From the NCBI GenBank assembly GCA_965662235.1, contig CBFIGY010000011.1, positions 21,328-85,327 on the forward strand: a stretch of DNA of 64,000 nt, written 5' to 3'. This document shows positions 1-64,000 of the stretch, one piece after another (the first letter of the stretch is position 1; the number at the start of each line of letters is the position of its first letter). Position numbers and translations under genes: made by a program. Origin of the DNA: an uncultured bacterium (GTDB lineage Bacteria; SAR324; NAC60-12). The notes beneath the pieces were generated by a model that saw only the letters and a list, made by a program, of their open reading frames with translations, was not told the DNA's origin and ran no database searches.

Positions 1-644
1 GCCAACGGAATGGTTCCGAGGACAAAGGCGGGAAGGATGAGGTGGTGGAGCGCTGAAGCCAGGGCCCCATCTTCTCCCGACAGAATGGCGTCAATGATCA
101 TGAAGCCGGTGACCGGCTCAAAGAAGTACATCAGGGACAGGCGCCCTGAGACCGGAGTCCAGCCCAGGATTCCGGAAAAGAAGATGATCAGCAGCAGCCC
201 CCACCAGAAGATGGGCATGGAGTAACCCGTCAGGGAGACGCCCATGATGCTGTGGTCAAACACGGAACCCCGCCGCACCGCCGCAATGACTCCGGCCGGC
301 AACCCGATCAGAGTGGCGAGCAGGATGGCGACCAGCGAAAGCTCAACCGTCGCTGGAAACAGCGTCAGGAACTCGTCTAAAACCGGTTGCTTGGTGACAA
401 TCGAGGTCCCCAGGTCGCCTTGCAGCACATTCCCCATGAACTGGAGGTACTGCTCCCAGATGGGCAGGTCGAAGCCATACTGCTTCATGAGCGCGGCGTG
501 CCGTTCAGCACTCATGCCCCGCTCACCAGCAAGCAGCTCCACCGGATCTCCCGGAAGGAGCCGGATGAAGGTAAAGGCCACCAGTGAGACCCCGAGGAAG
601 GTCGGGACCAGCAGAGACAGTTTAGAAAGGATGAAGCGAAGCAT
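1..644 (-). CDS. peptide/nickel ABC transporter permease (DppB/OppB family). Only the N-terminal part is in the window; the gene runs off the left edge.
   Basis: Manual minus-strand translation from the ATG at 644..642 gives MLRFILSKLSLLVPTFLGVSLVAFTFIRLLPGDPVELLAGERG..., the typical DppB/OppB N-terminus, with TM segments continuing to position 1. It lies directly downstream of the family-5 binding protein on the same strand. It is absent from the ORF track because there is no stop inside the window. Confidence 0.8.
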   Translation of the reverse strand, partial: MLRFILSKLSLLVPTFLGVSLVAFTFIRLLPGDPVELLAGERGMSAERHAALMKQYGFDLPIWEQYLQFMGNVLQGDLGTSIVTKQPVLDEFLTLFPATVELSLVAILLATLIGLPAGVIAAVRRGSVFDHSIMGVSLTGYSMPIFWWGLLLIIFFSGILGWTPVSGRLSLMYFFEPVTGFMIIDAILSGEDGALASALHHLILPAFVLGTIPL

Positions 645-708
645 GAGGAACGCAGGAGGGTGAGGCCCGAAGGCCCAAAGGCTCCGGAGGTCCGGAGCCC
701 GTTTGGGA

Positions 709-2298
709 TTACTTCAGGTCAACGCCGTAGAAGACGTGTCCGCCGAAGGGGTCGATGCGGAAGTCAACCACTTCCTTGCGGATGGGCTTGAAGACGACGC
801 TGTGAGCGATGGTCGCCCACGGAGCCTGGTCCTTCATGACCACCTGAGCCGCCTCGTAGTACTGGGTGCGCAGGTCCCGGTCGCTGACGACCTTGGCCTT
901 TTGGATCAGGTCCTCAAAGGGCTGGTAGCACCACTGAGCCCGGTTGGAGCCGCCGACTCCGTCGCAGCCCAGCAGGACGGCGAGGAAGTTGTCGGGGTCA
1001 CCGTTGTCTCCGGTCCAACCCAGCAGAACGGCGCCATCGCGGTCTTCGGCTTTGGAGCGGTTGAGGTACTCCCCCCACTCGTAGCTGACGATTTCAGCAT
1101 CCACTCCCACAGCCTTCCAGTCCGCCTGAATCAGCTCGGCCATCCGGCGGGCATTCGGGTTGTACGGACGCTGAACCGGCATGGCCCAGATCTTGGTCTG
1201 CAGTCCCGAAATTCCGGCATCAGCCAGCATCTGACGGGCACCAGCAGGGTCATAGGCGTCATCAACGGTGCGCTCGTTGTAAGACCAGATGGTCGGCGGA
1301 ATCGGGTTCTTGGCCACTTTTCCGGCGCCTTGGAAGACGGCGTCAATGATGGCCTGCTTGTTGATGGCCATGTTGAGTGCCTTCCGGACCACCGGATTGT
1401 TGAACGGAGCCATCTTCGTGTTGTAGGCCAGGTAGCCCACGTTCAGGCCTTCCTGCTGCATCAGGTTCACGGCGGAGTCCTTGCTCATGGCATCAAGGTC
1501 GGCCGGATTCGGATACGTCATCACGTGGCACTCGCCCGCTTTCAGCTTCTGGTACCGAACCGAAGCATCTGGCGTGATGGCAAAGACGAGGTTGTCAATC
1601 GGTGCCTTGCCAGCCCAGTAATCAGGGTGGGCCTTGTAGCGGATCACCGCGTCTTTTTGGTAGGCGACCAGCTGGAAGGGGCCGGTGCCCACGGGCTTCT
1701 GGTCAAACATGTCCTTGTTGCCGGACATCTGATCCGCGTACTCGGCGGAGTGGATGGAAGCAAAGTCCATGGCCAGGTTGGCGATCATGGGCGCTTCCGG
1801 ACGGTTGAGGGTGAATTTGACGGTGTAGTCATCCACCTTGATGATGTCCTTGATCAGGTCGGGCATCGACATGCCTGCGAAGTACTCGTAGGAGCCCCCG
1901 GAGACGTTGTGGTAGGGGTGGTCGGCGAGGCGCTGTCGGTTGAAGCTGAAGAGCACATCGTCTGCGTTGAAGTCCCGGGTGGGGGTGAATTCCTTGGTCG
2001 TGTGGAACTTCACTCCGCGACGGAGCTTGAAGGTGTACTCCAGACCATCTGCAGAGACGTCCCAGGACTCAGCAAGGGCTGGGACAATTTTGGTGCTGCC
2101 CCGCTCAAACTCGACCAGCCGGTTGAAGACCTGGCGTGAGGAGGCGTCAAAGGTCGTTCCTGCAGTGTACAGGGAGGGGGTGAAGCCTTCGGGGCTTCCT
2201 TCCGAGCAGAAAACCAGGGTCTTGGCAGCATACGCCGGAGCCGCGAGCGTGGTCGCAGCGACCGTTGCGGCCAAGAAGGTTTTGATCAGACTTTTCAT
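709..2298 (-). CDS. ABC transporter substrate-binding protein, family 5 (DppA/OppA-like peptide-binding protein)
   Basis: 551-aa ORF with family-5 solute-binding signatures. I prefer the start at MKSLIKTFLAATVAATTLAAPAYAA (signal peptide, GGAGAG Shine-Dalgarno upstream) over the ORF-track start at 2364. Confidence 0.9.
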   Translation of the reverse strand: MKSLIKTFLAATVAATTLAAPAYAAKTLVFCSEGSPEGFTPSLYTAGTTFDASSRQVFNRLVEFERGSTKIVPALAESWDVSADGLEYTFKLRRGVKFHTTKEFTPTRDFNADDVLFSFNRQRLADHPYHNVSGGSYEYFAGMSMPDLIKDIIKVDDYTVKFTLNRPEAPMIANLAMDFASIHSAEYADQMSGNKDMFDQKPVGTGPFQLVAYQKDAVIRYKAHPDYWAGKAPIDNLVFAITPDASVRYQKLKAGECHVMTYPNPADLDAMSKDSAVNLMQQEGLNVGYLAYNTKMAPFNNPVVRKALNMAINKQAIIDAVFQGAGKVAKNPIPPTIWSYNERTVDDAYDPAGARQMLADAGISGLQTKIWAMPVQRPYNPNARRMAELIQADWKAVGVDAEIVSYEWGEYLNRSKAEDRDGAVLLGWTGDNGDPDNFLAVLLGCDGVGGSNRAQWCYQPFEDLIQKAKVVSDRDLRTQYYEAAQVVMKDQAPWATIAHSVVFKPIRKEVVDFRIDPFGGHVFYGVDLK

Positions 2299-2403
2299 AG
2301 AATCTCTCCATGGGGTTAATGAAAAAGAACGTTCTATCCCAATGCGAAAATTGGGACATGTCAATTTAATAATCTGAAGTCCGGGGCCTGTGGACCGTAG
2401 GAT

Positions 2404-3645
2404 TCAGAAGGTCTGTTGGTACGTCATGTTGCCCCCATCCCAAAAATCGCGGGGCAGACTATCCAGGTTCCAAGTGGTCGTGATCATCCAGCTGCCGAGT
2501 TCATCGGTGGCCAGCAGTTCCCAGCTGACGCGGAGCTTGCTCTGCAGCGAGGGCTCCTCATCCGGCGGCACCAAAGGATCCTGAAACGTGACCTCTTTGT
2601 TGACGGAACCAAAGTAGAGCGCGTACTCCCAGGCGGTTTCGGGCCCTAGGTCCCGGAGGGTTCCGAAGGTCTGCCACGAGGTCAGCAGAAAGTCCTCGCT
2701 GGCCGCCGGGTCACCGGCCTGAGTGAACTGGTTCCGGAACACGTCTCCGCGGAGCCCCAAAACCCACTTCCGGCCTGGACTCCACGGGCCATCGACCTGA
2801 AGCGTGTGCGACTGCCAACGGACGTCTGCGGAGCGGCGGTCTTCCTCTGGAGCGGAAGAAGGTGCCTCTCGGGACTTCTGGAAGCTCAGCTGCCGACCCT
2901 GCCAGCCCCAGAAACGACCTCCAGCGTCACGGTACTCAATCAGTGCTTGCTGTTCCTGTCCTTCATGTTGGAAAACCAGACTCCGGTCTGGATCCTCCAG
3001 CCGCATCGGCAGGTCCCAGCGGGCGTGAAAAGCGACCTCCCACGAGCCCTGACGCCAAGCGCCCTGAAGGGCGTTTTCAATCGGGTGAGGGGTCTGTCGG
3101 GTTTCGTCGTAAAAGTTCTTCTCGTTGTAGAACAGGTTCTGCCGGAGGTGGCTGACCCGCAGGTACGACTCCGTGGGCTCCCCCAGGGTCAGTGCCGCGC
3201 CCTGATCGGCGTTGCGCTTGTCGTACTGCGGCATGCCGATGAAGCCGATTCCCAGCCCGTCAACGGCTTCCCACTGCACCTCAACGAGGTAGCGGAGGGG
3301 CTTCACCTCATAGAACTCCTCATGGTCCACCGCAAACGACACCTCGAAGCCTCGGGCCAGCGGATGCCGGAGCTTGACCTGCAGCTGCGAGTAGAGCAGG
3401 TCCAACCCTAGGCTGCCTCCGGTGCTCCGCCACCCCTTCGGTGCCTGCCGCCACGCGCGCTCCTGCTCTGGGCGGAACCGGTAGGACTGGATGTCCAGAA
3501 AGTTCTCCGGGTTCAGGTAGGCGGGTTCAACCTGAAAGGCGCCATCAAAGGCCTGCACGCTTCCGGACGTCAGCAGCAGGCTCAGGCCCAGTGCTCCCTG
3601 CTGCCACCAACGCGGCCACGGTTTCCTGAGCGAGGAGAAGGGCAT
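2404..3645 (-). CDS. putative outer-membrane beta-barrel protein (porin-like, unknown substrate)
   Basis: Signal peptide at MPFSSLRKPWPRWWQQGALGLSLLLTSGSVQA. The composition is rich in aromatic residues and alternating hydrophobic positions, and the protein ends ...MTYQQTF with a terminal Phe, as OMP beta-barrels typically do. I chose the start at 3645 rather than 3762. Confidence 0.55.
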   Translation of the reverse strand: MPFSSLRKPWPRWWQQGALGLSLLLTSGSVQAFDGAFQVEPAYLNPENFLDIQSYRFRPEQERAWRQAPKGWRSTGGSLGLDLLYSQLQVKLRHPLARGFEVSFAVDHEEFYEVKPLRYLVEVQWEAVDGLGIGFIGMPQYDKRNADQGAALTLGEPTESYLRVSHLRQNLFYNEKNFYDETRQTPHPIENALQGAWRQGSWEVAFHARWDLPMRLEDPDRSLVFQHEGQEQQALIEYRDAGGRFWGWQGRQLSFQKSREAPSSAPEEDRRSADVRWQSHTLQVDGPWSPGRKWVLGLRGDVFRNQFTQAGDPAASEDFLLTSWQTFGTLRDLGPETAWEYALYFGSVNKEVTFQDPLVPPDEEPSLQSKLRVSWELLATDELGSWMITTTWNLDSLPRDFWDGGNMTYQQTF

Positions 3646-3667
3646 GGGCAACACCGTATGAGCGGTT

Positions 3668-4795
3668 TTAGGAAGAAGGGGCGTCGTAGCGGCTGAGGAA
3701 TTCCGCCAGCTCCACGGCTTTCCCAGTGGAAGCCGATTCCTGAGCCGCCATTCCCATAGCAACCGCCATCAGGCCGTCTTGCAGCGAGACCTCGACCGAG
3801 CCCTGTCCCCGGACCACCGCGAGGAATTTTTCGTGCTGGTAGAACGTGGAGCCGTTGTGGTCCCCGGCCTCTAGGATCCGGGGATCCACCGGAACCTCAA
3901 ACTGCCGGGGCCCTTTGGGCGAGCGGGGGCTGACCACCACCTGCGGCACCGGAGGCGCGCCCAAGGCTTCAGGCCAGAAGCGCTGGGGGCCCGGAACCAG
4001 GCACTCCAGCTTCCCCTCTGGTCCCAGTGCGGAAATCTCCTCTTGGTACTTGGCACCTTCGGCAAACATGCAAAGCTCCAGCAGCGCCCGGGCGCCTTGG
4101 GCAAACTCGACGATGACGTAGGCGTGGTCCCAGATGTCGGGAGTCTCGCCGCCGTACTGCTCTTCCAGGTGGTTGTTCGCCTGACCCCCTGCGGCCATCA
4201 CCCGGACCGGCTCATCCTGAAGGGCGAAGCGCATCAGGTCAAAGAAGTGACAGCACTTCTCCACCAGCGTGCCTCCGGAGTAGCGGTTGAAGCGGTTCCA
4301 GTCACCAACCTTCTCCAGAAACGGGAAGCGGTGTTCCTGAATGGTGAGCATGCGGATGCCTCCGGTGACGCCCTGCGCTTCGTTCAGCAGGTACGCAACG
4401 GGCGGCATGTACCGGTATTCCATGGCCACCCAGATGGGGTGCGGAAAGGTGGCCTGCAGCTTCCGGATGCGGGGGAAGTCCTGCGGATCCGTCAGCAGGG
4501 GCTTTTCAACCAGAATCGGCAACGGGCGCTGCTCGGCGATCTGCTGAAGCTGCTCAACGTGCCGGAAGTTGGGACTGACAATGACGAGGCAATCTAGGTC
4601 CGGAAACGCCAGCAGCTCCTCGGCACTGGAAAAAAAGCGGGCCTCTGGAGCCAGCGGAACCGCTGCGGCGCGCATGCCGGGGTCGGGTTCAAAGATCGCC
4701 GTGACCTGAGTGTCCGGGAGAAGGTTGATGTTTCTGAGGTGCTCTTGGCCCATCATGCCGCAGCCGATCAAGCCATAACGAGTGAGGGAGGTCAT
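3668..4795 (-). CDS. Gfo/Idh/MocA family NAD(P)-dependent oxidoreductase
   Basis: N-terminal Rossmann motif YGLIGCGMMGQEH and family-typical EKP motif (ILVEKPLL). Its start is 3 nt from the stop of the GntR gene. Confidence 0.85.
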   Translation of the reverse strand: MTSLTRYGLIGCGMMGQEHLRNINLLPDTQVTAIFEPDPGMRAAAVPLAPEARFFSSAEELLAFPDLDCLVIVSPNFRHVEQLQQIAEQRPLPILVEKPLLTDPQDFPRIRKLQATFPHPIWVAMEYRYMPPVAYLLNEAQGVTGGIRMLTIQEHRFPFLEKVGDWNRFNRYSGGTLVEKCCHFFDLMRFALQDEPVRVMAAGGQANNHLEEQYGGETPDIWDHAYVIVEFAQGARALLELCMFAEGAKYQEEISALGPEGKLECLVPGPQRFWPEALGAPPVPQVVVSPRSPKGPRQFEVPVDPRILEAGDHNGSTFYQHEKFLAVVRGQGSVEVSLQDGLMAVAMGMAAQESASTGKAVELAEFLSRYDAPSS

Positions 4796-4798
4796 GAA

Positions 4799-5524
4799 TC
4801 ATCTCCAGCGGGCAACAAACCGTGCCCTGTCGGCATTGAACCAGGTTCGGGAAAACTCGGCGGTTTCCCCATGCTGGTCCCACGATAAACGTTCAATGTA
4901 GCCCCAGGTGTGGGCATTGGCGCTGGTAAACTCGGCCGGCGTCCACTCCGGGAGCCGGTTCACGCCTACCTTGTCCTCCGCTCGGGTGATCCACACCCCT
5001 AGGGAATCCTTGTAAAACTGGTACAGCGAGTCCGGAAGGTCTTCGGTGCGCAGCTGCTCGGTGTAGCGTCCGTCCAGCCAGATCTCTTCCAGGGCCACCT
5101 CCTGCTGATTCAGGTCCCGGAACCGGAGGATGCGGAAGGCTTCGGGGCTGGAGCCAAATTGGGGAAACCCTGCTGGTTTTCGGACTCGCTCCACGCTGTG
5201 GGTCCGGGCGGTGGGCAGGCCGCCTCCGGTGATCAGCTCAAGGTGGAAGAAGGCGTAGATCGACTTGGGATCGGGCTTGTGCCGGATGTAGTTTCCTGAC
5301 CCCTGCACGCGTTCCAGCATCTCCTTTTCCACCAAATCGGCCAAGGCCTTGCGCAGGGTGCCGATGGACACGCCCAGGTGCTTCGCCATCTCCCGTTCCG
5401 GAGGCAGGCGCTCGCCATCGAGCAGAATGCCGGCCTGAATCTCTCGGGTCAGCATCTCGGAAACCTGAAGGTGCAGCGGGAGGGCTCCGGGCGCTCCCAG
5501 GATTTTTTTTGCAGAGGCTTTCAT
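4799..5524 (-). CDS. GntR family transcriptional regulator (HutC/UTRA subtype)
   Basis: N-terminal winged HTH (ERLPPEREMAKHLGVSIGTLRKALADLVEKEMLERVQGSGNYI) followed by a UTRA-like effector domain. It is transcribed divergently from the monooxygenase operon. Confidence 0.85.
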   Translation of the reverse strand: MKASAKKILGAPGALPLHLQVSEMLTREIQAGILLDGERLPPEREMAKHLGVSIGTLRKALADLVEKEMLERVQGSGNYIRHKPDPKSIYAFFHLELITGGGLPTARTHSVERVRKPAGFPQFGSSPEAFRILRFRDLNQQEVALEEIWLDGRYTEQLRTEDLPDSLYQFYKDSLGVWITRAEDKVGVNRLPEWTPAEFTSANAHTWGYIERLSWDQHGETAEFSRTWFNADRARFVARWR

Positions 5525-5527
5525 TTT

Positions 5528-5560
5528 TTGCTAGCAAATTGATATACGATTGTTAAATTG
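5528..5560. promoter_or_regulatory. operator-like palindromes in the GntR/monooxygenase divergent intergenic region
   Basis: Perfect 10-bp palindrome TTGCTAGCAA (5528..5537), immediately followed by an imperfect 17-bp palindrome CAATTGATATACGATTG. The surrounding intergenic DNA is AT-rich. Confidence 0.35.
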
Positions 5561-5603
5561 ATGCATCTTTCTGAGATTAAATCAAGCTAATCTTGAGGTA
5601 AGC

Positions 5604-6761
5604 ATGACCGTTGTTCCTGTCCATTCCGCCGATTTAGACGCTGCTGAGGTTTCGTGGTTTGCGCCCCTGTGTTCGGATGATTACCGCTACCTTGGGGTGC
5701 CCGAGGGTTCCCTGCGGTCCAGCTGGGAGAACACGTCCCGAATTGTCCGAACGGCGGAGGAGTTGGGCTTCCGCAACATCCTCTGTCCGTCGTCGTACCA
5801 CGTGGGGCAGGACACGCTTTCGTTTGTGGCAGCCAATGGCCCTTTGACGGAGCGCATCAACATGCTGGCGGCAGTGCGGTGCGGTGAGCTGCACCCCATC
5901 ATGCTGGCCCGGACGGTGGCGACGCTGGATCACCTGCTGGAGGGGCGCCTGACGATCAACATCATTTCCTCTGATTTTCCGGGACAAAAAGAGCCCAGTG
6001 CCTACCGCTATCAGCGGTCTCGGGAGGTGGTTGAGATCCTCCGGCAGGCGTGGACGCAAGACGAGATCAACTACCGTGGCGAGGTGTACCAATTCGAAGG
6101 CCTCACCACCGATCCGGTGCGTCCGTATCAGCAAAACGGAGGACCGCTGCTGTACTTCGGAGGCTACTCTCCGGACGCCGTGCACCTCTGTGGGCAGCAC
6201 TGTGACGTGTACCTGATGTGGCCGGAGACCCGCGAGTTGCTGGCGGAGCGCATGAAGGCGGTCCATGAGCAGGCCCAGAAGTACGACCGTGTTCTTGACT
6301 ACGGCCTCCGGGTGCACATGATTGTCCGGGACACGGAAGCTGAGGCCCGGGAGTATGCGCAGGAGTTGGTGTCGAAGCTGGATGATGACTACGGCAAGAC
6401 CATCCGGGAACGCTCCTTGGATGCTGGGTCGCTGGGAGTCGCCCACCAGTCCAAGAACCGTGAAGGCGCTGATGCCTACGGATACATTGAGCCCCACCTG
6501 TGGACTGGGATCGGACGTGCTCGTTCCGGATGCGGCGCAGCGTTGGTTGGTTCCACGGATCAGGTGATGAGTGAGCTGGAGGCGTATCAGAAGATGGGCA
6601 TCCGGGCTTTCATTTTTTCCGGCTACCCGCACCTTGACGAATGCCAATCCTTTGGTAAACGTGTTTTGCCAAACCTGAAAACCTGTTCGTTGCCAGAAGT
6701 GTATGGGCGACGTCCGGCACAGACCCCTGAGACCCCCCTTGGAGTTGGAGAACGACGCTAA
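5604..6761 (+). CDS. LLM-class flavin-dependent monooxygenase (luciferase-like; SsuD/alkanesulfonate-monooxygenase-like)
   Basis: 385 aa with luciferase-like TIM-barrel signatures. It is followed by a flavin reductase, and its stop overlaps the next start (TAATG). Confidence 0.8.
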   Translation: MTVVPVHSADLDAAEVSWFAPLCSDDYRYLGVPEGSLRSSWENTSRIVRTAEELGFRNILCPSSYHVGQDTLSFVAANGPLTERINMLAAVRCGELHPIMLARTVATLDHLLEGRLTINIISSDFPGQKEPSAYRYQRSREVVEILRQAWTQDEINYRGEVYQFEGLTTDPVRPYQQNGGPLLYFGGYSPDAVHLCGQHCDVYLMWPETRELLAERMKAVHEQAQKYDRVLDYGLRVHMIVRDTEAEAREYAQELVSKLDDDYGKTIRERSLDAGSLGVAHQSKNREGADAYGYIEPHLWTGIGRARSGCGAALVGSTDQVMSELEAYQKMGIRAFIFSGYPHLDECQSFGKRVLPNLKTCSLPEVYGRRPAQTPETPLGVGERR

Positions 6762-7654
6762 TGGAACGCATTTCCCTGACGGAGCAACTGAGCTTCAGCC
6801 GCCTGATCTATGGCATGTGGCGGCTCGGTGACGACGCGGACACCACCCCCGCCCGCACCCAAGCCAAGCTGGAGACCTGCCTGGAGTTGGGCATCACCAC
6901 CCTAGACCAGGCGGACATTTACGGAGACTACACCTCCGAGTCTCTCTTGGGACAGGCTCTCAAGCAGGCGCCCCACCTGCGGGAACGCTTTGAGATTGTC
7001 AGCAAGTGCGACATCATGCTGATTTCGGATCACTTTCCGCAGCGTCGGGTGAAGTACTACGACACCAGCCGTGCGCACCTAGAGGCTTCAGTGGAGAATT
7101 CGCTGAAGGCCATGAACGTGGAGTACCTGGATGTGCTGCTGCTCCACCGACCCGATCCGCTCATGGATGCAGAGGAGACCGGAGCTGCACTGGATGCGCT
7201 GGTGCAGAGTGGGAAGGTCCGGGCCGTTGGGGTGTCGAACTTCAAGAAGCACGACTGGGACCTGCTGCAGGCCGCAATGTCGCAGCCGCTGGTGACCAAT
7301 CAGATTGAGGCGTCTCTGCAGGAGCTGTCCCCCTTCACCAACGGAGACCTGGCCTTTTTGCAGCAAGCAGGTGTTCCTCCGATGATCTGGTCGCCGCTTG
7401 GGGGCGGAGCCCTGCTGCAGGCGGGTGGCTCTCCCCTGGCCACAGCCCTCCAGCAGATGGCCGACAAGCATCACCTCTCCCCAGCGGCGACTGCGATTGC
7501 TTGGCTGCTGAAGCATCCGGCGCAACTGATGCCCATCCTCGGCACCAACCAGCCGGAGCGGATTGCGGATCTGGCACAAGCGACTCAGGCTTCGCTTTCT
7601 CGGGAAGACTGGTTTGAACTCTACACGGCCGCTTTAGGAAACGAAGTCCCATGA
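6761..7654 (+). CDS. aldo/keto reductase (YdhF-like)
   Basis: AKR motifs (DQADIYGDYTSESLLG, VGVSNF). The stop overlaps the next start (ATGA). Confidence 0.85.
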   Translation: MERISLTEQLSFSRLIYGMWRLGDDADTTPARTQAKLETCLELGITTLDQADIYGDYTSESLLGQALKQAPHLRERFEIVSKCDIMLISDHFPQRRVKYYDTSRAHLEASVENSLKAMNVEYLDVLLLHRPDPLMDAEETGAALDALVQSGKVRAVGVSNFKKHDWDLLQAAMSQPLVTNQIEASLQELSPFTNGDLAFLQQAGVPPMIWSPLGGGALLQAGGSPLATALQQMADKHHLSPAATAIAWLLKHPAQLMPILGTNQPERIADLAQATQASLSREDWFELYTAALGNEVP

Positions 7655-8163
7655 CGTCACCTCACGAAGCCTTTGTTCCTGCAGAAGCGGATTCGAAGTC
7701 CTACCGGAACCTGCTGGGACTCTTTGGCACCGGAGTCACCATCATCACAACCCAGACTCCTCAGGGACCGGTGGCCATGACCGCCAACAGCTTCACCTCG
7801 GTGTCGCTGGACCCGCCTCTGATCCTCTGGTCGCTTGCGCACTCGTCGAGCCGGTTTGATGCCTTCGCCGCGGCACCGCACTTTGCCATTCACTTCCTGC
7901 TGGAGGACCAGTTGGAACTGGCGGCTCGTTTTGCCAAGGACGGGTGGGACTTCACCGGGGTGCCCTGGAGCAAAGGTCACGGAGAGAGCCCGTGCCTAGA
8001 GGTTTGCCTAGCACGCCTGGAGTGCTCGCTGGAAACGACGCATGAGGCAGGTGACCACCGCATGATGCTCGGCCGGGTGCAGCGCGTCCAGCAGCAGTCA
8101 GAAGCAGACCCGCTGCTGTTTTACTCCGGAGGCTACGGAACCTTTACTCGTTCGGCTTCGTGA
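7651..8163 (+). CDS. flavin reductase family protein (NAD(P)H:FMN oxidoreductase, HpaC/RutF-like)
   Basis: 170 aa with LFGTGVTIITT...MTANSFTSVSLDPPLILWSL, the hallmark of the flavin-reductase-like split-barrel fold. Confidence 0.85.
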   Translation: MTSPHEAFVPAEADSKSYRNLLGLFGTGVTIITTQTPQGPVAMTANSFTSVSLDPPLILWSLAHSSSRFDAFAAAPHFAIHFLLEDQLELAARFAKDGWDFTGVPWSKGHGESPCLEVCLARLECSLETTHEAGDHRMMLGRVQRVQQQSEADPLLFYSGGYGTFTRSAS

Positions 8164-9092
8164 CAAGTCCGGCCCCGGAAGCAAGCACCTCGCGAGCCCG
8201 CTTGCTCGCCTTGCTGGGCGATCTTCCCGAACGTCACGGCGTTCCGGAAGGCGAGCCGGTGCAGGTGCGTGAGCACGACACCTACAGGGAAGAGCACTGG
8301 GTCCTGGCCCTCAATGAGCAGGAACCCGTTCCGGCGGTGCTGCTGCGCCCTCAACGTACGGAACCAGGCCCGGCGGTGCTCTATCACCACGCGCACGGCA
8401 ACGACTACGTCCGGGGCAAAGATGAGCTGCTCGCAGGGCGTCCCGCTCTGCGTCGTCCGTATGGGCCTGAACTCGTGGAGCAGGGCTTTACCGTGCTCTG
8501 CATCGACGCTTGGTGCTTTGGGGAACGCCGTGGCCGGAGCGAGTCTGCGACCTTCAAGGAAATGCTCTGGAAGGGACAGGTTCTTTGGGGGCAGATGGTC
8601 TTTGACACGCTCCGGGCCTTCGACTTCCTGGCTGGGCATCCGCAGGTGCAGGCCGATCGCATTGTCAGCATGGGACTTTCCATGGGAGGCACCATGGCCC
8701 TCTGGGCCGCTGCCTTGGAGCCGCGGATTCAGGCTTGTGTGGATCTCTGCAGCCTGACGGATTTTCAGGCCCTGATTGATCAACAGGGGCTAGACGGACA
8801 CGGGCTTTACTACTACGTCCCCGGGCTCCTCAAACACTTTTCCGCGTTGGAACTCAACCACTTGGTCTGTCCGCGTCCTCGCCTCAGCGTTGTTGGACGG
8901 CATGACCCCTTGACGCCGATTGCCGGAGTGCAGTTGATTGATTCTGTATTGACTGAATCATATCGGCAGAGTGGAGCCCAGGGCCACTGGACCCTGCGCG
9001 TGAACGAAACCGGTCATTTCGAAACGGAGGCCTCGCATCAGCAGGTGCGGGACTTCCTGAGTGCTCTCAATTCCCCCTCGCTCACCTCCTGA
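8160..9092 (+). CDS. alpha/beta-fold hydrolase (dienelactone-hydrolase/esterase-like)
   Basis: GxSxG nucleophile elbow (GLSMGG) and a C-terminal His region. It is the last gene of the coupled four-gene operon (GTGA overlap start). Confidence 0.7.
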   Translation: MTSPAPEASTSRARLLALLGDLPERHGVPEGEPVQVREHDTYREEHWVLALNEQEPVPAVLLRPQRTEPGPAVLYHHAHGNDYVRGKDELLAGRPALRRPYGPELVEQGFTVLCIDAWCFGERRGRSESATFKEMLWKGQVLWGQMVFDTLRAFDFLAGHPQVQADRIVSMGLSMGGTMALWAAALEPRIQACVDLCSLTDFQALIDQQGLDGHGLYYYVPGLLKHFSALELNHLVCPRPRLSVVGRHDPLTPIAGVQLIDSVLTESYRQSGAQGHWTLRVNETGHFETEASHQQVRDFLSALNSPSLTS

Positions 9093-9125
9093 TCCAGAAA
9101 CTGCCTATGACTTGACCTTGCAGCA

Positions 9126-9151
9126 GGGACTCGTTTTGATCCCAAAGTCCC
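9126..9151 (+). terminator. stem-loop downstream of the hydrolase gene, possibly an operon terminator without a U-tract
   Basis: GGGACT-N14-AGTCCC inverted repeat 34 nt after the stop at 9092. There is no clear T-run, so this is uncertain. Confidence 0.3.
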
Positions 9152-9217
9152 TCTCATTGAGAGTTCATTGACGACTGCCCTTGAGGCAGGACTAGAATCA
9201 CCTTACTTGGAGAAACC

Positions 9218-10495
9218 ATGAAAATGTTTGCCAAACAGATGGTCCGGGCGCTGCTGTCAGCCGGCCTGATTGCCAGCATGAGCCTTGCGGCTCAGGCCGT
9301 GGAACTGAGCTTCATGCTCAACTCGGATGGAAAAGAAGTCGAGGTCCTGCAGGACTTCATTGACCGCTACGAGCAGGCGAATCCGGGTGTGACCGTGAAG
9401 ATGAACGTGGTGGGCTACAACGTCATCCGCGAGCAACTGGAGTCTCAGCTGCAGGCCGGTGGCGGACCCGACATCGGGAAAGTGACCAACCTCGGTGGCC
9501 TGAATCCATACTACCTTGACCTGACGCCGTACGTGAACGCGTCGGAGTGGGAATCCATGTATGGCGCCGTCCTGCCGTGGTACCGCGCGGGCAAGCCCGG
9601 AGGCATCTATGGCTTCCATTCGGAAATGACCGTGACGGGCCCTTACGTCAACGTCACCATGTTTGAAGAGGCCGGAGTCGACCTCCCGGGTCCCGGGGCC
9701 ACGTGGGACGACTGGGCCACCGCGACCCAGCAGGTGATGGAAGGCACCGGTTCTTATGCCGCCATGGTCATGGACCGCTCCGGTCACCGCATGGCGGGTC
9801 CGGCAATGTCTTACGGCGCCAAGTACTTTGACGCCCAGGGCAACCTGATCATTGACGAAGGCTTCCGCAACTTCGCTGAGCGCATGGTGAAGTGGCACCA
9901 AGATGGACTGATGCCTCCGGACATCTGGCCGGCGGTTTCAGGTTCCAAGTACGCCAACGGCAACGAGATGTTCTTCAACCAGGATGTCCCGTTCTACATG
10001 TCTGGCTCCTGGAACGTGGCCAACGTTTCCAAGAACGTTGGGGACAAGTTTGACTGGCGAGTGGTTCCGGTGCCGTGTGGTCCGTCCGGTTGTGGCATCA
10101 TGCCCGGAGGCGCTGGTTTTGTGGCCTTCAACACGAGCAAGCACCCGGCAGAAGCTGCCAAGTTTGTTGCGTGGATGGGAGAGTACAAGCAGGCGAAGGA
10201 GTACTACAGCCGCATCTACGCCATTCCAGCCAATGCCCGGGTTCAGGAAGAAGGCATTGACTACTCTCAGTATGGCGCTTCGGCGTCCATTTCTGCGGGG
10301 CTGAACGTCTTTGCTTCCAGTGCCGCGCAAGCTGCCAAGCAGACGCCTCAGGCATACACCCTTCAGGGGAATCCCTTCAACTTTGTCATCTTCAACGCCA
10401 CCACGCAGTACCTGGCGGCCGTCATGAACGGTGAGTTGACGATGAACGAGGCCATGGACAAGATCCGTCAAGAGATTGCGGACAAGGCCAAGTAA
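9218..10495 (+). CDS. carbohydrate ABC transporter substrate-binding protein (family 1)
   Basis: Signal peptide MKMFAKQMVRALLSAGLIASMSLAAQA plus SBP_bac_1-like composition. GGAGAAACC Shine-Dalgarno upstream. Confidence 0.85.
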   Translation: MKMFAKQMVRALLSAGLIASMSLAAQAVELSFMLNSDGKEVEVLQDFIDRYEQANPGVTVKMNVVGYNVIREQLESQLQAGGGPDIGKVTNLGGLNPYYLDLTPYVNASEWESMYGAVLPWYRAGKPGGIYGFHSEMTVTGPYVNVTMFEEAGVDLPGPGATWDDWATATQQVMEGTGSYAAMVMDRSGHRMAGPAMSYGAKYFDAQGNLIIDEGFRNFAERMVKWHQDGLMPPDIWPAVSGSKYANGNEMFFNQDVPFYMSGSWNVANVSKNVGDKFDWRVVPVPCGPSGCGIMPGGAGFVAFNTSKHPAEAAKFVAWMGEYKQAKEYYSRIYAIPANARVQEEGIDYSQYGASASISAGLNVFASSAAQAAKQTPQAYTLQGNPFNFVIFNATTQYLAAVMNGELTMNEAMDKIRQEIADKAK

Positions 10496-10545
10496 GCCTG
10501 CTTTCAACCGAGGCCAGTGCGCTGGCCTCTCTCCCCCACAAAAAC

Positions 10546-11979
10546 ATGTCACCGTCTGCCTGGATCATCTCGATCGTTGGGGTGCTGTGGATTGGAGGCG
10601 GCTCGCTGTGGCTGCTCACCAAACAGCGCTACCGGATTGACCAGATTCCTCACTTCTTCATCGACCTCCTTGGGGTCCCGGTTGAATGGGCCCAGAGCAT
10701 TTGGGGGCGCAAGGGGGTTCCGTACGCCTTTTTGCTCCCGAACATGGTCATCTTTGGGATGTTCACCTTCATCCCGGTTCTGCTGAACTTTTACGTCTCC
10801 TTCACAAGTGGAGACTCCATTTCGATTTTTGAACGGCCCTTTGTCGGCTGGGAGAACTACAACCAGATCTTCGACTGCGACACCATTTTGGAGCCGAAGA
10901 CCTGTCCAAACGCCGGCTACAACTTCTGGCAGAGCCTGTTCAACACCCTGCTCTTCATTGTCTTTCAGGTTCCCATCCTCTGTGGAATGGCGCTGCTGAC
11001 GGCACTGGTGGTCAACAAGGCCATGTCGGGCCGAGGCTTCTGGCGGGCGATGTTCTTCTACCCGGTGATGCTCTCTCCGGTGGTGATTGCCAACATCTGG
11101 CAGTGGATCCTGCACCGGAAGGGGGCACTGAATGCGACCCTTGCCAGCGGCAACCAGACGGTCAATGAACTGGCGGGGATGGCGGGATTTGACATCACGG
11201 TCACGGTCTTGGTGGGCATCCTCATGCTGCTTTCCATGGAGCGGGCGCTTCGCAGTGACGTCATGCCGTCGATCCCCTGGACCTCTCTCTTCGCACTTCT
11301 CTTTCTGGCAGTGGTGTCCTGGTCCAACCCAGCGGGCATGCTGGGAGCCACATCGGTCCCGCTCAACACGCTGTTGGGGGTGCTGCTGGGAGGGGGCTTG
11401 GTGGTTCTGGCGTTACTGGATCACCCCAAGCTGTCTTGGGGATTTGTGGCCCTGGGCGCTGTGGCTGCAGGATTGCTGCTCACCATTCAGTTTGACGCGG
11501 TCTTTGACCTAGGACGCTTCCGTCCCATCAACTGGCTGATCACCCCTCGCACCAGCTGGCCCTTCTTCTGGGTGGTTTTCGTCTACTGCTGGTCGCACAT
11601 GGGGTACTACATGCTGATCCTCCTGGCAGGCCTGCAGGCCATTCCTCCGGATCTTTACGAGGCGGCAAAGATGGATGCCGCCAAGCCCACTCGGGTCTTC
11701 TGGCGCATCACGCTGCCGCTGCTGATGCCGACCTTCACGGTGGTGTTTGTGCTGTCGCTGATCAAGAGCTTCCAGATCTTTGATGAAGTCTACCTGCTCA
11801 CCGGAGGAGGCCCCGGACGGGAGACCTTCATGATTGTTCAGCACATCGTTGAGGTGGCGTTTTCAGATGATCAGGCGAATTTCGGAGAAGCGGCGGCCGC
11901 GTCCGTGTTGATGGCGCTGGTGATCGCTGTCTTTACGTTCTTCCAGCTCTACTTCACCCGCAAGCAATCGGGAGTGTAA
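10546..11979 (+). CDS. carbohydrate ABC transporter permease (MalF/UgpA-like) with an N-terminal extension
   Basis: Multi-TM protein with the EAA loop EAAKMDAAKPTRVFWRITLPLLMPT. The start is uncertain because there is no clear Shine-Dalgarno at 10546. Confidence 0.8.
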   Translation: MSPSAWIISIVGVLWIGGGSLWLLTKQRYRIDQIPHFFIDLLGVPVEWAQSIWGRKGVPYAFLLPNMVIFGMFTFIPVLLNFYVSFTSGDSISIFERPFVGWENYNQIFDCDTILEPKTCPNAGYNFWQSLFNTLLFIVFQVPILCGMALLTALVVNKAMSGRGFWRAMFFYPVMLSPVVIANIWQWILHRKGALNATLASGNQTVNELAGMAGFDITVTVLVGILMLLSMERALRSDVMPSIPWTSLFALLFLAVVSWSNPAGMLGATSVPLNTLLGVLLGGGLVVLALLDHPKLSWGFVALGAVAAGLLLTIQFDAVFDLGRFRPINWLITPRTSWPFFWVVFVYCWSHMGYYMLILLAGLQAIPPDLYEAAKMDAAKPTRVFWRITLPLLMPTFTVVFVLSLIKSFQIFDEVYLLTGGGPGRETFMIVQHIVEVAFSDDQANFGEAAAASVLMALVIAVFTFFQLYFTRKQSGV

Positions 11980-11981
11980 CC

Positions 11982-13061
11982 ATGTCTCAGGTCATCACCT
12001 TCCTCACCCGCACCCGTGGCGGCACGAATGGCCGACGCATCGGTCTCTCCGATGTGCTGGTGTACAGCTACCTTCTCTTTGGCGTGGCCCTGATCATCGT
12101 CCCTGTGCTGTGGGCCTTTGTCAGTTCGCTCAAGTCAAAGGAAGCCCTGGAGCGCTTTGACACCCGAATCCTGCCTTACAATCAGGTGGAGCAGACGATT
12201 GAGGGCGTTGGGCCCAAAGCGGTGTACCTCTGGAATCAGCCCGATGGAACCCAGCAGGAGGTCTTCAAGACGGGACCAACCCGGCGCATGACGCCGGTGG
12301 CGCCGGTGGACAACCCCTCTGCAGAGGTGGAGGCTCCCCGAAAGGAGCTTGCTCCCAAGGAGGAACTCAAGGTTGCCACAGAGAACTACCTCAATCCGCT
12401 GCTTCAGCAGGAGGGGCAGCAGAACTTCTTCTTCTTCCGTTACCTGTCCAACACCGTTTTCGTCACAGTTGTGGCGACGCTGATCACGTTGCTGATCAAT
12501 GCCATGGCGGCCTACGCCCTTTCCAAGTACCGCTTCAAGGGCCGGATGGCGTTCACGGTGCTGATCATTTCCACACTGCTGATTCCGGCAACGATCATCC
12601 TTGTGTCCCTCTTCTTTGTCGTGTGGATGCTGGGCATCTTCGGATCCCTCTGGGGCGTGATCATTCCGGCGGCGGCGACCCCCACGGGCGTGTTCCTGCT
12701 CCGGCAGTACATGTTGACCATTCCGGATGAGCTGATTGAAGCTGCCCGCATGGATGCTGCCTCGGAGTGGAAGATCTTCTGGCGCATCATCCTCCCGCTG
12801 TCGCTTCCGGCGCTGGCGGTGCTGGCCATTCTTTCCGTCATCTGGCGGTGGAATGACTTCCTCTGGCCCCTGATTGTCCTTATTTCGGATCCGGAGCAGC
12901 ACACCCTGCAGATTGGACTGACCGCCTTCACCGGACAGTACAACACGGACTATCACTACATCCTCGCCATGACTGTGGTGTCGCTGCTGCCAGTGACTGC
13001 AGTCTTTGCCTACATGCAACGGTTCATCACAACCGGAATCGCCTCAACAGGTTTGAAATGA
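11982..13061 (+). CDS. carbohydrate ABC transporter permease (MalG/UgpE-like)
   Basis: EAA loop EAARMDAASEWKIFWRIILPLSLPA. It includes a roughly 100-aa periplasmic insert after TM1. Confidence 0.85.
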   Translation: MSQVITFLTRTRGGTNGRRIGLSDVLVYSYLLFGVALIIVPVLWAFVSSLKSKEALERFDTRILPYNQVEQTIEGVGPKAVYLWNQPDGTQQEVFKTGPTRRMTPVAPVDNPSAEVEAPRKELAPKEELKVATENYLNPLLQQEGQQNFFFFRYLSNTVFVTVVATLITLLINAMAAYALSKYRFKGRMAFTVLIISTLLIPATIILVSLFFVVWMLGIFGSLWGVIIPAAATPTGVFLLRQYMLTIPDELIEAARMDAASEWKIFWRIILPLSLPALAVLAILSVIWRWNDFLWPLIVLISDPEQHTLQIGLTAFTGQYNTDYHYILAMTVVSLLPVTAVFAYMQRFITTGIASTGLK

Positions 13062-14167
13062 CATCCTCCAAAGCTCTGGAACTCCGAGACATCCGCAAAG
13101 CCTTCGGTCCCGTAGAGGTCATCCATGGCGTGGACCTCGCCATTGAAGAAGGGGAGTTCATCGTCTTCGTCGGCCCCTCCGGCTGCGGGAAGTCCACCCT
13201 CTTGAGGCTCATTGCAGGGCTGGAGGATCCGACCTCCGGTGATCTGCTGCTGGATGACCGTCGTGTGAATGACGTCCCTGCGTCTGAGCGGGGGCTGGCG
13301 ATGGTCTTTCAGTCCTATGCGCTTTATCCGCACATGAGCGTGTTCAAGAACCTCTCGTTCGGACTGGAGAACCTGCGGGTGGACAAGGCTGAGATTGAAC
13401 AGCGGGTGCAGCATGCCTCAAAGATGCTGCAGATCGACCAGCTGCTCGAGCGACGTCCCGGGCAGCTCTCGGGGGGGCAGCGCCAGCGGGTGGCAATTGG
13501 TCGTGCCATTGTCCGGCAGCCCCGAATCTTTCTCTTTGATGAGCCGCTTTCGAACCTGGACGCTGAGCTGCGGGTGCAGATGCGGGTGGAGATTTCGAGC
13601 CTCCACGACCGGTTGGGCAATACCATGATTTACGTGACCCACGACCAGGTGGAGGCGATGACCATGGCCGACCGCATTGTGGTGTTGAACAAGGGCGGGA
13701 TTGAGCAGGTCGGGGCTCCTCTGGAGCTGTACAACCACCCTGTCAACAAGTTTGTGGCCGGCTTCATTGGCTCGCCCCGCATCAACTTCCTAGCGGGCAT
13801 GGGACAGAGTCAGGACGCTGGAGTTTCGGTGAAGCTAGACTGCGGGCCGCAGCTCACACTCCCGGGGACTGCTGAGACGTCCTTCAACGAGGCCGTCAGC
13901 CTTGGGGTCCGTCCGGAGGCTGTGCACGTTCGGTTAGACGGCAGCGGGGAGATTCAAGGCACGGTTCGGAATTTCGAGCAGCTGGGCTCCATTACCTACC
14001 TGTACGTCGAGCTGCCGAACCAGGAAATGCTGACCGTGCACCTTTCCAGCCAGCTCAAGGTGCAGCGTGGGCAGTCCGTTGGGGTGCACTTTGAACCCTC
14101 TGAGTGCCACCTCTTCCGGGAAACAGATGGCGCCACGCTGGTGACCGCAACCCAAACCAGCAACTGA
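13058..14167 (+). CDS. ABC transporter ATP-binding protein (MalK/UgpC-like)
   Basis: Walker A GPSGCGKST, signature LSGGQRQRVAIGRA, Walker B IFLFDEPLSNLD, and a C-terminal TOBE/MalK regulatory domain. ATGA overlap with the preceding permease. Confidence 0.9.
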   Translation: MTSSKALELRDIRKAFGPVEVIHGVDLAIEEGEFIVFVGPSGCGKSTLLRLIAGLEDPTSGDLLLDDRRVNDVPASERGLAMVFQSYALYPHMSVFKNLSFGLENLRVDKAEIEQRVQHASKMLQIDQLLERRPGQLSGGQRQRVAIGRAIVRQPRIFLFDEPLSNLDAELRVQMRVEISSLHDRLGNTMIYVTHDQVEAMTMADRIVVLNKGGIEQVGAPLELYNHPVNKFVAGFIGSPRINFLAGMGQSQDAGVSVKLDCGPQLTLPGTAETSFNEAVSLGVRPEAVHVRLDGSGEIQGTVRNFEQLGSITYLYVELPNQEMLTVHLSSQLKVQRGQSVGVHFEPSECHLFRETDGATLVTATQTSN

Positions 14168-14178
14168 ACAGAGGCCCG

Positions 14179-15459
14179 ATGACCTACGGCGTCTCCGTCC
14201 GAGACTTTGGGGCTAAAGGGGATGGCCTCAGCGATGACCAAGAGGCACTGCAGCGGGCGCTCAATTCAGGGGCGCCACGGGTGGTGGTGCCGCTGGGACA
14301 GTACCGGCTGGGCCGCACCCTGCGCATTGGCTCCGGAACCCGGCTGCAGGTGCACCCGCATGCGGTGTTACGCCTAGCAGAGGGGGCTGGAACCGACCAG
14401 AGCATCCACCTGATCAGCAACCAGCATCCGGAGACGGGAGACACAGAGGTGGCCATCGAAGGAGGCATTTGGGATGGGAACAACCCGACCAACCCTCGAG
14501 GTCCCGATGCACCCGGAAGCTACACGGGCGTCGCGTTGCAGTTTCACAACGTCCGGGGCCTGGAACTGCGGAACCTGACCATTCAGGATCCGGAGTCCTA
14601 CCACATCCGCCTGAGCCGGGTCCGTCACTTTCGGGTGGAAGGCATCCGCTTTGAAACCCGCCACTTCCGTCCCAACCAAGACGGCGTCCACCTCGGAGGC
14701 TTCTGCGAAGACGGCGTCATCCGTGACATCCGAGCCCTCACCGACGGGGCCCCAAATGACGATGTCGTGGCGCTCAATGCCGATGATGCAAACGGTCGTG
14801 CCCAGAACCTGGGACGCGTCAACGGCCCCATCCGCCGACTCCGCATTGACACCCTGGAAGCGACCAACTGCTTCACCTTCCTTCGCCTCGCCAGCGTCTG
14901 GTCTCGGATTGAGGACATTGACGTCCGGCACATCCGAGGAGGATGCCGCAACTACTTGGTCAACTGTGACGCGCTCCGCTACTGCCGCACCCCGCTCTTT
15001 GAAGCTGACCATCCGGAAGCCCAAGAGGGCGTCGGTTGGCTCCGGAACATTGCGTTGCGGGACATCGAGGTGCACAAAACCGAGGAGCATTCGCTGGATC
15101 CGCTGCTGATGCTGGAGACCCGAATGGAGAACTGGCTGGTGGAGGACTTCCGACGCAACCTGGATCAAGATGAGTACCCGGAAGCGCCCACGATTCGCCT
15201 TCAGCACGTCCTCAGTCCAGAGGTGGTGCTGGACGGGGTTCCGGAAGCTGATGCCACCGTCTTGGGCCGTGCGCTGCCTCCGGGATGGCAGCAACAGGCG
15301 CTGCCGGCTTACCGGGCGGGGGCCCCGGAGTTCCGCTTTCAGGGACCGGTGGGCACTCAGGCGCCGCTTCTTTATTTTGGGTCTCGCTTTCGGCGCCTGC
15401 AGGTACTAAACTCCGTGAAAACCTCTTGGCCCTGCCTGGAGGAATCCGAATCCGTTTGA
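14179..15459 (+). CDS. right-handed beta-helix protein (pectate-lyase superfamily / GH28- or GH55-like glycosidase)
   Basis: N-terminus YGVSVRDFGAKGDGLSDDQEALQRAL is the classic opening of pectate-lyase-superfamily and GH28 beta-helix enzymes. Start placed at the ATG at 14179 rather than 14104. Confidence 0.6.
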   Translation: MTYGVSVRDFGAKGDGLSDDQEALQRALNSGAPRVVVPLGQYRLGRTLRIGSGTRLQVHPHAVLRLAEGAGTDQSIHLISNQHPETGDTEVAIEGGIWDGNNPTNPRGPDAPGSYTGVALQFHNVRGLELRNLTIQDPESYHIRLSRVRHFRVEGIRFETRHFRPNQDGVHLGGFCEDGVIRDIRALTDGAPNDDVVALNADDANGRAQNLGRVNGPIRRLRIDTLEATNCFTFLRLASVWSRIEDIDVRHIRGGCRNYLVNCDALRYCRTPLFEADHPEAQEGVGWLRNIALRDIEVHKTEEHSLDPLLMLETRMENWLVEDFRRNLDQDEYPEAPTIRLQHVLSPEVVLDGVPEADATVLGRALPPGWQQQALPAYRAGAPEFRFQGPVGTQAPLLYFGSRFRRLQVLNSVKTSWPCLEESESV

Positions 15460-15486
15460 CGCAACCTCCCTCTGCCAGACCTTTGT

Positions 15487-16257
15487 ATGGTTGACCTTGA
15501 CTCCGCCCTCACTCAGTTTGACGCCGACGGCTACCTCATTTTTCCAAGGTTCTTTGACCCGGCTGACATTCAGGGGCTTCAGGAACGCATTGATGCAATC
15601 ATGCTCGGCACCGCCCCTGTGGACTATGATCAGATCTGGATGCAACTGGACACCGACTCAGGAAAGTACGAGGACCTCCAATGGGGCGGCAATGGCTTCC
15701 GGGGCGCTTCCCTCGACTACCGGAAGATTCAGGGGTTGGAGACCGATGAGCGCTTCCACGCCTTCATCACGGCGCCGTTTTTTGTGGAACTCTGCCGACG
15801 TGTTTATGGGCCAGAGCTTCCCATTGCCGCCTACCGGACCATGTTCATGAACAAGGCTGCCGGCAAGGGCACTTGGCTTCCATGGCATCAGGACCGCTGG
15901 ACGCACTTGGACCAGGATCCCCTCCTCACGGTCTGGATCCCCCTCGATGCGGCCACTCAGGCCAACGGATGCGTGCAGATCATCAAAGGGTCGCACCGCA
16001 AAGGGTTGCTGAATCCAGATCACCCCTCAGGTTACCTCACGGAGGCGCAGACCGCAGAGCACGTGCGTCCGGAGGACATTGTTTACCTCACCGTTGAGCC
16101 CGGGGACCTTGTGGTTTTGCACAACCTGCTGCTGCACGCTTCAGACGTCAACCGGACGTCTCATCCGCGCCGCGCCCTGAGCGTGTGCTACATGAACGGG
16201 CAGACCCGGAACCTAGACGCTCCTCAAACGCCGTACCCTTCCCTCTTCACCACCTGA
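15487..16257 (+). CDS. phytanoyl-CoA dioxygenase (PhyH) family Fe(II)/2-oxoglutarate oxygenase
   Basis: PhyH-like motifs: WHQD (HxD iron ligands), ...ANGCVQIIKGSHR (distal His), and the overall length. Confidence 0.7.
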   Translation: MVDLDSALTQFDADGYLIFPRFFDPADIQGLQERIDAIMLGTAPVDYDQIWMQLDTDSGKYEDLQWGGNGFRGASLDYRKIQGLETDERFHAFITAPFFVELCRRVYGPELPIAAYRTMFMNKAAGKGTWLPWHQDRWTHLDQDPLLTVWIPLDAATQANGCVQIIKGSHRKGLLNPDHPSGYLTEAQTAEHVRPEDIVYLTVEPGDLVVLHNLLLHASDVNRTSHPRRALSVCYMNGQTRNLDAPQTPYPSLFTT

Positions 16258-16259
16258 GC

Positions 16260-17315
16260 ATGCTCCACGTGGCGCTTCTGGGGTGTGGGGTCATTGGAAC
16301 TCTGCACTTCCAGATCCTTCAGCAGCATCCGGAGGTTCACTTGCATCTCTGTGACGTCGATCGCCGTCAAGCGGAGCGGTTGCAGCCAAAGGCTCCGGTG
16401 TGGGATAACCCGGAGCGCCTGCTTGAGGAGGTGCCGCTGGACCTCGTGAGCATCTGCACGCCTCATCCCTCTCATCCGGACCTGATTCACGCCTGCCTGG
16501 CTCACGGCATTCCGGTGGTTTGTGAGAAGCCCCTTTGCACCTCGGTTCCGGACCTGCAGCGCCTGCGAGCGCTGGCGGAAACCTCTGCCAACCATCAGGT
16601 TACCGGCATCTTTCAGCACCGCTATGCACCGGCTGCGCTCCTCCTGAAGCGTCTTCTGGAGGAAGGCGCCTTTGGCACCTTGGAAGTCACCCGGGCTCGA
16701 TTCCGGTGTGACCGAGGACCCGACTACTATGCCAGCGCTCCGTGGCGAGGCACCCGAATGGGAGAAGGAGGAGGCGTGGTCCTCAATCAGGGCATCCACA
16801 CCCTCGACCTCTGGCAGTGGTGGCTGGGAGGGATTGCTGCCGTTTCTGGCGCCACCCCGACGCTGGTGGGAAAGGCGTTTCTTGAAGTGGAAGACACGCT
16901 GCAGGGGCACGACTCTGAGTGGGCGTGGGTTCAGTTTGCTTCCGGGCTGGAAGGAGCGGTGCAGATGCTCAACCGCCCCGGGTTGCCGTGGGATCCGCAG
17001 CTGGAAATTCACGGCACCCGCGGGTCCTTCTGCTACACCACCAATGACAACGGACGCTTCCTCTCCCTGAGCCACGAGGATCCGGAGGTGCTTGCGGCGC
17101 TGCAAGCTGTCACTCAACCGGAACCGTCCACCAGGGCCAAACCCGAATACAGCGACCTGCACCAGGTTCAACTGGCCGACGTCCTCACCCGTTTGCAGCA
17201 GGGCGCTCCTCCTCGGATTCCTCTGAGTGAGGCGCTCCCTGCCAACGAGGTGGTCCTGGCGTTTTACGAATCCTCCCGTCGGCAGACGACGGTTTCTCTT
17301 CCTCTTACTTTGTAG
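16260..17315 (+). CDS. Gfo/Idh/MocA family oxidoreductase
   Basis: LHVALLGCGVIGTLH Rossmann motif, CEKPL motif and a GFOR C-terminal domain. Start is the ATG at 16260, which follows the upstream stop. Confidence 0.85.
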   Translation: MLHVALLGCGVIGTLHFQILQQHPEVHLHLCDVDRRQAERLQPKAPVWDNPERLLEEVPLDLVSICTPHPSHPDLIHACLAHGIPVVCEKPLCTSVPDLQRLRALAETSANHQVTGIFQHRYAPAALLLKRLLEEGAFGTLEVTRARFRCDRGPDYYASAPWRGTRMGEGGGVVLNQGIHTLDLWQWWLGGIAAVSGATPTLVGKAFLEVEDTLQGHDSEWAWVQFASGLEGAVQMLNRPGLPWDPQLEIHGTRGSFCYTTNDNGRFLSLSHEDPEVLAALQAVTQPEPSTRAKPEYSDLHQVQLADVLTRLQQGAPPRIPLSEALPANEVVLAFYESSRRQTTVSLPLTL

Positions 17316-17324
17316 CACCTGCTT

Positions 17325-18488
17325 ATGCGTCACCTGAAGCTTGGCCTCATTGGCCTGGGCAACATGGGCTCTCAGCACTACCAATCCATCCAGCAGGGGC
17401 ACCTGCAACGGGTGGCCGTCACCGCTGTTTGCGATACCGACCCTGCACGGCTGGAAGGGCTGGATCCGCAGGTGCCGCGCTTTGCCTCCAGTGCGGACCT
17501 CATCCGCTCCGGAAAGGTGGACGCGGTGCTGATTGCCACCCCGCACTACGACCACACCACCATCGGCATTGATGCGCTGGAGCAGGGACTGCACCTGCTC
17601 GTGGAGAAACCGATCTCGGTCCACAAACGGGACTGCCTGAAGCTCCTGCAGGCCTATGAGCAGCGCCCGCGTTCCGAGCAGGTGTTTGGGGCCATGTTCA
17701 ATCAACGGACGGACCCACGTTACCAGAAGCTCCGGACGCTCATTCAAGACGGCGAGTTGGGAACCCTGAGGCGCATGAACTGGATCATCACCGACTGGTT
17801 CCGGACCGACATCTACTACCGGAGCGGAGGCTGGCGAGCCACCTGGAAGGGAGAAGGCGGCGGCGTCCTCCTGAATCAGTGCCCGCATCAGCTGGACCTG
17901 CTCTGGTGGCTGTTTGGGCCTCCGGAGTCGGTCTGGGCGCAGTGCCGCTTCGGTCAGTGGCATGACATTGAGGTGGAAGACGACGTGACCGCGTTGCTGA
18001 CCTATGCCAACGGCGCGACCGGAACCTTCACAACGACCACGGGCGAAGCACCCGGCACCAACCGTCTGGAGATTGTTGGAGAGAAGGGCACCGTTGTGGC
18101 GGATGACGAGGGGCTCCGCTGGTTCCAGAACGCGACTCCGATTTCAGACTACTGCCAAAACTCGGACCAACCGTTTGGCAAACCAGAGGTGACAGAGGTC
18201 TTTCTGCCGTTTGAAAGTCGGGGGGGCCAGCACCGGGAGGTGCTGCAAAACTTTGTGGATGCGGTGCTGGACGGAGCTTCCTTGCTGGCCCCTGCTGTTG
18301 AAGGCATCCACAGTGTGGAACTGGCCAACGCGATGCTGCTTTCCACCTTCGAGGGGGCAGCGGTCCCGTTTCCGTTGGACGCGGAACAGTACTGGAAGCA
18401 CCTAGAGGCTCGCATTGCGACCAGCTCCTTCCGTCAAGACACCGTTTCGGTGACCGTGGACGCCGCGGCGATGAGCAACTCCTACTGA
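17325..18488 (+). CDS. Gfo/Idh/MocA family oxidoreductase
   Basis: LKLGLIGLGNMGSQH Rossmann motif and VEKPIS motif. Confidence 0.85.
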   Translation: MRHLKLGLIGLGNMGSQHYQSIQQGHLQRVAVTAVCDTDPARLEGLDPQVPRFASSADLIRSGKVDAVLIATPHYDHTTIGIDALEQGLHLLVEKPISVHKRDCLKLLQAYEQRPRSEQVFGAMFNQRTDPRYQKLRTLIQDGELGTLRRMNWIITDWFRTDIYYRSGGWRATWKGEGGGVLLNQCPHQLDLLWWLFGPPESVWAQCRFGQWHDIEVEDDVTALLTYANGATGTFTTTTGEAPGTNRLEIVGEKGTVVADDEGLRWFQNATPISDYCQNSDQPFGKPEVTEVFLPFESRGGQHREVLQNFVDAVLDGASLLAPAVEGIHSVELANAMLLSTFEGAAVPFPLDAEQYWKHLEARIATSSFRQDTVSVTVDAAAMSNSY

Positions 18489-18500
18489 AAGAGGTCTTCC

Positions 18501-19505
18501 ATGATTCAATTTGCTTGCATTGGTTTGGACCACCGTCACGTGTACGGCATGACGGAGGGATTGATTGCTGCTGGAGCCCGCTGCGTGGGGTTCTACACTC
18601 GAGAAGACGCAGAGCCCCTGGAAGGCTTTGTGCGTCGGTTCCCGGAGGTTCCCCGCGTGGCGACGCCAGAGGAGCTTTATGAGCGCGACGACCTTCAGGT
18701 CATCGTCTGTGCCGGAATTCCTGCCGAGCGGGCGGAGATCTGCATTCAGGCCATGCGGCACGGCAAGGACGTCATGGTGGACAAACCCGGGGTGATTTCG
18801 CTGCAGCAGCTGGAGGCCGTGAAGGCGGCCCAAGCGGAAACCGGTGCCCGCTACAGCATCGACTTTTCTGAGCACTTTGAGGTCCCGGCGACCCTGAAGG
18901 CTAAGGAACTGATCGACCAAGGCGTCATTGGACAAGTGGTCCAGACCCTTGGGTTGGGACCTCACCGGCACAACGCGCACCTGCGGCGTCCCTGGTTTTA
19001 TGAGAAGGCGCAGTACGGAGGCATTCTCACGGACATTGCTTCGCACCAGATCGACCAGTTCCTCTGGCTCACGGGCTCTTCTGACGCTGAGATTGTCAGC
19101 AGCGCCGTGGGCAACTACGCCAATCCGCAACATCCCGAGCTGGAGGATTACGGCGAGGTCTCTTTGCGCAGCGCCACGGCCAATGGCTTCATTCGGGTGG
19201 ACTGGTACACTCCAGACGCGCTGCCCACCTGGGGAGACGGGCGCCTCTTCATTCAGGGCACAGAAGGGTACATGGAACTGCGCAAGTACGTGGACATTCA
19301 AGGTGCCGACGGAGACAACCACCTCCTGCTTGTGACCGGAGACCGCTATGAACGCATTGACTGCCGTTCGGTGCCAGTGACGTACTTTGAGCAGTTCCTT
19401 GAAGACGTCCGGAACCGGACGGAAACGACGATGACGCATGAGCACTGCTTCACGGTCTGCCGCCTCGCTCTGGAAGCCCAGGCCCGCGCCTCTCGTCTGA
19501 CCTGA
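18501..19505 (+). CDS. Gfo/Idh/MocA family oxidoreductase (divergent member)
   Basis: IQFACIGLDHRHVYG N-terminus and VDKPGV motif. The fold is GFOR-like, but this is a more divergent paralogue. Confidence 0.75.
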   Translation: MIQFACIGLDHRHVYGMTEGLIAAGARCVGFYTREDAEPLEGFVRRFPEVPRVATPEELYERDDLQVIVCAGIPAERAEICIQAMRHGKDVMVDKPGVISLQQLEAVKAAQAETGARYSIDFSEHFEVPATLKAKELIDQGVIGQVVQTLGLGPHRHNAHLRRPWFYEKAQYGGILTDIASHQIDQFLWLTGSSDAEIVSSAVGNYANPQHPELEDYGEVSLRSATANGFIRVDWYTPDALPTWGDGRLFIQGTEGYMELRKYVDIQGADGDNHLLLVTGDRYERIDCRSVPVTYFEQFLEDVRNRTETTMTHEHCFTVCRLALEAQARASRLT

Positions 19506-19513
19506 GCCTCCGT

Positions 19514-22500
19514 ATGCCGGCACTGCCTCCTTACCAATGGCCCTTGCACCGAACCCGCATCCGGCAATTCCGTGAACGGGTCGAGGCTCGGATCCTAGCA
19601 GACTGGGTGCCCCTGCAGGCACGTTTTGCCCGGACGGTTGACCCGGTGCCGTTTGCGGAGCGGCAGGCCTTGGCCTACCAGCCCATTGAAGAAGGAGCGG
19701 TCTGGGGCACGACCTGGGACAGCGCCTGGTTTCACCTGACGGGAACCATCCCGGAGGCATGGCGTCACGAGAGAGTGGTGGCCGTGTTGGATTTCAATGG
19801 TGAGGGGTTGGTGTTCTCAGAAACCGGAGACCCGCTGCAGGGGCTGACGAACGGCAGCGTGTTTGGTGACCTGACCCGCAACACCTTCCGGATTCCCTCC
19901 TCGAATGGCGCCCGCCCGTCGGTGGACCTGTGGGTCGAGGCGGCGGCCAATGGCCTTTCGGGAGTTGCACAGCAGCGCAACCCACCCGGAACATTGAACC
20001 GAGAGGGCCTTTATGAAGGTCGCGTGAACCGCATCCGGCTGGCTCGTTTCCCGGAGGAACTCTATCACCTTTGGCTGGATCTGGAGGTGCTGGAAGGCGT
20101 CTTGGACACGGTTCCGGAAGACTCCATGCGGTTTGCCCGTCTCCTCCAGGGGCTGGTGGCGGTGCAGGCTGTGTATGCCGACCAACCGGAGAACGCATCT
20201 CAGTGCCGGGCCTTTTTGGCGCCGCTGCTGCAGATGCCTGCCCATGCAACCACCCTGACCCTCCAAACCGTTGGGCACGCCCACATTGACACCGGATGGC
20301 TCTGGCCCGTCCGGGAAACGATCCGCAAGTGTGCCCGGACCTTTGCCAACCAGTTGGACCTTCTGGAACGCTATCCGGACTACGTCTTTGGGGCATCGCA
20401 GCCCCAGCACTATGCCTTTGTCAAGCAGCACTACCCAACGCTGTATGCTCGGGTGCAGGAGGCGGTCGCGTCCGGGCGCTGGGAGCTTCAGGGCGGCATG
20501 TGGGTGGAGCCCGACTGCAACCTGGTGAGCGGCGAGTCTCTGGTACGGCAGATTCTTCATGGCAAGAACTTCTTCTGGCAGGAGTTTGGAGTGGAGGTCA
20601 AGACCTGCTGGATTCCGGACGTTTTCGGGTACTCCGCGGCACTGCCTCAGATTCTGCGCAAGTCCGGGATTTCGAGCTTCCTGACACAGAAGATCAGCTG
20701 GAACCAGTTCAACCGCTTCCCGCACCACACCTTCCGGTGGCAGGGGTTGGATGGCTCCGAAGTGCTCACCCACTTTCCTCCTGAAGACACCTACAACAGC
20801 CAACTGACAGCGGCTGGACTCAAGAAGGCGGAGCGGCAGTTTGCAGAGAAGGGGTTTCTGGACACAGCAATGAACCTCTTTGGCGTCGGAGACGGCGGAG
20901 GCGGTCCGACAGCAGAGATGATTGAACGCGGCAGGCGGCACCAGAATCTGGAAGGCTTGCCCCGGGTCCGCTTCGGGCGTGCCGATGCGTTTTTCGAAGC
21001 CCTGGCGTCTCAGGCTGAAGAGCTTCCGGTGTGGGTGGGCGAGCTTTACCTCGAGTACCACCGTGGCACCTACACCTCGCAGGCCCGGACCAAGTGGAAC
21101 AACCGCCGCTTGGAGGAAGCGCTCCGGGCAACAGAGTACCTTTACAGCCGCTTTCTTCCCCTAGACGCCTATCCTGCAGACACGCTTGAGGCGACCTGGA
21201 AGACCCTGCTCCTCAATCAGTTTCACGACATCCTTCCCGGGTCCAGCATCGGGTGGGTGTATGAGGTGACGGAACGTGAGCATGCGCAGGCACTGGCCAC
21301 CTGTGCCCACCTCCAAGACGCTGCGGCTGCGGTGGTGTTTCCAGAGCATCCGGACCGTTTGGTGCTGCTCAACACCCTGACGGTTCCCGTCACGTCCTCC
21401 CTGCTCCTCCCTTCCGGATGGGCGGGGGCTCAGCTTTTGGGCGGCCAGCCGCTGCCGACTCAGGCAGACCCGGACGGTTCGGTCTGGGCTCAGATCACGG
21501 TTCCAAGCCAAAAGGTTCTGACGCTTGAGCGCGGTCCCGAGGCGCCGACGTCGGTTCCGGAACCGCAGCGGGTGCTGGAAAATGACTGGATCCGCTACGA
21601 ACTGACGGAGCACGGTGAGCTGTGCCGGGCGTATGACAAGGAACTCCAGCGCGAGTGGTTGCCCCCGGGAACCCTGGGCAACGTCCTCTCGCTTTATGAA
21701 GACCAGCCTCACGCCTATGATGCCTGGGAAATCGACATCGGTTACGAAGCCTTGCTTCTGGAGACCGCTCAGGGGCAGTCTTGGACCTCGATGGGAAGCG
21801 GGCCGGTGCAGCAAGGACTGCGCTTCGTGCTCCGCGTGGGGCTGTCGACCCTGACCCAAACCCTGACGCTGGCAACGCACTCCCGGGAGCTGCGGGTGAC
21901 CACCGAAGTGGACTGGCAGGAAACGCACCGGATGCTCCGTGTCGCCTTCCCGGTTGCGGTGCAGAGTGACGCTGCGACCTTTGCCGTGCAGTTTGGCACC
22001 GTCAAGCGTCCGACTCATCAGAACACCAGTTGGGACGTCGCGCGCTTCGAAAGCGTTGCCCACCAGTTTGTGGACCTCTCGGATGCGTCCGGAGGCGTGG
22101 CACTGCTCAACGATGGCAAGTACGGACACAAGGTTCAGGGCGCCTGCCTCGACCTCAACCTCCTCCGCTCTCCCACCGATCCGGATCCGCACGCAGATCA
22201 AGGCCTCCACCGCTTCACCTACAGCTTCTTTCCTCATCCGGGAGACGTCGTCACCGGAAACGTTTGGGCGCAGGCGCAGGCTCTCAATCAGCCGCCGCTG
22301 TGCTTTCCCGGACGCACGGCCATGGAAACAGAGGCGCCGCAGGTTCGGGTGGTGGGCGAAGGTCTCAGCCTAGAAGCCTTCAAGAAAGCCGAGCAGGAAG
22401 CCTGCTGGGTGATCCGGATTGTGGAGGTGCTCGGGCGGAGCTGCACGGGGGGCCTCGAAGTGCCTCCGGAAGTTGAGATTGAGGAGACGGACCTGATGGA

Positions 22501-22612
22501 GTGGAAGCCCCTTGCTGGGCGACATACGGGGGCCATGCCATTGAACTTTCAGCCTTTTGAAATCCGGACCTTCAAGCTGTACCCACCACCGGAGTTGTCT
22601 TCAGACTCCTGA
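19514..22612 (+). CDS. glycoside hydrolase family 38 alpha-mannosidase
   Basis: 1032 aa with the GH38 catalytic-region motif VGHAHIDTGWLWP and a length and architecture typical of bacterial GH38 enzymes. Confidence 0.85.
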   Translation: MPALPPYQWPLHRTRIRQFRERVEARILADWVPLQARFARTVDPVPFAERQALAYQPIEEGAVWGTTWDSAWFHLTGTIPEAWRHERVVAVLDFNGEGLVFSETGDPLQGLTNGSVFGDLTRNTFRIPSSNGARPSVDLWVEAAANGLSGVAQQRNPPGTLNREGLYEGRVNRIRLARFPEELYHLWLDLEVLEGVLDTVPEDSMRFARLLQGLVAVQAVYADQPENASQCRAFLAPLLQMPAHATTLTLQTVGHAHIDTGWLWPVRETIRKCARTFANQLDLLERYPDYVFGASQPQHYAFVKQHYPTLYARVQEAVASGRWELQGGMWVEPDCNLVSGESLVRQILHGKNFFWQEFGVEVKTCWIPDVFGYSAALPQILRKSGISSFLTQKISWNQFNRFPHHTFRWQGLDGSEVLTHFPPEDTYNSQLTAAGLKKAERQFAEKGFLDTAMNLFGVGDGGGGPTAEMIERGRRHQNLEGLPRVRFGRADAFFEALASQAEELPVWVGELYLEYHRGTYTSQARTKWNNRRLEEALRATEYLYSRFLPLDAYPADTLEATWKTLLLNQFHDILPGSSIGWVYEVTEREHAQALATCAHLQDAAAAVVFPEHPDRLVLLNTLTVPVTSSLLLPSGWAGAQLLGGQPLPTQADPDGSVWAQITVPSQKVLTLERGPEAPTSVPEPQRVLENDWIRYELTEHGELCRAYDKELQREWLPPGTLGNVLSLYEDQPHAYDAWEIDIGYEALLLETAQGQSWTSMGSGPVQQGLRFVLRVGLSTLTQTLTLATHSRELRVTTEVDWQETHRMLRVAFPVAVQSDAATFAVQFGTVKRPTHQNTSWDVARFESVAHQFVDLSDASGGVALLNDGKYGHKVQGACLDLNLLRSPTDPDPHADQGLHRFTYSFFPHPGDVVTGNVWAQAQALNQPPLCFPGRTAMETEAPQVRVVGEGLSLEAFKKAEQEACWVIRIVEVLGRSCTGGLEVPPEVEIEETDLMEWKPLAGRHTGAMPLNFQPFEIRTFKLYPPPELSSDS

Positions 22613-22760
22613 AAAGACGCTGTCGCTTGCTCCTTTTTTCTGGACTCGTCACAATGGAAACCTTCCTCTGAGGGAACCTGCTCCTGAGCCGGAACCTCCG
22701 GCATCAGCAGGCCCACCTTGGGCCAGGCGCCCACGTTCATTGGTCTTCATCACAACTTCC

Positions 22761-23486
22761 ATGAAATCAGATGCATCTTCCTCCTCAGTAGCTGAGGGGA
22801 GGCTTTTTGGCATTGGTGTTGGTCCGGGCGACCCCGAGCTGTTGACGCTGCAAGCGGTCCGGGTCATGAACGAATGTGCGGTGCTGGCGTGGCCGGCGCC
22901 AGAGAGTGGCCGGGGGTTGGCATTTGACATTGCAGCGCCGCACCTACGAAACGAGTCACAGACCCGGCTTCCGCTGCACCTGCCGATTGGGCTCGACCCC
23001 TTTCCCGCGCAGCAGGCGTATGACGGAATGGCGGAGCGCCTGACTCCGTGGCTGGAGAGCGGTGCAACGGTTGGGGTCCTGTGCGAGGGCGACCCGCTTT
23101 TTTATGGCTCGTTCATGTACCTCTTGGAGCGGCTGGGAAGTCAGTTCCCGGTGACGGTGGTTCCGGGAGTTTCGTCGCTGATGGCCTGTGCTGCGGCAGC
23201 AAAGTGGCCTCTGGTTTCGCGCAATGAGCCGTTTCAGGTGCTGCCGGGGCCGCTTCCGAACGAGGTCCTCGAAGAGTGCCTCAGCCGTCCGGGAACTTAC
23301 GCCTTGATGAAGGTGGGGCGTCACTTTGCGCGACTGCGGGGGGTGCTGCGGGAATTGGGGCTGCTGAAGACGTCCTGCTACATCGCGCACGCTTCCCGTC
23401 CGGATGAGCAGGTGCTGCCGCTGGAGGAGGTGGTTCCGGAGGAAGTGCCTTACTTTTCCATGATTTTGGTGAAAACGCATGCCTGA
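22761..23486 (+). CDS. cobI: precorrin-2 (cobalt-factor II) C20-methyltransferase
   Basis: LFGIGVGPGDPELLTLQAVRVM... is the CobI/CbiL class-III SAM methyltransferase signature. I prefer the ATG at 22761 over the ORF-track start at 22557; the 68 extra N-terminal residues are Pro-rich junk with no Shine-Dalgarno. Confidence 0.8.
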   Translation: MKSDASSSSVAEGRLFGIGVGPGDPELLTLQAVRVMNECAVLAWPAPESGRGLAFDIAAPHLRNESQTRLPLHLPIGLDPFPAQQAYDGMAERLTPWLESGATVGVLCEGDPLFYGSFMYLLERLGSQFPVTVVPGVSSLMACAAAAKWPLVSRNEPFQVLPGPLPNEVLEECLSRPGTYALMKVGRHFARLRGVLRELGLLKTSCYIAHASRPDEQVLPLEEVVPEEVPYFSMILVKTHA

Positions 23487-25278
23487 CCCAATTGTCCTCT
23501 GTTTGAATGACGCTTCTCGCCCGCTTGCGGAGCAGGTGGCAGACGCGATTGGAGGAGTGGTGCATGGGCGCACCGGGCGGGTGTCTGAGGCAGCAGAACA
23601 CTTTTCGGACACGGTGACGCACCTGCAGGCTTGCTTTCAACAGGGGCACCCCTTGATTGCGCTCTGTGCCGCGGGCATTGTCATCCGGGCGCTGGCCCCG
23701 CTGCTGGCGGACAAACGGCAGGAGCCTCCGGTGCTGGTGGTGTCGGAAAATGGCGCTTCGGTGATTCCGCTGCTTGGAGGACACCAGCAGGCCAACCGTT
23801 TGGCGCAGACGCTGGCAGAAGCCCTTTCGGCTCATGCCGCTGTGAGCACCGCAGGAGACCTCCGGTTTGGCATCGCGTTGGACGATCCGCCTGATGGACT
23901 GACACTCGCGCATCCGGAGGCTGCCAAGTCCTTTATGGCGGCATTGCTGTCCGGCGCCTCGGTTCGCCTTGAAGGGCACCACCCTTGGCTGGCGGAGGCG
24001 ACGTTGCCGTGGGCAGACGACGCGACGCACGCGCTGGTAGTGACGCCTCAGGTGCTCCCGGAACATCCGGAGCGTTTGGTGTATCACCCCCGAACCCTGA
24101 CGCTGGGGGTGGGGTGCGAACGTGGGTGTTCTGTGGAAGAACTGCAGGCGCTGGTCACCGAGACCCTGGTGGCGCATCAGCTGGCACCTGAAGCGGTGGC
24201 CGGAGTCTATTCCCTGGACCTCAAGGCCGATGAGCCGGCTGTGCAGGCACTGGGGGCACAGTTAGAGAGGCCGGTGCGTTTCTTTTCCGCAGCAACCCTA
24301 GAGCAGGAGGCTCCGCGTTTGGCGCATCCTTCTGAAGTGGTGTTTCAGGAAGTGGGCTGTCACGGGGTCGCTGAGGGAGCAGCACTTGCTGCAGCGGGTC
24401 CGGAGGGGCTCCTGCGTGTTCCCAAACAGAAATCCACCCGAGCAACCTGCGCAGTGGCAGAAGTGCCTCAGCCGCTCGATGGCGCTGCGTGTGGGCGTTC
24501 GCAGGGGGTGCTCTCGGTGGTGGGAACCGGCCCCGGACAAGCGTCCTGGCGTCTGCCGGAGAGCGAACAGTGGCTCCGCGAGGCAACGGACTGGGTGGGG
24601 TATGGGCTGTACCTGGACCTCGTGGAGGACCTTCATGAAGCCCAGACGCAGCACCGGTTTCCGCTCGGTGAGGAGACCGATCGGGTTCGGCATGCCTGGG
24701 AGCTGGCGGCTTCCGGGAAAAACGTGGCGCTGATTTCTTCAGGAGACCCCGGAATTTATGCCATGGCGACGCTGGTGTTTGAGCTGCTGGAGGCCGAGGG
24801 AACTCCCGCGTGGCAACGGGTGCAGGTGCAGGTTGCTCCCGGCATTTCGGCGCTGCAGGCGGCTTCGGCTCGCATGGGGGCGCCGCTTGGACATGACTTC
24901 TGTGCCCTCTCGCTTTCGGACCTCCTGACTCCCCGAGAAGTGATTGAGCAGCGGGTGGAAGCGGCGGCAGCGGCTGATTTTGTCATTGCTTTCTACAACC
25001 CGGTTTCTCGGCGGCGGACGGAGCTGCTGGAGTGGGCCCGGGACCGGCTGCTCGCGCATCGACCTGCAGACACTCCGGTGCTGCTGGCCCGGAACCTAGG
25101 ACGCCCTCAGGAGTCGCTGCAGGTGCGGTCGCTTGCGGAACTGCGGAGTGCAGAGGTCGACATGCTGACGGTGGTGCTGGTGGGGTCGTCACAGACCCGA
25201 TTGGTTGATCAGCCCACGCGTCGCTGGATGTTCACGCCCCGAGGGTATGCAAAAAAACGCTCTGGGACTGGAAACTGA
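23479..25278 (+). CDS. fused cobalamin biosynthesis protein: N-terminal CbiG (cobalt-precorrin-5A hydrolase-like) plus C-terminal precorrin-3B C17-methyltransferase (CobJ/CbiH)
   Basis: The C-terminal half (...GVLSVVGTGPGQASWRLPESEQWLREATDWVGYGLYLDLV...SSGDPGIYAMATLVFELL) is a tetrapyrrole methylase of the CobJ type. The N-terminal ~330 aa has CbiG-like organisation. 8-nt overlap with cobI. Confidence 0.7.
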   Translation: MPDPIVLCLNDASRPLAEQVADAIGGVVHGRTGRVSEAAEHFSDTVTHLQACFQQGHPLIALCAAGIVIRALAPLLADKRQEPPVLVVSENGASVIPLLGGHQQANRLAQTLAEALSAHAAVSTAGDLRFGIALDDPPDGLTLAHPEAAKSFMAALLSGASVRLEGHHPWLAEATLPWADDATHALVVTPQVLPEHPERLVYHPRTLTLGVGCERGCSVEELQALVTETLVAHQLAPEAVAGVYSLDLKADEPAVQALGAQLERPVRFFSAATLEQEAPRLAHPSEVVFQEVGCHGVAEGAALAAAGPEGLLRVPKQKSTRATCAVAEVPQPLDGAACGRSQGVLSVVGTGPGQASWRLPESEQWLREATDWVGYGLYLDLVEDLHEAQTQHRFPLGEETDRVRHAWELAASGKNVALISSGDPGIYAMATLVFELLEAEGTPAWQRVQVQVAPGISALQAASARMGAPLGHDFCALSLSDLLTPREVIEQRVEAAAAADFVIAFYNPVSRRRTELLEWARDRLLAHRPADTPVLLARNLGRPQESLQVRSLAELRSAEVDMLTVVLVGSSQTRLVDQPTRRWMFTPRGYAKKRSGTGN

Positions 25279-25334
25279 GCGGACTTCCTGTCATCCTCCC
25301 CCAACGTCCTTCTTGCTCTCTTTTTCTGACTCAG

Positions 25335-25988
25335 GTGGCTATGACGCTCGCACTTTTTGACCTTGACCACACCCTGCTGGATGGGGACACGGAACGCCTG
25401 TGGGCCACTCGGCAGATTGAGTTGGGCTTCATGGAGGCATCGGTGATGGATCGATTTGCCGCATTTGATCAGGATTACGTGGCAGGGAAGCTCGATCTGC
25501 GGGCCTACATGCGTTACTACTTTGAGCCGCATCAGCGGCTGCCGCGAACCCTTTTGGAGCAGGCCCGGGATCAGTTTCTGGAAGAGGTCATCCGGCCTCG
25601 GCTTCGGCTTGCCAAACAGGTGGCTTGGCACCGGGAGCAGGGGCACGATTTGGTGCTCATTACCGCATCTTCCTGCTTCACAGGGTTGCCCATTGCCAAA
25701 CTGCTGGGTTTTGTCCATGGGTTGGCCACTGACATTGAGGAGACGCCGGAAAGATTTACCGGGGAGATCATCGGAACGCCTTGCTTCCGGGAACAGAAGC
25801 TGGTGCGGCTGCAGGCCCTCATGGAGGCTCATGGCTGGAGCCTAGAGGAAAGCTGGGGGTACAGCGACTCCATCAACGACCTGCCTCTGCTGGAAGCGGT
25901 CACACACCCGGTTCTCGTGACCCCTGACGCACGGCTGCAGGCGATTGGGGAAGCCCGGGGATGGAAGATCTTGGAGGATTTGTCCTGA
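25335..25988 (+). CDS. HAD-superfamily hydrolase, subfamily IB (phosphoserine-phosphatase-like)
   Basis: Motif I FDLDHTLLDG (DxDxT), motif II LITASS and motif IV GYSDSIND. Confidence 0.8.
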   Translation: MAMTLALFDLDHTLLDGDTERLWATRQIELGFMEASVMDRFAAFDQDYVAGKLDLRAYMRYYFEPHQRLPRTLLEQARDQFLEEVIRPRLRLAKQVAWHREQGHDLVLITASSCFTGLPIAKLLGFVHGLATDIEETPERFTGEIIGTPCFREQKLVRLQALMEAHGWSLEESWGYSDSINDLPLLEAVTHPVLVTPDARLQAIGEARGWKILEDLS

Positions 25989-25995
25989 GGCAGGT

Positions 25996-26021
25996 GGAAG
26001 GGCTGGCAAGCCAACCCTTCC
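25996..26021 (+). terminator. stem-loop immediately after the HAD gene stop, with no U-tract
   Basis: GGAAGGG-N12-CCCTTCC inverted repeat, 7-bp stem. Confidence 0.3.
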
Positions 26022-26428
26022 GGTAAACAGGCAGACCTCAAAGGGCCCGCCTGTGGGGACGCTAGAAATGGTGCAGAGAGTGTGCCGCCATTGAATGAGG
26101 GGTCGTTTTTTTGACCGAGACCGCGTGCAGGTTGAGGGCATTGAGCAGCAAGCTCAGCGCGATTCCGGTGCCGAGAGCCAGCAGGCGAATTTTTAGAGTC
26201 ATGTGGACCTCATGCGCAGGGAGTGAGTGAAAGTCCCTACCGTACGGGGTGCATGTGATGATTGATTGCTGAACACGTTAGAGTTCCGTGAGATTTCCTC
26301 CCTGTCGAGGGAGAGAAATGGTGCTGTTTGATGAAAACGGCATGTTTTTTGGAGCCCTGCTCCTTCAATAGGACCTGAAAGCCCGTTCAGGCGCTTTAAA
26401 AACCTCAGATCAAGGACCCTGAATCCTT

Positions 26429-27316
26429 ATGAAATTTCGAGTACTCATCCTGACCCTCTCTCTCGCCCTCCTCTCCAACGGGGCCATGGCCAAGTCGCCA
26501 ACGGCCGCCTATCAAGGTAAGTACAAGGCTGTGTTGCTGCTCAACGCGGACACCGGCAAGCCACTCCTCGCGGAAAACATTGACCGGACGGTGTATCCGG
26601 CCTCAGTGGTGAAGCTGATGACGGCGTTGCTGACGCTGGAAGCCGTGGAATCGGGTGATGTGCACTGGAAGGATGTGGTCGAGGTGTCTCGGAAGGCAAG
26701 CCGGATTGGCGGCAGCCAGGTTTACCTCAAGCAGGGGGAACGGTTTGCGCTGCAGGAGTTGACCAAAGCCATGATCATCAGCTCAGCCAATGATGCGGCC
26801 TATGCCATTTCCGAGTACCTCGGAGGAACCTCGGAGGACTTTGTGTTCCAGATGAATGAGCGGGCCCGTCAACTGGGCATGAACCACACCCGATACACCA
26901 GCCCACACGGTTTGCCACCAGGACGGAACCAGAAGCCGAACATCACGACCGCCCGGGACCTGTCCCTACTCGCGCAGGAGGTGCTGAAGCACCCAACCTA
27001 CTTCAAGTGGTCCTCGACTCGGCTCGACTCTTTCCGCAAGGGCACCTTTCAGCTCCTCAACACGAACCACAAGCTGCTCCGAAGTTACGACGGCATGGAC
27101 GGGATGAAGACGGGCTACTACCGCAAAGCGGGCTTCAACCTGGTGGCCACGGCCCACCGGAATGGTGAGCGCCTGATCTCCATTGTGATCGGCTCCCCCA
27201 ACTCTCGGGTCCGGAACCAGCTGACCGCCGCCCTGCTGGATTCAGGCTTCCAGCACCTTGCGCAACAGGCGCATCCGGAAGACGCGGAAGGCCTCCACTC
27301 CTTGGCCACCCGCTAA
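26429..27316 (+). CDS. D-alanyl-D-alanine carboxypeptidase (serine-type, peptidase S11 / PBP5-like)
   Basis: Signal peptide, SxxK (SVVKLMT), SxN (SSANDAA) and KTG (MKTGYY) active-site motifs. Confidence 0.85.
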   Translation: MKFRVLILTLSLALLSNGAMAKSPTAAYQGKYKAVLLLNADTGKPLLAENIDRTVYPASVVKLMTALLTLEAVESGDVHWKDVVEVSRKASRIGGSQVYLKQGERFALQELTKAMIISSANDAAYAISEYLGGTSEDFVFQMNERARQLGMNHTRYTSPHGLPPGRNQKPNITTARDLSLLAQEVLKHPTYFKWSSTRLDSFRKGTFQLLNTNHKLLRSYDGMDGMKTGYYRKAGFNLVATAHRNGERLISIVIGSPNSRVRNQLTAALLDSGFQHLAQQAHPEDAEGLHSLATR

Positions 27317-27371
27317 GCCCCCCTTTAGACGCCTCCGGGTGTTTCCCCACCGGCGTTGGCTCCTTCCGGGG

Positions 27372-27683
27372 TCAGGACGCCGGAGGGGCAAAGACGTTCC
27401 ACCGCTGCAGGCAGTTGCTCTTGATCTGAGCGTTCACGACCCGGTGGCAAAAGAGGTCATCCCCCTTGATCATGCCTCGGCAGTAGTTGCGCCGGTCCTT
27501 TTCCAGAATCTCCTCACAGAATAAAGACGCGACCGTTGGGTCAGGCGTGTTCAGGGCCTGACAGAGGTACCGGTCGTCCCCAAAGTCAACCCGTTCACAG
27601 GGACGGGCGGGAGCAACAGAGTCGGAGGCGGACGCGCAGCCGACCAGCAGCAGCGCGATGCCCAGCAACACAGAGGGATTCAT
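27372..27683 (-). CDS. small cysteine-rich lipoprotein (hypothetical)
   Basis: Lipobox LLVGC at residues 12-16, followed by six further Cys spaced about 12 residues apart. Confidence 0.55.
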   Translation of the reverse strand: MNPSVLLGIALLLVGCASASDSVAPARPCERVDFGDDRYLCQALNTPDPTVASLFCEEILEKDRRNYCRGMIKGDDLFCHRVVNAQIKSNCLQRWNVFAPPAS

Positions 27684-27824
27684 GGAGCATTGTTTGTGGG
27701 TAAGGAAAGGAGCCAGTCGGTCAAAATGCCTGAGGCTGTCCGGAAACGCACAACTCTACCGCACGTGCCCCATTTGGCACAAGAAGAGTTTTGAACAGCC
27801 GGTTGCTCGCCAGTCGCAAGGGTA

Positions 27825-27878
27825 GAAAAAAGAGGCGCCCGGCGGAAGAGACGCTTTTGAGGCGAGGTGGAGGCGCCT
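27825..27878 (-). terminator. Rho-independent terminator of the NfeD-SPFH operon
   Basis: Read on the minus strand: AGGCGCCTCCACC...GGGCGCCTC hairpin followed by TTTTTTCT, beginning 3 nt after the SPFH stop codon. Confidence 0.65.
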
Positions 27879-27881
27879 GCG

Positions 27882-28736
27882 TCAGGGGGTGCGGTCCTTG
27901 AACTGCTCGCTCAAGAGGGCCCCGAGGGCGCTGCCAAGGTCGGTTGGCAAGAACACCTTGGTGCCTTCATTCAGGTTTCCGAGTGTGTCAAAGTAACGGA
28001 CTCCCAGAGCCAACTTGGCCCCCTCTGGCCCCATCTTTTCGACAAACGTATACAGGTAGGTGGCATCCGCCTGCGCCCTCAGTTCCGTTGCACGGGCCTC
28101 GCCTTCGGCCCGCAGAATGGCAGACTGCTTGGCCCCTTCTGCCTCAAGCACCTGAGCCTGCTTGTGACCTTCTGCAGCAAGAATCGCCGCCCTTCGCTCG
28201 CGTTCGGCATTCATCTGCTTGTTCATGGAGTCCTGGACCTCATTGGGCACGAGGATTCCCTGGATCTCGACTCGGTTGGTCCGCATGCCCCACTTTTCCG
28301 AAACATCCTGCAGTTCATCCAAAATGGCGGTGTTGATGCGGTTCCGCTCAGAAATGACCTCATCCAGATTCATCCGCCCCACCACATCCCGTAAGGTCGT
28401 GAGGGCGACATTTCCAATCGCGAGGGGGAGGTTCTCCACCTCATAAACCGCTTTGGTGGGGTCAATGATTTGCCAAAACAGGATCGCGTTCACGGTGACC
28501 GTGATGTTGTCCCGGGTGATGCAGGGCTGCGGTTCGGTGTCCAGCACCTGTTCCTGCTTCGAGATGAGGATGTAGGAGAGGCGCTTGCGCTTGGTGGCAA
28601 TGCCCTGCCAGTGCCCCATGTCCTTGGGGGCTTCAATGAAGGGGAGGCGAATCCGTAACCCGGCCTGCTTGGTGGAGCTGTACTTGCCCAGGCGCTCGAT
28701 GATGATGACGTGGTTTTGCGGGACCTGATAGATCAT
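27882..28736 (-). CDS. SPFH/band-7 domain protein (stomatin/prohibitin-like, YqiK/QmcA-type)
   Basis: SPFH core followed by a long Ala/Glu/Gln-rich coiled-coil region (AERERRAAILAAEGHKQAQVLEAEGAKQSAILRAEGEA), typical of bacterial stomatin-like proteins. Confidence 0.9.
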   Translation of the reverse strand: MIYQVPQNHVIIIERLGKYSSTKQAGLRIRLPFIEAPKDMGHWQGIATKRKRLSYILISKQEQVLDTEPQPCITRDNITVTVNAILFWQIIDPTKAVYEVENLPLAIGNVALTTLRDVVGRMNLDEVISERNRINTAILDELQDVSEKWGMRTNRVEIQGILVPNEVQDSMNKQMNAERERRAAILAAEGHKQAQVLEAEGAKQSAILRAEGEARATELRAQADATYLYTFVEKMGPEGAKLALGVRYFDTLGNLNEGTKVFLPTDLGSALGALLSEQFKDRTP

Positions 28737-29179
28737 GACTCCTCCTCCTTTGGGAATTTCTCAACCTTCAAGTGAGCCCCCTCTAGGGAGAGGACGTGAA
28801 TGGGGTCGCCGGCATCCAGGGGCTCGTTGCAGACCACCGGCCAGCGGTCTCCCCGGACCTGCGCGTGAGAGGCATCGAGCATGACGCCGGTTGCGCCAGG
28901 AAGCGCGTCCACTCCGGAACGCAGGCGAGTCGGAACCAGCCACTGCTCCAGGTACGACCCTCCTTTTGCCGCCAGTTGGTACATGACCAGGGTGCTGCCC
29001 AGCATCACAGGTAAAAAGACCAGCCCCTGAACCCACCAGGCCACTCCCAGGTGGTTCAGTCCCATGATCACGAGCAGTGCCACCCCGCTTCCGGAAAGCA
29101 GCCCCCCTGAGGGAAGGACGACATCAATGAGGATGAGCGCGCCCCCTGTGATCAGGAACGCCCAGGTGAGAAGGTCCAT
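28733..29179 (-). CDS. NfeD-family membrane protein (partner of SPFH proteins)
   Basis: Two or three N-terminal TM helices and a C-terminal OB-like beta domain. 4-nt overlap with the SPFH gene, the canonical nfeD-SPFH operon. Confidence 0.8.
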   Translation of the reverse strand: MDLLTWAFLITGGALILIDVVLPSGGLLSGSGVALLVIMGLNHLGVAWWVQGLVFLPVMLGSTLVMYQLAAKGGSYLEQWLVPTRLRSGVDALPGATGVMLDASHAQVRGDRWPVVCNEPLDAGDPIHVLSLEGAHLKVEKFPKEEES

Positions 29180-29649
29180 GTGGATGCGTCTGCAGGTGCC
29201 GGGGGTGCTGCCAAGGGCACGGTGACGCCTCTGTGCCGCGTGTGCCCTCTGTAACGGTTGGTCTTCCGCACCCTACTGGAGGTGCGTCGCGCTCGCAAGA
29301 AAAAAGCAGAACGCGGGCTCTCCCCTGAAGGGTGATGTGGTGCCGAGGAAGCGCATCTGCTCCTTTTTGATCAACGTCTTGGACGGACCTGGGAAGAAAG
29401 AATCTGGCAAGAAGAACACACCTCCTCCGGTCGTCCCATCCACGTCTGGGGGATGTAGCAAAAGAGCCGGTGGGGAGCGGCTCTGTCTTGGAGAAGCCGG
29501 TCATGTGTTGAGGAAGTCGGAGCATTTGAGGAAAATTCCACGGGGGCGGTTCCCAGACTTGACTGCCAGAGTCAGACTGGTTGAATGGATGGGACGCCGG
29601 GCTCTTGATTCCGAGCCTCCTTCTGCTCAACCCGTGCCGTCGCCCTACC

Positions 29650-30309
29650 ATGGATGCTCGCCTACGTGACCTTCCGGACTGGAACTACCTGCTGCTGGAG
29701 TTTGATCAGATCTACCGTCTGGGCTCCTCCGGAGGCAGCACCATCATCCGCAGCCACCTGAGACGAGTCCGGGAAACCCTGAGGCGGGTGGTGAAGACCA
29801 ATCCCTTTTACACGCCTCGGCAGCCGGAGGTCAAACCCGTCAACGCGCACTGGGGACGGGCGCTGGATCTGGCAACCTCCGGACCCTTGGCGCACCTGGC
29901 GCGGGTGCTGCCTCGGGTGGAGTCGGAGCTGGTGTGGCAGTGGGGGTATGAGCGCATTCCCAAGGAGCTCGCCAAGCGATACGCCTACTGTGAACTGCTG
30001 GGGCCGCAGGGGCCCATTCAGTCGGAGGAGTTGATTTTGGGGCTCGTGCTTTTTGCCCCCGGGACCACGTATCCGCAGCACCGTCATGAGGAAATCGAGG
30101 AAAGCTACATCTCGCTGGCAGGGGCGTGGTCGGAGAATGACGGCGCGGTTTATGCGCCGGGCTCGCTCATCCTCAATCGCTCCAACCAGCACCACCGCAT
30201 CACCATTGGCACCCGCGATCCCTGCCTGCTGGCCTACGCTTGGATTGGCCCCCCCTCGCGCCTGACGAGCCAGGTCTTCCGCTTCTCACGCCTGCAGCGG
30301 ATGCCCTGA
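29650..30309 (+). CDS. cupin domain protein (DMSP-lyase DddL-like cupin family)
   Basis: Classic cupin motif 1 GTTYPQHRHEEIEESYISLAG and motif 2 around HHRITIG. Start at the ATG at 29650; the upstream 23 codons of the ORF-track version look like non-coding read-through. Confidence 0.6.
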   Translation: MDARLRDLPDWNYLLLEFDQIYRLGSSGGSTIIRSHLRRVRETLRRVVKTNPFYTPRQPEVKPVNAHWGRALDLATSGPLAHLARVLPRVESELVWQWGYERIPKELAKRYAYCELLGPQGPIQSEELILGLVLFAPGTTYPQHRHEEIEESYISLAGAWSENDGAVYAPGSLILNRSNQHHRITIGTRDPCLLAYAWIGPPSRLTSQVFRFSRLQRMP

Positions 30310-33300
30310 CTCCACGGGCTCAGAGGAAGTCGTACGGATCGACTCCGGAGCATCATGTCGGAAGGTGAGGCCCCAGTCCTCCAGCAGGGCAAAGAACGCC
30401 GGGACGATAATCAGGGAAGCAAAGGTCGCAAACATCAACCCGAACGCCAGGCTGGCCACCAGTGGAATGAGGAACTGGGCCTGCGTGCTGGTCTCTGAGA
30501 GCAGGGGCAGGAGTCCGGCAATGGTGGTCAGCGACGTGAGGACAATTGGCCGGAAGCGGTCCCGGACCGCCTCCTGTGCGGCCTCCAACAGAGGCACCTG
30601 GTGCCCGAGGCGTTCCTTCAGGAAGGTCACTAGGAGGATGTTGTCGTTCACGACAACCCCTGTTAGCGTTGCCATGCCAACCAAGCTGGGCATGGTCAGT
30701 TCCAGTCCCAGCAGCAGGTGCCCAACAATCACGCCCACAAAGGCCATGGGCAAGGCCAGCAGCACGGCAAAGGGCTGCACGAGGTTCCGGAACTGAAACC
30801 CGAGAATGAGAAACACCCCCACCACGCCGATGAGGAGGTTCATCTGGAGGGAGTTTCCTGTGTCTGCCGATTCCTTGTCCTGCCCCTGAGAAACCATCTT
30901 GATGCCAGGGTACTGCTTCTTGAGCTCAGGCATGAACTTTTTCTGCACCGCGCGCATCAGCTCCTGGGCATTGGCAACCTCGGTATCCAGCGTTCCCTGC
31001 ACCGTGACCGTCCGGAGGGTATTGACGCGGTGAATCCGGGCAAAGCCCCGAACCTCTTCCAGCTCAGCGACCGCCTGCAGCGGAACCAACGTTCCGTCAG
31101 GAGCCTTAATGGAGAGGGTGTAGAGGTCGTCCAGGCTGGCACGGTCCTGGGCGTCCAGTTGCGCCAGAACGCTCAGGGATTCTGAACGCAGCAGCACCTC
31201 TAGGCCCGTGTTTCCGCTCAGAGCCGCCCGGACTTCATCGGCAACCGCCTTGGCACTGATGCCAAAAATGCCTGCAGTTTCCTTCAGGTGGATGCGCAGT
31301 TCCGGCTTTCCCGGACGGAGGTCATCGGAAAGATCACGGACCCCTGCGTACCCGGAAAGGAAGGCCTGCAGATCCAGGGACGCCTTCTTCAGCTGCTCCA
31401 ACTGATTTCCCTGCAGTCGCAGGTCAATCGCCTTCCCAGCGACCCCCCGTTCCTTATCCGTGAACTTCAGGAAGACCACATCCGGAAGGTCTCCGGTCAG
31501 CTCCCGCCAGCGTTCCAGCATGTCGGGAACCGAGCCCGTCCGGACTTCTGCAGACAGCAGGTCCGCGCTGATGGTTGCCAGGTGTGGACCGCTTTCATAG
31601 GCGTCCACGTTCGTGTTGTAAAGAATGGATATATTTTGAATCAAAGGCTGCCCCTCGGGCTGCAGCGGGGTGTACTCGGCGTCCAGTGCCTGCAGCGACT
31701 CCTCTAGCTGGGCCATGAGGGCTTCGGTCCGAGAAAGTGGCGTTCCCTGCGGCAACAGAACCCGAGCCTGAATGATGTCGCTTTCCAGCGTTGGGAAGGC
31801 CTGGAACTTGAGCAGGCCGCTCGGCAAGGTGGCATAGGCCGCAAGGGCCAGACCGAGCACTCCGCCGATCCAGAGGTAGGGTTGGCCTGTGGTTCTCTTG
31901 ACCAGCGGGACAAAAAAACGGTCCCGGATGGCCTGGAATCCGTTCTCAAAGCGGGTCTTGAGCGGACCCAGCTTCTGCTGCTGCAGTGACGGCAGCGAGT
32001 GCTTGAGGTGTGACGGTAGGATGAGGAAGGCCTCAATCAGGCTGACAGCGAGGGTGATGAGCAGGACCGCTGGGATGTAACGGAGCACGGCCCCCATGTT
32101 GCCGCTGAGGAAGGCGAGGGGCCCGACGATCATGCCGGTGGTCAGGAACGAGGAAATCACCCCCGGAAACACCTGACGGGTGCCCTCGACCGCGGCCTCT
32201 AGCGAGCTCTTTCCCTCCTTGAGTTTGGCGGCAATGTTTTCAGCAATGACGATGGAATCGTCCATCAGCAGGCCGGTGGCGACCAAAAGTCCCACCAGGG
32301 TCATCATGTTGAGCGTGTATCCCAGCGCGTCCATGGCAAACACGGCCCCTAGGAAGGAGACCGGCAGGCCCATCGCGACCCAGAAGCTGAAACGCAGCGA
32401 GAAGAACAGCCACATGGTGAGGAAGACGAGCGCGAGTCCCTGCAGTCCGTTTTCAACAAGAATCCGGAGACGAGAGCGGATGTTGGTGGTGGTGTCTGAG
32501 CTGATTTCCAGTGCCATGCCTCGGGGAGCCAGCTGCCGCTCCCGGACCAGGTTCTCTTCGAGTGCCGCCCGGACACGCAGGCTGTCCTGATCGTACGTTT
32601 TGGCGATGTTGAGAATGGCTGCTCGCTGACCGTTGAAGTAGGTTTTTTCTTCCGGACGGTCAAAGGCCAAGTGGATGCGGGCGAGGTCCCCAAGGCGAAC
32701 CTGCCCTCCGTTTCGGCTGGAGAGGACCAGGAGGCTTTCCAGCTCACGAGGGGTTCGGCGCTGCTCGCTGAAACGAACGATCCAGTCACCGTCCGGAGTG
32801 GCAAGGAGGCCTCCGGGAAGGTCGAGACTCTGACGGACCAGAGCGGCCTGAACGTCGCTGAGGCTCAGCTCATGTCGTTGCAGGGCCTGCTGGGAAACCT
32901 CCACCACTAGGTTGCGTGCCGAAAAGCCACTGAGCTGCACCTGGGCAATCCGGGGATCACGCTGCAGCCGGTCCTTGACGTCAGAGGCATAGGCCAGCAA
33001 TCCGGCTTCTGAGGTCGCCCCTGTGATGGCAACGCTGGCGACGCTGGCGGTCCGTTCGAGTTTGGCAACTGAGGGACGTTCAACCTTTGCGGGGAAGGAC
33101 GAAATGGCTTCAATCTGCGACTTGACGTCATCATAAAACTCGCCCATGTCCGTGGATTCGGAGCGCTTGGCGGTGGCAATGGCGAGGTTTTCTCGTGCAT
33201 CGCAGCGCAACTCCTGCAGTCCCGAAACGCTGTCCAGGGCTTCTTCCACCCGCTGACAGACCGATTCCTCGACCTCGGCCGGGGTGGCTCCCGGATAGGG

Positions 33301-33441
33301 GGCACGGATCTCTACTTCTGTGGCCGGAGTGAGGGGAAAGGTGTCTCGCTGCAGACGCGGAAGGGCGTTGAGGCCCAGTGCGAGGATGGCCACCATCAGC
33401 AGGTTGGCTGCTGTGGGGTGGTCGCTGAAGTACCGGATCAT
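30286..33441 (-). CDS. RND efflux transporter permease (AcrB/HAE-family)
   Basis: 1051 aa with 12 TM segments and two large periplasmic loops. The N-terminus MIRYFSDHPTAANLLMVAILALG is typical of RND pumps. Confidence 0.9.
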   Translation of the reverse strand: MIRYFSDHPTAANLLMVAILALGLNALPRLQRDTFPLTPATEVEIRAPYPGATPAEVEESVCQRVEEALDSVSGLQELRCDARENLAIATAKRSESTDMGEFYDDVKSQIEAISSFPAKVERPSVAKLERTASVASVAITGATSEAGLLAYASDVKDRLQRDPRIAQVQLSGFSARNLVVEVSQQALQRHELSLSDVQAALVRQSLDLPGGLLATPDGDWIVRFSEQRRTPRELESLLVLSSRNGGQVRLGDLARIHLAFDRPEEKTYFNGQRAAILNIAKTYDQDSLRVRAALEENLVRERQLAPRGMALEISSDTTTNIRSRLRILVENGLQGLALVFLTMWLFFSLRFSFWVAMGLPVSFLGAVFAMDALGYTLNMMTLVGLLVATGLLMDDSIVIAENIAAKLKEGKSSLEAAVEGTRQVFPGVISSFLTTGMIVGPLAFLSGNMGAVLRYIPAVLLITLAVSLIEAFLILPSHLKHSLPSLQQQKLGPLKTRFENGFQAIRDRFFVPLVKRTTGQPYLWIGGVLGLALAAYATLPSGLLKFQAFPTLESDIIQARVLLPQGTPLSRTEALMAQLEESLQALDAEYTPLQPEGQPLIQNISILYNTNVDAYESGPHLATISADLLSAEVRTGSVPDMLERWRELTGDLPDVVFLKFTDKERGVAGKAIDLRLQGNQLEQLKKASLDLQAFLSGYAGVRDLSDDLRPGKPELRIHLKETAGIFGISAKAVADEVRAALSGNTGLEVLLRSESLSVLAQLDAQDRASLDDLYTLSIKAPDGTLVPLQAVAELEEVRGFARIHRVNTLRTVTVQGTLDTEVANAQELMRAVQKKFMPELKKQYPGIKMVSQGQDKESADTGNSLQMNLLIGVVGVFLILGFQFRNLVQPFAVLLALPMAFVGVIVGHLLLGLELTMPSLVGMATLTGVVVNDNILLVTFLKERLGHQVPLLEAAQEAVRDRFRPIVLTSLTTIAGLLPLLSETSTQAQFLIPLVASLAFGLMFATFASLIIVPAFFALLEDWGLTFRHDAPESIRTTSSEPVESGHPLQA

Positions 33442-34787
33442 TTCGAGCCTCCCTTACCCGTGCTTGGAGGCACCTGACCGGTGGCTTGAGTCATCAACGC
33501 CCGCTGAGCCTTCGGGTCTTCCTGTGGAGCGAGCAGCATTCCAGGAACCGGAGTCAGGAGGTCAGAAACCACCACCTGCTCTCCAGCCGTTACTCCCTTT
33601 TGCAGAACGGCGTAGTTTTCGTGAGTGAAGCGTACCTGGACCGGGCGCAGCTCCAGTCGGTTTTCAGCAGTGACCACATAGACCTGGCCACCATGCACCG
33701 CAGAGCGTGGCAGAATCAGTTGCGCCTCGGCGGACTGTGCGGAAAGCTCCACCTCCACAAAGGTGTTGCGGAGCAAGGGAGGACGTTTTCCGGGGCGGGC
33801 CTGTGAAAGCGGATCGTCAATGCGGACCACCACGCCGAGGGCCTGCGTCTGCGGATCAATGACACCCGAAACCCGGTCAATCTGTGCCGGCCAGGTGACA
33901 CTGTGGGTGGGCGTCCGGAGCCGAACCGTGGCCTGCAGGCTGAGCACGCCTTGGGCGGTGGAGTCCTGGTTCGTCAGGGTGATCAGGGGCCGGAGGGCAC
34001 CAACGGGGAAGCGGGCCTCGACCTCCACAGCGTCCAAGGCATCCGCTGTCAGCAGCAGCTGTCCCCGGTTGGCGTACTGCATCTCGCTGACCCGGACGTC
34101 GGTGATCCGGAGGTCGAACGGCGCCTTCAGGTGGGTCCGTTCCAGGTTCAGGAGCGCTGCCTGACGCTGGGCCTCCAGCACTCCTCGCTCTGCTTGGTTG
34201 AGGTCAATGGCGTTGCGCAGGCTCTGCACCTGTGACTGCCCGTTGAGTGTGAGCCGTTCTGCGGCATCCACGGCATTCTGAGCGCCAGCGCCTTTGGCCG
34301 CGAGGTCCTTCTTGCGCTCATAGTCGGCGGTGAGCAGCGCCAGGTCCTTTTCCGCCAGAGCCAGGCTTGCTTCCGAGGTCCGGTTGCGGATGGTTGAGGC
34401 CTTCAGCTGGGCGTCAATCTGAGCCAGAGCCAGCTGGTAGTCACTTTCACCAATCCGAATGAGCTCGGTTCCGGCAGAAACCGTTTCTCCGCTTTGGGCC
34501 GTGTCTGCAAGCCAGACCACCGGGCCGGCGACCTCGGCGACCGCTTCCCAGGTTCGGCTGGCCTGCACGGTCCCGTATCCCACCAGACGTGGCTGAATGG
34601 GCACCGGACGCACCGCCAGCACCCGAACCTTGGTGGCCCGTTCTTCCGGATTGGCAGGTTGGGGTCCGCTCTGAACCTTGGGCGCCAGAAGCACCAGAGC
34701 CAGACCAATGAGCAAGGGGGGAATTCCCCAAAAACGACGTAACCAGGGACGTTGAGATGTCGGCATAATTTCCTCGTGGAGCAGCAA
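33438..34787 (-). CDS. RND efflux periplasmic adaptor (membrane fusion protein, HlyD family)
   Basis: N-terminal TM anchor, coiled-coil hairpin region (ALAQIDAQLKAS...LALAEKDLALLTADYERKKDL) and beta-barrel/MP domains. 4-nt overlap with the RND gene. No outer-membrane factor gene is adjacent. Confidence 0.85.
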   Translation of the reverse strand: MLLHEEIMPTSQRPWLRRFWGIPPLLIGLALVLLAPKVQSGPQPANPEERATKVRVLAVRPVPIQPRLVGYGTVQASRTWEAVAEVAGPVVWLADTAQSGETVSAGTELIRIGESDYQLALAQIDAQLKASTIRNRTSEASLALAEKDLALLTADYERKKDLAAKGAGAQNAVDAAERLTLNGQSQVQSLRNAIDLNQAERGVLEAQRQAALLNLERTHLKAPFDLRITDVRVSEMQYANRGQLLLTADALDAVEVEARFPVGALRPLITLTNQDSTAQGVLSLQATVRLRTPTHSVTWPAQIDRVSGVIDPQTQALGVVVRIDDPLSQARPGKRPPLLRNTFVEVELSAQSAEAQLILPRSAVHGGQVYVVTAENRLELRPVQVRFTHENYAVLQKGVTAGEQVVVSDLLTPVPGMLLAPQEDPKAQRALMTQATGQVPPSTGKGGSK

Positions 34788-34881
34788 TATCGATTTATTA
34801 GGATAAATAAATATAGTGAGTGGAGCTGGTCGTAAATTTACGCAGCGTCGGTAGGGGGCCCGAAAAAAGGGGGATGGATGC

Positions 34882-36327
34882 TCAGCGTCGCTCGCTGCGG
34901 AGGATGAAACGCTGCAGGGGCGGGGGAAGCATGAGGTCGAAGCGGAGGCTGATCGAGGTCAGGAACCAGCCAAAGAGCTGCTTGAGGGCAGCAAGGTGTT
35001 CGTCTTCCAGTGCGTAGTAGAGGTGCCGTCCGATGTAGATGGCGGGGCCCTTGCGAGAGAGCGTCTTGCCCTGAATGAGGAAGCGGATGAACGGGGCCTC
35101 GACTAGGCTGTCGGAGTCGGTGTCGAAGGCCCCAACGCCCAGCTGACAGGCAACCATCCAGCCTGCTGGAAGTTCCGTTTCTCCATCTAGGCGCAGGAGT
35201 TTGGGAATCCGGAACCCGAGCATGCGGCTGTATTCCCGCTGCAGGCGTCCGCCACGTTCAAAGGGGTGAGCGCTCCAGCGTTCCGAATCCCGGAACTGGC
35301 GGTCGGCTTCACTGAGCCAGTACTGCACGACGTTCAGCAGAGCTGCTTCGAAGGAAGCCTGATACCCCAGCAAGGACCGGGTGCCATCGAGCGCCGTTTC
35401 CACATAGTCCTCAATGCGGGCCTGGAAGTGCGGGGCCGAGCAGTCATCAACAGGATTGAGGGTCCGGATCACCTGCTTGAGGGGGGAAGCGTTGCGGGCG
35501 CAGTACTCCCGGAAGGCCTGCTCCAGATTTCCTGAGAGGGGCTCCGGACGCTCTAGGTCTTCGAGGGGTGGCTCTTCGGTGTCATCAATGTCCGACTGAG
35601 CAAGGCGGAGGACGCCTTCCTTGACAAGGCGCTCCACGGTCCGGAAGTCAAGCTTGCGGAGGAGGCTGTCCCAGCGCTTCACCGGACGTCCGAGCAGCTG
35701 TCCAAGACGCATCAGGAGCCAGGCGGTGCCTTCGTCGTTTTGAGCAAGGTCGTCCAGCTTCTTGAGGAAGAAGCGGTTCTTGGCAGTGAGGTAGATGTGG
35801 TAATGCGGGGAGAAGAGGCCCTGGAGGCGTTCTGCCAGAAAGGCCCGGCGGCGGTCTTCCGGAAAGCTGGGGATGGAGGCAAAGTGCTGCTCGAGCTTTT
35901 GCCGCTGCCTCAGCGTCTCAGAGGGCGCGTCCAGCAGCGTCTGCAGGCTGCGTTCGAGGGTGTTGCGGTAGGCGCTCAGGGCGTCAGCTTCCCGCTGCGT
36001 CCGGGCGAAGTCGAAGAGGCGGTGGATGACCGCAAGGGACTGGATGCTCTTCTGGACACTGGAACGCAGTGCGGCTTCGCCCTGTTCCGGGTCGTAGTTG
36101 GCAATGAGGCGCCGAACGGTTTCCGGGTGATAGAACTGAATGGCGTGGACGAAAGCGCGGTGCGGGTCGCTTCCGGGGTAGGGCATTTCCACCGGGTGCT
36201 CCTCCTGGAACGCTTCCCATGCCACGTCAAAGGCGTCACGGAAGGTGGACATGAGGAGCCCGGTGTCACCATTCAGGGCGCTCCGCAGGTGGGTGATGCG
36301 CTGGTTCCAAGAAGCCACACCGCTCAT
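34882..36327 (-). CDS. hypothetical protein of 481 aa, the downstream partner of the MoxR ATPase
   Basis: The 6-nt gap after the MoxR gene on the same strand implies co-transcription. The composition is normal for a protein (Phe/Tyr/Trp/Lys/Ile present), unlike the Gly/Val-rich antisense ORF 35740..36783. No TM segment, no signal peptide, and no recognisable vWA MIDAS (DxSxS) motif. Confidence 0.6.
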   Translation of the reverse strand: MSGVASWNQRITHLRSALNGDTGLLMSTFRDAFDVAWEAFQEEHPVEMPYPGSDPHRAFVHAIQFYHPETVRRLIANYDPEQGEAALRSSVQKSIQSLAVIHRLFDFARTQREADALSAYRNTLERSLQTLLDAPSETLRQRQKLEQHFASIPSFPEDRRRAFLAERLQGLFSPHYHIYLTAKNRFFLKKLDDLAQNDEGTAWLLMRLGQLLGRPVKRWDSLLRKLDFRTVERLVKEGVLRLAQSDIDDTEEPPLEDLERPEPLSGNLEQAFREYCARNASPLKQVIRTLNPVDDCSAPHFQARIEDYVETALDGTRSLLGYQASFEAALLNVVQYWLSEADRQFRDSERWSAHPFERGGRLQREYSRMLGFRIPKLLRLDGETELPAGWMVACQLGVGAFDTDSDSLVEAPFIRFLIQGKTLSRKGPAIYIGRHLYYALEDEHLAALKQLFGWFLTSISLRFDLMLPPPLQRFILRSERR

Positions 36328-36333
36328 GACGCC

Positions 36334-37344
<1,011 letters not shown>

Positions 37345-37380
37345 GGTCCGAACACTCCGGGGAAAGAGGTGGCAGAAGGG

Positions 37381-38814
37381 TCAGCGTTGGGCTTGCTGCA
37401 GCAGCCGCAGGCACTTGTCCTTCCCAAATAAGTCAACAAGCAGGTGCAGGTCGGGACCCTGAACTTCTTGGGTAATGGCGGCTCGGAGGGGCATCCAGAG
37501 CGCCTTGCCCTTGATGCCGGTGTCCTTCTGGACCTGCTTTGCGAGTTGTCCCAAACGGGCGCCATCGAGCTCAGGCTCTGCTTCAAGCAGGGGGATGAAG
37601 GCCGCAAGGACCTGCTGGGCGGTCTCGTCTTCCAGCAAGGCGAGGACCTCTGGATCCGTGCTGGGGGGGCGTTCATCAAAAAAAGGCGTCAGCTGTGCTT
37701 CCAGATCCTGCAGCGTCACCAGTCGGTTCTGCACCGAAGCCACCACGCGACGCAGTTGCTCTTCCGGACGGTCGGCAAAGCGAGACGCCTGCAGAAACGG
37801 ACGGGCCCGCTCAAAGAGGTCATCGGGCTCCAGCTGCTGAAGGTACTGCTGGTTCATCCAGTTGAGCTTGTCCCGGTCAAAGACGGCTCCGGACTTGTTG
37901 ACGCGGCTCCAGTCAAAGCGTTCCTGCAGCTCCGAGAGGCTCAGCAGCTCCTGATCATCATCGGGACTCCAGCCGAGGAGGGCCACAAAGTTGACCAGAG
38001 CTTCGGGAAGGTACCCGTTGGCCTGGAAGTCTTCCACGGCCACAGCCCCCTGACGCTTGCTGAGCTTGGTCCGGTCGGCATTGAGGATGAGGGGAAGGTG
38101 AGCAAACTGCGGAGGCGTCCACCCTAGGTAGCGGTAGAGCAGCAGGTGCTTGGGAAAGGACGGAAGCCACTCCTCGCCCCGGACCACGTGGGTGATCTGC
38201 ATGGCGTGGTCGTCGACCACCACGGCAAGGTGGTAGGTGGGAAAGCCGTCTCCCTTGATGAGCACCTGATCCTCAGTCTGCGTGGTCTCAATGGCCACCT
38301 TGCCCCGAACAAGGTCGTCTAGCACCAGCGTCTCAGGAACGTCCGGAATCTTCATGCGGATGACGTGCGGGGTTCCGGCGTCTAGGCGTTGCTGAACCTC
38401 GTCAACAGGCAGGTGCCGGCAGTGCTGATCGTAGCGCGGAGTCTCGCCTTTTTCTCGCTGTGCGGCCTTGACCTGTTCCAGCCGTTCCGGAGAGCAGAAG
38501 CAGGGGTAGGCGTCCCCTTGTTCAATCAGCTGCTGAGCGGCGGCATGGTAGCGATCCAGCCGTTCGGACTGCCGATAGGGGCCATGCTCGCCTCCGACGC
38601 CGGGGCCTTCATCTAGGTCCAGTCCCGCCCATTCCAGCATCCGAATCAGTCCTGCCTCTGCGGCTTCCACGAGCCGGTTCCGGTCGGTGTCTTCCAGCCG
38701 GAAGAGGAAGGTGCCGTGGTGGCGACGGGCATAGAGCCAGCTGAAGAGGGCGGTCCGGAGGCCTCCGATGTGGAGGTGCCCGGTGGGGCTGGGGGCAAAG
38801 CGCAGGCGAATCAT
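37381..38814 (-). CDS. gltX: glutamate--tRNA ligase
   Basis: Class I signature HIGG (PTGHLHIGGLRTALF) and KMSKS variant KLSKR. The length and anticodon-binding domain are typical of GltX. Confidence 0.95.
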   Translation of the reverse strand: MIRLRFAPSPTGHLHIGGLRTALFSWLYARRHHGTFLFRLEDTDRNRLVEAAEAGLIRMLEWAGLDLDEGPGVGGEHGPYRQSERLDRYHAAAQQLIEQGDAYPCFCSPERLEQVKAAQREKGETPRYDQHCRHLPVDEVQQRLDAGTPHVIRMKIPDVPETLVLDDLVRGKVAIETTQTEDQVLIKGDGFPTYHLAVVVDDHAMQITHVVRGEEWLPSFPKHLLLYRYLGWTPPQFAHLPLILNADRTKLSKRQGAVAVEDFQANGYLPEALVNFVALLGWSPDDDQELLSLSELQERFDWSRVNKSGAVFDRDKLNWMNQQYLQQLEPDDLFERARPFLQASRFADRPEEQLRRVVASVQNRLVTLQDLEAQLTPFFDERPPSTDPEVLALLEDETAQQVLAAFIPLLEAEPELDGARLGQLAKQVQKDTGIKGKALWMPLRAAITQEVQGPDLHLLVDLFGKDKCLRLLQQAQR

Positions 38815-38844
38815 GAACGTCCGTTCGAGTGGAAGAAAAGGCGG

Positions 38845-39954
38845 CTAAGCGGTGACCTCAAAGCGGCGCATGCGGATGTTGAGGAGCAGGCCAATGCCGA
38901 ACATCATGGAGAGCATGGAAGAGCCTCCGTAGCTGAAAAAGGGCAGAGGCACCCCGACCACCGGCATCAGTCCCAGGGTCATGCCGATGTTGATGAGGAC
39001 GTGAGACGTGATGATGGCCACAATCCCCACCGTCTGAATGGCCCCCAAGCGGTCTCGGGTCTGCAGCACCCCTGAGAGAGCCCAGAGGGTGAGCAGCATG
39101 AACAGCAGCAGAACCACAATGGCTCCGGAAAATCCCCACTCCTCTGAAAACACGGAGAAGATGAAATCCGTGTGATGGGCCGGGAGGAAGTTCAACTGTC
39201 CCTGAGTGCCAGCGCCCACCCCCTTGCCCCAGAACTGTCCGCTGCCCACGGCGATCTTGGACTGGATGATGTGGTATCCAGCGCCCAGCGGATCCCGTTC
39301 CGGATTGAGGAAGGTGAGGACCCGGTCCTTCTGATACGGCTTGAGAACATAGTTCCACGCCAGCGGAAGGATCGCAAGTGCGCTGGCTCCCATGATCAGC
39401 AGCGTCCGGACGCGGATGCCCATCAGGAAGATGATTGGGAAGGAAATGATCAGCAGCAGCAGCGCCGTCCCGAGGTCCGGCTGCCGGATGATGAGGATGA
39501 AGGGGACCCCAATCAGCAGAGCTGGCGCCACCCAGTGCAGCCATCCCCGTCCGCGGATCAACCCATTTTCCCGGAAGTGGTAGGAGAGGGCGAGGACCAG
39601 GGTAAACTTGCTGAACTCCGAGGGCTGCACAAAGATCGGGCCCACCTTCAACCAGCGTTCCACGGGAGAGCCCGGGCCACCGGTTCCATAAAGCAACACC
39701 AAAACCAGCAGCCCAATCACTGCCAGGTGCAGGAAGATGCCCAGCTTGGCCCAGGTCCGGTAGTGGAGGAAGAGGGTGGTGAGGATGACGCCCAGGCCAA
39801 TCAGCATCCAGTAGCTCTGCCGGACGAGGTACCCCGTTTTTTCGGAGTTGCCTCCGGTGGCAGAGTACATGGCTAGGAGCCCCATTCCGCAGATGGCCAA
39901 GACCAGCAGGGTGAGGATCCAGTCAAAATTTTCCAGAATGCGTCGGTCAAACAC
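38845..39954 (-). CDS. rodA: SEDS-family peptidoglycan glycosyltransferase (FtsW/RodA/SpoVE), probably RodA
   Basis: 369 aa with 10 TM segments and conserved SEDS blocks (GAKRWI-like region, SEFSK, PDLGTALL...). The size matches RodA rather than FtsW, but no mrdA/PBP2 gene is adjacent. Confidence 0.75.
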   Translation of the reverse strand: MFDRRILENFDWILTLLVLAICGMGLLAMYSATGGNSEKTGYLVRQSYWMLIGLGVILTTLFLHYRTWAKLGIFLHLAVIGLLVLVLLYGTGGPGSPVERWLKVGPIFVQPSEFSKFTLVLALSYHFRENGLIRGRGWLHWVAPALLIGVPFILIIRQPDLGTALLLLIISFPIIFLMGIRVRTLLIMGASALAILPLAWNYVLKPYQKDRVLTFLNPERDPLGAGYHIIQSKIAVGSGQFWGKGVGAGTQGQLNFLPAHHTDFIFSVFSEEWGFSGAIVVLLLFMLLTLWALSGVLQTRDRLGAIQTVGIVAIITSHVLINIGMTLGLMPVVGVPLPFFSYGGSSMLSMMFGIGLLLNIRMRRFEVTA

Positions 39955-39979
39955 GGAGGGGCTGGGGCTTCAGGAACCG

Positions 39980-40300
39980 TTACTCAGTTGGGGTAATGCC
40001 CCGGAGGGAGCAGACGACCGTCAGGGTCCGGGGGGTGTAGATGCCCAAGGAAGCGACCGAAACCAGGGCCTGACTCCAGGTGGCCTCAACGGTCATCTCA
40101 TAGATCCGGCCTTGGGGGCAGCGGTTGTAGACTTCAAACTGAGGCTCGCCTTCGGTGCCCCAGTACCAGTAGTCGAGGGTTTGGACAATGCGTTCCTCCG
40201 AGGGCAGCTCTGCAGGGTACCGGAGGTGCAGCTGGCAGCCACTGAGGCCTCCGAGGGTGACAAGCAGCGTCAGGTAGATTCCAATTTGCCTCAGCCTCAT
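39980..40300 (-). CDS. Bor-family lipoprotein
   Basis: Lipobox LGGLSGC. The C-terminus LVSVASLGIYTPRTLTVVCS matches the Bor/Iss signature (...LGFITLGIYTPLEARVYCS). Start placed at MRLRQIGIYLTLLVTLGGLSGC at 40300, not the ORF-track start at 40435. Confidence 0.65.
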   Translation of the reverse strand: MRLRQIGIYLTLLVTLGGLSGCQLHLRYPAELPSEERIVQTLDYWYWGTEGEPQFEVYNRCPQGRIYEMTVEATWSQALVSVASLGIYTPRTLTVVCSLRGITPTE

Positions 40301-40337
40301 GCGGGGTCCCTTCTTGCGTTCATGCTGGAAAATGCGT

Positions 40338-40823
40338 TTAATGAGATGCCTCAGGGGAATCCGGCATCCAGAACTGCCAGTCCTGCAGTTGCTCTCCACG
40401 ATACAAAAATCGGGCAGTGAAGCAACCCGGTTCAAAGATTTTCGGAGTGAAGAGCCGGTCTCCTTCCCACATGGGCCGGTTTGTGAGTTCCGGACGCGGA
40501 ACCCACTCTAGGGCGCCTTCCGGACTGGAGTCCAGCAGGGTGCCCGTAAACTCGGTGGCATGGAAGACAAACACCTGCCACTCGTCTCCAAAGGGAGAGT
40601 CTCCGAAATCAGGAAAAGTCAGAACCGCCTTGAGTCGGGGGTTCAAAATCTGCAAGCCTGTCTCCTCATGGAACTCCCGGACGGCTGCTTCGTGCGGGGC
40701 CTCGTTGGGCTCAAGCTTCCCGCCGGGGGCCAGGTAGAAGCCCTGGTGCTCATCTTCCTTTTCCCGGTGGAGCATCAGCACCTGTCCCTCATGTTCCAGA
40801 TAGAGTAACGTCCCTAATTTCAC
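40338..40823 (-). CDS. NUDIX hydrolase
   Basis: Nudix box GGKLEPNEAPHEAAVREFHEETG (Gx5Ex7REUxEExGU). Confidence 0.85.
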   Translation of the reverse strand: MKLGTLLYLEHEGQVLMLHREKEDEHQGFYLAPGGKLEPNEAPHEAAVREFHEETGLQILNPRLKAVLTFPDFGDSPFGDEWQVFVFHATEFTGTLLDSSPEGALEWVPRPELTNRPMWEGDRLFTPKIFEPGCFTARFLYRGEQLQDWQFWMPDSPEASH

Positions 40824-40841
40824 CGTCTACCAACTGTTGCT

Positions 40842-41846
40842 GTGAATCCGAAGTTTTCCAATCAAGAAGTCAGTACCTTACTGGAACGGGTGGTCCAGAA
40901 GGCGCGCGAGGAGCAGGCCACAGGTTCCGGGGCCATTCAGCCCTATGAGCTGGGCAATCAGAACCGCATCATCCGGGGGCGCATGCCGGGGCTGGAGGCG
41001 GTGCATGACCGCTTCGCCAAGACCTTCTCGCATACCCTCGGGCAGCACCTGCGACGCTCCGTCACGATCACCCGCCGAGCCATTGAGTTGATCAGCATGA
41101 AGGACCTTTCAGACGGCACACCGTCTCCTTCGGCGCTCACGGTGTTTGGGCTCTCGCCGTTGCGGGGGCAGGGGCTGCTGACGTTTGAGCAACGCCTAGT
41201 GCATGCACTGATCGACCTGATGTTCGGAGGCAGTGGCCAGTATGAAGTGAGCCCGGTCAAACGGTCGTTCACCGGGATCGAGATGCGCATGGTTGCTAAG
41301 ATCGCCCGCTCGGCCCTCAATGACCTAGGCGCCGCTTGGAAGCCCTTTGTGCAGCTGAAACCGCACTATGAACGGATTGAGACGAGCCCGAAACTGGCGA
41401 ACATCTCCACCCCGGAAGAGGTCATTGTCGTCACCACCTTTGACGTTGAGATCCACCGCAACCCCATGACGCTGCGGATTGGCCTGCCCTACCTGATGCT
41501 GGATCCCATCCGGACCCGCCTGGACGCGGCCCTGCAGCAGAATGATGAGGAGGTCAACCACGTCAACGCGGCCCGGCTCGCAGAGAACCTGCGGCACACG
41601 CAGCTTCAGGTCAGTGTTGCCCTAGGGACCACCCGCATCAGCCTCCGGCACTTCCTCAAGCTCAAGGCCGGTGATGTGCTGCGGCTGGAGCAAGATGCCG
41701 AGGCGCCGCTGTCAGCAGCGCTCAATGGCGTAACCAAGTTCCGGGGAACCCAAGGCGCCTACAAGGGGAAGGTGGCCCTGAGGGTGGAGGAGGTGCTGAC
41801 GCCTCGTCCGCGCTTCCGGGACGTTCTGGACGACCGTGACGCTTAA
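40842..41846 (+). CDS. fliM: flagellar motor switch protein FliM
   Basis: Colinear similarity to E. coli FliM along the whole protein: IQPYELGNQNRIIRGRMPGLEAVHDRFAKTF... versus IRPYDPNTQRRVVRERLQALEIINERFARHF; LSPLRGQGLL...IDLMFGGSG versus LKPLRGTGLV...VDNLFGGDG; and a C-terminal FliN-like LKLKAGDVLRL... region. GTG start. Confidence 0.85.
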   Translation: MNPKFSNQEVSTLLERVVQKAREEQATGSGAIQPYELGNQNRIIRGRMPGLEAVHDRFAKTFSHTLGQHLRRSVTITRRAIELISMKDLSDGTPSPSALTVFGLSPLRGQGLLTFEQRLVHALIDLMFGGSGQYEVSPVKRSFTGIEMRMVAKIARSALNDLGAAWKPFVQLKPHYERIETSPKLANISTPEEVIVVTTFDVEIHRNPMTLRIGLPYLMLDPIRTRLDAALQQNDEEVNHVNAARLAENLRHTQLQVSVALGTTRISLRHFLKLKAGDVLRLEQDAEAPLSAALNGVTKFRGTQGAYKGKVALRVEEVLTPRPRFRDVLDDRDA

Positions 41847-42139
41847 TCGTTGTCTCGCTCAGCCGCTGCATTGACCCGCTCCCGAAGCTCCTTGCCTGGC
41901 CGGAAGACAGGGAGCTTCTTGGGCCTCACCTGAACCTTATCCCCTGTCCGAGGATTGCGGCCTTCGTAGCTGCCATAATGCTTGAGGCTAAAGGATCCAA
42001 ATCCTCGGATCTCCACCTTGTCTCCCACCTCCAGCGCCTGCTTGATCTGGTTGAAAAAGATGCGGACCACCTTGTCGGTCAACTGCACGTTGTAGCCGCT
42101 CTCTTCCGCAAGCATTTCAATCAACTGGGATTTGTTCAT
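41843..42139 (-). CDS. ihfB: integration host factor beta subunit / HU-family DNA-binding protein
   Basis: [15 protein letters not shown]...[30 protein letters not shown]...[14 protein letters not shown] aligns closely with E. coli IhfB (MTKSELIERLA...[30 protein letters not shown]...PHFKPGKELRDRAN). Confidence 0.8.
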   Translation of the reverse strand: [98 protein letters not shown]

Positions 42140-42355
42140 TACCACACCTTTCCGAAACGACCTCCTCTGGGGAGCATTGATCATTTAAGCGATTCACCAT
42201 AGGGGATTCTTTCAGTCAGCACAAGCCCGGAGCGTGCCTTCCTCTCCATCCGGAGGCCAACGTGAAACTTGAGCTTGTTCCTTCCTCCGAATTTCGCAAT
42301 ATTGACTGTTTCCTGTATCCCCCAAACGCACACCCATCACCAAACGGAAGCAGTC

Positions 42356-43378
42356 ATGCCAGTTGCGGATTACCAAACCTATTGCAAGATGTTGGACAAC
42401 GCCAAGGAAAAGAAATTTGCGTATCCAGCCATCAATGTTTCCTCCTTGGCGACCGCCAATGCGGCGCTTCAGGCCTTTGCTGAAGCCAAGAGCGACGGCA
42501 TTGTCCAGGTTTCCACCGGCGGGGGAGAGTTTGCCTCCGGACAGGCGGTTAAGAATTCGGCTCTTGGGGCCATTTCTCTGGCACAGCATGTCCACCTGAT
42601 GGCCGAACACTACAACGTTTTCATTGCCCTCCACACCGATCACTGCCAGCCCAAGAAGGTCGACTCCTTCATGCGCCCCTTGATTGAGGAAACGGCCAAA
42701 CGCCGTGCGCAGGGGCTTCCGAACCTCTTCAACTCCCACATGTTCGACGGCTCGGAACTGCCGCTGGGAGAGAACATGAAGATTGCCCGCGAGCTGATGG
42801 AGGTCTGTGCCGCCAATGAGATCATCCTGGAAGTGGAAGCCGGTGTGGTGGGCGGAGAAGAAGACGGTGTGGACCACGGAGACCTTCCGAATGAGAAGCT
42901 GTACACCACTCCGGAAGACATGCTGGAGGTGTATGAGCAGCTCAGCTCCTTGGGGCGCTTCATGTTTGCCGCCACCTTCGGGAACGTTCACGGGGTCTAC
43001 AAGCCCGGAAACGTGAAGCTCAAGCCAACCATCCTCCGGGATGGTCAGGAGGCGGTGATTGGGAAGCACGGCGCCGCAGCGTCCCTAGACCTGGTCTTCC
43101 ACGGAGGCTCCGGATCCACTCTGGAAGAGATCCATGAGACGCTGGAGTATGGGGTGATCAAGATGAACATTGACACCGACACCCAGTACGCCTTCACCCG
43201 TCCGATTGTGGACCACATGCTCCGCAAGTACGATGAGGTCCTCAAGGTCGAAAGCGAGGTGGGGAACAAGAAGGCTTACGACCCCCGGGCGTACCTGAAG
43301 CTCGCCGAGACAGGCATGAAGCAGCGCATCATGGACGCCTGCAACGACCTCCGCTCCACCGGCACCTCCCTCTACTGA
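42356..43378 (+). CDS. fbaA: class II fructose-bisphosphate aldolase
   Basis: Blocks shared with E. coli FbaA: HTDHC, GGEEDGVD, FGNVHGVYKPGNVKLKPTILRD, FVFHGGSGST and VKMNIDTDTQ. Confidence 0.9.
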   Translation: MPVADYQTYCKMLDNAKEKKFAYPAINVSSLATANAALQAFAEAKSDGIVQVSTGGGEFASGQAVKNSALGAISLAQHVHLMAEHYNVFIALHTDHCQPKKVDSFMRPLIEETAKRRAQGLPNLFNSHMFDGSELPLGENMKIARELMEVCAANEIILEVEAGVVGGEEDGVDHGDLPNEKLYTTPEDMLEVYEQLSSLGRFMFAATFGNVHGVYKPGNVKLKPTILRDGQEAVIGKHGAAASLDLVFHGGSGSTLEEIHETLEYGVIKMNIDTDTQYAFTRPIVDHMLRKYDEVLKVESEVGNKKAYDPRAYLKLAETGMKQRIMDACNDLRSTGTSLY

Positions 43379-43439
43379 ACGTCAGGCATCCGTCTGACCG
43401 ACGCGGGCTGCGGCTCGCGTCACCTCTCAGTTCCGGGCG

Positions 43440-44039
43440 TCAGGCCGTGACCTGAACCCGGCCCTTCAAGTAACTCAGCAGCACCCCGTACAGCGGCAAA
43501 AACACCACCGTTGAGGTCACGATCTTGAGCAGTAGGTCCGTGGTGGCAATGGGGAGCCAGTTTTCTGCCATGAACGCATCGGAGCCCTGATGGAACGCCA
43601 GCCCATAGAAGAGGTAGGTGTCCAGAACATTGGCCGCCAGGGTTGAGACCAGTGGCGCCGCCCACCAGTAGCCCACGCGCTCCCGGATCTGCTGAAACAC
43701 CGACACGTCCAGCAGCTGCCCAATGAAGTAGGCCAGGCCACTTGCCAGCCCAATGCGCCAGTTGGCCAGGAGGATGGAAACGAAAATAGCCGGAAGGAAG
43801 GCCACTGCCACAATGCCCCGGGCCAGGTGCTTGTTGGTCAGGCGGACCGTCAGGTCCGTGGCCACCACCGCAAGGGGGAACACCCACATGCCCCAAGACC
43901 AGTCGATGCCCCAGGTGTTTTCCGGAAACTGCACCAGGTAGTTGGCCGCTGCGATGATGCCAATGTGCAAAAGCCCCAGTCGGAGCAGCAGGGTGGGGTT
44001 GACCTGGTTCCAGTCAAAGTACTTCTTGAAGTCAGCCAT
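43440..44039 (-). CDS. yhhQ: queuosine-precursor (preQ0/preQ1) transporter, YhhQ/DUF165 family
   Basis: Colinear with E. coli YhhQ: ...NYLVQFP...ATDLTVR...GQLLDVSVFQQIRE...WWAAPLVSTLAANVLDTYLFYGLAF...SDAFMAENW...LPLYGVLL. Confidence 0.8.
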   Translation of the reverse strand: MADFKKYFDWNQVNPTLLLRLGLLHIGIIAAANYLVQFPENTWGIDWSWGMWVFPLAVVATDLTVRLTNKHLARGIVAVAFLPAIFVSILLANWRIGLASGLAYFIGQLLDVSVFQQIRERVGYWWAAPLVSTLAANVLDTYLFYGLAFHQGSDAFMAENWLPIATTDLLLKIVTSTVVFLPLYGVLLSYLKGRVQVTA

Positions 44040-44217
44040 ACAGAACTCGATTTCGAAGAGAGGTGTTTGTCAAACGGATCAGTATCGCTGAAAACCACAA
44101 GAGGGTCAAAATATCTTCCGGCTCATGGAGCTCCTGAAAACCCCCTATTGCAAAAAAGAGCAAGTTGGCTCAAGGTGAGGTTTTTGTCCCTACACGAGGT
44201 GGTGAGACGGAGGTTCC

Positions 44218-44505
44218 ATGAGGAAACAAGTGATGGCATTTATTCTGGGAGGCAGCCTTTTGGCCTGCAGTGCGCCTCCTCAGGCCCTGACGGTGTCAAC
44301 GGACCTGCCGGAGATTGTCGTGGAGGTGGCCAAGAAGAAGGAGCTGCCGAAGCGAGAAGACCTCCCTTCTGGCATTCAGGAAACCTTTTCCCGCTCCTGC
44401 TCAGCCTACTGGGGGCAAGACTGGATCATGGTGCAGTACTGTGTGAAGAACCGCTCTGACGAGTACCTCCACCGCTACGGAGACACCCTTCCCAACCGGA
44501 CCTAG
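44218..44505 (+). CDS. small lipoprotein (hypothetical)
   Basis: MRKQVMAFILGGSLLACS contains the lipobox LLAC. 95 aa. Coding status uncertain. Confidence 0.45.
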   Translation: MRKQVMAFILGGSLLACSAPPQALTVSTDLPEIVVEVAKKKELPKREDLPSGIQETFSRSCSAYWGQDWIMVQYCVKNRSDEYLHRYGDTLPNRT

Positions 44506-45401
44506 TCTGACGTTGCTTCGGAGTGAGGGGTGAGGGTGTAGTGCTCCCAGAGGGAGGAACTGTGGTTAGAATCGGTGATGGCGTACTCACCCCGGAGGCG
44601 TCGAATGACAGCGCAGCGTTTTTCATAAGACGGAGGCGCGGCAAAGGTGGTGCTGAACTCATCGAGCACACAGTCCACTGGCTGAGCCTCTAGGGCCAGG
44701 CTGATGCGGGCCGGACCCGCGCAGTACTGCCCCCCAAAGTGCACCGTCTCTCCGCCCCACCCAATCACCTGACCCGGTAAGCACGGCAACGGTTGCACGC
44801 CGTGCAGGCAGGCCCGCAAAAGTCCCGGATTCAGACGTTCCTCTTCGCCCATGGTCTCCCAGAAGGCCTGAGAGGCTTTACGGGAGAGGACAAACATGCA
44901 TCCATTCTCCGGAGTCGCCACCGTGAGGGGAAGCCACAGGGTTTGCAGAAGCCGGTTTTGGGGATCGCGGTAGTGGTACCCCATCCCGTCGGCGTGCGGG
45001 GGCCAGCCATGACCGACGGTGCGATCGACATAGTGGAGGATGGGGTTGGCGCGGATGAAAGCAGGTTCGCCCAGAAGCTGCTGAGCCAACGTCCGGAGGG
45101 CCGGGTGGGTGATCAGCTTCCAAAGCTCCGGATAGATCAACGCGTAGGAAGACGGGTGCCCGGCGGAAACGACTTCCTGGACCAGCGAGGCACACTGATC
45201 AATCAGGCCCCGGTCCAGTGCCAGTCGCGTCCGGAACCACCCCAGCTCCTTCTGCATGGCTCGGGCGTGCTGAAGCCGCGCCCGCTGCAGCATGATCCGA
45301 GGGCGTGTGCGTGGGGTGGGGCCTGTGGCCTCTAGGTGCTGACGAAGGCGGTTCCAGTACTCCGGATGCTCCAACGGCTCGGTGCCGGTCGCAGGGGGCA
45401 T
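44502..45401 (-). CDS. PhyH-like Fe(II)/2OG dioxygenase family protein (tentative)
   Basis: The C-terminal two-thirds has PhyH-like elements (...GWPPHADG..., WLPLTVATPENGCMFVLS, ...ETVHF). The first 150 residues of the 450-aa ORF overlap the MATE gene antisense and look non-coding, so I chose MPPATGTE at 45401 as the start. Confidence 0.45.
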   Translation of the reverse strand: MPPATGTEPLEHPEYWNRLRQHLEATGPTPRTRPRIMLQRARLQHARAMQKELGWFRTRLALDRGLIDQCASLVQEVVSAGHPSSYALIYPELWKLITHPALRTLAQQLLGEPAFIRANPILHYVDRTVGHGWPPHADGMGYHYRDPQNRLLQTLWLPLTVATPENGCMFVLSRKASQAFWETMGEEERLNPGLLRACLHGVQPLPCLPGQVIGWGGETVHFGGQYCAGPARISLALEAQPVDCVLDEFSTTFAAPPSYEKRCAVIRRLRGEYAITDSNHSSSLWEHYTLTPHSEATSD

Positions 45402-45586
45402 GGCTGGGTCCTCCAGAAAGGGAAGCCGCGATCCGTTCGCTGCTTCTGGTAAGGGCCGGACTTCACGAAAACATGAGGGAGCCGCCCCAGATGCGGGGGT
45501 CACTGCACCGCAACCGGACCCAAAACACAAGGTCTTGGGCCTCAAAGGGGAAAAATTGGGTGGGGAGGGCTTCCCCAAAAAACGGC

Positions 45587-46906
45587 CTAATGAGAAGGGG
45601 CGGAGGCGGTTTCTGGGAAAATGGCACGCGAGGACAGCATTCCCAAGGAGGCGCCCCGGAGGACCATGAACACAGTCAGGGCGAGCCACAGTCCGTGGTT
45701 GCTCAGCAGCGGTTCCAGGAGAGCATAGAGGACAAAGAACGCGGCAGCACAACCGAGCATGGCGTTGCGCATGGTCCGGGTGGCCGTGGCGCCGATGTAA
45801 ATGCCGTCCCAGATGAAGGCGAAGAGGTTCAGCAGGGCTCCAACCACCAGCCACGGCAGGTAGACCTGCGCGAGCGCCACCACCTCGTCATGCGAAGTGA
45901 ACAGCTTCAGCAGCAGGGGTCCGGCAAATTCATACAGCAGCGCAAACGTGCCTCCGATTCCAGCCGCCCAGATCAGGAGCAAGCGGATGCACTGCCGGAG
46001 CCCGGAGGCGTCTCGCTGCCCAATGAAGCGTCCGACCAAACCCTGGCCCGCATTGGCAAAGCCATCGACGGCAAAGGAGATCAGCATCCACAGCTGCATC
46101 AGCAGGGAATTGGCTGCAAGCACAGCCTCTCCTTCCCAGGCTGAAGCAACGGTGAAGAAGGAGAACACCGAAATCAGCGCTAGGGTCCGGATGAGGATGT
46201 CGCGGTTGACCCGGAAGAAGTGCAGGAGGACCTCTGGATCAAAGAGGCGGCGGAGGTTTTGCTCCAGCGGAAGGTGTGGAAACCGCCACCGCAGCAAGAA
46301 GAAGGCAAAGAGAACACCGCAGTACTGGGCGACCACGGTCCCCCACGCGACGCCATCCGAAAAGAGGCCCAGGCCATAGACAAAGGTCAGGTTGCCGAGG
46401 ATGTTGAGGAGGTTGATGGCCAGGGTGAGGATCATCGGTGTCCGGGCGTCTTGCATGCCCAGGAACCAGCCACTGAGGACCATCAGCGTCAGGGTGGCTG
46501 GTGCTGCCCAGATGCGGATGTGAAAGTACGAAACGGCGGCGCCCAGCACCTCGGGCGTGGACTCCACCCACGGAAAAGCGAGGGCCGCAATTCCAGACTG
46601 GAGCAGGATCATCAGCAACCCGCCGACCAGCGCGACCAGAACGCCCCGCTGGAGCACCCGGCTGGTTTCCTGCTGATCACGCCGTCCCCAGGCCTGAGCG
46701 GTCATTCCGGTGGTGCCCATGGCCAGGAAGCCCAGGCCCCAGTAGAGGAAATTAAAGATCATGGTCCCGACCGCAAGGGCGCCCAGGTAGTGGCTCTCAG
46801 GCATGTGCCCCACCACAGCGGTGTCCACCATGCCCAGTAACGGGATGGAAACATTCGCGGCAATATTCGGGAGCGCGAGTTTCAGAATCTCACGGTTGAT
46901 GCCCAT
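45587..46906 (-). CDS. MATE family efflux transporter
   Basis: 439 aa, 12 TM segments. The N-terminus ILKLALPNIAANVSIPLLGMVDTAVVGH is the MATE (NorM/DinF) signature. Confidence 0.9.
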   Translation of the reverse strand: MGINREILKLALPNIAANVSIPLLGMVDTAVVGHMPESHYLGALAVGTMIFNFLYWGLGFLAMGTTGMTAQAWGRRDQQETSRVLQRGVLVALVGGLLMILLQSGIAALAFPWVESTPEVLGAAVSYFHIRIWAAPATLTLMVLSGWFLGMQDARTPMILTLAINLLNILGNLTFVYGLGLFSDGVAWGTVVAQYCGVLFAFFLLRWRFPHLPLEQNLRRLFDPEVLLHFFRVNRDILIRTLALISVFSFFTVASAWEGEAVLAANSLLMQLWMLISFAVDGFANAGQGLVGRFIGQRDASGLRQCIRLLLIWAAGIGGTFALLYEFAGPLLLKLFTSHDEVVALAQVYLPWLVVGALLNLFAFIWDGIYIGATATRTMRNAMLGCAAAFFVLYALLEPLLSNHGLWLALTVFMVLRGASLGMLSSRAIFPETASAPSH

Positions 46907-46975
46907 TTTTCACTGCCATCTTTGGAAAAATGCTGGTATTACTTCAAGAAATGATCGCGATCCGCTGTCCTCTTC

Positions 46976-47812
46976 ATGCTCTTCTTGCTCCTCACCCTCT
47001 CGTTCCTGATCCCGTCATCCCTCTGGGGCGCTCCTCCCAACGAGGCGGTGGTCTTACCCTTTGATCCCTACCCTAGCCTTGAGGAACAGGTGCAGCTGGA
47101 AGACGCACGGCAGCGGCTGACGCCTCTGTTTTCCTTTCAGCTTCAGGCCAAGGCGGAGCAGCTCCGGACCCAGGCGGAAACGCGGGAGCGCTTCCTCAAG
47201 GACTTTCTGGAGGCCTTTCCTCGGGTGCAGGTCTTTTGGCTCCAGACCCAGCAGGAGCGTCTGACGGTGCTGAGCCTCAGTCCGGAGCTTGGGTGGCGGG
47301 CCCGAGAGCTGGCCGGCGCTGCCGAAGAGCAGCTGACGCAGCTGGTGGCGTTTGGGCACTACGTGCAGATGCAGCAGCAACCCCTTCCGGAAGCGTCACG
47401 TCCTGCTCAGGTGCGTCAGGAACGTCCTCCGGCGCCGTTTGAGCCGTTGCGGGTCCGCCCCACCCGTCCCACGCCTCCTCCTCCCCCTCCCCCGGATCCG
47501 GAAGCCTCGTTGCAGAAGCTCCGGTTCACCCTGGCAGAGCGGCAGTACAATCAGGAGATCTGGAAACGCTTGAAGAGTCGTTTGGCCTTCTTTAAGCGTA
47601 CCGATGAGCTGCGTGGGGCACAAGACGCGCGGCTGGAACTGCAAATTGCTCCTGACGGACAGGTTGTGGAACGCAAGCTGCTTTCTCGAAGCGGTTCGAG
47701 CGCGTTTGACACCCTCGTGCTGCAGGCGGCAACCGAACTGGAACTGCCGCGTCCTCAGGCGATTTTGGTCCAACCACCCCCGTACATTGTGGTGATTCAA
47801 CTGAACCCCTAA
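46976..47812 (+). CDS. TonB-like energy-transducer family protein (proline-rich spacer plus TonB_C-like domain)
   Basis: Signal/anchor MLFLLLTLSFLIPSSLWG, Pro-rich spacer PTRPTPPPPPPPDPE, and a C-terminal ~90 aa with a TonB_C-like pattern (...SRSGSSAFDTLVLQAA...). Confidence 0.55.
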   Translation: MLFLLLTLSFLIPSSLWGAPPNEAVVLPFDPYPSLEEQVQLEDARQRLTPLFSFQLQAKAEQLRTQAETRERFLKDFLEAFPRVQVFWLQTQQERLTVLSLSPELGWRARELAGAAEEQLTQLVAFGHYVQMQQQPLPEASRPAQVRQERPPAPFEPLRVRPTRPTPPPPPPPDPEASLQKLRFTLAERQYNQEIWKRLKSRLAFFKRTDELRGAQDARLELQIAPDGQVVERKLLSRSGSSAFDTLVLQAATELELPRPQAILVQPPPYIVVIQLNP

Positions 47813-47827
47813 ACGAACCAACCTGGC

Positions 47828-48796
47828 ATGGATGCCCCCTTGGTCCGGATCACGGAGGTTTCGGAAGGAACCCCTTCCCCTCCGAATCGGTCGCCTGGAC
47901 ACGCGCTGGAGCTGATCTTCAAAGAATATGCGCCCAACACGCGGCGGGCCTACTCTCGGGCCTTCCGGGACTTTCTGAACTGGGCCCAGGTTTCGGACCT
48001 GTCCGGGCTGGCGGAGGTGGACCCCTTCAAGCTGCTGGAGTTCAAAGGCCATCTGAAGGAGTCGGGACGCAAGCCCTCCAGCATCAACCAGACCCTGAGT
48101 GCGCTCCGGAAGATTGGGAAGCTGCTGGCCGAGTTTGGGTACCTGACGCACAACCCGTTTGACACCTCGGTGCTGCGCAGTGAGAAGGTGTCTCCGACGA
48201 GCAGCAAGGGGGCGCTGCAGGTGGCTCATGTGCACGCGATGCTGCAGGCCAATGCCACCTGTGCCTACGACGCACGTCGGGCGCCGTTGCTGCGGACCCG
48301 GAACGCGCTGATCCTCAAGTTCCTCTACTTCACTGCCGCGCGTCGGAGTGAAGCCGCTGGACTGCGCTGGGAGGACCTGGATCAGGACGGCGTGTACTTT
48401 GTGGCGCGGTTACGGCATACCAAAAGTGGCGTGGAGCAGAAGCTCAAACTGCGGACGGAGCTGTATCAGGGGCTGATGAGCTGGAAGGCGATGCTGGAGG
48501 AACACGAGCTGAGCACCCCTTGGGTGTTTCCCTCGCTGGGCTTCCGGACACAGGCCCAGCAGATGGACGGCAAGGGCATCAACGACGTGGTGGTTCGGCT
48601 CGGACGTCAGGTGGGGCTCGACATTTCGGCACACTACCTGCGGCACACCGCCATTACCCTAGCACTGGAGCTGGGGGAGCCGCTGCAGAAGGTTCAGGCC
48701 TATGCCCGGCATGCCTCGGCGGACACCACGATCCGCTACTTCCATGACCGGCAGCTTCTGGAGCAGAACCCGACCGACCGGCTTCCACCGGTCTGA
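47828..48796 (+). CDS. tyrosine-type site-specific recombinase/integrase
   Basis: N-terminal SAM-like core-binding domain (RRAYSRAFRDFLNWA). Catalytic domain with R (AARRSEAAGLRWEDL), HxLRHTAIT and the terminal TTIRYFHD tyrosine. No tRNA or att-like repeat lies adjacent. Confidence 0.8.
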   Translation: MDAPLVRITEVSEGTPSPPNRSPGHALELIFKEYAPNTRRAYSRAFRDFLNWAQVSDLSGLAEVDPFKLLEFKGHLKESGRKPSSINQTLSALRKIGKLLAEFGYLTHNPFDTSVLRSEKVSPTSSKGALQVAHVHAMLQANATCAYDARRAPLLRTRNALILKFLYFTAARRSEAAGLRWEDLDQDGVYFVARLRHTKSGVEQKLKLRTELYQGLMSWKAMLEEHELSTPWVFPSLGFRTQAQQMDGKGINDVVVRLGRQVGLDISAHYLRHTAITLALELGEPLQKVQAYARHASADTTIRYFHDRQLLEQNPTDRLPPV

Positions 48797-48815
48797 GGCC
48801 GAGGGGGAAAACGGG

Positions 48816-49577
48816 TTACTCGCTCTTGCGGGCAATCCGTGAGACCCAGATGCTGATCTCGTAGAGGATCAGGAGCGGGCCTGCCATCAGCAGCTGGGTA
48901 AAGATGTCCGGGGGCGTCAGGATGGCAGCGGCAATGAAGATGATCACCAGTGCGTACTTGCGGTACTCCCGGAGGAAGTGATCGTTGAGCAGCCCCAGCC
49001 GAGTGAGGATGAAGGAAATCGTCGGGAGCTCAAACACGAGTCCGAATGCAAAGAGCAGGTGCACCGTCAAGGACAGGTAGGCTCCCATGCTCAGCGTCGG
49101 CAGTGTGACCTCGTTGATGAACCCGAGGAAGAAGTCGTAGCCGAAGGGCAGCACGACAAAGTACCCGAACAGCCCGCCACCGACAAAGAGGGGGTAGGAC
49201 AGCAGAATGAAGGGCCACACCGCCTTGCGCTCCTTGGCGTAAAGGGCCGGGCGGATGAAGAGCCAGATCTGTCCCAGCACAAACGGGAAGGTCAGGAACA
49301 GGGCCGCATAGAGTCCAATCTTCAGGTACGTGAAGAAGGGCTCCGTCAGTTCCAGGAAGTGCAACGGAATGTTGCGGGCTTCCAGCGGACGCCGGAAGAG
49401 GGTCAGGATGGGCTGGTTGAGGTTCATCTCGACATAGACGGCGGCGACAAACACAATCAGGATGGCAATGACCGATTGAACCAGCCGGGTTCTCAGCTCC
49501 GTGAGGTGGCTGGTGAGCGGCATGGGGACGTCATCCGGATTATGATCCGGGCTGGAACTGGGAGATGGGTGACTCAT
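48816..49577 (-). CDS. tatC: twin-arginine translocase subunit TatC
   Basis: Six TM segments and a canonical TatC N-terminus (MPLTSHLTELRTRLVQSVIAILIV). The true start may be the internal Met at 49523. Confidence 0.9.
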   Translation of the reverse strand: MSHPSPSSSPDHNPDDVPMPLTSHLTELRTRLVQSVIAILIVFVAAVYVEMNLNQPILTLFRRPLEARNIPLHFLELTEPFFTYLKIGLYAALFLTFPFVLGQIWLFIRPALYAKERKAVWPFILLSYPLFVGGGLFGYFVVLPFGYDFFLGFINEVTLPTLSMGAYLSLTVHLLFAFGLVFELPTISFILTRLGLLNDHFLREYRKYALVIIFIAAAILTPPDIFTQLLMAGPLLILYEISIWVSRIARKSE

Positions 49578-49624
49578 GGTTTTGGAACGGAGGCTAATAT
49601 GAAAAACAAAGCGAATCTTCTAAC

Positions 49625-52549
49625 ATGCTTTCCATGAAACTTCACGACAAACGTCACGGGGCCGGGGCCCTCTTTCTGCTGCTACTGCTGCTCAGCCTGT
49701 TCCCCAGCCTCCTTGGGGCTCAGGAGTCGGTCCCCTCGCGGGAAGTCTACCTGCTGTCTCAGACCTTCAAGGTGGCGAAGCCCCCGACGCTGGAGGCCCA
49801 GTTTTCCCTGAACGGACAAAACCTGGTGACGCTTTCAGGAAACCACCGCCTGGAGTTCTGGGTGCCGCAGAGCGCCAAGCGCCTGAAGGTGCTTCCGACC
49901 GGAGATCACCGGGCAACCCTGTTTGTGCAGCACCCCACGGAGCCGTTGCTGCTGACTGGTGGCGTGGACGATACGTTGCGGATCTGGAACCTAGAACGGG
50001 CCATGGAAACAGGCATCCTCCGGGGACACCTCTCGGCCATCACGGGCATGGTCCTGGATCCCACTGCGACAACAGCCGTTTCAGGGAGTGAAGACGGGAC
50101 CCTCATCTACTGGGATCTCACGGAGCGGAAGCTCATCAAGAAGATTGAGCAGGCCCACCGGGGCGCCATCCACGCCCTGGAGTTCCACCCGGGTGGAGAG
50201 ATGCTCGCGTCGGGCGGAGCTGATGGGATGATTCACCTCTGGAAGCTCCCGGACCTGACCCTGATCAAGACCCTGGAGGGCCACCTGGACGAAGTCACGC
50301 AGGTCCGCTTCACGCCCCTTGGGGAGAAGCTGATTTCGAGTTCAGCCGACCGGACCCTCAAGTTCTGGGACTGGAACACCGGGACCATCGAAAAGTCGAT
50401 TGAGCACCACCGCAAAGCCGTCACCGGTTTCGATCTGCACCCGGACCTGGGGCGATTGGTGTCTGCCAGTGCGGATGGCGGTGTCGCGATTTGGACCTTT
50501 CCGGAAGGCGAGCACGTCTTTGACCTGAAGTCGGTCGCGGGGCCGGTTTCGCAGATCCACTTTGATGCCAGTGGCAAGCGCCTCATTGCCGCTCTTTCTG
50601 AAGGACAGGTGCAGACGTGGGAGCTGGGAACCTCTTCCTTCTTGGCTTCCTTGACGGGGCACGAGCGTCCCGTGGACGCCCTCGCCTTCTCCCGGAATGG
50701 CAAGTACCTCGCCACGGCGTCTTCGGACAAAACCATTCGCTTCTGGGAGATGGAAAGCAACAAGATGGTGCGGCAGTACGTCACCGAGAACCATCGGGTG
50801 CAGTCCATGAGCTTCTCGCCAGACAGCAAGTACCTGTACACCGGCGGCGCAGACTCGACCATCCGGATCTGGAATGCTCAAGATGGGGCACAGGAGGCAC
50901 GGTTGGCCGCTCACAAGGGAAAGGTCAACGCCCTAGCGTTTCACCCGAATGGGAAGGTGCTGCTGACCGGTGGCTCGGACCACCAGTGGATGCTTTGGGA
51001 CCTCGAAACCAATGAAAACTACCGCGTCCAGAAGTCGCACCGAGACCAAGTGACCGCGGTGGATTTCTCTCCGGATGGTTCTCTGTTTGTCACGGCGAGC
51101 AACGACCGCACGGCGCAGATCTGGTCCTTTCCCAAAGGAGAGCCGCTGGGCGTCCTCCGTGGACACTCCCGGGGGCTCACGGATGTGGCATTTAGTCCTA
51201 CCGATCCCTTCATTGCCACCGCGTCACAGGACGGCACCCTGCGGCTCTGGGACATCACCGACCCGGAGGAACCGACCCTGCGGCTCATTCTGGAGGGGCA
51301 CAGTTACATCATCTCCCGGTTGTTTTTCTCCAAAAACGGGAAGGCCCTGGTTTCCATCTCCCGGGACAAAACCGTTCGGCTCTGGAGCGCGGTCAATGGA
51401 CAGATGATCCGCATCCTCAACGGAGAGAGCACCGCATTGACCAACGGTGCCCTCAGTCCGGACGGCTCCTTGATTGCGGTGACCAACCTGGCCAACACCG
51501 TGAGCCTGCTGGCGTACCCAGAGAACATCCCGGAACTCAAGGCACTTGAGGCGGCTCCGGTGGCCAGCGCCGAGGCAGGCTCGGTACCGGCGGCAGAGGC
51601 GGCTCCGGTTGCGCTGGAACCCATTTCCCTGAGTGACCCCGTCCGGAACCTTTCGGACCTGACGGTTGCGAATGTGCAGATGACTCCGGAGGAGATGCAG
51701 GTGTATGCGGTACCCGTGGTGCCGCCTCCTTCCACACGGGGAGAGGAGCTGCAGCAGGAGCTGGACCGGCTCCTGAAGCAGCAGGTGTGTCAGGAGCTGA
51801 GCCCGCTGGAACAGGTGGCGTTGGAGCTGTTGACGTACTATCCGGATGAAATGGCGGCCTACCATGCGCTCCTCAAGGCGGCGCTCCTTCGCGGTGACCT
51901 GCCCCTGGCTCAACTGCTGGTGTACGTCGGCAACGAAGCACGGTTCCGGGTGAACCGGTTTGACTATGCCACCGAGCTGACGGTCCGGAACACCTTTGAC
52001 ACGTGGAAGAGCACCGTCTTTGATCAAACTTCCCCTCGGCAGGGCAAGCCCATGGAGTTTCGGCTCCGGAACTGCCAGGGGCAGGAGCAGGTGCTGACGC
52101 TTCCGGAAGACCTGCAGACCCTGCGGGTGCCTCAGGAGTTCATCCAGAAGCTGAACTCCATTCCGCGCATCATCGACTTCCGGGACTTCCGGAACATGCC
52201 GCTTGAGGAGTTCCTCAACCGCTTCCACCGGGAAGTGGAGCGGGTGCTGCAGACCGATCAGCCTCTGCCACTGGCACGCCTGCCTCGGCCCCTTTCTCAA
52301 CCGGTGGAACCCCAGGAAACGGGGTTACTGGACCTGAACCTGGAGCGGACGACGTCTTGGAAGAATGGCGGTAATGTTCCCTTCCGGCTCCGTCGGGCCA
52401 CCCAGCCGTGGCAGTCGTACGTCACCGACCGGGACAACCGGTTGCTGCTGCAGCTGCCAATTGGCAACTACTCCCTGCAGGTCGGAACCACCATTAGCAG
52501 TGCCTTCCGTATAGAACCCGGCATCACCACTACTCCGATCCTCAAGTAA
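49625..52549 (+). CDS. secreted WD40-repeat protein (about 14 blades, two beta-propellers) with a C-terminal ~350-aa domain of unknown function
   Basis: Signal peptide MKLHDKRHGAGALFLLLLLLSLFPSLLGAQE. Fourteen roughly 40-aa repeats with GH...WD/WN dipeptides (e.g. RGHLSAITGMVLDP...SEDGTLIYWDL). Residues ~620-974 have no repeats and no recognisable motif. Confidence 0.85.
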   Translation: MLSMKLHDKRHGAGALFLLLLLLSLFPSLLGAQESVPSREVYLLSQTFKVAKPPTLEAQFSLNGQNLVTLSGNHRLEFWVPQSAKRLKVLPTGDHRATLFVQHPTEPLLLTGGVDDTLRIWNLERAMETGILRGHLSAITGMVLDPTATTAVSGSEDGTLIYWDLTERKLIKKIEQAHRGAIHALEFHPGGEMLASGGADGMIHLWKLPDLTLIKTLEGHLDEVTQVRFTPLGEKLISSSADRTLKFWDWNTGTIEKSIEHHRKAVTGFDLHPDLGRLVSASADGGVAIWTFPEGEHVFDLKSVAGPVSQIHFDASGKRLIAALSEGQVQTWELGTSSFLASLTGHERPVDALAFSRNGKYLATASSDKTIRFWEMESNKMVRQYVTENHRVQSMSFSPDSKYLYTGGADSTIRIWNAQDGAQEARLAAHKGKVNALAFHPNGKVLLTGGSDHQWMLWDLETNENYRVQKSHRDQVTAVDFSPDGSLFVTASNDRTAQIWSFPKGEPLGVLRGHSRGLTDVAFSPTDPFIATASQDGTLRLWDITDPEEPTLRLILEGHSYIISRLFFSKNGKALVSISRDKTVRLWSAVNGQMIRILNGESTALTNGALSPDGSLIAVTNLANTVSLLAYPENIPELKALEAAPVASAEAGSVPAAEAAPVALEPISLSDPVRNLSDLTVANVQMTPEEMQVYAVPVVPPPSTRGEELQQELDRLLKQQVCQELSPLEQVALELLTYYPDEMAAYHALLKAALLRGDLPLAQLLVYVGNEARFRVNRFDYATELTVRNTFDTWKSTVFDQTSPRQGKPMEFRLRNCQGQEQVLTLPEDLQTLRVPQEFIQKLNSIPRIIDFRDFRNMPLEEFLNRFHREVERVLQTDQPLPLARLPRPLSQPVEPQETGLLDLNLERTTSWKNGGNVPFRLRRATQPWQSYVTDRDNRLLLQLPIGNYSLQVGTTISSAFRIEPGITTTPILK

Positions 52550-52574
52550 CTCCCCCTCTGCCAATCCACAAAAG

Positions 52575-52612
52575 CGCTCCCTCTTCTGGGAGTGTTTGGT
52601 TTTTAATTTTTT
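52575..52612 (+). terminator. Rho-independent terminator of the WD40 gene
   Basis: GCTCCC-TCTTCT-GGGAGT hairpin followed by a GTTTGGTTTTTAATTTTTT U-tract, 26 nt after the stop. Confidence 0.6.
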
Positions 52613-52931
52613 AAATTAATATTATGTAAATTTAATGATCTCTTTTTCTTTGGAAAGAGGGCAAGAAACCGAGTTGAGAAGATGATGGAAAGGAAGCCTT
52701 GAGGCCGTAAAAAGGACGGGAGCCTGATTTGAACGGAGAACTGACCTACGGAGACGAGGCAGAGAGGAAGCCGGCATGAGGTCAAATCGAACCCGACAAT
52801 CGGAAGCTCCACGCTCCTTCTGGTGAGAAAGCGAGAGGGGTGAGGCGTCTGCCAGGAGGCGTTTTTCGGCACTTTTCGGTACAGGGAAGGCAGGCGCAAG
52901 CGGGGTGACCGGCTCGCGCCCGGAGGGCTCC

Positions 52932-53435
52932 TTATTCCTCGTCAGGGTCGAGAATGGAGTTGATGGCGGTGACAACGCGCATGGTGTCGAGGTTGTTGAG
53001 GGGAGCGTACACGAGGATGGCTTGCTTCTCCCGGTCAATGTTCACCGAGTCCTTCCCCATTTTCTCTTGCTCCGGTTGGGAGTTGATGAAGTAGCAGTAG
53101 GAGTTGTTGGGAAGTTCGGTGTCTGTCACCTTGACAAAGTCGTACTGACTGCCTTCGGGGATGACGTTGAGGCTATAGACGTGGTCGAAGCCTTCTCGGG
53201 TGAACTGCTTGAGGAACTTAACCACCTCCGGCTTTTGCTCCTGCTTGATGCGGTGCGAAAGCTGTGTGATCAGTTGTCCTTCTTTGTCACCGGTGTGGCG
53301 ACGGTCGGTGTTGGTGAAGATGCCCATTCCCTGGCGGAAGGGGTGAACGGCAGCCCAGAAGAGCTTCTCCATCAACTCTTCCCAGCGGTCGTGTGGGCAG
53401 AGGTGAACCTGCTTCAAGCGAGAGTCGTCAGACAT
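52932..53435 (-). CDS. hypothetical acidic protein of 167 aa
   Basis: High GC3 and protein-like composition on the minus strand. The overlapping plus-strand ORF 52905..53504 is Gly/Val/Leu-rich and typical of antisense. Acidic tail ILDPDEE. Second gene of a two-gene operon, 41 nt after the upstream gene. Confidence 0.55.
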   Translation of the reverse strand: MSDDSRLKQVHLCPHDRWEELMEKLFWAAVHPFRQGMGIFTNTDRRHTGDKEGQLITQLSHRIKQEQKPEVVKFLKQFTREGFDHVYSLNVIPEGSQYDFVKVTDTELPNNSYCYFINSQPEQEKMGKDSVNIDREKQAILVYAPLNNLDTMRVVTAINSILDPDEE

Positions 53436-53476
53436 GCGAATTTCCTGGTGCGGTGGAGAAAGAAGGAAGGCGGTGC

Positions 53477-54616
53477 TCAGCCTCCGGACGCTTTTACCAA
53501 CTGATTGATGGCACGGGCAACATGAGGGTCATCGGAACGTCCCCGCAGCGCCTCAACGGATTTCTTGGAGAGGGTGCTCAGGCTTTCCGGAATCGCCTCT
53601 CCGCTGCGCTTGACCTGCACCAGCGCTTTGGTGCACAGCGACGCCAATTGCAGCAGGCACCCGGTCTCAAAGCCGGGCTTGGGAGAGACGCCAATGTTGT
53701 CCGCGTTCTGTTGAGAGAACTGCAGGGCCTCCTGGATCAACTTGGAGGTCTGCTCGGTCAGTTCCGGTTTCTTGAGAAACCGGTTCTGTAGCTGAATGAC
53801 CTCAATGTCAACGCGACGGTACTCGGCTTCATGGAAGTTAGCGAGTAGGGACTTCTTGTCCGCGCTCTTGATGGCATCGAGGAGCTGCTGCTGCTGCTCA
53901 CGGAGCAACGGAAGGATGGCAAAGAGCTGCAGGAGGTGGTCGATCTGCTGCTGCAGGTCCGTGCTGGGTTTCCCGCCAAAGGCGATTTCCTTGTACTTGA
54001 GAACCACAGAGCCGTTGTTGCTGTTGACCTTGAGGACGTGGATCAGTTCCGCAAGGAAGGAGCGGCCATTCCGGACCTGCTGAAGCTGGTCCTTGACGCG
54101 TTCGTCGCGGTCGGCTTCCACCACCAAGCGCATCTCATCGTCCTTCAGGGCCTCATAGAGCGCCGAGAGCAGGCGGTTTTGCATGAGGGCCGCAAGGTAG
54201 AGAGACGGCTGCCGAGCCTGGGTGGGGTCGAGGTTATTGACGTGGGCCAGCAGGGTGGCATCCATCAGCGCCGCGACGTTCCCCTTAATCGAGCTTCCGG
54301 AGAACATCAGCAGCATCTCGGTCCGGGTGTCCAGTGCCCAAGGATCGTTGATCAGGTGCCGGGCAAGGTCCTGAGCATCGGCTCCGAGTGCCTCTGCGAG
54401 TCGCAGGCCTGCGGCATCCGGACCGGAGGCTTCCGGGAGGGGCTTTTGTGAGAGACTTTGTCCCACACCCTTGAGGGCCGAGCTGACAATGGTCCGGCGC
54501 TTGGCAGAGTTGAACTGCGTCTTGGGCTGTTGAAACAGGCGTCCCATCACGGTGAGGATCCCAAACGGGTCCCCATAGATGGGCAACTCTCGTACGCGAA
54601 TATCCGTCAGTGACAT
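53477..54616 (-). CDS. hypothetical protein of 379 aa
   Basis: Normal amino-acid composition. Central Gln-rich predicted helical region (...LLREQQQQLLDAIKSADKK...). No TM segment, signal peptide or known catalytic motif. First gene of the two-gene operon. Confidence 0.6.
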   Translation of the reverse strand: MSLTDIRVRELPIYGDPFGILTVMGRLFQQPKTQFNSAKRRTIVSSALKGVGQSLSQKPLPEASGPDAAGLRLAEALGADAQDLARHLINDPWALDTRTEMLLMFSGSSIKGNVAALMDATLLAHVNNLDPTQARQPSLYLAALMQNRLLSALYEALKDDEMRLVVEADRDERVKDQLQQVRNGRSFLAELIHVLKVNSNNGSVVLKYKEIAFGGKPSTDLQQQIDHLLQLFAILPLLREQQQQLLDAIKSADKKSLLANFHEAEYRRVDIEVIQLQNRFLKKPELTEQTSKLIQEALQFSQQNADNIGVSPKPGFETGCLLQLASLCTKALVQVKRSGEAIPESLSTLSKKSVEALRGRSDDPHVARAINQLVKASGG

Positions 54617-54686
54617 GCGGTTGCTCTCAGAAAATCATGAAGGAAGCCGGGCAGCTTCCTGCCCATTGGAACCATGCCTAATCTAG

Positions 54687-55385
54687 TCAGAAAGCCGTGG
54701 CTTCGTCAACGAAAGAAGTGCTCAGTGAAATCAGGTGCCCGGTTTTGACATAAATCAGCGCCCCTTCCGCTTGCGTGTAGGGCGTGTGCTCGCTCAGGTG
54801 GGGAGAGCGGATCCAGGAGCCCTGAGGGTAGGCTCCCTGCTCATCGTAGAAAACGCCTTCTAGCACATAGATTTCCTCGCCTCCCCAGTGCTGGTGCCGG
54901 TGAAAACGGGTCTCTGGAGCCCAGCGAACCAGGGCCACGTGCTCCTGTTCGTGCTGATGCAACGGCAGTACCGTGACCCCAGGCACCAGCCCGGGGAACC
55001 ACTCCGCCTGAGTGGTGTCGGTCACACAGGGCGCCTGGTCGGTCTCGTCGAACTGATGGAGCTTGACGAAGATCAACGCCCCTTCCTCACCAATGAGAGG
55101 CGTGTGTGAGGTGCCAATCGGGTTCCGGACGTAGGTGCCAGCGGGATAGGCGCCGTGCTCATCGGCAAAGACCCCTTCTAGCACCAAAAACTCTTCCCCT
55201 CCGCCATGAGCATGAGGTGAGAACTGACTCTGAGGCGCATAGCGGACCAGAGAGGTCGCGCGCGCGACTTCTTCTCCCACGCGGTCGAGCATCATTCGGG
55301 TCACCCCTGGCATGGGAGAGGGGACCCACTGGTGGTCTTCCGGCCGGAGGACCACTCGTTCTTGGAAATTCGCATTCAGTCGCAT
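54687..55385 (-). CDS. ChrR-type double-cupin protein (Cupin_7 family; stand-alone, without the anti-sigma zinc domain)
   Basis: Two tandem copies of the ChrR-cupin pattern ...PGxxxxxHxHxGGEExxVLEGVFxDExGAYPxG(T/S)(Y/W)(V/I)R(N/S)PxxSxHTP. Start at MRLNANFQ (55385); the ORF-track version begins 27 codons earlier. Confidence 0.7.
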   Translation of the reverse strand: MRLNANFQERVVLRPEDHQWVPSPMPGVTRMMLDRVGEEVARATSLVRYAPQSQFSPHAHGGGEEFLVLEGVFADEHGAYPAGTYVRNPIGTSHTPLIGEEGALIFVKLHQFDETDQAPCVTDTTQAEWFPGLVPGVTVLPLHQHEQEHVALVRWAPETRFHRHQHWGGEEIYVLEGVFYDEQGAYPQGSWIRSPHLSEHTPYTQAEGALIYVKTGHLISLSTSFVDEATAF

Positions 55386-55681
55386 GGGCTCACTTGGGAC
55401 AAGGGCGCTGCCGGCAGCACCGTGCGTTCGTGCACCGTACGCCCTGACGTTACGGGAACGGATCAAAAAATTTCAGCTCTGCTCCAAGAGGCATCACAAC
55501 GGTCGGCTTCGAGAAGAAGAACGGCAGGGCTTCATTGTTTCAGGAAAAAAATGTGCCCCTCAAGGCAAAACGAAATCTAAGGGAAATCGAGGCTTCAGGG
55601 ACAAATTACGGAAGCCGTTTGGGGGACGAGACCGGACACGTTTGGGGAAAGGCTTCTGTCAGGAGTCCCCTTGAAACTCAG

Positions 55682-55735
55682 GGTTACCGGAAAAGCAATT
55701 GTTGACTGGGTCACAATTTAGGCTAAGGTTACCGG
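55682..55735. promoter_or_regulatory. symmetric operator-like element upstream of the PAS kinase gene
   Basis: GGTTACCGG (55682..55690), then the imperfect palindrome AATTGTTGACTGGGTCACAATT (55697..55718), then a second GGTTACCGG (55727..55735). A TTGACT -35-like hexamer lies about 45 nt further downstream. Confidence 0.4.
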
Positions 55736-55811
55736 TTGCGTGTCCCTGTAATGGGTCAAGTTGAATGGTGCACGAACTTTCTGCGTTGACTGCTAATCGC
55801 CTTCTGTCCTG

Positions 55812-58800
55812 ATGCCTTCCGTCCGCCCTCCATTATGGATCTTCACGCATTCCCCCCTCCCGGATCCTCCTGAAGCGTCAACACGAGTGCTGAGTCTGGA
55901 GCAGCTGCAGGCCGCTTGGAGCGTCGCTGCGGTTCCGGTGATGATCACGCGCTTGTCCGACGGGCAGGTGCGTTACGCCAATGAGCGCGCCGCACAGCTG
56001 CTGGAGACCTCTGTGGCCGAGCTCACAGGCCAGATCATCATGACCTACTATGACCCTGCGGAGGATCGTCAGCAGGTGCTCCAGGACCTGCGGGAACAGG
56101 GGCTGCTGGAAAATCGACGGATCCGGGGGCGCACCCGAACAGGGGCTCTTTTGGTGGTCCGGGCCAATTTGCAGCTGGTGCAGTTCGATGGAGAAGACTG
56201 CAGCCTCTCCACGTATCAGGACGTGACCGAAGAAGAGGAGACGAACAGGCTCCTGATTCGGGAGCATGCGTTGCTGTCGTTGGCGAATTCCGGGGCGCGC
56301 CTGAGTTGCTGGTCCTGGAACCCGAAGACCGACGCGGTTTGGTGGAACGATTACCATTACGATCTGTTTGAGATTCCTCGAGGAACGCAGGTGACCCCAA
56401 GCCTGTTTCTGGAACGGGTCTCTGCTTTAGATCGGGCACGGGTGGCGCAGGCGCAGCGAACACCTCTGACGCACACCACGTCCATTGAGTTTGAACTCGA
56501 CCTCCCCAGCGGCACCCGGCGCGTGATCCGTGACCATGCTCGCTTTCTTGAAGTGGACGGGGAGCAGTTGATTCTGGGAACCAGCCAAGACATCACTCCG
56601 GACGTGGAGGCGCAGGAGCAGTTGGCCGAAAAGCTGAAGCTGATGCAGATGGCTTCGGAACTCGCCAAACTGGGAACCTGGTCTCAGTTGGAAGGGTGGA
56701 ACGAGGAATGGGATCCGGCGATGCGTCACCTGCTGCAGGTTCAAGCAGAGGAGCCCACAAACTTTCAGAAGCTGATGGAGCGCTTTCACCCTGAAAACGC
56801 GGAGGAACAGAAAATCCGTATTCAGGACGCCGACAAACAGGCTCGAGCCGGACACACGGTGACCGGCGTTTACCGGTTCCTGATGCCAGATGGGACGGAA
56901 CGGTTCATTCGGGACTACGTGTCGGCTTACCAAAAAAACGGAAGCTCCCACCTGCTTGGTGTCATTCAGGATGTCACTGAGGCGGAGCAGACCCGCCGGG
57001 CCCTGCAGGAGGGCTTGGAAATGCGCCGCCTGGCGAGCGAAGGGGTGCGGCTCTGTCACTGGCACTGGGAGGTTGAGCGGAATCAATCCTGGTGGGATGA
57101 CCTGCACTATGAGCTCTTTGAGGTAACGCTGGGAACGCCGATTTCAGCAGAGCTTTTTCTGAGTCGGGTCCACCCTCAGGACCGGGAGCGGGTGAAGGGA
57201 GAGATGCGCTGCACGGACTCGGACCAGGTCCATCAGCTGGAGTACGAGCTTGCTTTGCCCAGCGGCACTCGCCGGGTGATCCGGGACTACTCCCGCTTCC
57301 TGCAGATCGGAGGACGGTGGAAGGTGATTGGAGCCAGCCTGGATGTGACGGCTGACGTGCTGCTGCGGGAAGCTCTGGAGGAAAAGCTGGCGCTGATGAA
57401 CCTGGCTTCCGACCTGGCGCAGATGGGGTTCTGGGCAGAAAGAGAAGGGGGTGAGGAGTGGTGGAGCGACTCCATGAAGGAGCTGATGCAGCTGAAAGAG
57501 GGAGAGCCTCAGCAGCTGTCCACCTATCAGAATCGCTTCCATCCGGACTTCTGGCGCCAGCAGGATCAAGCCTTGGTACGTGCCGATCAGCAGGCCCGCA
57601 GGGGCAAGCGGTCTTCCACCCTTTATCAGTTTCAGCTGCCTGATCAATCGGAGCGCCTGATGCGCGGATACGTGGGGCCACGAAACGACTCCGGTTACCT
57701 GATTGGGGTCGTGCAGGATGTCACTGAGCCGGAGCGTCAGCGAGACCAGTTGGAGCAGGAGCTGGAGCTGCACCGGATTGCCAACCATGCTGCCCAGATG
57801 GGGTACTTCCGGAGGAACCTGCAGACCAATGAAACGTGGATGGACGATTACCTGCTGCAGCTGTTTGAGATGGAAGCTGACGGGTGGTTTGACTCCGATC
57901 AGGTCTGGGATCGCTTGAGCCCGGAGTCCCTTTCTCGACTCCTCAAGGCCCGAGATGAGGTGGTGCGTTCGGGCAAAACCGAGGTGGAGTTGGAGTTGAG
58001 GCTTCCCAGCGGTGAGCAGCGGTGGCTCCGGTCACACCAGCAACTCTACCAAGAGAAGGGACGCCACTGGATCCTTGGCGTGAGCCAGGAGGTGACGGAG
58101 TCGGTCAAGATGTGGGAAGTGATTCGCCAGAATGAACGGCTGTATGCAGTGGGGCAACTGGCCGCAGCGGTGAACCACGACCTGCGACAGCCCCTGGCAA
58201 TCCTCAACATTGAACTGGGGCTGATGGGACGCAAGCTCCAGCAGAAGCCGTCTCAGGACCTGCAGAAGCACGTGGTGAATGCCCATACCGCCCTGCAGCA
58301 TGCAGGATCCATCATGGACCGCTCCTTGGGGATGACGGAGCAGCCACGGGAACTGAAGGCCTGCTGCCTGTCTGAAGTGGTGCTCCGCACCCTAGAGCTG
58401 ATGGAAACCCTGCTGAGGAAGCAGGAACTGGTGCCTCGCTTCATCAACCACTGGGAAGAATCCAGTGCCGAACCTCAGGTGCTGGTGCAGGCCACGGAGC
58501 TGATGCTGGTGCTGCAGAACCTGCTGATCAACGCCCGTGACGCTCTTGCGGCCCGGAGGCTTGAAGTCACAACCTTCGGGGGAGACGCGTTGCAGATCAA
58601 ACTGCAGCCCGTCAGCGCCCACCAGGTTCGGCTCAGTGTGGTGGACCAAGGAGTGGGCATTCCTGAAGAACTGCTGCCTGAGATCTTCAAGCCCCTTGTT
58701 TCGACCAAGCACGAGCACAAGAGCACGGGGCTGGGACTGGCCATCAGCCAGCGCATCATTCAGGATCACCAGGGGCGGATTTGGGCGGAACCCGGAACCC

Positions 58801-58850
58801 AAGGCATCGGGACCGCCTTTCACATTGAGCTTCCGGTCATCCGGACCTGA
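55812..58850 (+). CDS. multi-PAS sensor histidine kinase (at least five PAS/PAC modules, HisKA-like dimerisation domain, HATPase_c); cytoplasmic
   Basis: Repeated PAS_3-like modules with the recurring block LPSGTRRVIRD. Phosphoacceptor region LAAAVNHDLRQPLAIL. ATP-binding G-boxes GLGLAISQRIIQDHQGRIWAEPG. No TM segment. Confidence 0.9.
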   Translation: MPSVRPPLWIFTHSPLPDPPEASTRVLSLEQLQAAWSVAAVPVMITRLSDGQVRYANERAAQLLETSVAELTGQIIMTYYDPAEDRQQVLQDLREQGLLENRRIRGRTRTGALLVVRANLQLVQFDGEDCSLSTYQDVTEEEETNRLLIREHALLSLANSGARLSCWSWNPKTDAVWWNDYHYDLFEIPRGTQVTPSLFLERVSALDRARVAQAQRTPLTHTTSIEFELDLPSGTRRVIRDHARFLEVDGEQLILGTSQDITPDVEAQEQLAEKLKLMQMASELAKLGTWSQLEGWNEEWDPAMRHLLQVQAEEPTNFQKLMERFHPENAEEQKIRIQDADKQARAGHTVTGVYRFLMPDGTERFIRDYVSAYQKNGSSHLLGVIQDVTEAEQTRRALQEGLEMRRLASEGVRLCHWHWEVERNQSWWDDLHYELFEVTLGTPISAELFLSRVHPQDRERVKGEMRCTDSDQVHQLEYELALPSGTRRVIRDYSRFLQIGGRWKVIGASLDVTADVLLREALEEKLALMNLASDLAQMGFWAEREGGEEWWSDSMKELMQLKEGEPQQLSTYQNRFHPDFWRQQDQALVRADQQARRGKRSSTLYQFQLPDQSERLMRGYVGPRNDSGYLIGVVQDVTEPERQRDQLEQELELHRIANHAAQMGYFRRNLQTNETWMDDYLLQLFEMEADGWFDSDQVWDRLSPESLSRLLKARDEVVRSGKTEVELELRLPSGEQRWLRSHQQLYQEKGRHWILGVSQEVTESVKMWEVIRQNERLYAVGQLAAAVNHDLRQPLAILNIELGLMGRKLQQKPSQDLQKHVVNAHTALQHAGSIMDRSLGMTEQPRELKACCLSEVVLRTLELMETLLRKQELVPRFINHWEESSAEPQVLVQATELMLVLQNLLINARDALAARRLEVTTFGGDALQIKLQPVSAHQVRLSVVDQGVGIPEELLPEIFKPLVSTKHEHKSTGLGLAISQRIIQDHQGRIWAEPGTQGIGTAFHIELPVIRT

Positions 58851-58899
58851 CCCGCGCCCCTTCGCTTTCTCCGGACCGGGCCTCTGGCTCTGCTGCCTT

Positions 58900-58940
58900 C
58901 CCCGCTCTCTCGTCTCCTTGTCCTCACGTTTCCCTCCTTG
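58900..58940 (+). terminator. possible terminator after the PAS kinase gene
   Basis: CTTCC-GAT-GGAAG short hairpin followed by GCCGGCTTTTTG. Weak, and the coordinates are approximate. Confidence 0.3.
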
Positions 58941-59202
58941 CTTCCGATGGAAGGCCGGCTTTTTGTCCTCAAGAAATTCTCGCAGTGTTCTTGATGTCTC
59001 TTAGAAGAGAGTTAATGGCCTGAAATCATTTGATGAGTCTGTTGAAATATTTTTCCATGTTGGACGCGCAAAAAAGAACAGTGTTTTTTCCGCTTTATTT
59101 GTCTGATTTAGTTGGGTAAATTTTGGGGTCTTCTAAGATTCATTGCCTCTCAGGTGGATGAGGGATTCCTCATGGTGGCGACCACGGAGGTGATGCCATT
59201 CC

Positions 59203-61983
59203 TTGAGTCTCGACTGCTTGGTGCCCACGTCCACACTCTACAACAGTTTTAAAGTCGGATGCCTCCTGCTCCTGATCCTGGTGATGGGACGGGCAGGAGA
59301 GCCGCTGGCGCTGACGACTCCGGAGCCACGCCCGGTGGTGCTGGCTCCCGGATTTGAGCAGGTGAACCTAGGACCTCACTTGGAGTACCTAGAGGACCCA
59401 TCGGGCGCCCTGCGTGTGGAGGACCTGCTGCCGGCAAATGCCTCGCCTCCCTTTCAGGTCAACGAAGCGGCCGTGTTCAATGCCGGTTTGGTGCGGTCGC
59501 CGTACTGGTTCCGCTTTCGGGTGAAGAACCCGGGTCCTGTCTCTCAACGACTGGTGCTGTTCCTAGATCATGAGTTTCTGGAGTGGGACCTTTTTGAGCA
59601 GTCTCAGCAGCGTCCACCCCACCTGCTGAAATCAAAGCGCTTCCTAGAGTTGCTGCAGCAGGGCGCCACGCGCGAGGCGATCCTGGGAACCTCGATCGTG
59701 GTTCCGGCTGAGTCGGAAGTGACCTACCTGATGCGCCTCAATACCCAGTTTGAGATGAAGGCCCTGCTCTCCTTGTGGACCCCGGAGGCGCGGCAGCAGC
59801 AGAACCTGCGTGAGTCTCACTTCTATGGCTGGACCTGGGGCGGGGTCTTCATCTTTGCGATCTTTTTTGGGATCAGTTACGTTTCCCTCCGGGATCGCAT
59901 TTACCTCTACTACGCCTTCTTCCTCGTCGCCTTCCTGTACTTCCGGATTCTGGAGCGGATCTGGGTGGACCTGTTTCTGATCCGGGGACAGGGGATTTAC
60001 GAACTCGCGGTGTTTTTGGTGTTTGCCACCATCATGCTGGGATTGCGCTTTGCGCAGAAGCTGTTGCACCTGAAGGAAGCCTTTCCGCGGTTGAATCAGC
60101 TCAACAATTCCGTGGTGTTCGTCATCCTGCTGCTGCTGTTGCTCCTAGGCGACCTGTTTCTCCGCTACACCCTGGTCGCCTTGGTGACCGTGCTGGCGGT
60201 GCCCTGGGCCTGGACCTTTGGCTTCCTCTCGTGGCGCAAGGGAAATGAGCTGGCCAAGTACTTCTTGGCCGGACTGGGAGTGCTGCTGCTCGCGTCCATG
60301 ACCCTGCCACTGACGGCGTTGGGCGTGTTGGAAACCCAGACGTTTTACCGGCCTAGCATTGAGTTGGCGGCCTTGCTCGACTGCATCATCTTCTCAGTGG
60401 CGCTGGCGGCTCGGTTCCGGAGGGCCTTTCTGGAACGTGATCAGGCACAGCGGGAAGCGATCCGCAACCTTGAGGAAAACGAGCGCCTGCGCAGTCGGTT
60501 CCTGGCCAATGTGTCGCACGAACTGCGCACCCCGCTACACGGCATCATTGGGCTCTCAGAAACGGTCATGAAGGAGGCCCAACGGTACGGCTCGGAACGG
60601 GCCAAGAAGCACCTCAAGCTCATCATCCGCAACGGGCAGCGCCTCAACGGGCTGGTGGATAACCTGCTGGAGGTGTCTCTGGGACGACAGAGCAGCCTGA
60701 CAATTCTTCCGGAGCCAGTTGCCTTGAGGCCTCTGGTGCAAGAAGTGATGGGGCTCCTGGAGTCACAAAGCGGAGGGAACACGGTTGCGCTGCACAACGA
60801 GGTGGAAGCGGACCTGCCAGCGGTTCAGGCCGACCGGTCTCGGCTGGAGCAGGTGCTGCTCAATCTCCTCAACAACGCGCGCGTGCACACGCATCAAGGG
60901 ACCGTTCGGGTGCAGGCTCATGCCGAGGAACAAGCGGTGCGGATCGACGTGCTGGACGAAGGGGCCGGGGTGCCGGCTGAAGACCGAGAGCGCATCTTTG
61001 AGGCCTTTGAGCAGGGGACCGCGTTCACGCCCGGTTGCGAAACGGGGCTGGGGCTGGGGCTGAGCATCAGCCGAGAGATCGTTGAGGCTCATGGCGGACG
61101 AATCGGGGTGGAGGAGAATCCGCGAGGTGGAAGCCGCTTTTGGTTCACGCTTCCAAGGTCCGAAGAGCCCGCGTGGGACCCGGAGTTGACAGCCGAGTCT
61201 GCTTCTGTAAGTCAGGAGCAAGAGGTTCCTCAGCCCATGTCCCTCAATCCGGAGTCGTCGCTGGGGTCGGTGCTGGTGGTGGATGATGAGATCACAAACC
61301 TCTTCATCCTCATGAGTCACTTTGAGCAAGCCGGACTGAATGCTCACTTCTGCAGCAGTGGGCAGGAAGCCCTGTCCCTGTGGCAGCAGCATTCGTTTGA
61401 CCTCATCCTGTTAGACGTCCGGATGCCGAACATGGACGGTTATGAGGTCTGTGAAGTGATTCGCAAGCAGGCCTCCAAAGAAGAGCTGCCCATTCTCTTT
61501 TTAAGCGCCCTGACCCGTGGGGAAGACATCACCCAAGGCATTCAGGCAGGAGCAAATGATTACCTGTTCAAGCCGATTGTGCAGGCGGAGCTGCTGGCCC
61601 GCGTGTTTGCTTACCTGGAACTGAAGAAGCTCCGGCAACAGGAGCATGCACCAGACAGCACCGATTCGCTGTATGCCAGAAAGGAACTGCTGGCGCGCAC
61701 GCTGCAAGTCTGCCTCGAGGTTTGGGAGAGGGAATCCTCCGGAGGAATGATCGAGCTGGCTGAAGCCTCCGGCCTGTGGGGCGTTTACTACGACAAGACC
61801 AATGCCTCTTGGCGAGCCCCTCACCTGCGGCAGTACCTCTCTCCCAGCTCCATTCCGTCCAAGCCACGCTGGCGCAAGGTTGCACAGACGCTGGAATTCC
61901 TCATGAGGCGCCTGGATCCGGAGCACCCGGAGCAGTCTCGTCTCCTAGACCTGCATCACCAGATCCTCATTCACTTTTCCTGA
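59203..61983 (+). CDS. 7TMR-DISM hybrid sensor histidine kinase/response regulator (7TMR-DISMED2 periplasmic domain, 7TM, HisKA, HATPase_c, REC, plus a C-terminal ~130-aa extension)
   Basis: N-terminal signal plus a periplasmic carbohydrate-binding-like domain, then seven TM helices (IFIFAIFFGISYVSL..., LVTVLAVPWAWTFGFL...). H-box VSHELRTPLHGIIGLSE, G-box GLGLGLSISREIVEAHGGRIGVEENPRGGSRFWFTLP and a receiver (VLVVDDEITNLF...LLDVRMPNMDGYEV). The ORF-track start is a TTG at 59203, so the true start is uncertain. Confidence 0.85.
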   Translation: MSLDCLVPTSTLYNSFKVGCLLLLILVMGRAGEPLALTTPEPRPVVLAPGFEQVNLGPHLEYLEDPSGALRVEDLLPANASPPFQVNEAAVFNAGLVRSPYWFRFRVKNPGPVSQRLVLFLDHEFLEWDLFEQSQQRPPHLLKSKRFLELLQQGATREAILGTSIVVPAESEVTYLMRLNTQFEMKALLSLWTPEARQQQNLRESHFYGWTWGGVFIFAIFFGISYVSLRDRIYLYYAFFLVAFLYFRILERIWVDLFLIRGQGIYELAVFLVFATIMLGLRFAQKLLHLKEAFPRLNQLNNSVVFVILLLLLLLGDLFLRYTLVALVTVLAVPWAWTFGFLSWRKGNELAKYFLAGLGVLLLASMTLPLTALGVLETQTFYRPSIELAALLDCIIFSVALAARFRRAFLERDQAQREAIRNLEENERLRSRFLANVSHELRTPLHGIIGLSETVMKEAQRYGSERAKKHLKLIIRNGQRLNGLVDNLLEVSLGRQSSLTILPEPVALRPLVQEVMGLLESQSGGNTVALHNEVEADLPAVQADRSRLEQVLLNLLNNARVHTHQGTVRVQAHAEEQAVRIDVLDEGAGVPAEDRERIFEAFEQGTAFTPGCETGLGLGLSISREIVEAHGGRIGVEENPRGGSRFWFTLPRSEEPAWDPELTAESASVSQEQEVPQPMSLNPESSLGSVLVVDDEITNLFILMSHFEQAGLNAHFCSSGQEALSLWQQHSFDLILLDVRMPNMDGYEVCEVIRKQASKEELPILFLSALTRGEDITQGIQAGANDYLFKPIVQAELLARVFAYLELKKLRQQEHAPDSTDSLYARKELLARTLQVCLEVWERESSGGMIELAEASGLWGVYYDKTNASWRAPHLRQYLSPSSIPSKPRWRKVAQTLEFLMRRLDPEHPEQSRLLDLHHQILIHFS

Positions 61984-62272
61984 GCGTCTTCCACCCTGGG
62001 CATTTCTGCTGCTTGCCCAGAGCAGGCGGAGGCACTTCTTCAGGCGATTTTTCCGACCTTTCCTCTTCTTTTTCTCCGACCCCAGACCCTTCCTGTCAAA
62101 AAGGTCCCTAGAAAATTCAACGGTCTCCCGTCAGGTGCGTTCCGGAGGCTCTCTGTGTGGATTTATTTCAGATAAATATAATTTTAATGAAAATATAAAG
62201 CGGGTGTTGAAAGTCCGGATTCCTAGTCTCTTCCCTGCGGAGTTTTGGTAGAAGATCTTTTTCTGATGAGAC

Positions 62273-62289
62273 CCTGAGCTTCGCTCAGG
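62273..62289. other. stable stem-loop (CCTGAGC-TTC-GCTCAGG) in an AT-rich intergenic island
   Basis: Perfect 7-bp inverted repeat with a UUCG-type tetraloop. No adjacent U-tract on either strand. Confidence 0.4.
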
Positions 62290-62383
62290 AAAGCAACCCT
62301 GCGATGGGATTCAGTGGTTTGTGGCCTTCCTCCAGCGGTTTTTTCGGGAGCCGAGAGAAGCCTGTCTCAAGGAAGAGACTGCT

Positions 62384-62493
62384 AAATAATAAATAATATC
62401 AACTAGGTAAGCTTTAAACGCTCTAATCGTGCTTTTGGTTTTTTTAATAATAATATCAATATTTTAAATGTTGATTCGCGCTAACCGTGCTTA
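62384..62493. repeat. two tandem copies of an approximately 55-bp AT-rich element
   Basis: Copy 1 is AAATAATAAATAATATCAA-N18-CGCTCTAATCGTGCTT. Copy 2 is AATAATAATATCAATATTTTAAATGTTGATTCGCGCTAACCGTGCTT. The half-sites AATAATA(A)ATATCAA and CGC(T)CTAA(T/C)CGTGCTT are shared. Confidence 0.5.
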
Positions 62494-62826
62494 ATTCTTC
62501 CTTGCCGGTTGAAGAAGGGGCTCTATACAATTGCGGCCTGTGCTCTCGCCCTCAGGAAGTCGTGTTTAATGATTATTGAATATAGTCAATCAAAAGCTGA
62601 AAACGGTCACAATTTTGTCCTAAAAGGGGAAATGACGGAAAGTGAAGTGGAGGCTTTCATAACGTACTTGAGCCAGCTGCTTCACCCCCGGGAAGGACTC
62701 AAGGTTCAGGTGTCGTTGGACTGCTCTGAGTTGGTGGGAGGTGATTCCTGTGAGTGACACGATCGTGACTGGTCCCTTTAGAGGTGCAACACATTGAAAA
62801 ACGATCCGACCCCTGCATTTTTGTCG

Positions 62827-64000
62827 ATGTTGCCCACCCAAGTTCTTTGGGGGCGTCTGCTGCTGTTCCTGTTCCTGTTGCTCGGGATCGCTTCCTGCGA
62901 GCAAGGCGGTAAGAAAGAAGTGGAGCCGGACCTGATTCCTCCGGAGGCGCTGTCGCTTTCCTTCACCGATACCGGTGTCTCTGCGACGGATAACGTAACC
63001 CAGGATGGCACGATCACGATCGCCAACCTGGAAGCCTCGGCCTCGTGGCAGTACAGCGAAGACAACGGCACAACTTGGAACGCAAGGGACAACACCACGA
63101 CTTCGTTTGTCCTTGCGGAAGGGGTTTACTCCGCAGGAGAGGTTCAGGTTTATCAGACCGATGAGGCGGGGAACGACTCTCCGGTCAGTCGACTGGAGGC
63201 ACTGGTAGTGGATCAGAGCGTGGACGTACCGCAGCTGGCACTGGTTCAGGATACGGGTAATTCATCCAGTGACAACCTGACCCAAAACGGGGTGATGGCG
63301 GTCTCGGGGCTCGAGGCTGGAGCCAGCTGGGAGTACTCGGTGGACAGCGGTTGGAACTGGACGCCTGGCGTGGGAACGTCGGTGGAACTTCCTCCGCGGG
63401 TTTACCTCGAGGGCACCTTCCAGGTCCGTCAGACCGACCTAGCGGGCAATCAATCGGAGCCGGCCACCTTGGGACGGTTTGAGGTGGACACCACGTCACT
63501 GCTGCTGACGTTTCAGCTGCTGGAGGATACCGGAAGCGCAAGTGACGACTTTGTGACCCAAAACGGGATCATCCTGGTCCAGAACCTAGAGGTTGGCGCG
63601 CGCTGGGAGTACTCGCAGGACAACGGGAGCACTTGGGACAATGGCACAGTAGATAACTTTACTCTACCGGAAGGAAGTTATGCCGCCGGAGAGGTGCAGG
63701 TGCGTCAGGTGGATCCGGCAGGAAACCCATCAACGCCTGATGCAAACGAAGGCACCTGGGTCATTGACCAAACGCCTCCTGCTGCGCCAGCGGTCGCTTT
63801 GAAAGTGGATTCCGGAAGCTCCAGTGTCGATGGCCTGACCCGAAGTGCCACGCTGGTGGTGTCTGGGCTGGAAGACCAGGCGACCTGGGAAGCGTCTGAG
63901 GACAATGGCAGCACCTGGAAAGCGGGCGTGGGGACAGAGTGGACACCGACCTCTGGAACCAACTGGCCGGTGGGCACCTTGCAGGTCCGGCAGACCGACC
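62827..64000 (+). CDS. lipoprotein built of tandem Ig-like repeat domains (adhesin-like). The window holds only the N-terminal 391 aa; the gene continues beyond the right edge.
   Basis: Manual translation: MLPTQVLWGRLLLFLFLLLGIASC (lipobox LGIASC), then at least four ~95-aa repeats following the pattern D(T/S)G.S..D..T..G...(V/I)..LE....W.YS.DNG.TW........(F/W).L.....Y.AG.(V/L)QV(R/Y)QTD.AGN.S. It is not in the ORF track because the window ends before any stop codon. Confidence 0.7.
   Translation, partial: MLPTQVLWGRLLLFLFLLLGIASCEQGGKKEVEPDLIPPEALSLSFTDTGVSATDNVTQDGTITIANLEASASWQYSEDNGTTWNARDNTTTSFVLAEGVYSAGEVQVYQTDEAGNDSPVSRLEALVVDQSVDVPQLALVQDTGNSSSDNLTQNGVMAVSGLEAGASWEYSVDSGWNWTPGVGTSVELPPRVYLEGTFQVRQTDLAGNQSEPATLGRFEVDTTSLLLTFQLLEDTGSASDDFVTQNGIILVQNLEVGARWEYSQDNGSTWDNGTVDNFTLPEGSYAAGEVQVRQVDPAGNPSTPDANEGTWVIDQTPPAAPAVALKVDSGSSSVDGLTRSATLVVSGLEDQATWEASEDNGSTWKAGVGTEWTPTSGTNWPVGTLQVRQTD

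Follow-up and report, generated by a model that had tools for sequence, protein, structure and literature searches.

An ABC importer and three Gfo/Idh/MocA oxidoreductases at the TRAP transporter position of a sulfoquinovose gene island

Introduction

Which sugars are handled by the proteins encoded at positions 9218-22612 (plus strand) of the window, i.e., the whole analysed stretch of 64,000 nucleotides? An earlier note on this DNA had listed ten genes, for a substrate-binding protein (SBP), two permeases, an ATPase, a beta-helix protein, a PhyH oxygenase, three Gfo/Idh/MocA oxidoreductases (GFO1 to GFO3) and a GH38 protein, and all ten were recovered with Pfam. It had also proposed the oxidative processing of mannose-containing glycans, but had overlooked the adjoining monooxygenase (SMO) locus for sulfoquinovose (SQ), the sulfur-containing sugar found in the membranes of plants and algae, and a GH188 sulfoquinovosidase gene. 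The run is the downstream part of an SQ-utilisation gene island, and its theme is likely 6-anionic sugars (SQ or glucuronate), not mannans or N-glycans.

Results

The Sulfoquinovose Core

The gene smoC (5604..6761, plus strand) encodes an FMNH2-dependent SQ monooxygenase, which matches PDB 7oh2 with 673 bits over 384 residues and is 76% identical to SmoC of Ruegeria TM1040. It is followed on the same strand by smoB (6761..7654), encoding a 6-oxo-glucose reductase of the aldo-keto reductase type (PDB 7bby/7bbz, 374 bits; 60% identity to Ruegeria SmoB), and by the gene for a SmoA-like flavin reductase (7651..8163; Pfam Flavin_Reduct, 141 bits; 42% identity to Ruegeria SmoA). The fourth gene encodes a cytoplasmic alpha/beta-hydrolase, an esterase (8160..9092; Pfam AXE1/Abhydrolase_1/DLH; GLSMG nucleophile motif, Ser174). 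It is a variable accessory: homologues precede the SBP gene at loci of other genomes (numbered with L), i.e., L087/88, L091, L104/5, L109-111, L114, L116, L118 and L119, and it is missing from L084.

Divergent from smoC lies the gene for a GntR/HutC-type, SmoD-like regulator (4799..5524, minus strand; Pfam GntR and UTRA), which is conserved in relatives and is 53% identical to, and collinear with, the regulator of the Ruegeria cluster. Thus, the earlier statement that a LacI/ROK regulator and a sugar kinase are absent was correct, but a regulator is present. The adjoining gene (3668..4795, minus strand) encodes SqgA, a GH188 NAD+-dependent sulfoquinovosidase. Its best PDB match is 8zn9 (RdSqgA, 540 bits), followed by 8qc3/8qc2 (ArSqgA/FlSqgA, 377 bits), and it is 65% identical to SqgA of Ruegeria TM1040. 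The sulfonate-binding motif EHRFPFLEK, the Tyr of AMEYRY and the Glu/His of EKCCH are kept. RdSqgA was shown to act on sulfoquinovosyl glycerol, SQGro (PMC12780224).

Two further minus-strand genes are syntenic in L084. The first (2404..3645; 79% identity) encodes a protein with a signal-peptide-like N-terminus and the C-terminal residues ...YQQTF, for which Pfam and NCBIfam searches gave no match and which is probably an outer-membrane beta-barrel channel. The second (709..2298; 93% identity) encodes an SBP_bac_5 (Opp/Dpp-type) protein (Pfam PF00496, 340 bits) of a second ABC system; this system runs off the window start, and the gene is the last visible one of the minus-strand operon. Its predicted signal peptide suggests the start at 2298.

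Layout of the Plus-Strand Genes

The plus-strand run begins at 5604, and the operon limits proposed earlier were too narrow. The junctions from smoC to the esterase gene overlap (-1, -4 and -4 nt), and then 125 nt (9093..9217) precede the SBP gene. This gap contains an inverted repeat, AGGGAC...GTCCCT, conserved between the window and L084, which may possibly be an internal promoter or regulatory site. From the SBP to the GH38 gene the distances are 50, 2, -4 (ATGA), 11, 27, 2, 9, 12 and 8 nt. The spacing, noted before as 3-30 nt with ATGA-type overlaps, has a measured range of -4 to 50 nt. A consensus scan for promoters and terminators gave no excess of sites over shuffled sequence, so that one transcript for the ten genes, as had been claimed, is plausible but not proven. 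A terminator-like hairpin is present 3' of the GH38 gene (22781-22799). Co-transcription of the ABC and GFO genes with smoCBA would fit the extended run. Two start codons were corrected, that of the beta-helix gene to ATG 14179 (not GTG 14104) and that of GFO1 to ATG 16260 (not 16185). Among the proteins of the run only the SBP carries a signal peptide, and thus all the enzymes are cytoplasmic, in keeping with the processing of imported substrates.

An ABC Importer at the TRAP Position

The order of the core, with SqgA-GntR on one strand and SmoC-SmoB-SmoA on the other, is the same as in the Roseobacter-type sulfo-SMO (sulfo-ASMO) clusters with GH188 SqgA on the Ruegeria TM1040 megaplasmid and the Rhizobium SL42 plasmid. 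R. denitrificans is a characterised member of this type. In the Ruegeria and Rhizobium clusters smoCBA is followed by genes for a TRAP transporter and for a member of the sulfate-exporter family, and the window has neither. No TRAP homologue was found in the window, and the ABC module occupies its position, together with the esterase, the GH28-like beta-helix protein, PhyH, three GFOs and GH38.

The importer is of the CUT1 type and consists of the SBP (9218..10495; Pfam SBP_bac_1), permease 1 (10546..11979; Pfam BPD_transp_1), which at 477 aa is unusually long and has an N-terminal extension, permease 2 (11982..13061; Pfam BPD_transp_1) and a MalK/UgpC-type ATPase (13058..14167; Pfam ABC_tran and TOBE_2). 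A GntR regulator and a CUT1-type importer are also found in the A. tumefaciens cluster smoABCDEFGHI (Sharma et al. 2022), to whose structures SmoC and SmoB are close (673 and 374 bits). In contrast to that cluster, the GH31 protein SmoI was not seen in the window cluster, where SqgA is found instead, and the extra enzymes of the window are not among the genes listed for A. tumefaciens. The SBP was rejected as a SmoF orthologue, because its best PDB match had just 52 bits and SmoF was absent among the PDB matches listed.

The Module in Other Genomes

With permease 1 as marker, an orthologous module of ABC importer and three GFOs was found to be widespread, the transporter being 59-71% identical to that of the window (SBP 60-69%, permease 2 65-72% in module loci). 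SQ genes adjoin it in four lineages. The first comprises the window and L084. In the second, L107, SqgA, GntR, SmoC and SmoB are followed by SBP-perm-perm-ATPase-GFOa-b-c, and in the third, L109-111, SqgA is accompanied by an SftI-like SQ isomerase. The fourth, L132, has a more distant ABC system (SBP 42% identical) and contains SqgA, SmoC, ABC, GFO3-like and GFO2-like genes. It also encodes a PfkB kinase, a KDPG-type aldolase and a UxuB-like enzyme of the mannitol-dehydrogenase family, and SmoB is not visible there. The SBPs of the SQ-linked loci are not monophyletic and thus give no sequence signature of SQ specificity. Elsewhere (L083, L093/L108, L112, Thalassococcus, Paracoccus, Ketogulonicigenium) the module or a GFO pair adjoins uxaC/uxuB/uxuA, CE15 or GH88, and this hexuronate linkage points to 6-anionic hexoses in general.

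The window shares its gene order with the widespread, uncharacterised marine and soil form of this module, SBP-perm-perm-ATPase-GFOa-GFOb-GFOc with or without CE15, GH38 and esterase (e.g., L083, L095, Phyllobacterium pT1293a). Between GFO3 and GFOb the identity is about 43%, whereas GFOa and GFOc are replaced in the window lineage by PhyH, GFO1 and GFO2 (only 28-30% identical). A 3'-terminal GH38 gene at some loci and a beta-helix gene in L083 are further features in common with the window, whose version is fused to SMO genes and lacks CE15.

The Oxidoreductases

GFO2 (17325..18488) is a homologue of the glucuronide 3-dehydrogenase P2B11-Oxido1 (PDB 8tdi, 285 bits, versus 137 bits for the next solved structure), and a homologue with 63% identity sits in the SQ-linked L132. 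P2B11-Oxido1 oxidises glucuronides at C3 in oxidative glycoside cleavage, and the substrates cleaved by its cluster include sulfoquinovosides as well as glucosides with a 6-sulfate or 6-phosphate group (bioRxiv 10.1101/2024.03.25.586180). GFO1 (16260..17315) has no clear subfamily (best PDB match 3q2i, 97 bits). It is 36-38% identical to the GFO preceding GFO2 homologues in L133/L134, is missing from L088, and is likely the partner of GFO2. GFO3 (18501..19505) belongs to the uncharacterised 3u3x/2p2s family (370 and 308 bits) and lacks the GxGxxG motif in the alignment; it is the module's invariant core partner, with orthologues in uxaC/uxuA clusters with TRAP or ABC transporters. Hence, the earlier suggestion of glycoside 3-dehydrogenases is backed for GFO2, but not for the unaffiliated GFO1 or for GFO3 with its orthologues in hexuronate operons.

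Known stepwise oxidative routes such as P2B11 use a TIM-barrel eliminase/hydratase (bioRxiv 10.1101/2024.03.25.586180), whereas Pfam revealed no sugar-phosphate-isomerase/TIM-barrel eliminase in the operon. A GFO of the GFO2 type paired with a second GFO is shared with the P2B11, AL and BT "alternative" clusters (Nasseri et al., bioRxiv 10.1101/2024.03.25.586180), but their sugar-phosphate-isomerase/AP_endonuc_2 partners and DUF1080 protein are lacking. A third GFO without GxGxxG is found in place of the TIM-barrel partners, while Planctomycetota homologues of GFO2 keep the P2B11-like layout GFO-GFO-TIM-barrel. The Fe(II)/2-oxoglutarate oxygenase of the PhyH family (15487..16257; Pfam PhyH, 106 bits; WHQD motif at 133-136) occurs, among module loci, only in the lineage of the window, L084 and L087/88.

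GH38 and the Beta-Helix Protein

The last gene of the run (19514..22612) encodes a cytoplasmic, Ams1/MAN2C1-like alpha-mannosidase-type hydrolase with the N, middle and C domains of GH38 (Pfam; 560 bits to the Ams1 structure). Its metal-binding and nucleophile motifs, GHAHIDTGWLW and WIPDVFGYS, are intact. Domain set, catalytic motifs and location are shared with cytosolic Ams1/MAN2C1, whereas the protein scores only 91 bits against the MngB mannosylglycerate hydrolase model with its cut-off of 1138, and its gene belongs to an anionic-sugar module rather than lying among PTS or N-glycan genes. GH38 is also module-terminal in L083, L095, L096 and L113 (34-36% identity in the three comparable ones), but it is missing from most module loci with a visible downstream region, e.g., L107, L110, L112 and L128, and the closest relative examined lies outside any such module.

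The beta-helix protein (14179..15459) is cytoplasmic, right-handed and distantly GH28-like (PF12708, Pect-lyase_RHGA_epim, 37.8 bits; GH28 21.4 bits, under the cut-off of 22.9), with the family-invariant residues NQDG, DD and DD. Its AF2 model (pLDDT 90.9) is closest in fold to GH28 polygalacturonases and AlgE epimerases, which act on uronic acids, and this supports the 6-anionic theme. Among module loci it occurs only in the window and L083. Because both genes vary in this way, the earlier focus on mannose is doubtful.

Discussion

Taken together, the run is best explained as serving to take up 6-anionic glycosides, in this case sulfoquinovosides, and to process them in the cytoplasm, which would feed the SMO pathway; we assign this reading a probability of about 45%. 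In the sulfo-SMO core, SqgA cleaves SQGro, SmoC, with FMNH2 from SmoA, takes sulfite off SQ to yield 6-oxo-glucose, and SmoB reduces this to glucose, the divergent GntR regulator probably governing these genes. The slot of the TRAP transporter after smoCBA is filled by a mobile module of CUT1 importer and GFOs. Through the importer, SQ glycosides or 6-anionic relatives of them may reach the cytoplasm, where the esterase, the beta-helix protein and GH38 could trim acyl or glycosyl decorations. GFO2, with GFO1 and GFO3, is proposed to oxidise a ring carbon with NAD (C3 by analogy) and to open or convert 6-anionic hexose glycosides, and the SQ set free would pass to SmoC and SmoB.

Several points speak against this reading. 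The SBP has no detectable sequence relation to the SQGro-binding SmoF, the SQ-linked SBPs are not monophyletic, the SMO genes and the SBP gene are parted by the 125-nt gap with its conserved repeat, and the GFOs seem unnecessary for the known substrate, since SqgA by itself should be enough to free SQ from SQGro. The operon lacks the TIM-barrel eliminase or hydratase of P2B11 and similar systems, GFO pairs are also met beside TRAP transporters without any glycosidase, a glycosidase in an SMO cluster can have nothing to do with SQ (GH13 of Marinovum), and we know of no mannoside that contains SQ.

It is conceivable, though unlikely, that the GFOs act on free 6-anionic sugars and not on glycosides. 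They would then isomerise or epimerise a uronate, aldonate or sulfosugar by redox chemistry, or oxidise the SmoC product 6-oxo-glucose to glucuronate or guluronate and so join SQ desulfonation to the Uxu/KDG route, and the ABC system would just import SQ or SQGro. TRAP transporters are typical for free acid sugars, and GFOa-GFOb pairs with TRAP and uxuA/uxaC but no glycosidase (Thalassococcus, Paracoccus, Ketogulonicigenium) fit such action, as does the gene set of L132. Free aldoses or cyclitols are the substrates that many Gfo/Idh/MocA enzymes oxidise, and the GFOs have weak NCBIfam matches to inositol dehydrogenases. However, SmoB is already a sink for 6-oxo-glucose in the window, the nearest characterised relative of GFO2 works on glycosides, and CUT1 importers, esterases (abH, CE15) and glycosidases (GH38, GH28-like, GH88, GH2) as companions of the module indicate glycosides.

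Quite improbable is a non-orthologous replacement of TRAP/SmoEFGH by the importer alone, with the downstream enzymes as hitch-hikers. There is a precedent in the GH13 of Marinovum, an ordinary alpha-glucosidase inside an SMO cluster and unrelated to SQ, and the accessories differ among close relatives (L084 lacks the beta-helix and esterase genes, L088 GFO1). Yet every SQ-linked version (window, L084, L107, L110, L132) keeps tightly spaced or overlapping GFO genes, and the even composition of the run (G+C 58-63%, GC3 70-78%) argues against recent unselected cargo. Least probable is ABC uptake, GH38 demannosylation and 3-keto cleavage of mannosides beside the SMO genes by chance: the intact, at several loci terminal GH38, the kinship of GFO2 and the 125-nt gap would fit, but SQ linkage in four lineages and with two different SQ pathways is unlikely by chance, the module stands where the SMO operon has its transporter, GH38 is mostly missing, and its nearest relative examined lies elsewhere.

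For the preferred reading, uptake and processing of 6-anionic glycosides, the same module would supply glucuronate to UxaC/UxuB/UxuA in other lineages. To our knowledge, such oxidoreductases and glycosidases have not previously been described as taking part in the breakdown of sulfosugars. The SMO core is known, while the ABC importer at the TRAP position and the accompanying set of oxidoreductases and glycosidases represent a new variation of it.

Gene Content and Organization of the Operon

The region 9218-22612 contains ten genes on the plus strand. According to Pfam, they encode a solute-binding protein (SBP, 9218-10495) of the CUT1 type, two permeases, a MalK-type ATPase, a right-handed beta-helix protein, a PhyH protein, three Gfo/Idh/MocA proteins (GFO1, 16260-17315; GFO2, 17325-18488; GFO3, 18501-19505) and a full-length GH38 protein, so that all ten family assignments of the earlier note were borne out. 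The first permease is unusually long (477 aa), and the starts of two genes were corrected, i.e., to ATG 14179 for the beta-helix protein and to ATG 16260 for GFO1. The intergenic gaps are, in order, 50, 2, -4, 11, 27, 2, 9, 12 and 8 nt, and the base composition is even along the run. A promoter and terminator scan with simple consensus sequences revealed no signal above chance, and, thus, the sequence makes one transcript plausible. The earlier note had let the operon begin with the SBP gene; the run itself was verified, but this boundary is too narrow, because four tightly packed genes on the same strand lie directly upstream (5604-9092). Among the products of the run only the SBP has a signal peptide, and, thus, every enzyme of the run is predicted to be cytoplasmic.

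Directly after the operon a terminator-like hairpin (22781-22799) is followed by cobalamin-biosynthesis genes on the plus strand (about 22800-25278), first a TP_methylase gene and then a gene for a CbiG-TP_methylase fusion. Rfam detected no cobalamin riboswitch near these genes, and no other RNA family or tRNA was detected in the window either. A comparison of positions 5000-23000 with plasmids at the DNA level yielded the ABC ATPase gene as the sole match.

A Sulfoquinovose Core with an Exchanged Transporter

The four upstream genes belong to the sulfoquinovose (SQ) monooxygenase (SMO) pathway or follow it directly. The first (5604-6761, plus strand) encodes a luciferase-like (SsuD-like) monooxygenase, SmoC, which matches the structure 7oh2 over its whole length (673 bits, residues 1-384) and is 76% identical to SmoC of Ruegeria. 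The PDB title of 7oh2 is "alkanesulfonate monooxygenase", and the entry is the SQ monooxygenase SmoC of A. tumefaciens. The second gene (6761-7654, plus strand) overlaps the smoC stop codon by 1 nt and encodes an aldo-keto reductase with 374 bits to 7bby/7bbz, which are structures of SmoB, the 6-oxo-glucose reductase. The next gene on the same strand encodes the flavin reductase SmoA (PF01613, 141 bits; 42% identity to Ruegeria SmoA), and an alpha/beta-hydrolase (esterase) identified by Pfam follows within 5604-9092. Divergent from smoC lies an operon on the minus strand with a gene for a GntR/UTRA regulator (4799-5524) and sqgA (3668-4795), which encodes a fourth GFO protein of the family GH188. 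The latter matches 8zn9 with 540 bits and 8qc3/8qc2 with 377 bits, and it retains the stretch EHRFPFLEK, i.e., the Arg/Leu/Lys sulfonate triad, as well as the catalytic Tyr, Glu and His. The entries 8qc2-8qc8 belong to FlSqgA and ArSqgA, NAD+-dependent sulfoquinovosidases of family GH188 (PMC10755693), and RdSqgA of R. denitrificans, described together with the 8zn9 deposition, cleaves sulfoquinovosyl glycerol (SQGro) (Ma et al. 2025, PMC12780224). Based on the matches of SmoC, SmoB, the flavin reductase and SqgA, the sulfo-SMO core is complete in the window.

Three further features of the window were observed. Between sqgA and the gene of an Opp-type SBP lies a minus-strand gene (2404-3645) for a protein of about 413 aa, which is 79% identical in L084, the locus of a close relative. 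It has a signal-peptide-like N-terminus, the C-terminal sequence ...YQQTF and no Pfam or NCBIfam match; it resembles an outer-membrane beta-barrel channel and is possibly part of the SQ locus. Downstream of sqgA another ABC system, of the SBP_bac_5 type, is encoded (1-2298, minus strand); its permease gene runs off the window start, and the arrangement is syntenic in L084. For a Gram-negative bacterium with flagella (FliM, 40842-41846), a 974-aa protein with many WD40 repeats (49625-52549, plus strand) is unusual.

The sulfo-SMO and sulfo-SDO clusters described in the literature consulted have SmoEFGH or TRAP transporters and GH31 or GH188 sulfoquinovosidases, and those of the sulfo-SMO type use a single sulfoquinovosidase. 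The gene order of Ruegeria sp. TM1040 and of Rhizobium sp. SL42 starts with SqgA-GntR / SmoC-SmoB-SmoA; three TRAP genes come next, and a sulfate-exporter-family gene lies further on. The window is collinear with this order over the first five genes (identities of 65, 53, 76, 60 and 42%). In contrast, the position of the TRAP genes is occupied by the esterase, the ABC importer and the trailing enzymes, and TRAP or exporter homologues are absent throughout the 64 kb. It was ruled out that the SBP is SmoF-like, because SmoF was not among its PDB matches at E<=1e-3 (phmmer), the best of which reached 52 bits. The ABC importer is thus a non-orthologous CUT1 replacement of the SmoEFGH or TRAP transporter in the SMO slot. 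In the sulfo-SMO and sulfo-SDO cluster literature that was searched, a mannosidase or a PhyH-type oxygenase is not mentioned, nor was a pairing of SQ with GH38 found, and in a limited search no account of such clusters with a multi-GFO module was seen.

The Transporter-GFO Module in Other Genomes

Metagenome contigs were scanned with the long permease, which resulted in 40 loci, and their gene content was mapped by tblastn. The commonest layout is an optional esterase gene, then SBP-permease-permease-ATPase and three GFO genes, denoted GFOa, GFOb and GFOc. A gene for a CE15 glucuronoyl-esterase-like protein is often found 3' of GFOa-b-c, and GH38 is sometimes present (L095, L096 and L113). The transporter proteins share 59-71% identity with those of the window. 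GFO3 and GFOb share about 43% identity, whereas GFO1 and GFO2 share just 28-30% with GFOa and GFOc; in the lineage of the window (the window, L084 and L087/88) PhyH, GFO1 and GFO2 replace GFOa and GFOc. Even within this lineage the content differs: L084 lacks the esterase and the beta-helix protein, and L088 lacks GFO1. The differing gene content of the loci identifies GH38, the beta-helix protein, the esterase, CE15 and PhyH as variable accessories, and the constant core comprises the ABC genes together with a GFO of the GFOb/GFO3 type and a second, partner GFO.

Several loci are linked to SQ genes. On L107, genes for SqgA (68% identity), GntR, SmoC (78%) and SmoB are followed on the same strand by SBP-permease-permease-ATPase-GFOa-b-c, and no second transporter was seen on the contig. 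The low-GC marine contigs L109, L110 and L111 combine the ABC genes and GFOa-b-c with an esterase, a GH188 protein in which the sulfonate motif is preserved, and a 457-aa SftI-like SQ isomerase, which scores 320 bits with the NCBIfam SftI model (equivalog cut-off 700). No transaldolase gene is visible on these three contigs; they also carry genes for a 2-hydroxyacid dehydrogenase and for a 402-aa protein with faint similarity to glucuronate isomerase. The last example, L132 (1-13630), encodes SqgA, SmoC (71%), a more distant ABC transporter, a 2-hydroxyacid dehydrogenase and proteins resembling GFO3 (58%) and GFO2 (63%). Also encoded there are an enzyme of the mannitol-dehydrogenase family, an exporter (PF03601), a PfkB kinase and an aldolase of the KDPG type; SmoB is absent from its visible part. 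This gene set hints that 6-oxo-glucose may be channelled into a pathway of the uronate/KDG type. As the linkage to SQ recurs in four lineages, that of the window included, and with at least two different SQ pathways, a chance association is hard to accept. In a neighbor-joining tree the SQ-linked SBPs are not monophyletic.

Other contexts are linked to hexuronate catabolism. L083, from a Pseudomonadota MAG, contains genes for the beta-helix protein, the ABC transporter, three GFOs, CE15 and GH38, and adjoins uxaC, a uxuB-like gene, uxuA and GH2. The surroundings of GFO3 homologues on plasmids were compared as well. In Thalassococcus, GFOa, GFOb, GFOc and uxuA form an operon, with uxaC and a uxuB-like gene transcribed divergently and a TRAP system adjacent; in Paracoccus seriniphilus the GFO3 homologue lies behind a TRAP system with uxuA close by; and in Ketogulonicigenium it is divergent from uxuA-uxuB-uxaC. 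Phyllobacterium has the GFO3 homologue with the ABC genes alone, and in Qingshengfaniella a GFO pair lies beside genes for enolase-superfamily and gluconolactonase-family proteins. On L093 and L108 the module is flanked by GH88 and an uncharacterized protein (about 850 aa). On L089, L093, L098, L108, L114 and L118 the minus strand upstream of, and divergent from, the SBP gene encodes a conserved protein (810-880 aa); it has no Pfam or NCBIfam match and could be an unrecognized polysaccharide lyase or hydrolase for uronate-containing glycans. The denominator common to all these contexts is a C6-anionic hexose, i.e., glucuronate or SQ.

Affiliation of the GFO Enzymes

The best solved relative of GFO2 is 8tdi, the "P2B11 glucuronide-3-dehydrogenase" (P2B11-Oxido1), with 285 bits, and the next match has 137 bits. 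The scores with P2B11-Oxido1 are much lower for GFO1 (at most 69 bits) and GFO3 (at most 35 bits). The relation of GFO2 to this enzyme is one of homology, as judged from sequence, and the GFO2 family is very large. The four P2B11 genes encode a pair of oxidoreductases and a pair of sugar-phosphate isomerases, which together hydrolyse glucuronides of both the alpha and the beta type via a 3-keto intermediate; 6-phospho and 6-sulfo glucosides and sulfoquinovosides are also cleaved, but more slowly (Withers group, bioRxiv 10.1101/2024.03.25.586180). Two Planctomycetota contigs (L133/L134) have the P2B11 layout, with genes for AraC, a GFO (36-38% to GFO1), a GFO2-like protein and an AP_endonuc_2 TIM barrel. 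The stepwise oxidative systems (P2B11/AL/BT, CarABC/DgpABC, LgdA-C) have such a TIM-barrel partner; in contrast, Pfam detected no xylose-isomerase-like TIM-barrel (AP_endonuc_2) eliminase or hydratase among the operon proteins.

GFO1 has no clear affiliation among solved structures. GFO3 matches 3u3x (370 bits) and 2p2s (308 bits), structural-genomics entries without assigned function. Both GFO3 (18501-19505) and a GFOb-type protein (L095, 14620-15624) lack the GxGxxG dinucleotide motif and have DKP in place of EKP. Proteins of this type are always accompanied by a partner GFO, and they may be non-canonical or non-redox subunits. GFO1-3 were also compared with the GH188 enzymes and rejected as further SqgA proteins: the scores of 8qc2 were 54 bits for GFO2 and 26 bits for GFO1, and the entry was missing from the matches of GFO3.

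Beta-Helix Protein, PhyH and GH38

The beta-helix protein scores above the Pfam threshold with PF12708 (37.8 bits). Assignment to GH28 would require a score above the Pfam gathering threshold together with the catalytic signature NTD/DD/GHG/RIK; the GH28 score was 21.4 bits, below the cut-off of 22.9. The protein belongs to a family of about 420 aa from many phyla, in which NQDG and two DD pairs are invariant. Its structural model (pLDDT 90.9) has GH28 exo- and endo-polygalacturonases and mannuronan epimerases as best folds (TM about 0.5, 15-18% identity). Polygalacturonases and mannuronan epimerases all act on uronic acids. A search of genome contigs resulted in distant relatives only among the matches listed (at most 39% identity), and the contexts of two homologues (L081 and L082) are not syntenic.

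The GH38 protein has the N-terminal catalytic domain (PF01074, 319 bits) as well as the middle and C-terminal domains (PF09261 and PF07748), with GHAHIDTGWLW (metal-binding HxHxD) at residue 255 and WIPDVFGYS (Asp nucleophile, PD.FG) at 368. It is Ams1/MAN2C1-like with conserved catalytic motifs, and its predicted activity is of the alpha-mannosidase type. The nearest relatives are 57-59% identical, and the one homologue context that was examined (L135) is not syntenic. A tblastn search against plasmids yielded no close relatives of either the beta-helix protein or GH38. PhyH matches PF05721 with 106 bits; WHQD at 133-136 and a distal His in LLLHASD correspond to the HxD...H iron triad, and no informative relative was among the matches.

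Candidate Regulatory Sequences

The gap of 125 nt before the SBP gene (9093-9217) contains the inverted repeat AGGGAC(N18)GTCCCT plus flanking blocks. The repeat and its flanks are kept in L084 despite a different upstream gene (smoA there, the esterase in the window), and it could be an internal promoter, an operator or an RNA element. Between the divergent GntR and smoC genes, the AT-rich stretch 5525-5603 has repeated AAATTGAT(A/G)(T/C)A... half-sites. The half-sites of L084 are almost the same, and L107 has a similar AAAATTGATACACTATTGAT. These half-sites are a candidate operator of the SmoD-like regulator. A search for a common GntR operator upstream of smoC and of the SBP gene revealed only a weak ATTGA half-site likeness, and, therefore, a co-regulation of the two is not claimed.

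Proposed Function and Significance

The best-supported reading is that 9218-22612 represents the uptake and accessory-processing arm of an SQ island. Starting from the observed gene identities, collinearity, slot replacement and recurrent linkage, we infer all substrates and the whole chemistry of the run. The ABC system would take over the role of the SmoEFGH or TRAP transporter, trimming of the imported conjugates would fall to the cytoplasmic esterase and glycosidases, the GFO set would open or convert 6-anionic glycosides in an NAD-dependent reaction assisted by oxidation, and SQ would then pass to SmoC and SmoB.

In more general terms, the ABC-GFO module may be an unrecognized, anomer-independent and NAD-dependent system for the uptake and opening of 6-anionic hexose glycosides (sulfoquinovosides and glucuronides), pluggable into sulfo-SMO, sulfo-isomerase or hexuronate pathways. 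PhyH, the GH28-like beta-helix protein, the esterase and GH38 would have been added here for SQ glycoconjugates beyond SQGro, e.g., sulfolipid head groups with acyl groups or additional sugars. This proposal is tentative, and we give it a probability of roughly 30%. If it is true, natural SQ conjugates and SQ-processing enzymes exist that have not yet been described.

The SQ reading has weak points: SQGro is already covered by SqgA, the operon has no eliminase partner, and the SBPs carry no SQ-specific signature. In addition, the GH13 enzyme of Marinovum is a glycosidase that lies inside an SMO cluster and yet is unrelated to SQ, and by analogy this case would weaken the inference of an SQ role from SMO adjacency. 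A less probable alternative is that the GFO proteins act on free acid sugars rather than on glycosides; it fits the occurrence of GFO pairs beside TRAP systems in contexts that lack a glycosidase. The mannose-centered oxidative glycan route of the earlier note agrees with the relation of GFO2 and the repeated presence of GH38, but it leaves the SQ and uronate linkage and the variability of GH38 unexplained. A rhizopine/inositol (moc/iol) locus was rejected, because IolC/D/E-type genes are missing and the IolG model matches are weak.

About 10 billion tonnes of SQ are produced per year (PMC10755693), and its degradation counts among the major steps of the sulfur cycle. In the window, and likewise in three further lineages, the place of the transporter is taken by an ABC importer that comes with a GFO set, and the same module occurs elsewhere in hexuronate catabolism. 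If the GFO enzymes do not act on sulfoquinovosides, the locus would be a further caution, like the Marinovum GH13, on deducing function from adjacency. If they do, a new uptake system and new enzymes would stand at the gateway of SQ catabolism, more markers would be available for SQ degraders in metagenomes, and there would be a hint of SQ conjugates besides SQDG and SQGro.

Follow-up and report, generated by a model that had tools for sequence, protein, structure and literature searches.

The gene for the flagellar switch protein FliM typically stands in the order fliL-fliM-fliN, an order that describes how the genes are usually arranged and is not a criterion for belonging to the FliM protein family. 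A dispersed organisation of the flagellar genes is also found, as in Helicobacter and Caulobacter. SAR324, the lineage considered here, is among the most abundant bacterial groups of the deep ocean. In FliM, the docking motif for phosphorylated CheY (CheY-P) has been described as LSQXEIDALL or, in its short form, EIDAL (PMC6700473, PMC6946799), and a GGXG motif in the middle domain contacts FliG (PMC6700473). Flagellar motility genes have been reported in all SAR324 genomes (Malfertheiner et al. 2022, PMC9031357), an improved SAR324 assembly contained 23 of the 32 KEGG flagellar assembly genes (Mende et al. 2016, PMC4749706), and the flagellar genes of this lineage have been described as 'scattered throughout the entire genome', with che genes sparse or absent in some bins (Cao et al. 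2016, PMC4782131). The scattering of SAR324 flagellar genes is thus already published, and hence known. FliM, FliN and FliG do not occur in the text of one supplementary file of Cao et al., in which Table S4 was sought.

We analysed a 64-kb stretch of DNA, referred to below as the window, which belongs to a high-GC branch of SAR324 (60% GC) and carries a fliM gene outside any operon of the fliLMNOPQR type. Orthologous FliM proteins are already annotated in public SAR324 genomes, so that this is a gene of known kind; NCBI and JGI both name the orthologues FliM (for example P0020, P0055 and P0105, from SAR324 cluster bacterium or Deltaproteobacteria bacterium TL4). Very probably, the window gene represents the canonical and functional fliM of a bacterium of the SAR324 phylum, forming a one-gene unit within a scattered flagellar set.

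Identity and surroundings of the window fliM gene

The gene, its parts and its neighbours are as follows.

39980..40300, minus strand: Bor-family lipoprotein gene (PF06291 Lambda_Bor, 1.9e-09); the longest open reading frame runs to 40435
40338..40823, minus strand: NUDIX hydrolase gene (PF00293, 5.7e-20), divergent from fliM, GTG start
40824..40841, no strand: spacer of 18 bp between the divergent NUDIX and fliM start codons, read directly; no Shine-Dalgarno sequence
40842..41846, plus strand: fliM coding sequence, 334 residues, GTG start, TAA stop (open reading frame list, Pfam, NCBIfam and structure match)
40842..40901, plus strand: N-terminal peptide of FliM, residues 1-20, MNPKFSNQEVSTLLERVVQK, a degenerate form of the CheY-P docking motif LSQXEIDALL
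40944..41522, plus strand: FliM middle (CheC-like) domain, PF02154, residues 35-227 (2.4e-45, model positions 1-192 of 192)
41586..41798, plus strand: C-terminal SpoA or FliN-like domain, PF01052 (FliMN_C), residues 249-319 (2.4e-19)
41843..42139, minus strand: HU/IHF-family gene, IHF-beta-like, 98 residues (PF00216, 1.9e-29), convergent with fliM; a longer open reading frame extends to 42184

The protein passes the curated cut-off of the NCBIfam equivalog TIGR01397 (fliM_switch), scoring 248.9 bits vs 219.6 with residues 6-319 aligned to positions 4-319 of the 320 in the model, and it contains the CheC-like FliM domain followed by the SpoA domain, in the order seen in Salmonella FliM. That protein, as resolved in the cryo-EM structure of the C ring (8umd_C), is also its best match among solved structures (residues 29-321 vs 32-323, E 1.1e-43). 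The initial annotation, which had described a full-length FliM colinear with that of E. coli, is borne out by these matches. The C-terminal SpoA domain also aligns with Salmonella FliN (8umd_D) and with a FliM::FliN fusion (4yxb). Two other identities were tried and rejected: the models for FliY/CheC phosphatases reached 43 bits vs 218 (NF005995) and 14.5 bits vs 219 (NF006272), and those for SctQ, the injectisome ring protein, 24.6 bits vs 100.8 (TIGR02551) and 11.3 bits vs 223 (NF006018). In the bacterium FliM would serve as the switch protein of the C ring, lying under FliG and forming, with FliN-type partners, the rotor or switch of the flagellar motor; the window protein would assemble into a working motor.

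The GTG start given in the initial annotation holds, GTG being the sole in-frame start codon of an open frame that itself opens at 40818, and the call is confirmed by the marine orthologues, which carry ATG at the equivalent position. The gene does lack a strong Shine-Dalgarno sequence, as had been remarked, but this is no peculiarity of fliM: since only about 6 of the 23 gene starts inspected in the window have one, its absence is uninformative. In composition (GC 0.62, GC3 0.78) fliM resembles the neighbouring genes.

Comparing the FliM N-termini among the 120 homologues listed, we find a peptide at the place expected of a CheY-binding N-terminus, as had been claimed, but not the canonical motif. 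The window protein reads FSNQEVSTLL vs LSQXEIDALL, with EVSTL in place of EIDAL; the Glu, the Val/Ile and the Leu-Leu pair are retained, and Ser takes the place of Asp. Marine SAR324 FliM proteins are degenerate in their own way (SKKELNALL, with Asp replaced by Asn), as is the FliM designated P0102 (SPKALSRLL), so that SAR324 lineages mostly keep the Glu, an aliphatic residue and Leu-Leu, and the Asp is gone. Canonical forms are found in the Lambdaproteobacteria-like P0106 (LSQAEVDTLL) and in the betaproteobacterial matches (LSQDEVDALL). The N-terminal peptide MNPKFSNQEVSTLLERV is best described as a candidate docking site for CheY-P, and with so degenerate a motif chemotactic switching may be altered or weak. 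The GGXG motif, by comparison, is present in the middle domain of the window protein as MFGGSGQ and in 120 of the 120 homologues listed.

Both neighbours of fliM lie on the opposite strand, and fliM is therefore a one-gene unit, monocistronic as the initial annotation had it. The NUDIX hydrolase gene was also placed correctly there; it matches no NCBIfam equivalog at the cut-off of that model. Beyond it, away from fliM, lie the Bor-family lipoprotein gene, whose start is likely, judging from the translation, the Met preceding the lipobox LSGC, and then rodA and gltX. On the other side, the stop codons of the HU/IHF-family gene (41843-41845) and of fliM (41844-41846) overlap. This gene, called as 98 residues in L001 too, had been named ihfB; its convergent orientation stands, but the name does not, as it falls below the cut-off of both IHF-beta equivalogs (NF001222, 101.8 bits vs 115; TIGR00988, 95.9 vs 119.95). 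The IHF-alpha and HU models score lower still than those for IHF-beta, and we call the gene IHF-beta-like.

The layout of fliLMNOPQR-type operons, in which fliM follows fliL and precedes fliN on one strand, is absent here, both neighbours of fliM being non-flagellar. We scanned 58 further open reading frames or open frames against Pfam, covering nearly the whole 64 kb including both ends and the larger open reading frames in gaps, and compared seven of them with NCBIfam as well; none belongs to another flagellar or chemotaxis family, and six gave no family match at all. Likewise, when we ran a local HMM built on the SpoA domain at the C-terminus of FliM, with filters off, against the complete set of stop-to-stop frames of 40 residues or more, fliM alone was recovered in the window. 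The statement that no other flagellar gene lies within the 64 kb therefore stands on the Pfam and NCBIfam scans and on the SpoA HMM alike. With regard to fliN, the same HMM detected no SpoA-domain open reading frame other than fliM in about 0.45 Mb made up of the window and related loci.

A conserved four-gene block and its divergent spacer

Scanning a genome collection, we obtained 16 loci, all from MAGs of the SAR324 cluster or labelled 'Deltaproteobacteria', with FliM identities to the window protein from 92% down to 48%. A tblastn search with the window proteins found the arrangement Bor, NUDIX, fliM, HU, with order and strands as in the window, at 14 of these 16 loci; in the short L017 locus only the fliM-HU part was seen. 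Three further contigs (L018-L020) carry the block, as do the two most divergent SAR324 FliM proteins found, P0102 (named 'FliM/FliN family' by PGAP) and P0098. In TL4 (L021) the fliM-HU half is present on a contig that reaches only about 0.5 kb beyond fliM on its upstream side. The block around fliM was counted in 18 SAR324 species or contigs besides the window, with FliM identities from 92% down to 48%; NUDIX adjoins fliM wherever the SAR324 locus reaches upstream of fliM, and the HU/IHF-like gene is found in all of them, TL4 included. Genes outside the four differ between loci, except in the closest relative (L002), and we take the block itself to be conserved because its outer flanks vary.

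The protein-database search placed more than 100 clusters in the same FliM family, with an intact open reading frame of roughly equal length throughout. The nearest two genomes have FliM proteins 92% and 68% identical to that of the window, and in the marine clades the identity is about 50%. Identities run from 100% to 44% among the SAR324 orthologues, drop to 40% in one relative in which fliM and fliG are linked, and do not exceed 34% in other phyla, where the named lineages are Betaproteobacteria and the nearest FliM proteins stand at about 31-34%. Every SAR324 FliM checked for context is a positional orthologue of the others, in one orthologue group, and the clade inherited this position of fliM, flanked by NUDIX in divergent and by the IHF-beta-like gene in convergent orientation, from its ancestor.

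Measured in the window and at 13 related SAR324 loci, the spacer between the NUDIX and fliM start codons has a length of 14-20 bp. Given the 18 bp between the divergent starts of the window, each promoter would be embedded in the other gene, that of fliM within NUDIX coding sequence and that of NUDIX within fliM. We scanned the 300 nt upstream of fliM at 21 loci for sigma-54 sites (TGGCAC-N5-TTGCW, with GG/GC required and a match at 8 or more of the 11 positions) and sigma-28 sites (TAAA-N14-16-GCCGATAA, at least 9 of 12 positions); a single weak sigma-28-like match, in L013, was the only one. No sigma-70 sites were found in a scan of 40300-42400, nor any terminator between fliM and the HU gene.

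Synonymous codon identity is 0.54-0.61 over the first 30 NUDIX codons vs roughly 0.4-0.55 in later bins, a small excess to which no statistics are attached, and it is 0.67 in the first 10 fliM codons, slightly above that of codons further in. An 11-mer over the NUDIX start, CCTAATTTCAC, is kept both in SAR324 sequences of 60% GC and in much more AT-rich ones, and is changed in L003. Constraints on translation initiation would explain the synonymous excess and the 11-mer equally well.

IHF acts at sigma-54 flagellar promoters in Caulobacter. It can accordingly be asked whether the position of a canonical fliM is itself functional, the spacer coupling fliM and NUDIX through overlapping promoters and the IHF-beta-like protein taking part in flagellar control. 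The persistence of the four-gene block amid reshuffled surroundings, at FliM identities down to about 48%, speaks for this proposal, as do the constancy of the spacer at 14-20 bp, the slightly raised synonymous identity over the first codons of NUDIX and fliM, and the retention of the 11-mer in both GC-rich and AT-rich SAR324. However, no sigma-54 or sigma-28 consensus emerges from the 21 loci, the synonymous excess is small and is expected from translation initiation as well, the 11-mer is altered in L003, the Lambdaproteobacteria-like L022 has no such block and carries fliM near fliG, and tight packing of genes can by itself fix their order. On balance we regard a functional role for the position as doubtful.

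Isolation of fliM within a probable scattered flagellar gene set

On the canonical reading, fliM stands alone because SAR324 distributes its flagellar genes singly or in small units over the genome and not in fliLMNOPQR-type operons, and fliG is isolated as well. L022, which is probably Lambdaproteobacteria-like and whose FliM is 40% identical to that of the window, carries fliM, a 66-residue open reading frame and then fliG, outside any Bor-NUDIX-fliM-HU block. Used as a query, its FliG brings up numerous FliG proteins of SAR324, with identities of 64-86%. Around fliG in GCA_015231825.1, in TL4 (GCA_051382335.1) and in GCA_002995645.1, neither fliF, fliH nor any other flagellar family occurs within 10 kb on either side. 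We also considered a hidden FliF upstream of fliG in GCA_015231825.1 and TL4 (L023, L024), and rejected it, the genes there being mutually unrelated and free of FliF domains. In TL4 fliM and fliG are both present, on different contigs, each of them isolated.

The initial annotation had offered an unusual dispersed flagellar regulon as one explanation of the isolated gene. Dispersal is upheld by the singleton fliG of three genomes and by the published description (PMC4782131); 'unusual' is not, as this is the published norm in the lineage. Because SAR324 keeps its flagellar genes scattered, fliM can be read as a one-gene transcription unit, and the outcome that the initial annotation had itself set against its other proposal, in which the gene is the canonical fliM of a genome whose flagellar genes are simply spread out, is now the best-supported reading, on the evidence of relatives and of the literature. 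From the same two sources we infer that the window gene is the only fliM of its genome.

That other proposal took the gene for an additional, diverged copy of fliM recruited to a non-flagellar role; the genuine fliM would then sit in a conventional operon elsewhere. This proposal is in keeping with a gene that stands alone among housekeeping genes, with the degenerate CheY-docking motif, and with a window that represents 64 kb of the genome. It is opposed by the FliM equivalog cut-off, which is passed, while the FliY and SctQ models stay far below theirs; by the context, which is the same for every SAR324 FliM checked, from 92% to 44% identity and including the protein that PGAP calls 'FliM/FliN family'; and by the homologues listed in the protein-database search, among which no second SAR324-labelled type of FliM was found. 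Moreover, the isolation of fliM is no evidence for a paralogue because fliG is just as isolated. With purifying selection and matching GC added to positional orthology, recruitment of a paralogue to another role is not sustained, and we hold it to be highly improbable.

An equally slim chance attaches to the view that fliM is a relic of flagella that its lineage has given up or is giving up, either kept by chance or decaying. The absence of a flagellar partner in 64 kb and the scarcity of chemotaxis genes in some bins would suit a relic. However, across over 100 clusters of orthologues the open reading frame is intact and similar in length, GGXG is kept throughout, and FliG is well conserved across the phylum, as its identities to the Lambdaproteobacteria-like query attest. 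Moreover, a comparison with the 92% relative (L002) gives fliM a dN/dS of 0.059, as low as those of rodA and gltX (0.038 and 0.092, respectively; HU, 0.037; NUDIX, 0.088). The gene is under strong purifying selection, like rodA and gltX, and is neither decaying nor recently acquired. Horizontal transfer of fliM was considered and rejected, given the match of its GC and GC3 with those of its neighbours and the clade-wide synteny.

Comparison with known switch genes and flagellar regulons

We stress that our understanding of FliM function is unchanged by these results. What is mildly new is the clade-wide Bor-NUDIX-fliM-IHF-like block with its divergent spacer of 14-20 bp, which provides a conserved synteny marker of the SAR324 clade, together with the singleton fliG. 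The case also counsels caution, in that an isolated flagellar gene is no evidence of a recruited paralogue in a lineage that scatters its flagellar genes. SAR324 may offer a natural test case for the co-regulation of a machine of roughly 30 genes without operons. One could go further and hypothesize that it possesses an extreme, 'atomised' regulon, in which even the core rotor genes fliM and fliG are single-gene units, at positions among housekeeping genes that are fixed across the phylum, stoichiometric assembly is coordinated without operons, perhaps through divergent promoters in the spacer, through the IHF-beta-like protein or through both, and the eroded CheY peptide reflects a changed or reduced input to switching; we think this extended proposal unlikely as it stands.

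Set beside the FliM of Salmonella enterica and E. coli, the window protein shares its overall plan, 334 residues with a candidate docking peptide, a CheC-like domain bearing GGXG and a SpoA domain; it differs in its degenerate docking motif and in being encoded by a monocistronic gene among housekeeping genes, where theirs belongs to fliLMNOPQR and is followed by fliN. With the FliY/CheC phosphatases and SctQ it shares the CheC-like domain, the SpoA domain or both, as weak matches that lie far below the cut-offs of those families. The annotated SAR324 FliM proteins (P0020, P0055 and P0105) fall in the same orthologue group and have the same Bor-NUDIX-fliM-HU context, although the window gene lies on the high-GC branch, at 60% GC, and starts with GTG.

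Among flagellar regulons, that of Campylobacter jejuni is comparable in that it, too, lacks a grouping of the flagellar genes into a small number of large operons, and fliN lies apart from fliM (PMC6946799). Its fliM nevertheless has fliY directly downstream (PMC6946799), whereas in SAR324 neither fliM nor fliG has a flagellar neighbour within 10 kb on either side. The dispersal already noted for SAR324 by Cao et al. (2016) appears to be more extreme than that of C. jejuni.

Arrangement of fliG and fliM

Like fliM in the window (40842-41846, plus strand, a one-gene unit), fliG is a singleton in three SAR324-phylum genomes (L023:10001-11014, L024:10001-11014 and L027:10001-11014). Neither fliF, fliH nor any other flagellar family was found within 10 kb on either side of these three fliG genes, and their flanking genes are not alike from genome to genome. 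In the Lambdaproteobacteria-like relative L022 (10001-12646), the gene order is fliM, a 66-aa ORF belonging to no family, and fliG. The FliM encoded there is a more distant relative (40% identical) with the canonical motif LSQAEVDTLL, and the NUDIX/HU block is absent. Given this proximity of fliM and fliG in a genome that does not have the block, the SAR324 arrangement may stem from a more clustered ancestor.

Three signalling genes lie downstream of fliM in TL4, within about 5-7 kb (L021:2204-8608):

TL4 signalling gene 1: receiver plus HATPase_c_2 protein
TL4 signalling gene 2: single-domain CheY-like response regulator, 129 aa
TL4 signalling gene 3: methyl-accepting chemotaxis protein

In the related locus L026, the block likewise has a receiver plus HATPase_c_2 gene next to it.

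Boundaries of the fliM unit and translation starts

At its 3' end, fliM shares overlapping stop codons with the convergent IHF-like gene (window 41843-41846; fliM TAA at 41844-41846, IHF-like stop at 41843-41845 on the minus strand), and no terminator-like hairpin was found between the two genes in the window. The 3' ends of the two mRNAs therefore probably overlap. In relatives the gap between these genes is just 2-50 bp.

On the other side of fliM, the start of the NUDIX gene carries an 11-mer, CCTAATTTCAC, at window 40812-40823 and at the equivalent site in the related loci L002, L004, L006, L007 and L010-L016; L003 is the sole locus in which it is altered. Its reverse complement, GTGAAATTAGG, encodes the NUDIX start, Val/Met-Lys-Leu-Gly. 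The synonymous sites, which include a rare TTA Leu codon, are kept in 60%-GC and AT-rich SAR324 sequences alike.

Of the 23 window gene starts counted (e.g. 10546, 15487, 17325, 38814 and 44039), only about 6 have a recognisable Shine-Dalgarno sequence no more than 25 nt from the start codon, and this lineage may initiate translation largely without SD sequences.

Other genes of the window

Four sizeable putative ORFs have no match in Pfam or NCBIfam, the last two lying on opposite strands with a slight overlap:

2404-3762: 452 aa
29662-30195: 177 aa
52905-53504: 199 aa
53477-54616: 379 aa

A 974-aa protein (49625-52549) contains at least nine WD40 repeats, forming multiple beta-propellers, and gives very strong matches to many WD40 families with eukaryote names. 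On one strand, the longest PhyH-domain ORF (44502-45854, 450 aa) shares about 270 nt with the MatE gene (45587-46906). The Pfam match of this ORF is limited to residues 242-376; the true PhyH start is therefore probably well downstream of 44502. Repeated bacterial Ig-like (Big_13) domains, preceded by a signal-peptide-like N-terminus, occupy a frame that remains open past the window end (62782-64000), which probably encodes a large surface protein or adhesin. Finally, a MoxR-type AAA ATPase gene (36334-37344) adjoins a 481-aa ORF with no family match (34882-36327); together (34882-37344) they may be part of the Bat/MoxR 'aerotolerance' cluster whose conservation in SAR324 is reported by Cao et al. 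(PMC4782131).

Follow-up and report, generated by a model that had tools for sequence, protein, structure and literature searches.

What might a bacterium use an exported protein for when it consists of two complete WD40 propellers and a further C-terminal region? This question is raised by a gene within the 64,000-nucleotide stretch of SAR324 DNA that we analysed (hereafter the window), which a sequence-only reading had picked out as encoding a secreted 14-blade WD40 protein with an unclassified C-terminal domain of ~350 aa. The gene proved to be real, its 974-aa open reading frame being present as that reading had described:

49625..52549, + strand: gene for the exported 14-blade WD40 protein (974-aa open reading frame; Pfam WD40 families)

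Public gene callers start at an in-frame ATG at 49634 and report a 971-aa form (P0004). The 974-aa form has also been deposited (P0061), and these two entries are the identical protein. In two other lineages, L030 and L038, the ATG aligns with that at 49625.

We examined the N-terminus of the protein for signs of export. The following feature was found:

49625..49720, + strand: Sec-type signal peptide of ~32 residues, MLSMKLHDKRHGAGALFLLLLLLSLFPSLLGA, without a twin-arginine motif (read from the sequence, with a putative cleavage site)

The N-terminus runs MLSMKLHDKRHGAG-ALFLLLLLLSLFPSLLGA-QE, in which a basic n-region, a hydrophobic core, a small residue and an acidic mature start can be read, and in the AlphaFold2 model it forms a single isolated helix (residues 9-27 in the numbering of the 971-aa form). 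The same layout was present in 18/18 full-length relatives, where it is followed by a conserved acidic, E-E-Y-like mature start. Inspection by eye revealed no consecutive RR before the hydrophobic core in any of these 18 full-length members, and the n-region of the window protein reads K-R-H where Tat substrates carry an S/T-R-R-x-F-L-K-like motif. A Tat signal peptide was rejected because of the missing twin-arginine motif, so that nothing evident marks the protein as a Tat substrate in its own right; lipoprotein identity was rejected because there is no lipobox. Overall, these features suggest that the WD40 protein would be exported through the Sec pathway to the periplasm, in agreement with the signal peptide proposed earlier.

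The full-length AlphaFold2 model (mean pLDDT 85.9) contained 56 beta-strands between residues 37 and 627, corresponding to 14 four-stranded blades and thus to two 7-bladed propellers:

49742..50632, + strand: first 7-bladed WD40 propeller, blades 1-7, residues 37-333 of the 971-aa form (28 strands in the AlphaFold2 model, pLDDT mostly >90; Pfam WD40/propeller matches)
50639..51514, + strand: second 7-bladed WD40 propeller, blades 8-14, residues 336-627 (28 strands in the AlphaFold2 model)

The Pfam WD40 model PF00400 matched in 10 stretches (E=6e-105; 339.7 bits against a cut-off of 27), and the whole-propeller model PF25173 matched with E=6e-114. Together with the 14 modelled blades, these matches bear out the claim of two complete WD40 propellers. 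In all, 62 Pfam families matched at E<=0.01, and the 25 of them that were listed were all of the WD40 type, with no PD40 or PQQ repeat family in their number, while the NCBIfam model PQQ_ABC_repeats reached 28 bits against a cut-off of 287. Such a protein had been called unusual, which holds for its export but not for its repeats: 14-repeat WD40 proteins are not unusual in prokaryotes, and the protein of PDB entry 2YMU is their type example (PMC5587647).

Behind the propellers, the model showed a disordered linker and a confidently modelled C-terminal module of ~270 residues:

51551..51730, + strand: disordered Ala/Pro/Val-rich linker, residues 640-699, with the semi-conserved motif MTPEEMQVYAV (pLDDT ~30; composition)
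51734..52039, + strand: TPR-like helical bundle, residues 701-802, with the invariant Cys719 (codon 51788-51790)
52055..52255, + strand: alpha/beta connector, comprising a beta-hairpin (residues 808-822) and helices to residue 874, with the invariant Cys814 (codon 52073-52075; secondary structure of the model)
52319..52513, + strand: C-terminal beta-sandwich, residues 896-960, transthyretin/CnaB/CarboxypepD_reg-like, with the motif LPxGxYxLxV (six strands in the model)

The linker (A12, P10 and V10 in 60 residues) keeps its length across the lineages while its composition varies, and the motif MTPEEMQVYAV is kept in the closer relatives. When the C-terminal module was searched alone, Pfam gave nothing at E<=0.01, NCBIfam gave nothing, and a sequence profile search of the PDB gave nothing at E<=10. 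A Pfam search of the C-terminal modules of 18 family members at E<=1 was also negative save for scattered single chance matches, with no TPR family model matching in any of the 18; at the level of the fold, the module contains the helix-turn-helix repeat bundle that marks TPR proteins. For the beta-sandwich, Foldseek returned no match at E<=1e-3 and weak matches to CnaB2, a TIE protein and the transthyretin-like HIU hydrolase (E 7e-3 to 1e-1, probability 0.8-1.0). In addition, the family profile matched nine SdrD_B/CarboxypepD_reg repeats of a giant protein, P0058 (E=1.3e-5). No solved structure matched the alpha/beta connector. In the model, the C-terminal module thus appears to combine two binding folds that are both common, one TPR-like and the other transthyretin/CnaB-like. 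Its description as unclassified stands in that no catalogued sequence family covers it, but not structurally, since two familiar folds seem to be present.

There are exactly two cysteines in the mature window protein, and both are invariant. The cysteine count is even (2, 4 or 6) in 15 of the 17 other mature proteins, the exceptions being P0005, with an extra Cys338, and P0010, with Cys22 at the predicted cleavage site. This pattern suggests that the conserved pair probably forms a disulfide stapling the C-terminal module.

Two alternative readings of the protein itself have to be considered here. In one, the N-terminal hydrophobic segment is an uncleaved anchor, with the protein tethered to the inner membrane and facing either the periplasm or the cytoplasm. 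The cleavage site of the window protein, LLGA/QE, which is not a textbook A-x-A site, would be consistent with this; nevertheless, we consider such an anchor improbable. Most relatives have clear small-x-small sites (e.g. AAA/KEE, SLA/QE and LSA/KEE), the positive charges before the hydrophobic core and the acidic residues after it would place the bulk of the protein outside, and the cysteine counts are consistent with an oxidising compartment. A tethered form facing the periplasm would, moreover, leave our main reading unchanged. In the other, the propellers merely present the C-terminal module, which would act as an enzyme or bind carbohydrates; this appears very improbable. A module without a sequence family could have an unrecognised activity, and some hydrolases and adhesins do contain transthyretin-like and CnaB-like sandwiches; however, outside the TPR-like part and the small sandwich, no solved enzyme fold was matched. 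The invariant residues of the module (L, C, C, F, W and Y), being hydrophobic or cysteine, look structural, only one Asp and one Glu are nearly invariant among the polar residues, and no conserved His/Ser/Asp/Glu constellation was found across the 18 members. Given that the module resembles only binding and scaffold folds, we infer that the protein acts as a scaffold.

The distribution of this protein was then determined. A word-index homologue search with the C-terminal module returned only three matches and missed the window's own protein, and the family was found by an exhaustive profile search, which recovered 57 clusters among 1.84 billion representatives; a metagenome scan was seeded with a 6-sequence alignment. 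All the clusters came from metagenomes or metagenome-assembled genomes (MAGs), and the family is known only from uncultured, deltaproteobacteria-like, largely marine lineages. Its architecture is nearly fixed: the full-length members have 905-1014 aa, the module is C-terminal in every one of them, and the sole other architecture with the module is a 663-aa form with fewer blades. The public record names, where read, were only 'WD40 repeat protein' or 'hypothetical'. At the sequence level, we thus found neither a common C-terminal domain nor a widespread family with unrelated neighbours, the whole family amounting to just 57 clusters.

Which genes, then, accompany the WD40 gene? In the window, tatC lies immediately upstream on the opposite strand, an arrangement overlooked in the earlier note:

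48816..49577, - strand: tatC, divergent, the sole conserved neighbour of the family (Pfam TatC, E=2e-65; 35 loci)

Including the window, tatC adjoins the WD40 gene divergently in 35 loci, which represent 7 of the 11 examined 50%-identity clusters, with an intergenic gap of about 40-230 bp. The genes beyond tatC and those downstream of the WD40 gene vary between lineages. The pairing is kept down to 46-52% TatC identity and is lost in the four outermost clusters, which retain the protein without an adjoining tatC. Most of the pairing-keeping lineages are fairly close relatives, with 65-77% identity among their TatC proteins, and some of them have more of a matE-tonB-xer-tatC block in common, so the pairing partly reflects shared ancestry. 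A crude regular-expression pattern (not a profile search) detected no tatA/tatB-like gene beside tatC in the window or in any other locus. Our literature search for TatC with a WD40 protein yielded no relevant paper, and we did not find the head-to-head pairing with tatC described.

The short region between the two genes and its flanks were inspected as well. The following DNA elements were noted:

49612..49650, no strand assigned: conserved DNA element of the tatC/WD40 divergent control region (alignment; box search in four lineages)
49599..49637, + strand: possible 12-codon upstream open reading frame, MKNKANLLTCFP (sequence reading)
52572..52607, + strand: terminator-like hairpin and T-run, 23 nt past the stop codon (pattern match only)

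On the + strand, the conserved element reads CTAACA-N17-CACGACAAA; on the - strand, it reads TCGTG-N17-TGnTAnAAG and resembles an extended -10 promoter element. The element could be a tatC promoter or operator. Its box was found at the 5' site in each locus of four lineages, usually as the sole + strand match and with a strict 17-nt spacing. The ATG is missing in the marine clade, and the element is thus conserved there at the DNA level. In L004 and L005, the tatC pairing is kept without the element. As a + strand promoter of the sigma-54, sigma-28 or standard sigma-70 type, the 5' element was rejected, its spacing or hexamers appearing unfit by eye. Neither the window nor the tatC/WD40 control region contained an Rfam match. 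The possible upstream open reading frame follows a GGAGG, and its stop codon overlaps the ATG at 49634 (ATGA); its 39 nt are identical in L003, and it was not seen in the other lineages. At the other end of the gene, the 'clean terminator' of the sequence-only reading is present as a hairpin with a T-run, but it remains a pattern match only, because the number of terminator-like sites in the region (7) equals that expected from shuffled sequence (6.9).

Other neighbours had been suspected of a connection with the WD40 gene. The open reading frames of 167 and 379 aa are indeed present, convergent to the WD40 gene and without family matches; this pair was absent from every related locus, and the MAG of the closest relative encodes a homologue of the 379-aa protein (57% identity) beside a TetR gene, on a contig other than that of the WD40 gene. 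The pair is hence not a conserved neighbour. It had also been hinted that the protein might be the beta-propeller component of an NTP-dependent MoxR-vWA-beta-propeller conflict or defence system, to which we give almost no credence. The nearest MoxR (AAA_3) gene of the window (36334-37344, about 12.3-13 kb upstream) does pass the bpMoxR Pfam threshold, although weakly (46 bits versus 201 bits for AAA_3). However, it is separated from the WD40 gene by housekeeping genes, among them gltX, rodA, fliM and a MatE transporter gene, the gene beside it has no vWA match, no vWA gene is located near the WD40 gene in the window, and none of the 54 related loci contains a MoxR homologue. A VWA_CoxE gene does occur 1-5 kb downstream, but only in the marine low-GC clade, at a variable distance and without MoxR. 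PADLOC matched a single model, HEAT-ARM_XIII, through generic WD40 repeats covering positions 127-280 of the 1972-position profile, and gave no matches on the neighbouring genes. Finally, such conflict systems are reportedly cytoplasmic, which does not fit a protein with a signal peptide and a conserved cysteine pair.

Taken together, our preferred reading is that the protein is a non-enzymatic periplasmic interaction scaffold, with a likely role, next to the Tat pathway, in the export or assembly of envelope proteins; we put its probability at roughly 0.45. The two rigid 7-bladed propellers would provide two large binding platforms, to which the flexible ~60-residue linker would tether the module with its TPR-like bundle, alpha/beta connector and transthyretin/CnaB-like sandwich. 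The scaffold may keep hold of exported proteins or pass them on, or it may anchor the region around the translocon to a further layer of the envelope, and its gene would be co-regulated with tatC through the short divergent control region. Judging from the gene pairing, a functional link to Tat export is plausible, and since tatC was kept as a partner while the other neighbours changed, a role in envelope protein export or assembly with Tat seems the most likely one. A bolder version, which we regard as rather unlikely, is that the protein is an unrecognised periplasmic Tat accessory component of SAR324-like/deltaproteobacteria-like lineages, whose double propeller would dock at the periplasmic face of TatC. 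Its tethered module would then either accept folded substrates leaving the translocon or link the translocon with the cell wall or the outer membrane. We know of no periplasmic partner of TatC in any organism.

The scaffold reading has to be weighed against a serious possibility, namely that the pairing is only regulatory or historical: a tatC promoter or operator would lie inside the 5' end of the WD40 gene, and the protein would serve an unrelated envelope process, for example bridging of the inner membrane, peptidoglycan and outer membrane, or surface adhesion via its CnaB/transthyretin-like domain. With a tatC promoter at this site, the two genes would stay together even if they had no function in common. 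The strictly spaced two-box element that four lineages have at the 5' end of the gene, with its extended -10-like sequence on the tatC strand, is consistent with this, as are the narrow gap between the genes and the presence of the protein without an adjoining tatC in the four outer clusters. In the same direction point the much higher conservation of TatC (65-77%) than of the WD40 protein (32-43%) and the residual synteny (trkH, sua5 and matE-tonB-xer), which indicates common descent. On the other hand, L004 and L005 keep the pairing although they do not have the element, and the outer flanking genes on both sides have been replaced repeatedly while the tatC-WD40 pair stayed intact.

A functional pairing would be a pointer to a partner of the Tat translocase in the periplasm; this translocase has so far been investigated almost exclusively as a machine of the membrane alone. 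A purely regulatory pairing would make the locus a clear example of two genes kept together by an embedded promoter. Under either reading of the tatC pairing, the family could be defined as a new domain entry. Little work has been done on exported bacterial proteins with true WD40 repeats, to which the present family adds a fixed, uncatalogued C-terminal module.

Finally, we compared the protein with known systems. The best sequence match in the PDB was Npun_R6612 of Nostoc punctiforme (2YMU; E=3.8e-101), which likewise has canonical WD40 repeats forming two 7-bladed propellers; in contrast, its solved chain of 577 residues has no counterpart of the linker and C-terminal module, and no association with tatC has been described for it. 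The MoxR-vWA-beta-propeller ternary systems (PF20030 context) likewise contain a WD40-type propeller, and a MoxR gene lies in the same 64-kb window, but the WD40 gene is not part of a MoxR/vWA operon and its product is exported. Ycf48/HCF136 is likewise an exported beta-propeller, serving as a non-enzymatic assembly scaffold in the lumen or periplasm; its NCBIfam match was faint (E=0.002; 17 bits against a cut-off of 326), and Ycf48 has a single propeller of a non-WD40 type without the C-terminal module. Envelope machines also contain periplasmic pairs of a propeller and a TPR protein; in these, TolB with CpoB/YbgF and BamB with BamD, the two partners are separate polypeptides and the propellers are of the PD40 and PQQ-like types, respectively, whereas the window protein has true WD40 propellers in a single chain, and its conserved partner gene is tatC rather than the tol-pal or bam genes.

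The WD40 gene is an uninterrupted 974-codon ORF. Translation from its second in-frame ATG (49634) would yield 971 aa, and residue numbers here refer to that form; both forms are present in public protein collections (records P0061 and P0004, respectively). The gene and the codons of two cysteines invariant in 18 family members lie as follows.

49625-52549, + strand: WD40 gene
51788-51790, + strand: codon of invariant Cys719
52073-52075, + strand: codon of invariant Cys814

Canonical WD40 repeats cover residues ~100-620 (Pfam PF00400, E=6e-105), and whole-propeller Pfam models matched the protein at up to E=6e-114. A full-length AlphaFold2 model based on an alignment of the 18 family members (mean pLDDT 85.9) showed a lone N-terminal helix (residues 9-27), 56 beta-strands over residues 37-627, a disordered stretch at residues 640-699 (pLDDT ~30) and a well-predicted C-terminal module (residues 700-971), the linker between propellers and module being rich in Ala, Pro and Val. 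Because 56 strands correspond to 14 four-stranded blades, the two seven-bladed propellers proposed in the sequence-only reading are borne out by the model together with the Pfam matches. The signal peptide that it had described also holds: the N-terminus has a Sec-type layout, with a basic n-region, an 18-residue hydrophobic core, a small residue and an acidic mature start, and no twin-arginine motif was found there on inspection of the sequence. The closest solved sequence was 2YMU, itself a 14-repeat WD40 protein (E=3.8e-101), and such 14-repeat proteins are common among prokaryotes (PMC5587647); the unusual feature here is export only. As for the "clean terminator" ascribed to the gene, a hairpin and a T-run do lie 3' of the stop codon, but this is a pattern match only, since shuffled sequence yielded an equal number of sites in the terminator scan.

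The C-terminal module had no Pfam or NCBIfam match, and a PDB sequence-profile search was empty even at E<=10, in agreement with the claim that this region belongs to no recognised sequence family. The initial observation as a whole (a real gene, propellers, an export signal and an uncatalogued C-terminal region) was thereby confirmed. Modelled alone, the module was predicted confidently (pLDDT 89.4, pTM 0.86) as a bundle of paired helices, followed by a beta-hairpin with further helices and by a six-stranded beta-sandwich entered via a short loop. No Foldseek match reached E<=1e-3, and the best of the weak ones fell on the sandwich (CnaB2, the Bacillus anthracis TIE protein and a transthyretin-like hydrolase), and the family profile agreed with them in matching nine SdrD_B/CarboxypepD_reg repeats of the giant surface protein P0058. 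Judged from the model and these matches, the module appears to join two commonplace binding folds in a new arrangement, so that the term "unclassified domain" stands for the sequence family but not for the fold. Among the 18 members, whose modules are 18-41% identical to that of the window, the invariant module residues are L, C, C, F, W and Y, and the near-invariant polar residues are one Asp and one Glu only. An enzyme reading was rejected on the available signs, nothing in the module having a catalytic look. Cys719 and Cys814 are the only cysteines of the mature window protein, and 15 of the 17 other mature family proteins have an even cysteine number (2, 4 or 6), the exceptions carrying an extra Cys338 (P0005) or a Cys22 at the predicted cleavage site (P0010). 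Such counts are consistent with a protein that carries a disulfide and resides in an oxidising compartment. We consider it highly probable that the WD40 protein is an exported non-enzymatic scaffold.

A fast homologue search with the module returned three relatives only (37-38% identity), while 57 clusters, 29 of them at E<=1e-30, emerged when 1.84 billion cluster representatives were searched exhaustively with a profile. All full-length members measure 905-1014 aa and end in the module, the shorter matches being fragments from frameshifted or truncated contigs, and the module was not found in any other architecture among these clusters. An exception in length is P0046 (663 aa), which has a signal peptide, fewer blades (about one propeller, degenerate) and the same module; unlike in other members, its n-region carries an RR pair (KRGLRRVKRG). 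All members come from metagenomes or MAGs, with marine metagenomes as the source of many family contigs, and the G+C of the family loci ranges from 32 to 64%. The source of a record is given as "Deltaproteobacteria bacterium", "Proteobacteria bacterium" or "bacterium", and the protein is called nothing more specific than "WD40 repeat protein" or "hypothetical protein"; the family is putatively SAR324-like.

The window is an ordinary chromosomal stretch, containing gltX, rodA, fliM, an AcrB/HlyD efflux pair and a cobalamin-synthesis gene as well as genes for a D-Ala-D-Ala carboxypeptidase, two-component kinases and a ChrR-type anti-sigma factor. Two cupin proteins are encoded at 29581-30309 (+) and 54687-55466 (-); one of the pair matches DMSP lyase (E=2e-38), and the other is a ChrR-type anti-sigma cupin (E=4e-66) adjoining a PAS histidine kinase. 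The longest PhyH-like and MatE ORFs (44502-45854 and 45587-46906, both -) share 268 nt, and translation of the PhyH-like gene therefore probably begins downstream of the first GTG. Two other gene groups bear on earlier suggestions about the neighbourhood.

34882-37344, - strand: MoxR (AAA_3) gene, 12.3 kb upstream of the WD40 gene, and a 481-aa ORF
52932-54616, - strand: 167-aa and 379-aa ORFs, downstream of the WD40 gene and convergent to it

A possible tie between the WD40 gene and the 379/167-aa pair was not upheld, because neither ORF has a homologue in any related locus and the relative of the 379-aa protein sits on another contig. Neither ORF matched a Pfam or NCBIfam family, and no more than four clusters in 5.8 billion hold homologues of the 379-aa protein. 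Its 57%-identical relative lies beside a TetR gene on contig L054 of MAG GCA_038150265.1, with no 167-aa-sized gene called beside it, and the same MAG holds the closest WD40 orthologue on a different contig. Local G+C at the pair falls to 0.57, versus ~0.61 for the window. The hint of a conflict system was likewise rejected: no vWA partner was found for the window's MoxR gene, the 481-aa ORF at the expected partner position having no Pfam, NCBIfam or PADLOC match; no related locus contains MoxR; and PADLOC gave a generic repeat match only for the WD40 protein. The WD40 family is neither a conflict system nor linked to the orphan pair. The HlyD/AcrB efflux pair is directly downstream of the MoxR gene and 481-aa ORF. 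Throughout the marine low-GC clade, a VWA_CoxE gene (72-96% identity) lies at a variable distance of 1-5 kb downstream of the WD40 gene (for example, L001 5930-7186, L014 10511-11728 and L040 6757-7959), with no MoxR/CoxD gene in the fetched flanks.

On its upstream side, the WD40 gene has a conserved neighbour, tatC.

47828-48796, + strand: tyrosine recombinase (Phage_integrase and SAM_1), adjoining tatC
48816-49577, - strand: tatC (Pfam E=2e-65), immediately upstream of the WD40 gene
49599-49637: possible 12-codon upstream ORF (MKNKANLLTCFP) after GGAGG, its TGA overlapping the ATG at 49634 (ATGA)
49612-49650: two-box DNA element where the WD40 gene begins, conserved in four lineages

The two genes are 47-56 bp apart in the window and stand head-to-head, with gaps of ~40-230 bp, in a relative at 79-85% identity (L003), in the marine clade (L001/L002) and at loci L004, L005/L006, L051 and L053; a divergent tatC is present in every metagenome contig reaching far enough upstream. 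Of the 11 clusters examined at 50% identity, 7 have the pairing, 35 loci in all, and the four outermost (P0019, P0034, P0039 and P0047) lack it. Both flanks vary by lineage, with xer recombinase, HAD hydrolase, NAGidase, DUF2157 or trkH on the far side of tatC and the orphan pair, VWA_CoxE, sua5 or scpB downstream of the WD40 gene. Between pairing lineages, identity is 46-77% for TatC versus 32-43% for the WD40 protein. A crude pattern scan of the window and loci found no tatA/tatB-like gene beside tatC. The tyrosine recombinase occupies the same position in L030, L032, L038 and L039 (58-60% identity) and in L003 (88%), a conservation suggesting that it is probably chromosomal, of the XerC/D type, rather than a mobile-element marker. 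None of the literature searched connects TatC with a WD40 protein, and we regard the genomic link to tatC as undescribed and moderately well supported.

What holds the two genes together can be read in more than one way. Part of the signal reflects common descent, as traces of wider synteny indicate (matE-tonB-xer in L030 and L038; sua5 in L004, L051 and L005; trkH in L051 and L008), and gene order suggests an ancestral block trkH-tatC-WD40-sua5. The order is trkH-tatC-WD40-sua5 in L051 (758-6569) and tatC-WD40-sua5 in L004 (9220-13665), residual synteny also occurs at L008 (3144-10892) and L007 (1841-5845), and in two distant members the place just upstream of the WD40 gene is taken by Trk-type potassium transport genes, with no tatC there. 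The two-box element reads CTAACA-N17-CACGACAAA in the window (consensus TTTTnTAMCAY-N-TKCACGAYAA), TAMCA and CACGA being separated by exactly 17 nt; its second box sits at this position in each locus of the four lineages, usually as the sole plus-strand match (the element lies at ~2100-2150 in L001, ~5865-5910 in L030 and L038, and ~2020-2066 in L040). In the window, L030 and L038 it can be translated in the gene's frame as M-(L/F)-S-x-x-L-H-D, evidence in favour of the ATG at 49625; this ATG is missing in the marine clade, so conservation there is at the DNA level. The 39 nt of the upstream ORF are identical in L003 despite differing flanking bases, and the ORF was not seen in lineages other than these two. 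Neither candidate WD40 start codon has a Shine-Dalgarno of its own, and Rfam had no match in the window or the tatC/WD40 control region. The two-box element looks like an extended -10 box (TGnTAnAAA) when read in the tatC direction and may be a tatC promoter or operator. Such an embedded promoter and shared ancestry could alone hold the pairing while the protein serves another envelope function; L004 and L005, however, keep the pairing without the element, and we treat this explanation, the main rival, as plausible but tentative.

We favour a functional reading, to which we assign a probability of roughly 45%, namely that the protein is an exported non-enzymatic scaffold with a role tied to co-regulation with tatC. 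It would be exported by Sec, fold in the periplasm and act as a multivalent scaffold, with two propeller platforms and a tethered TPR/transthyretin-like module reaching ~20 nm on its linker, and it would serve the export or assembly of envelope proteins, either jointly with the Tat translocase or under shared regulation with it. That it is a direct physical partner of the Tat machinery appears unlikely. The WD40 family is real, well-defined and uncharacterised, and would be a variant among the bacterial periplasmic propeller/TPR scaffolds.
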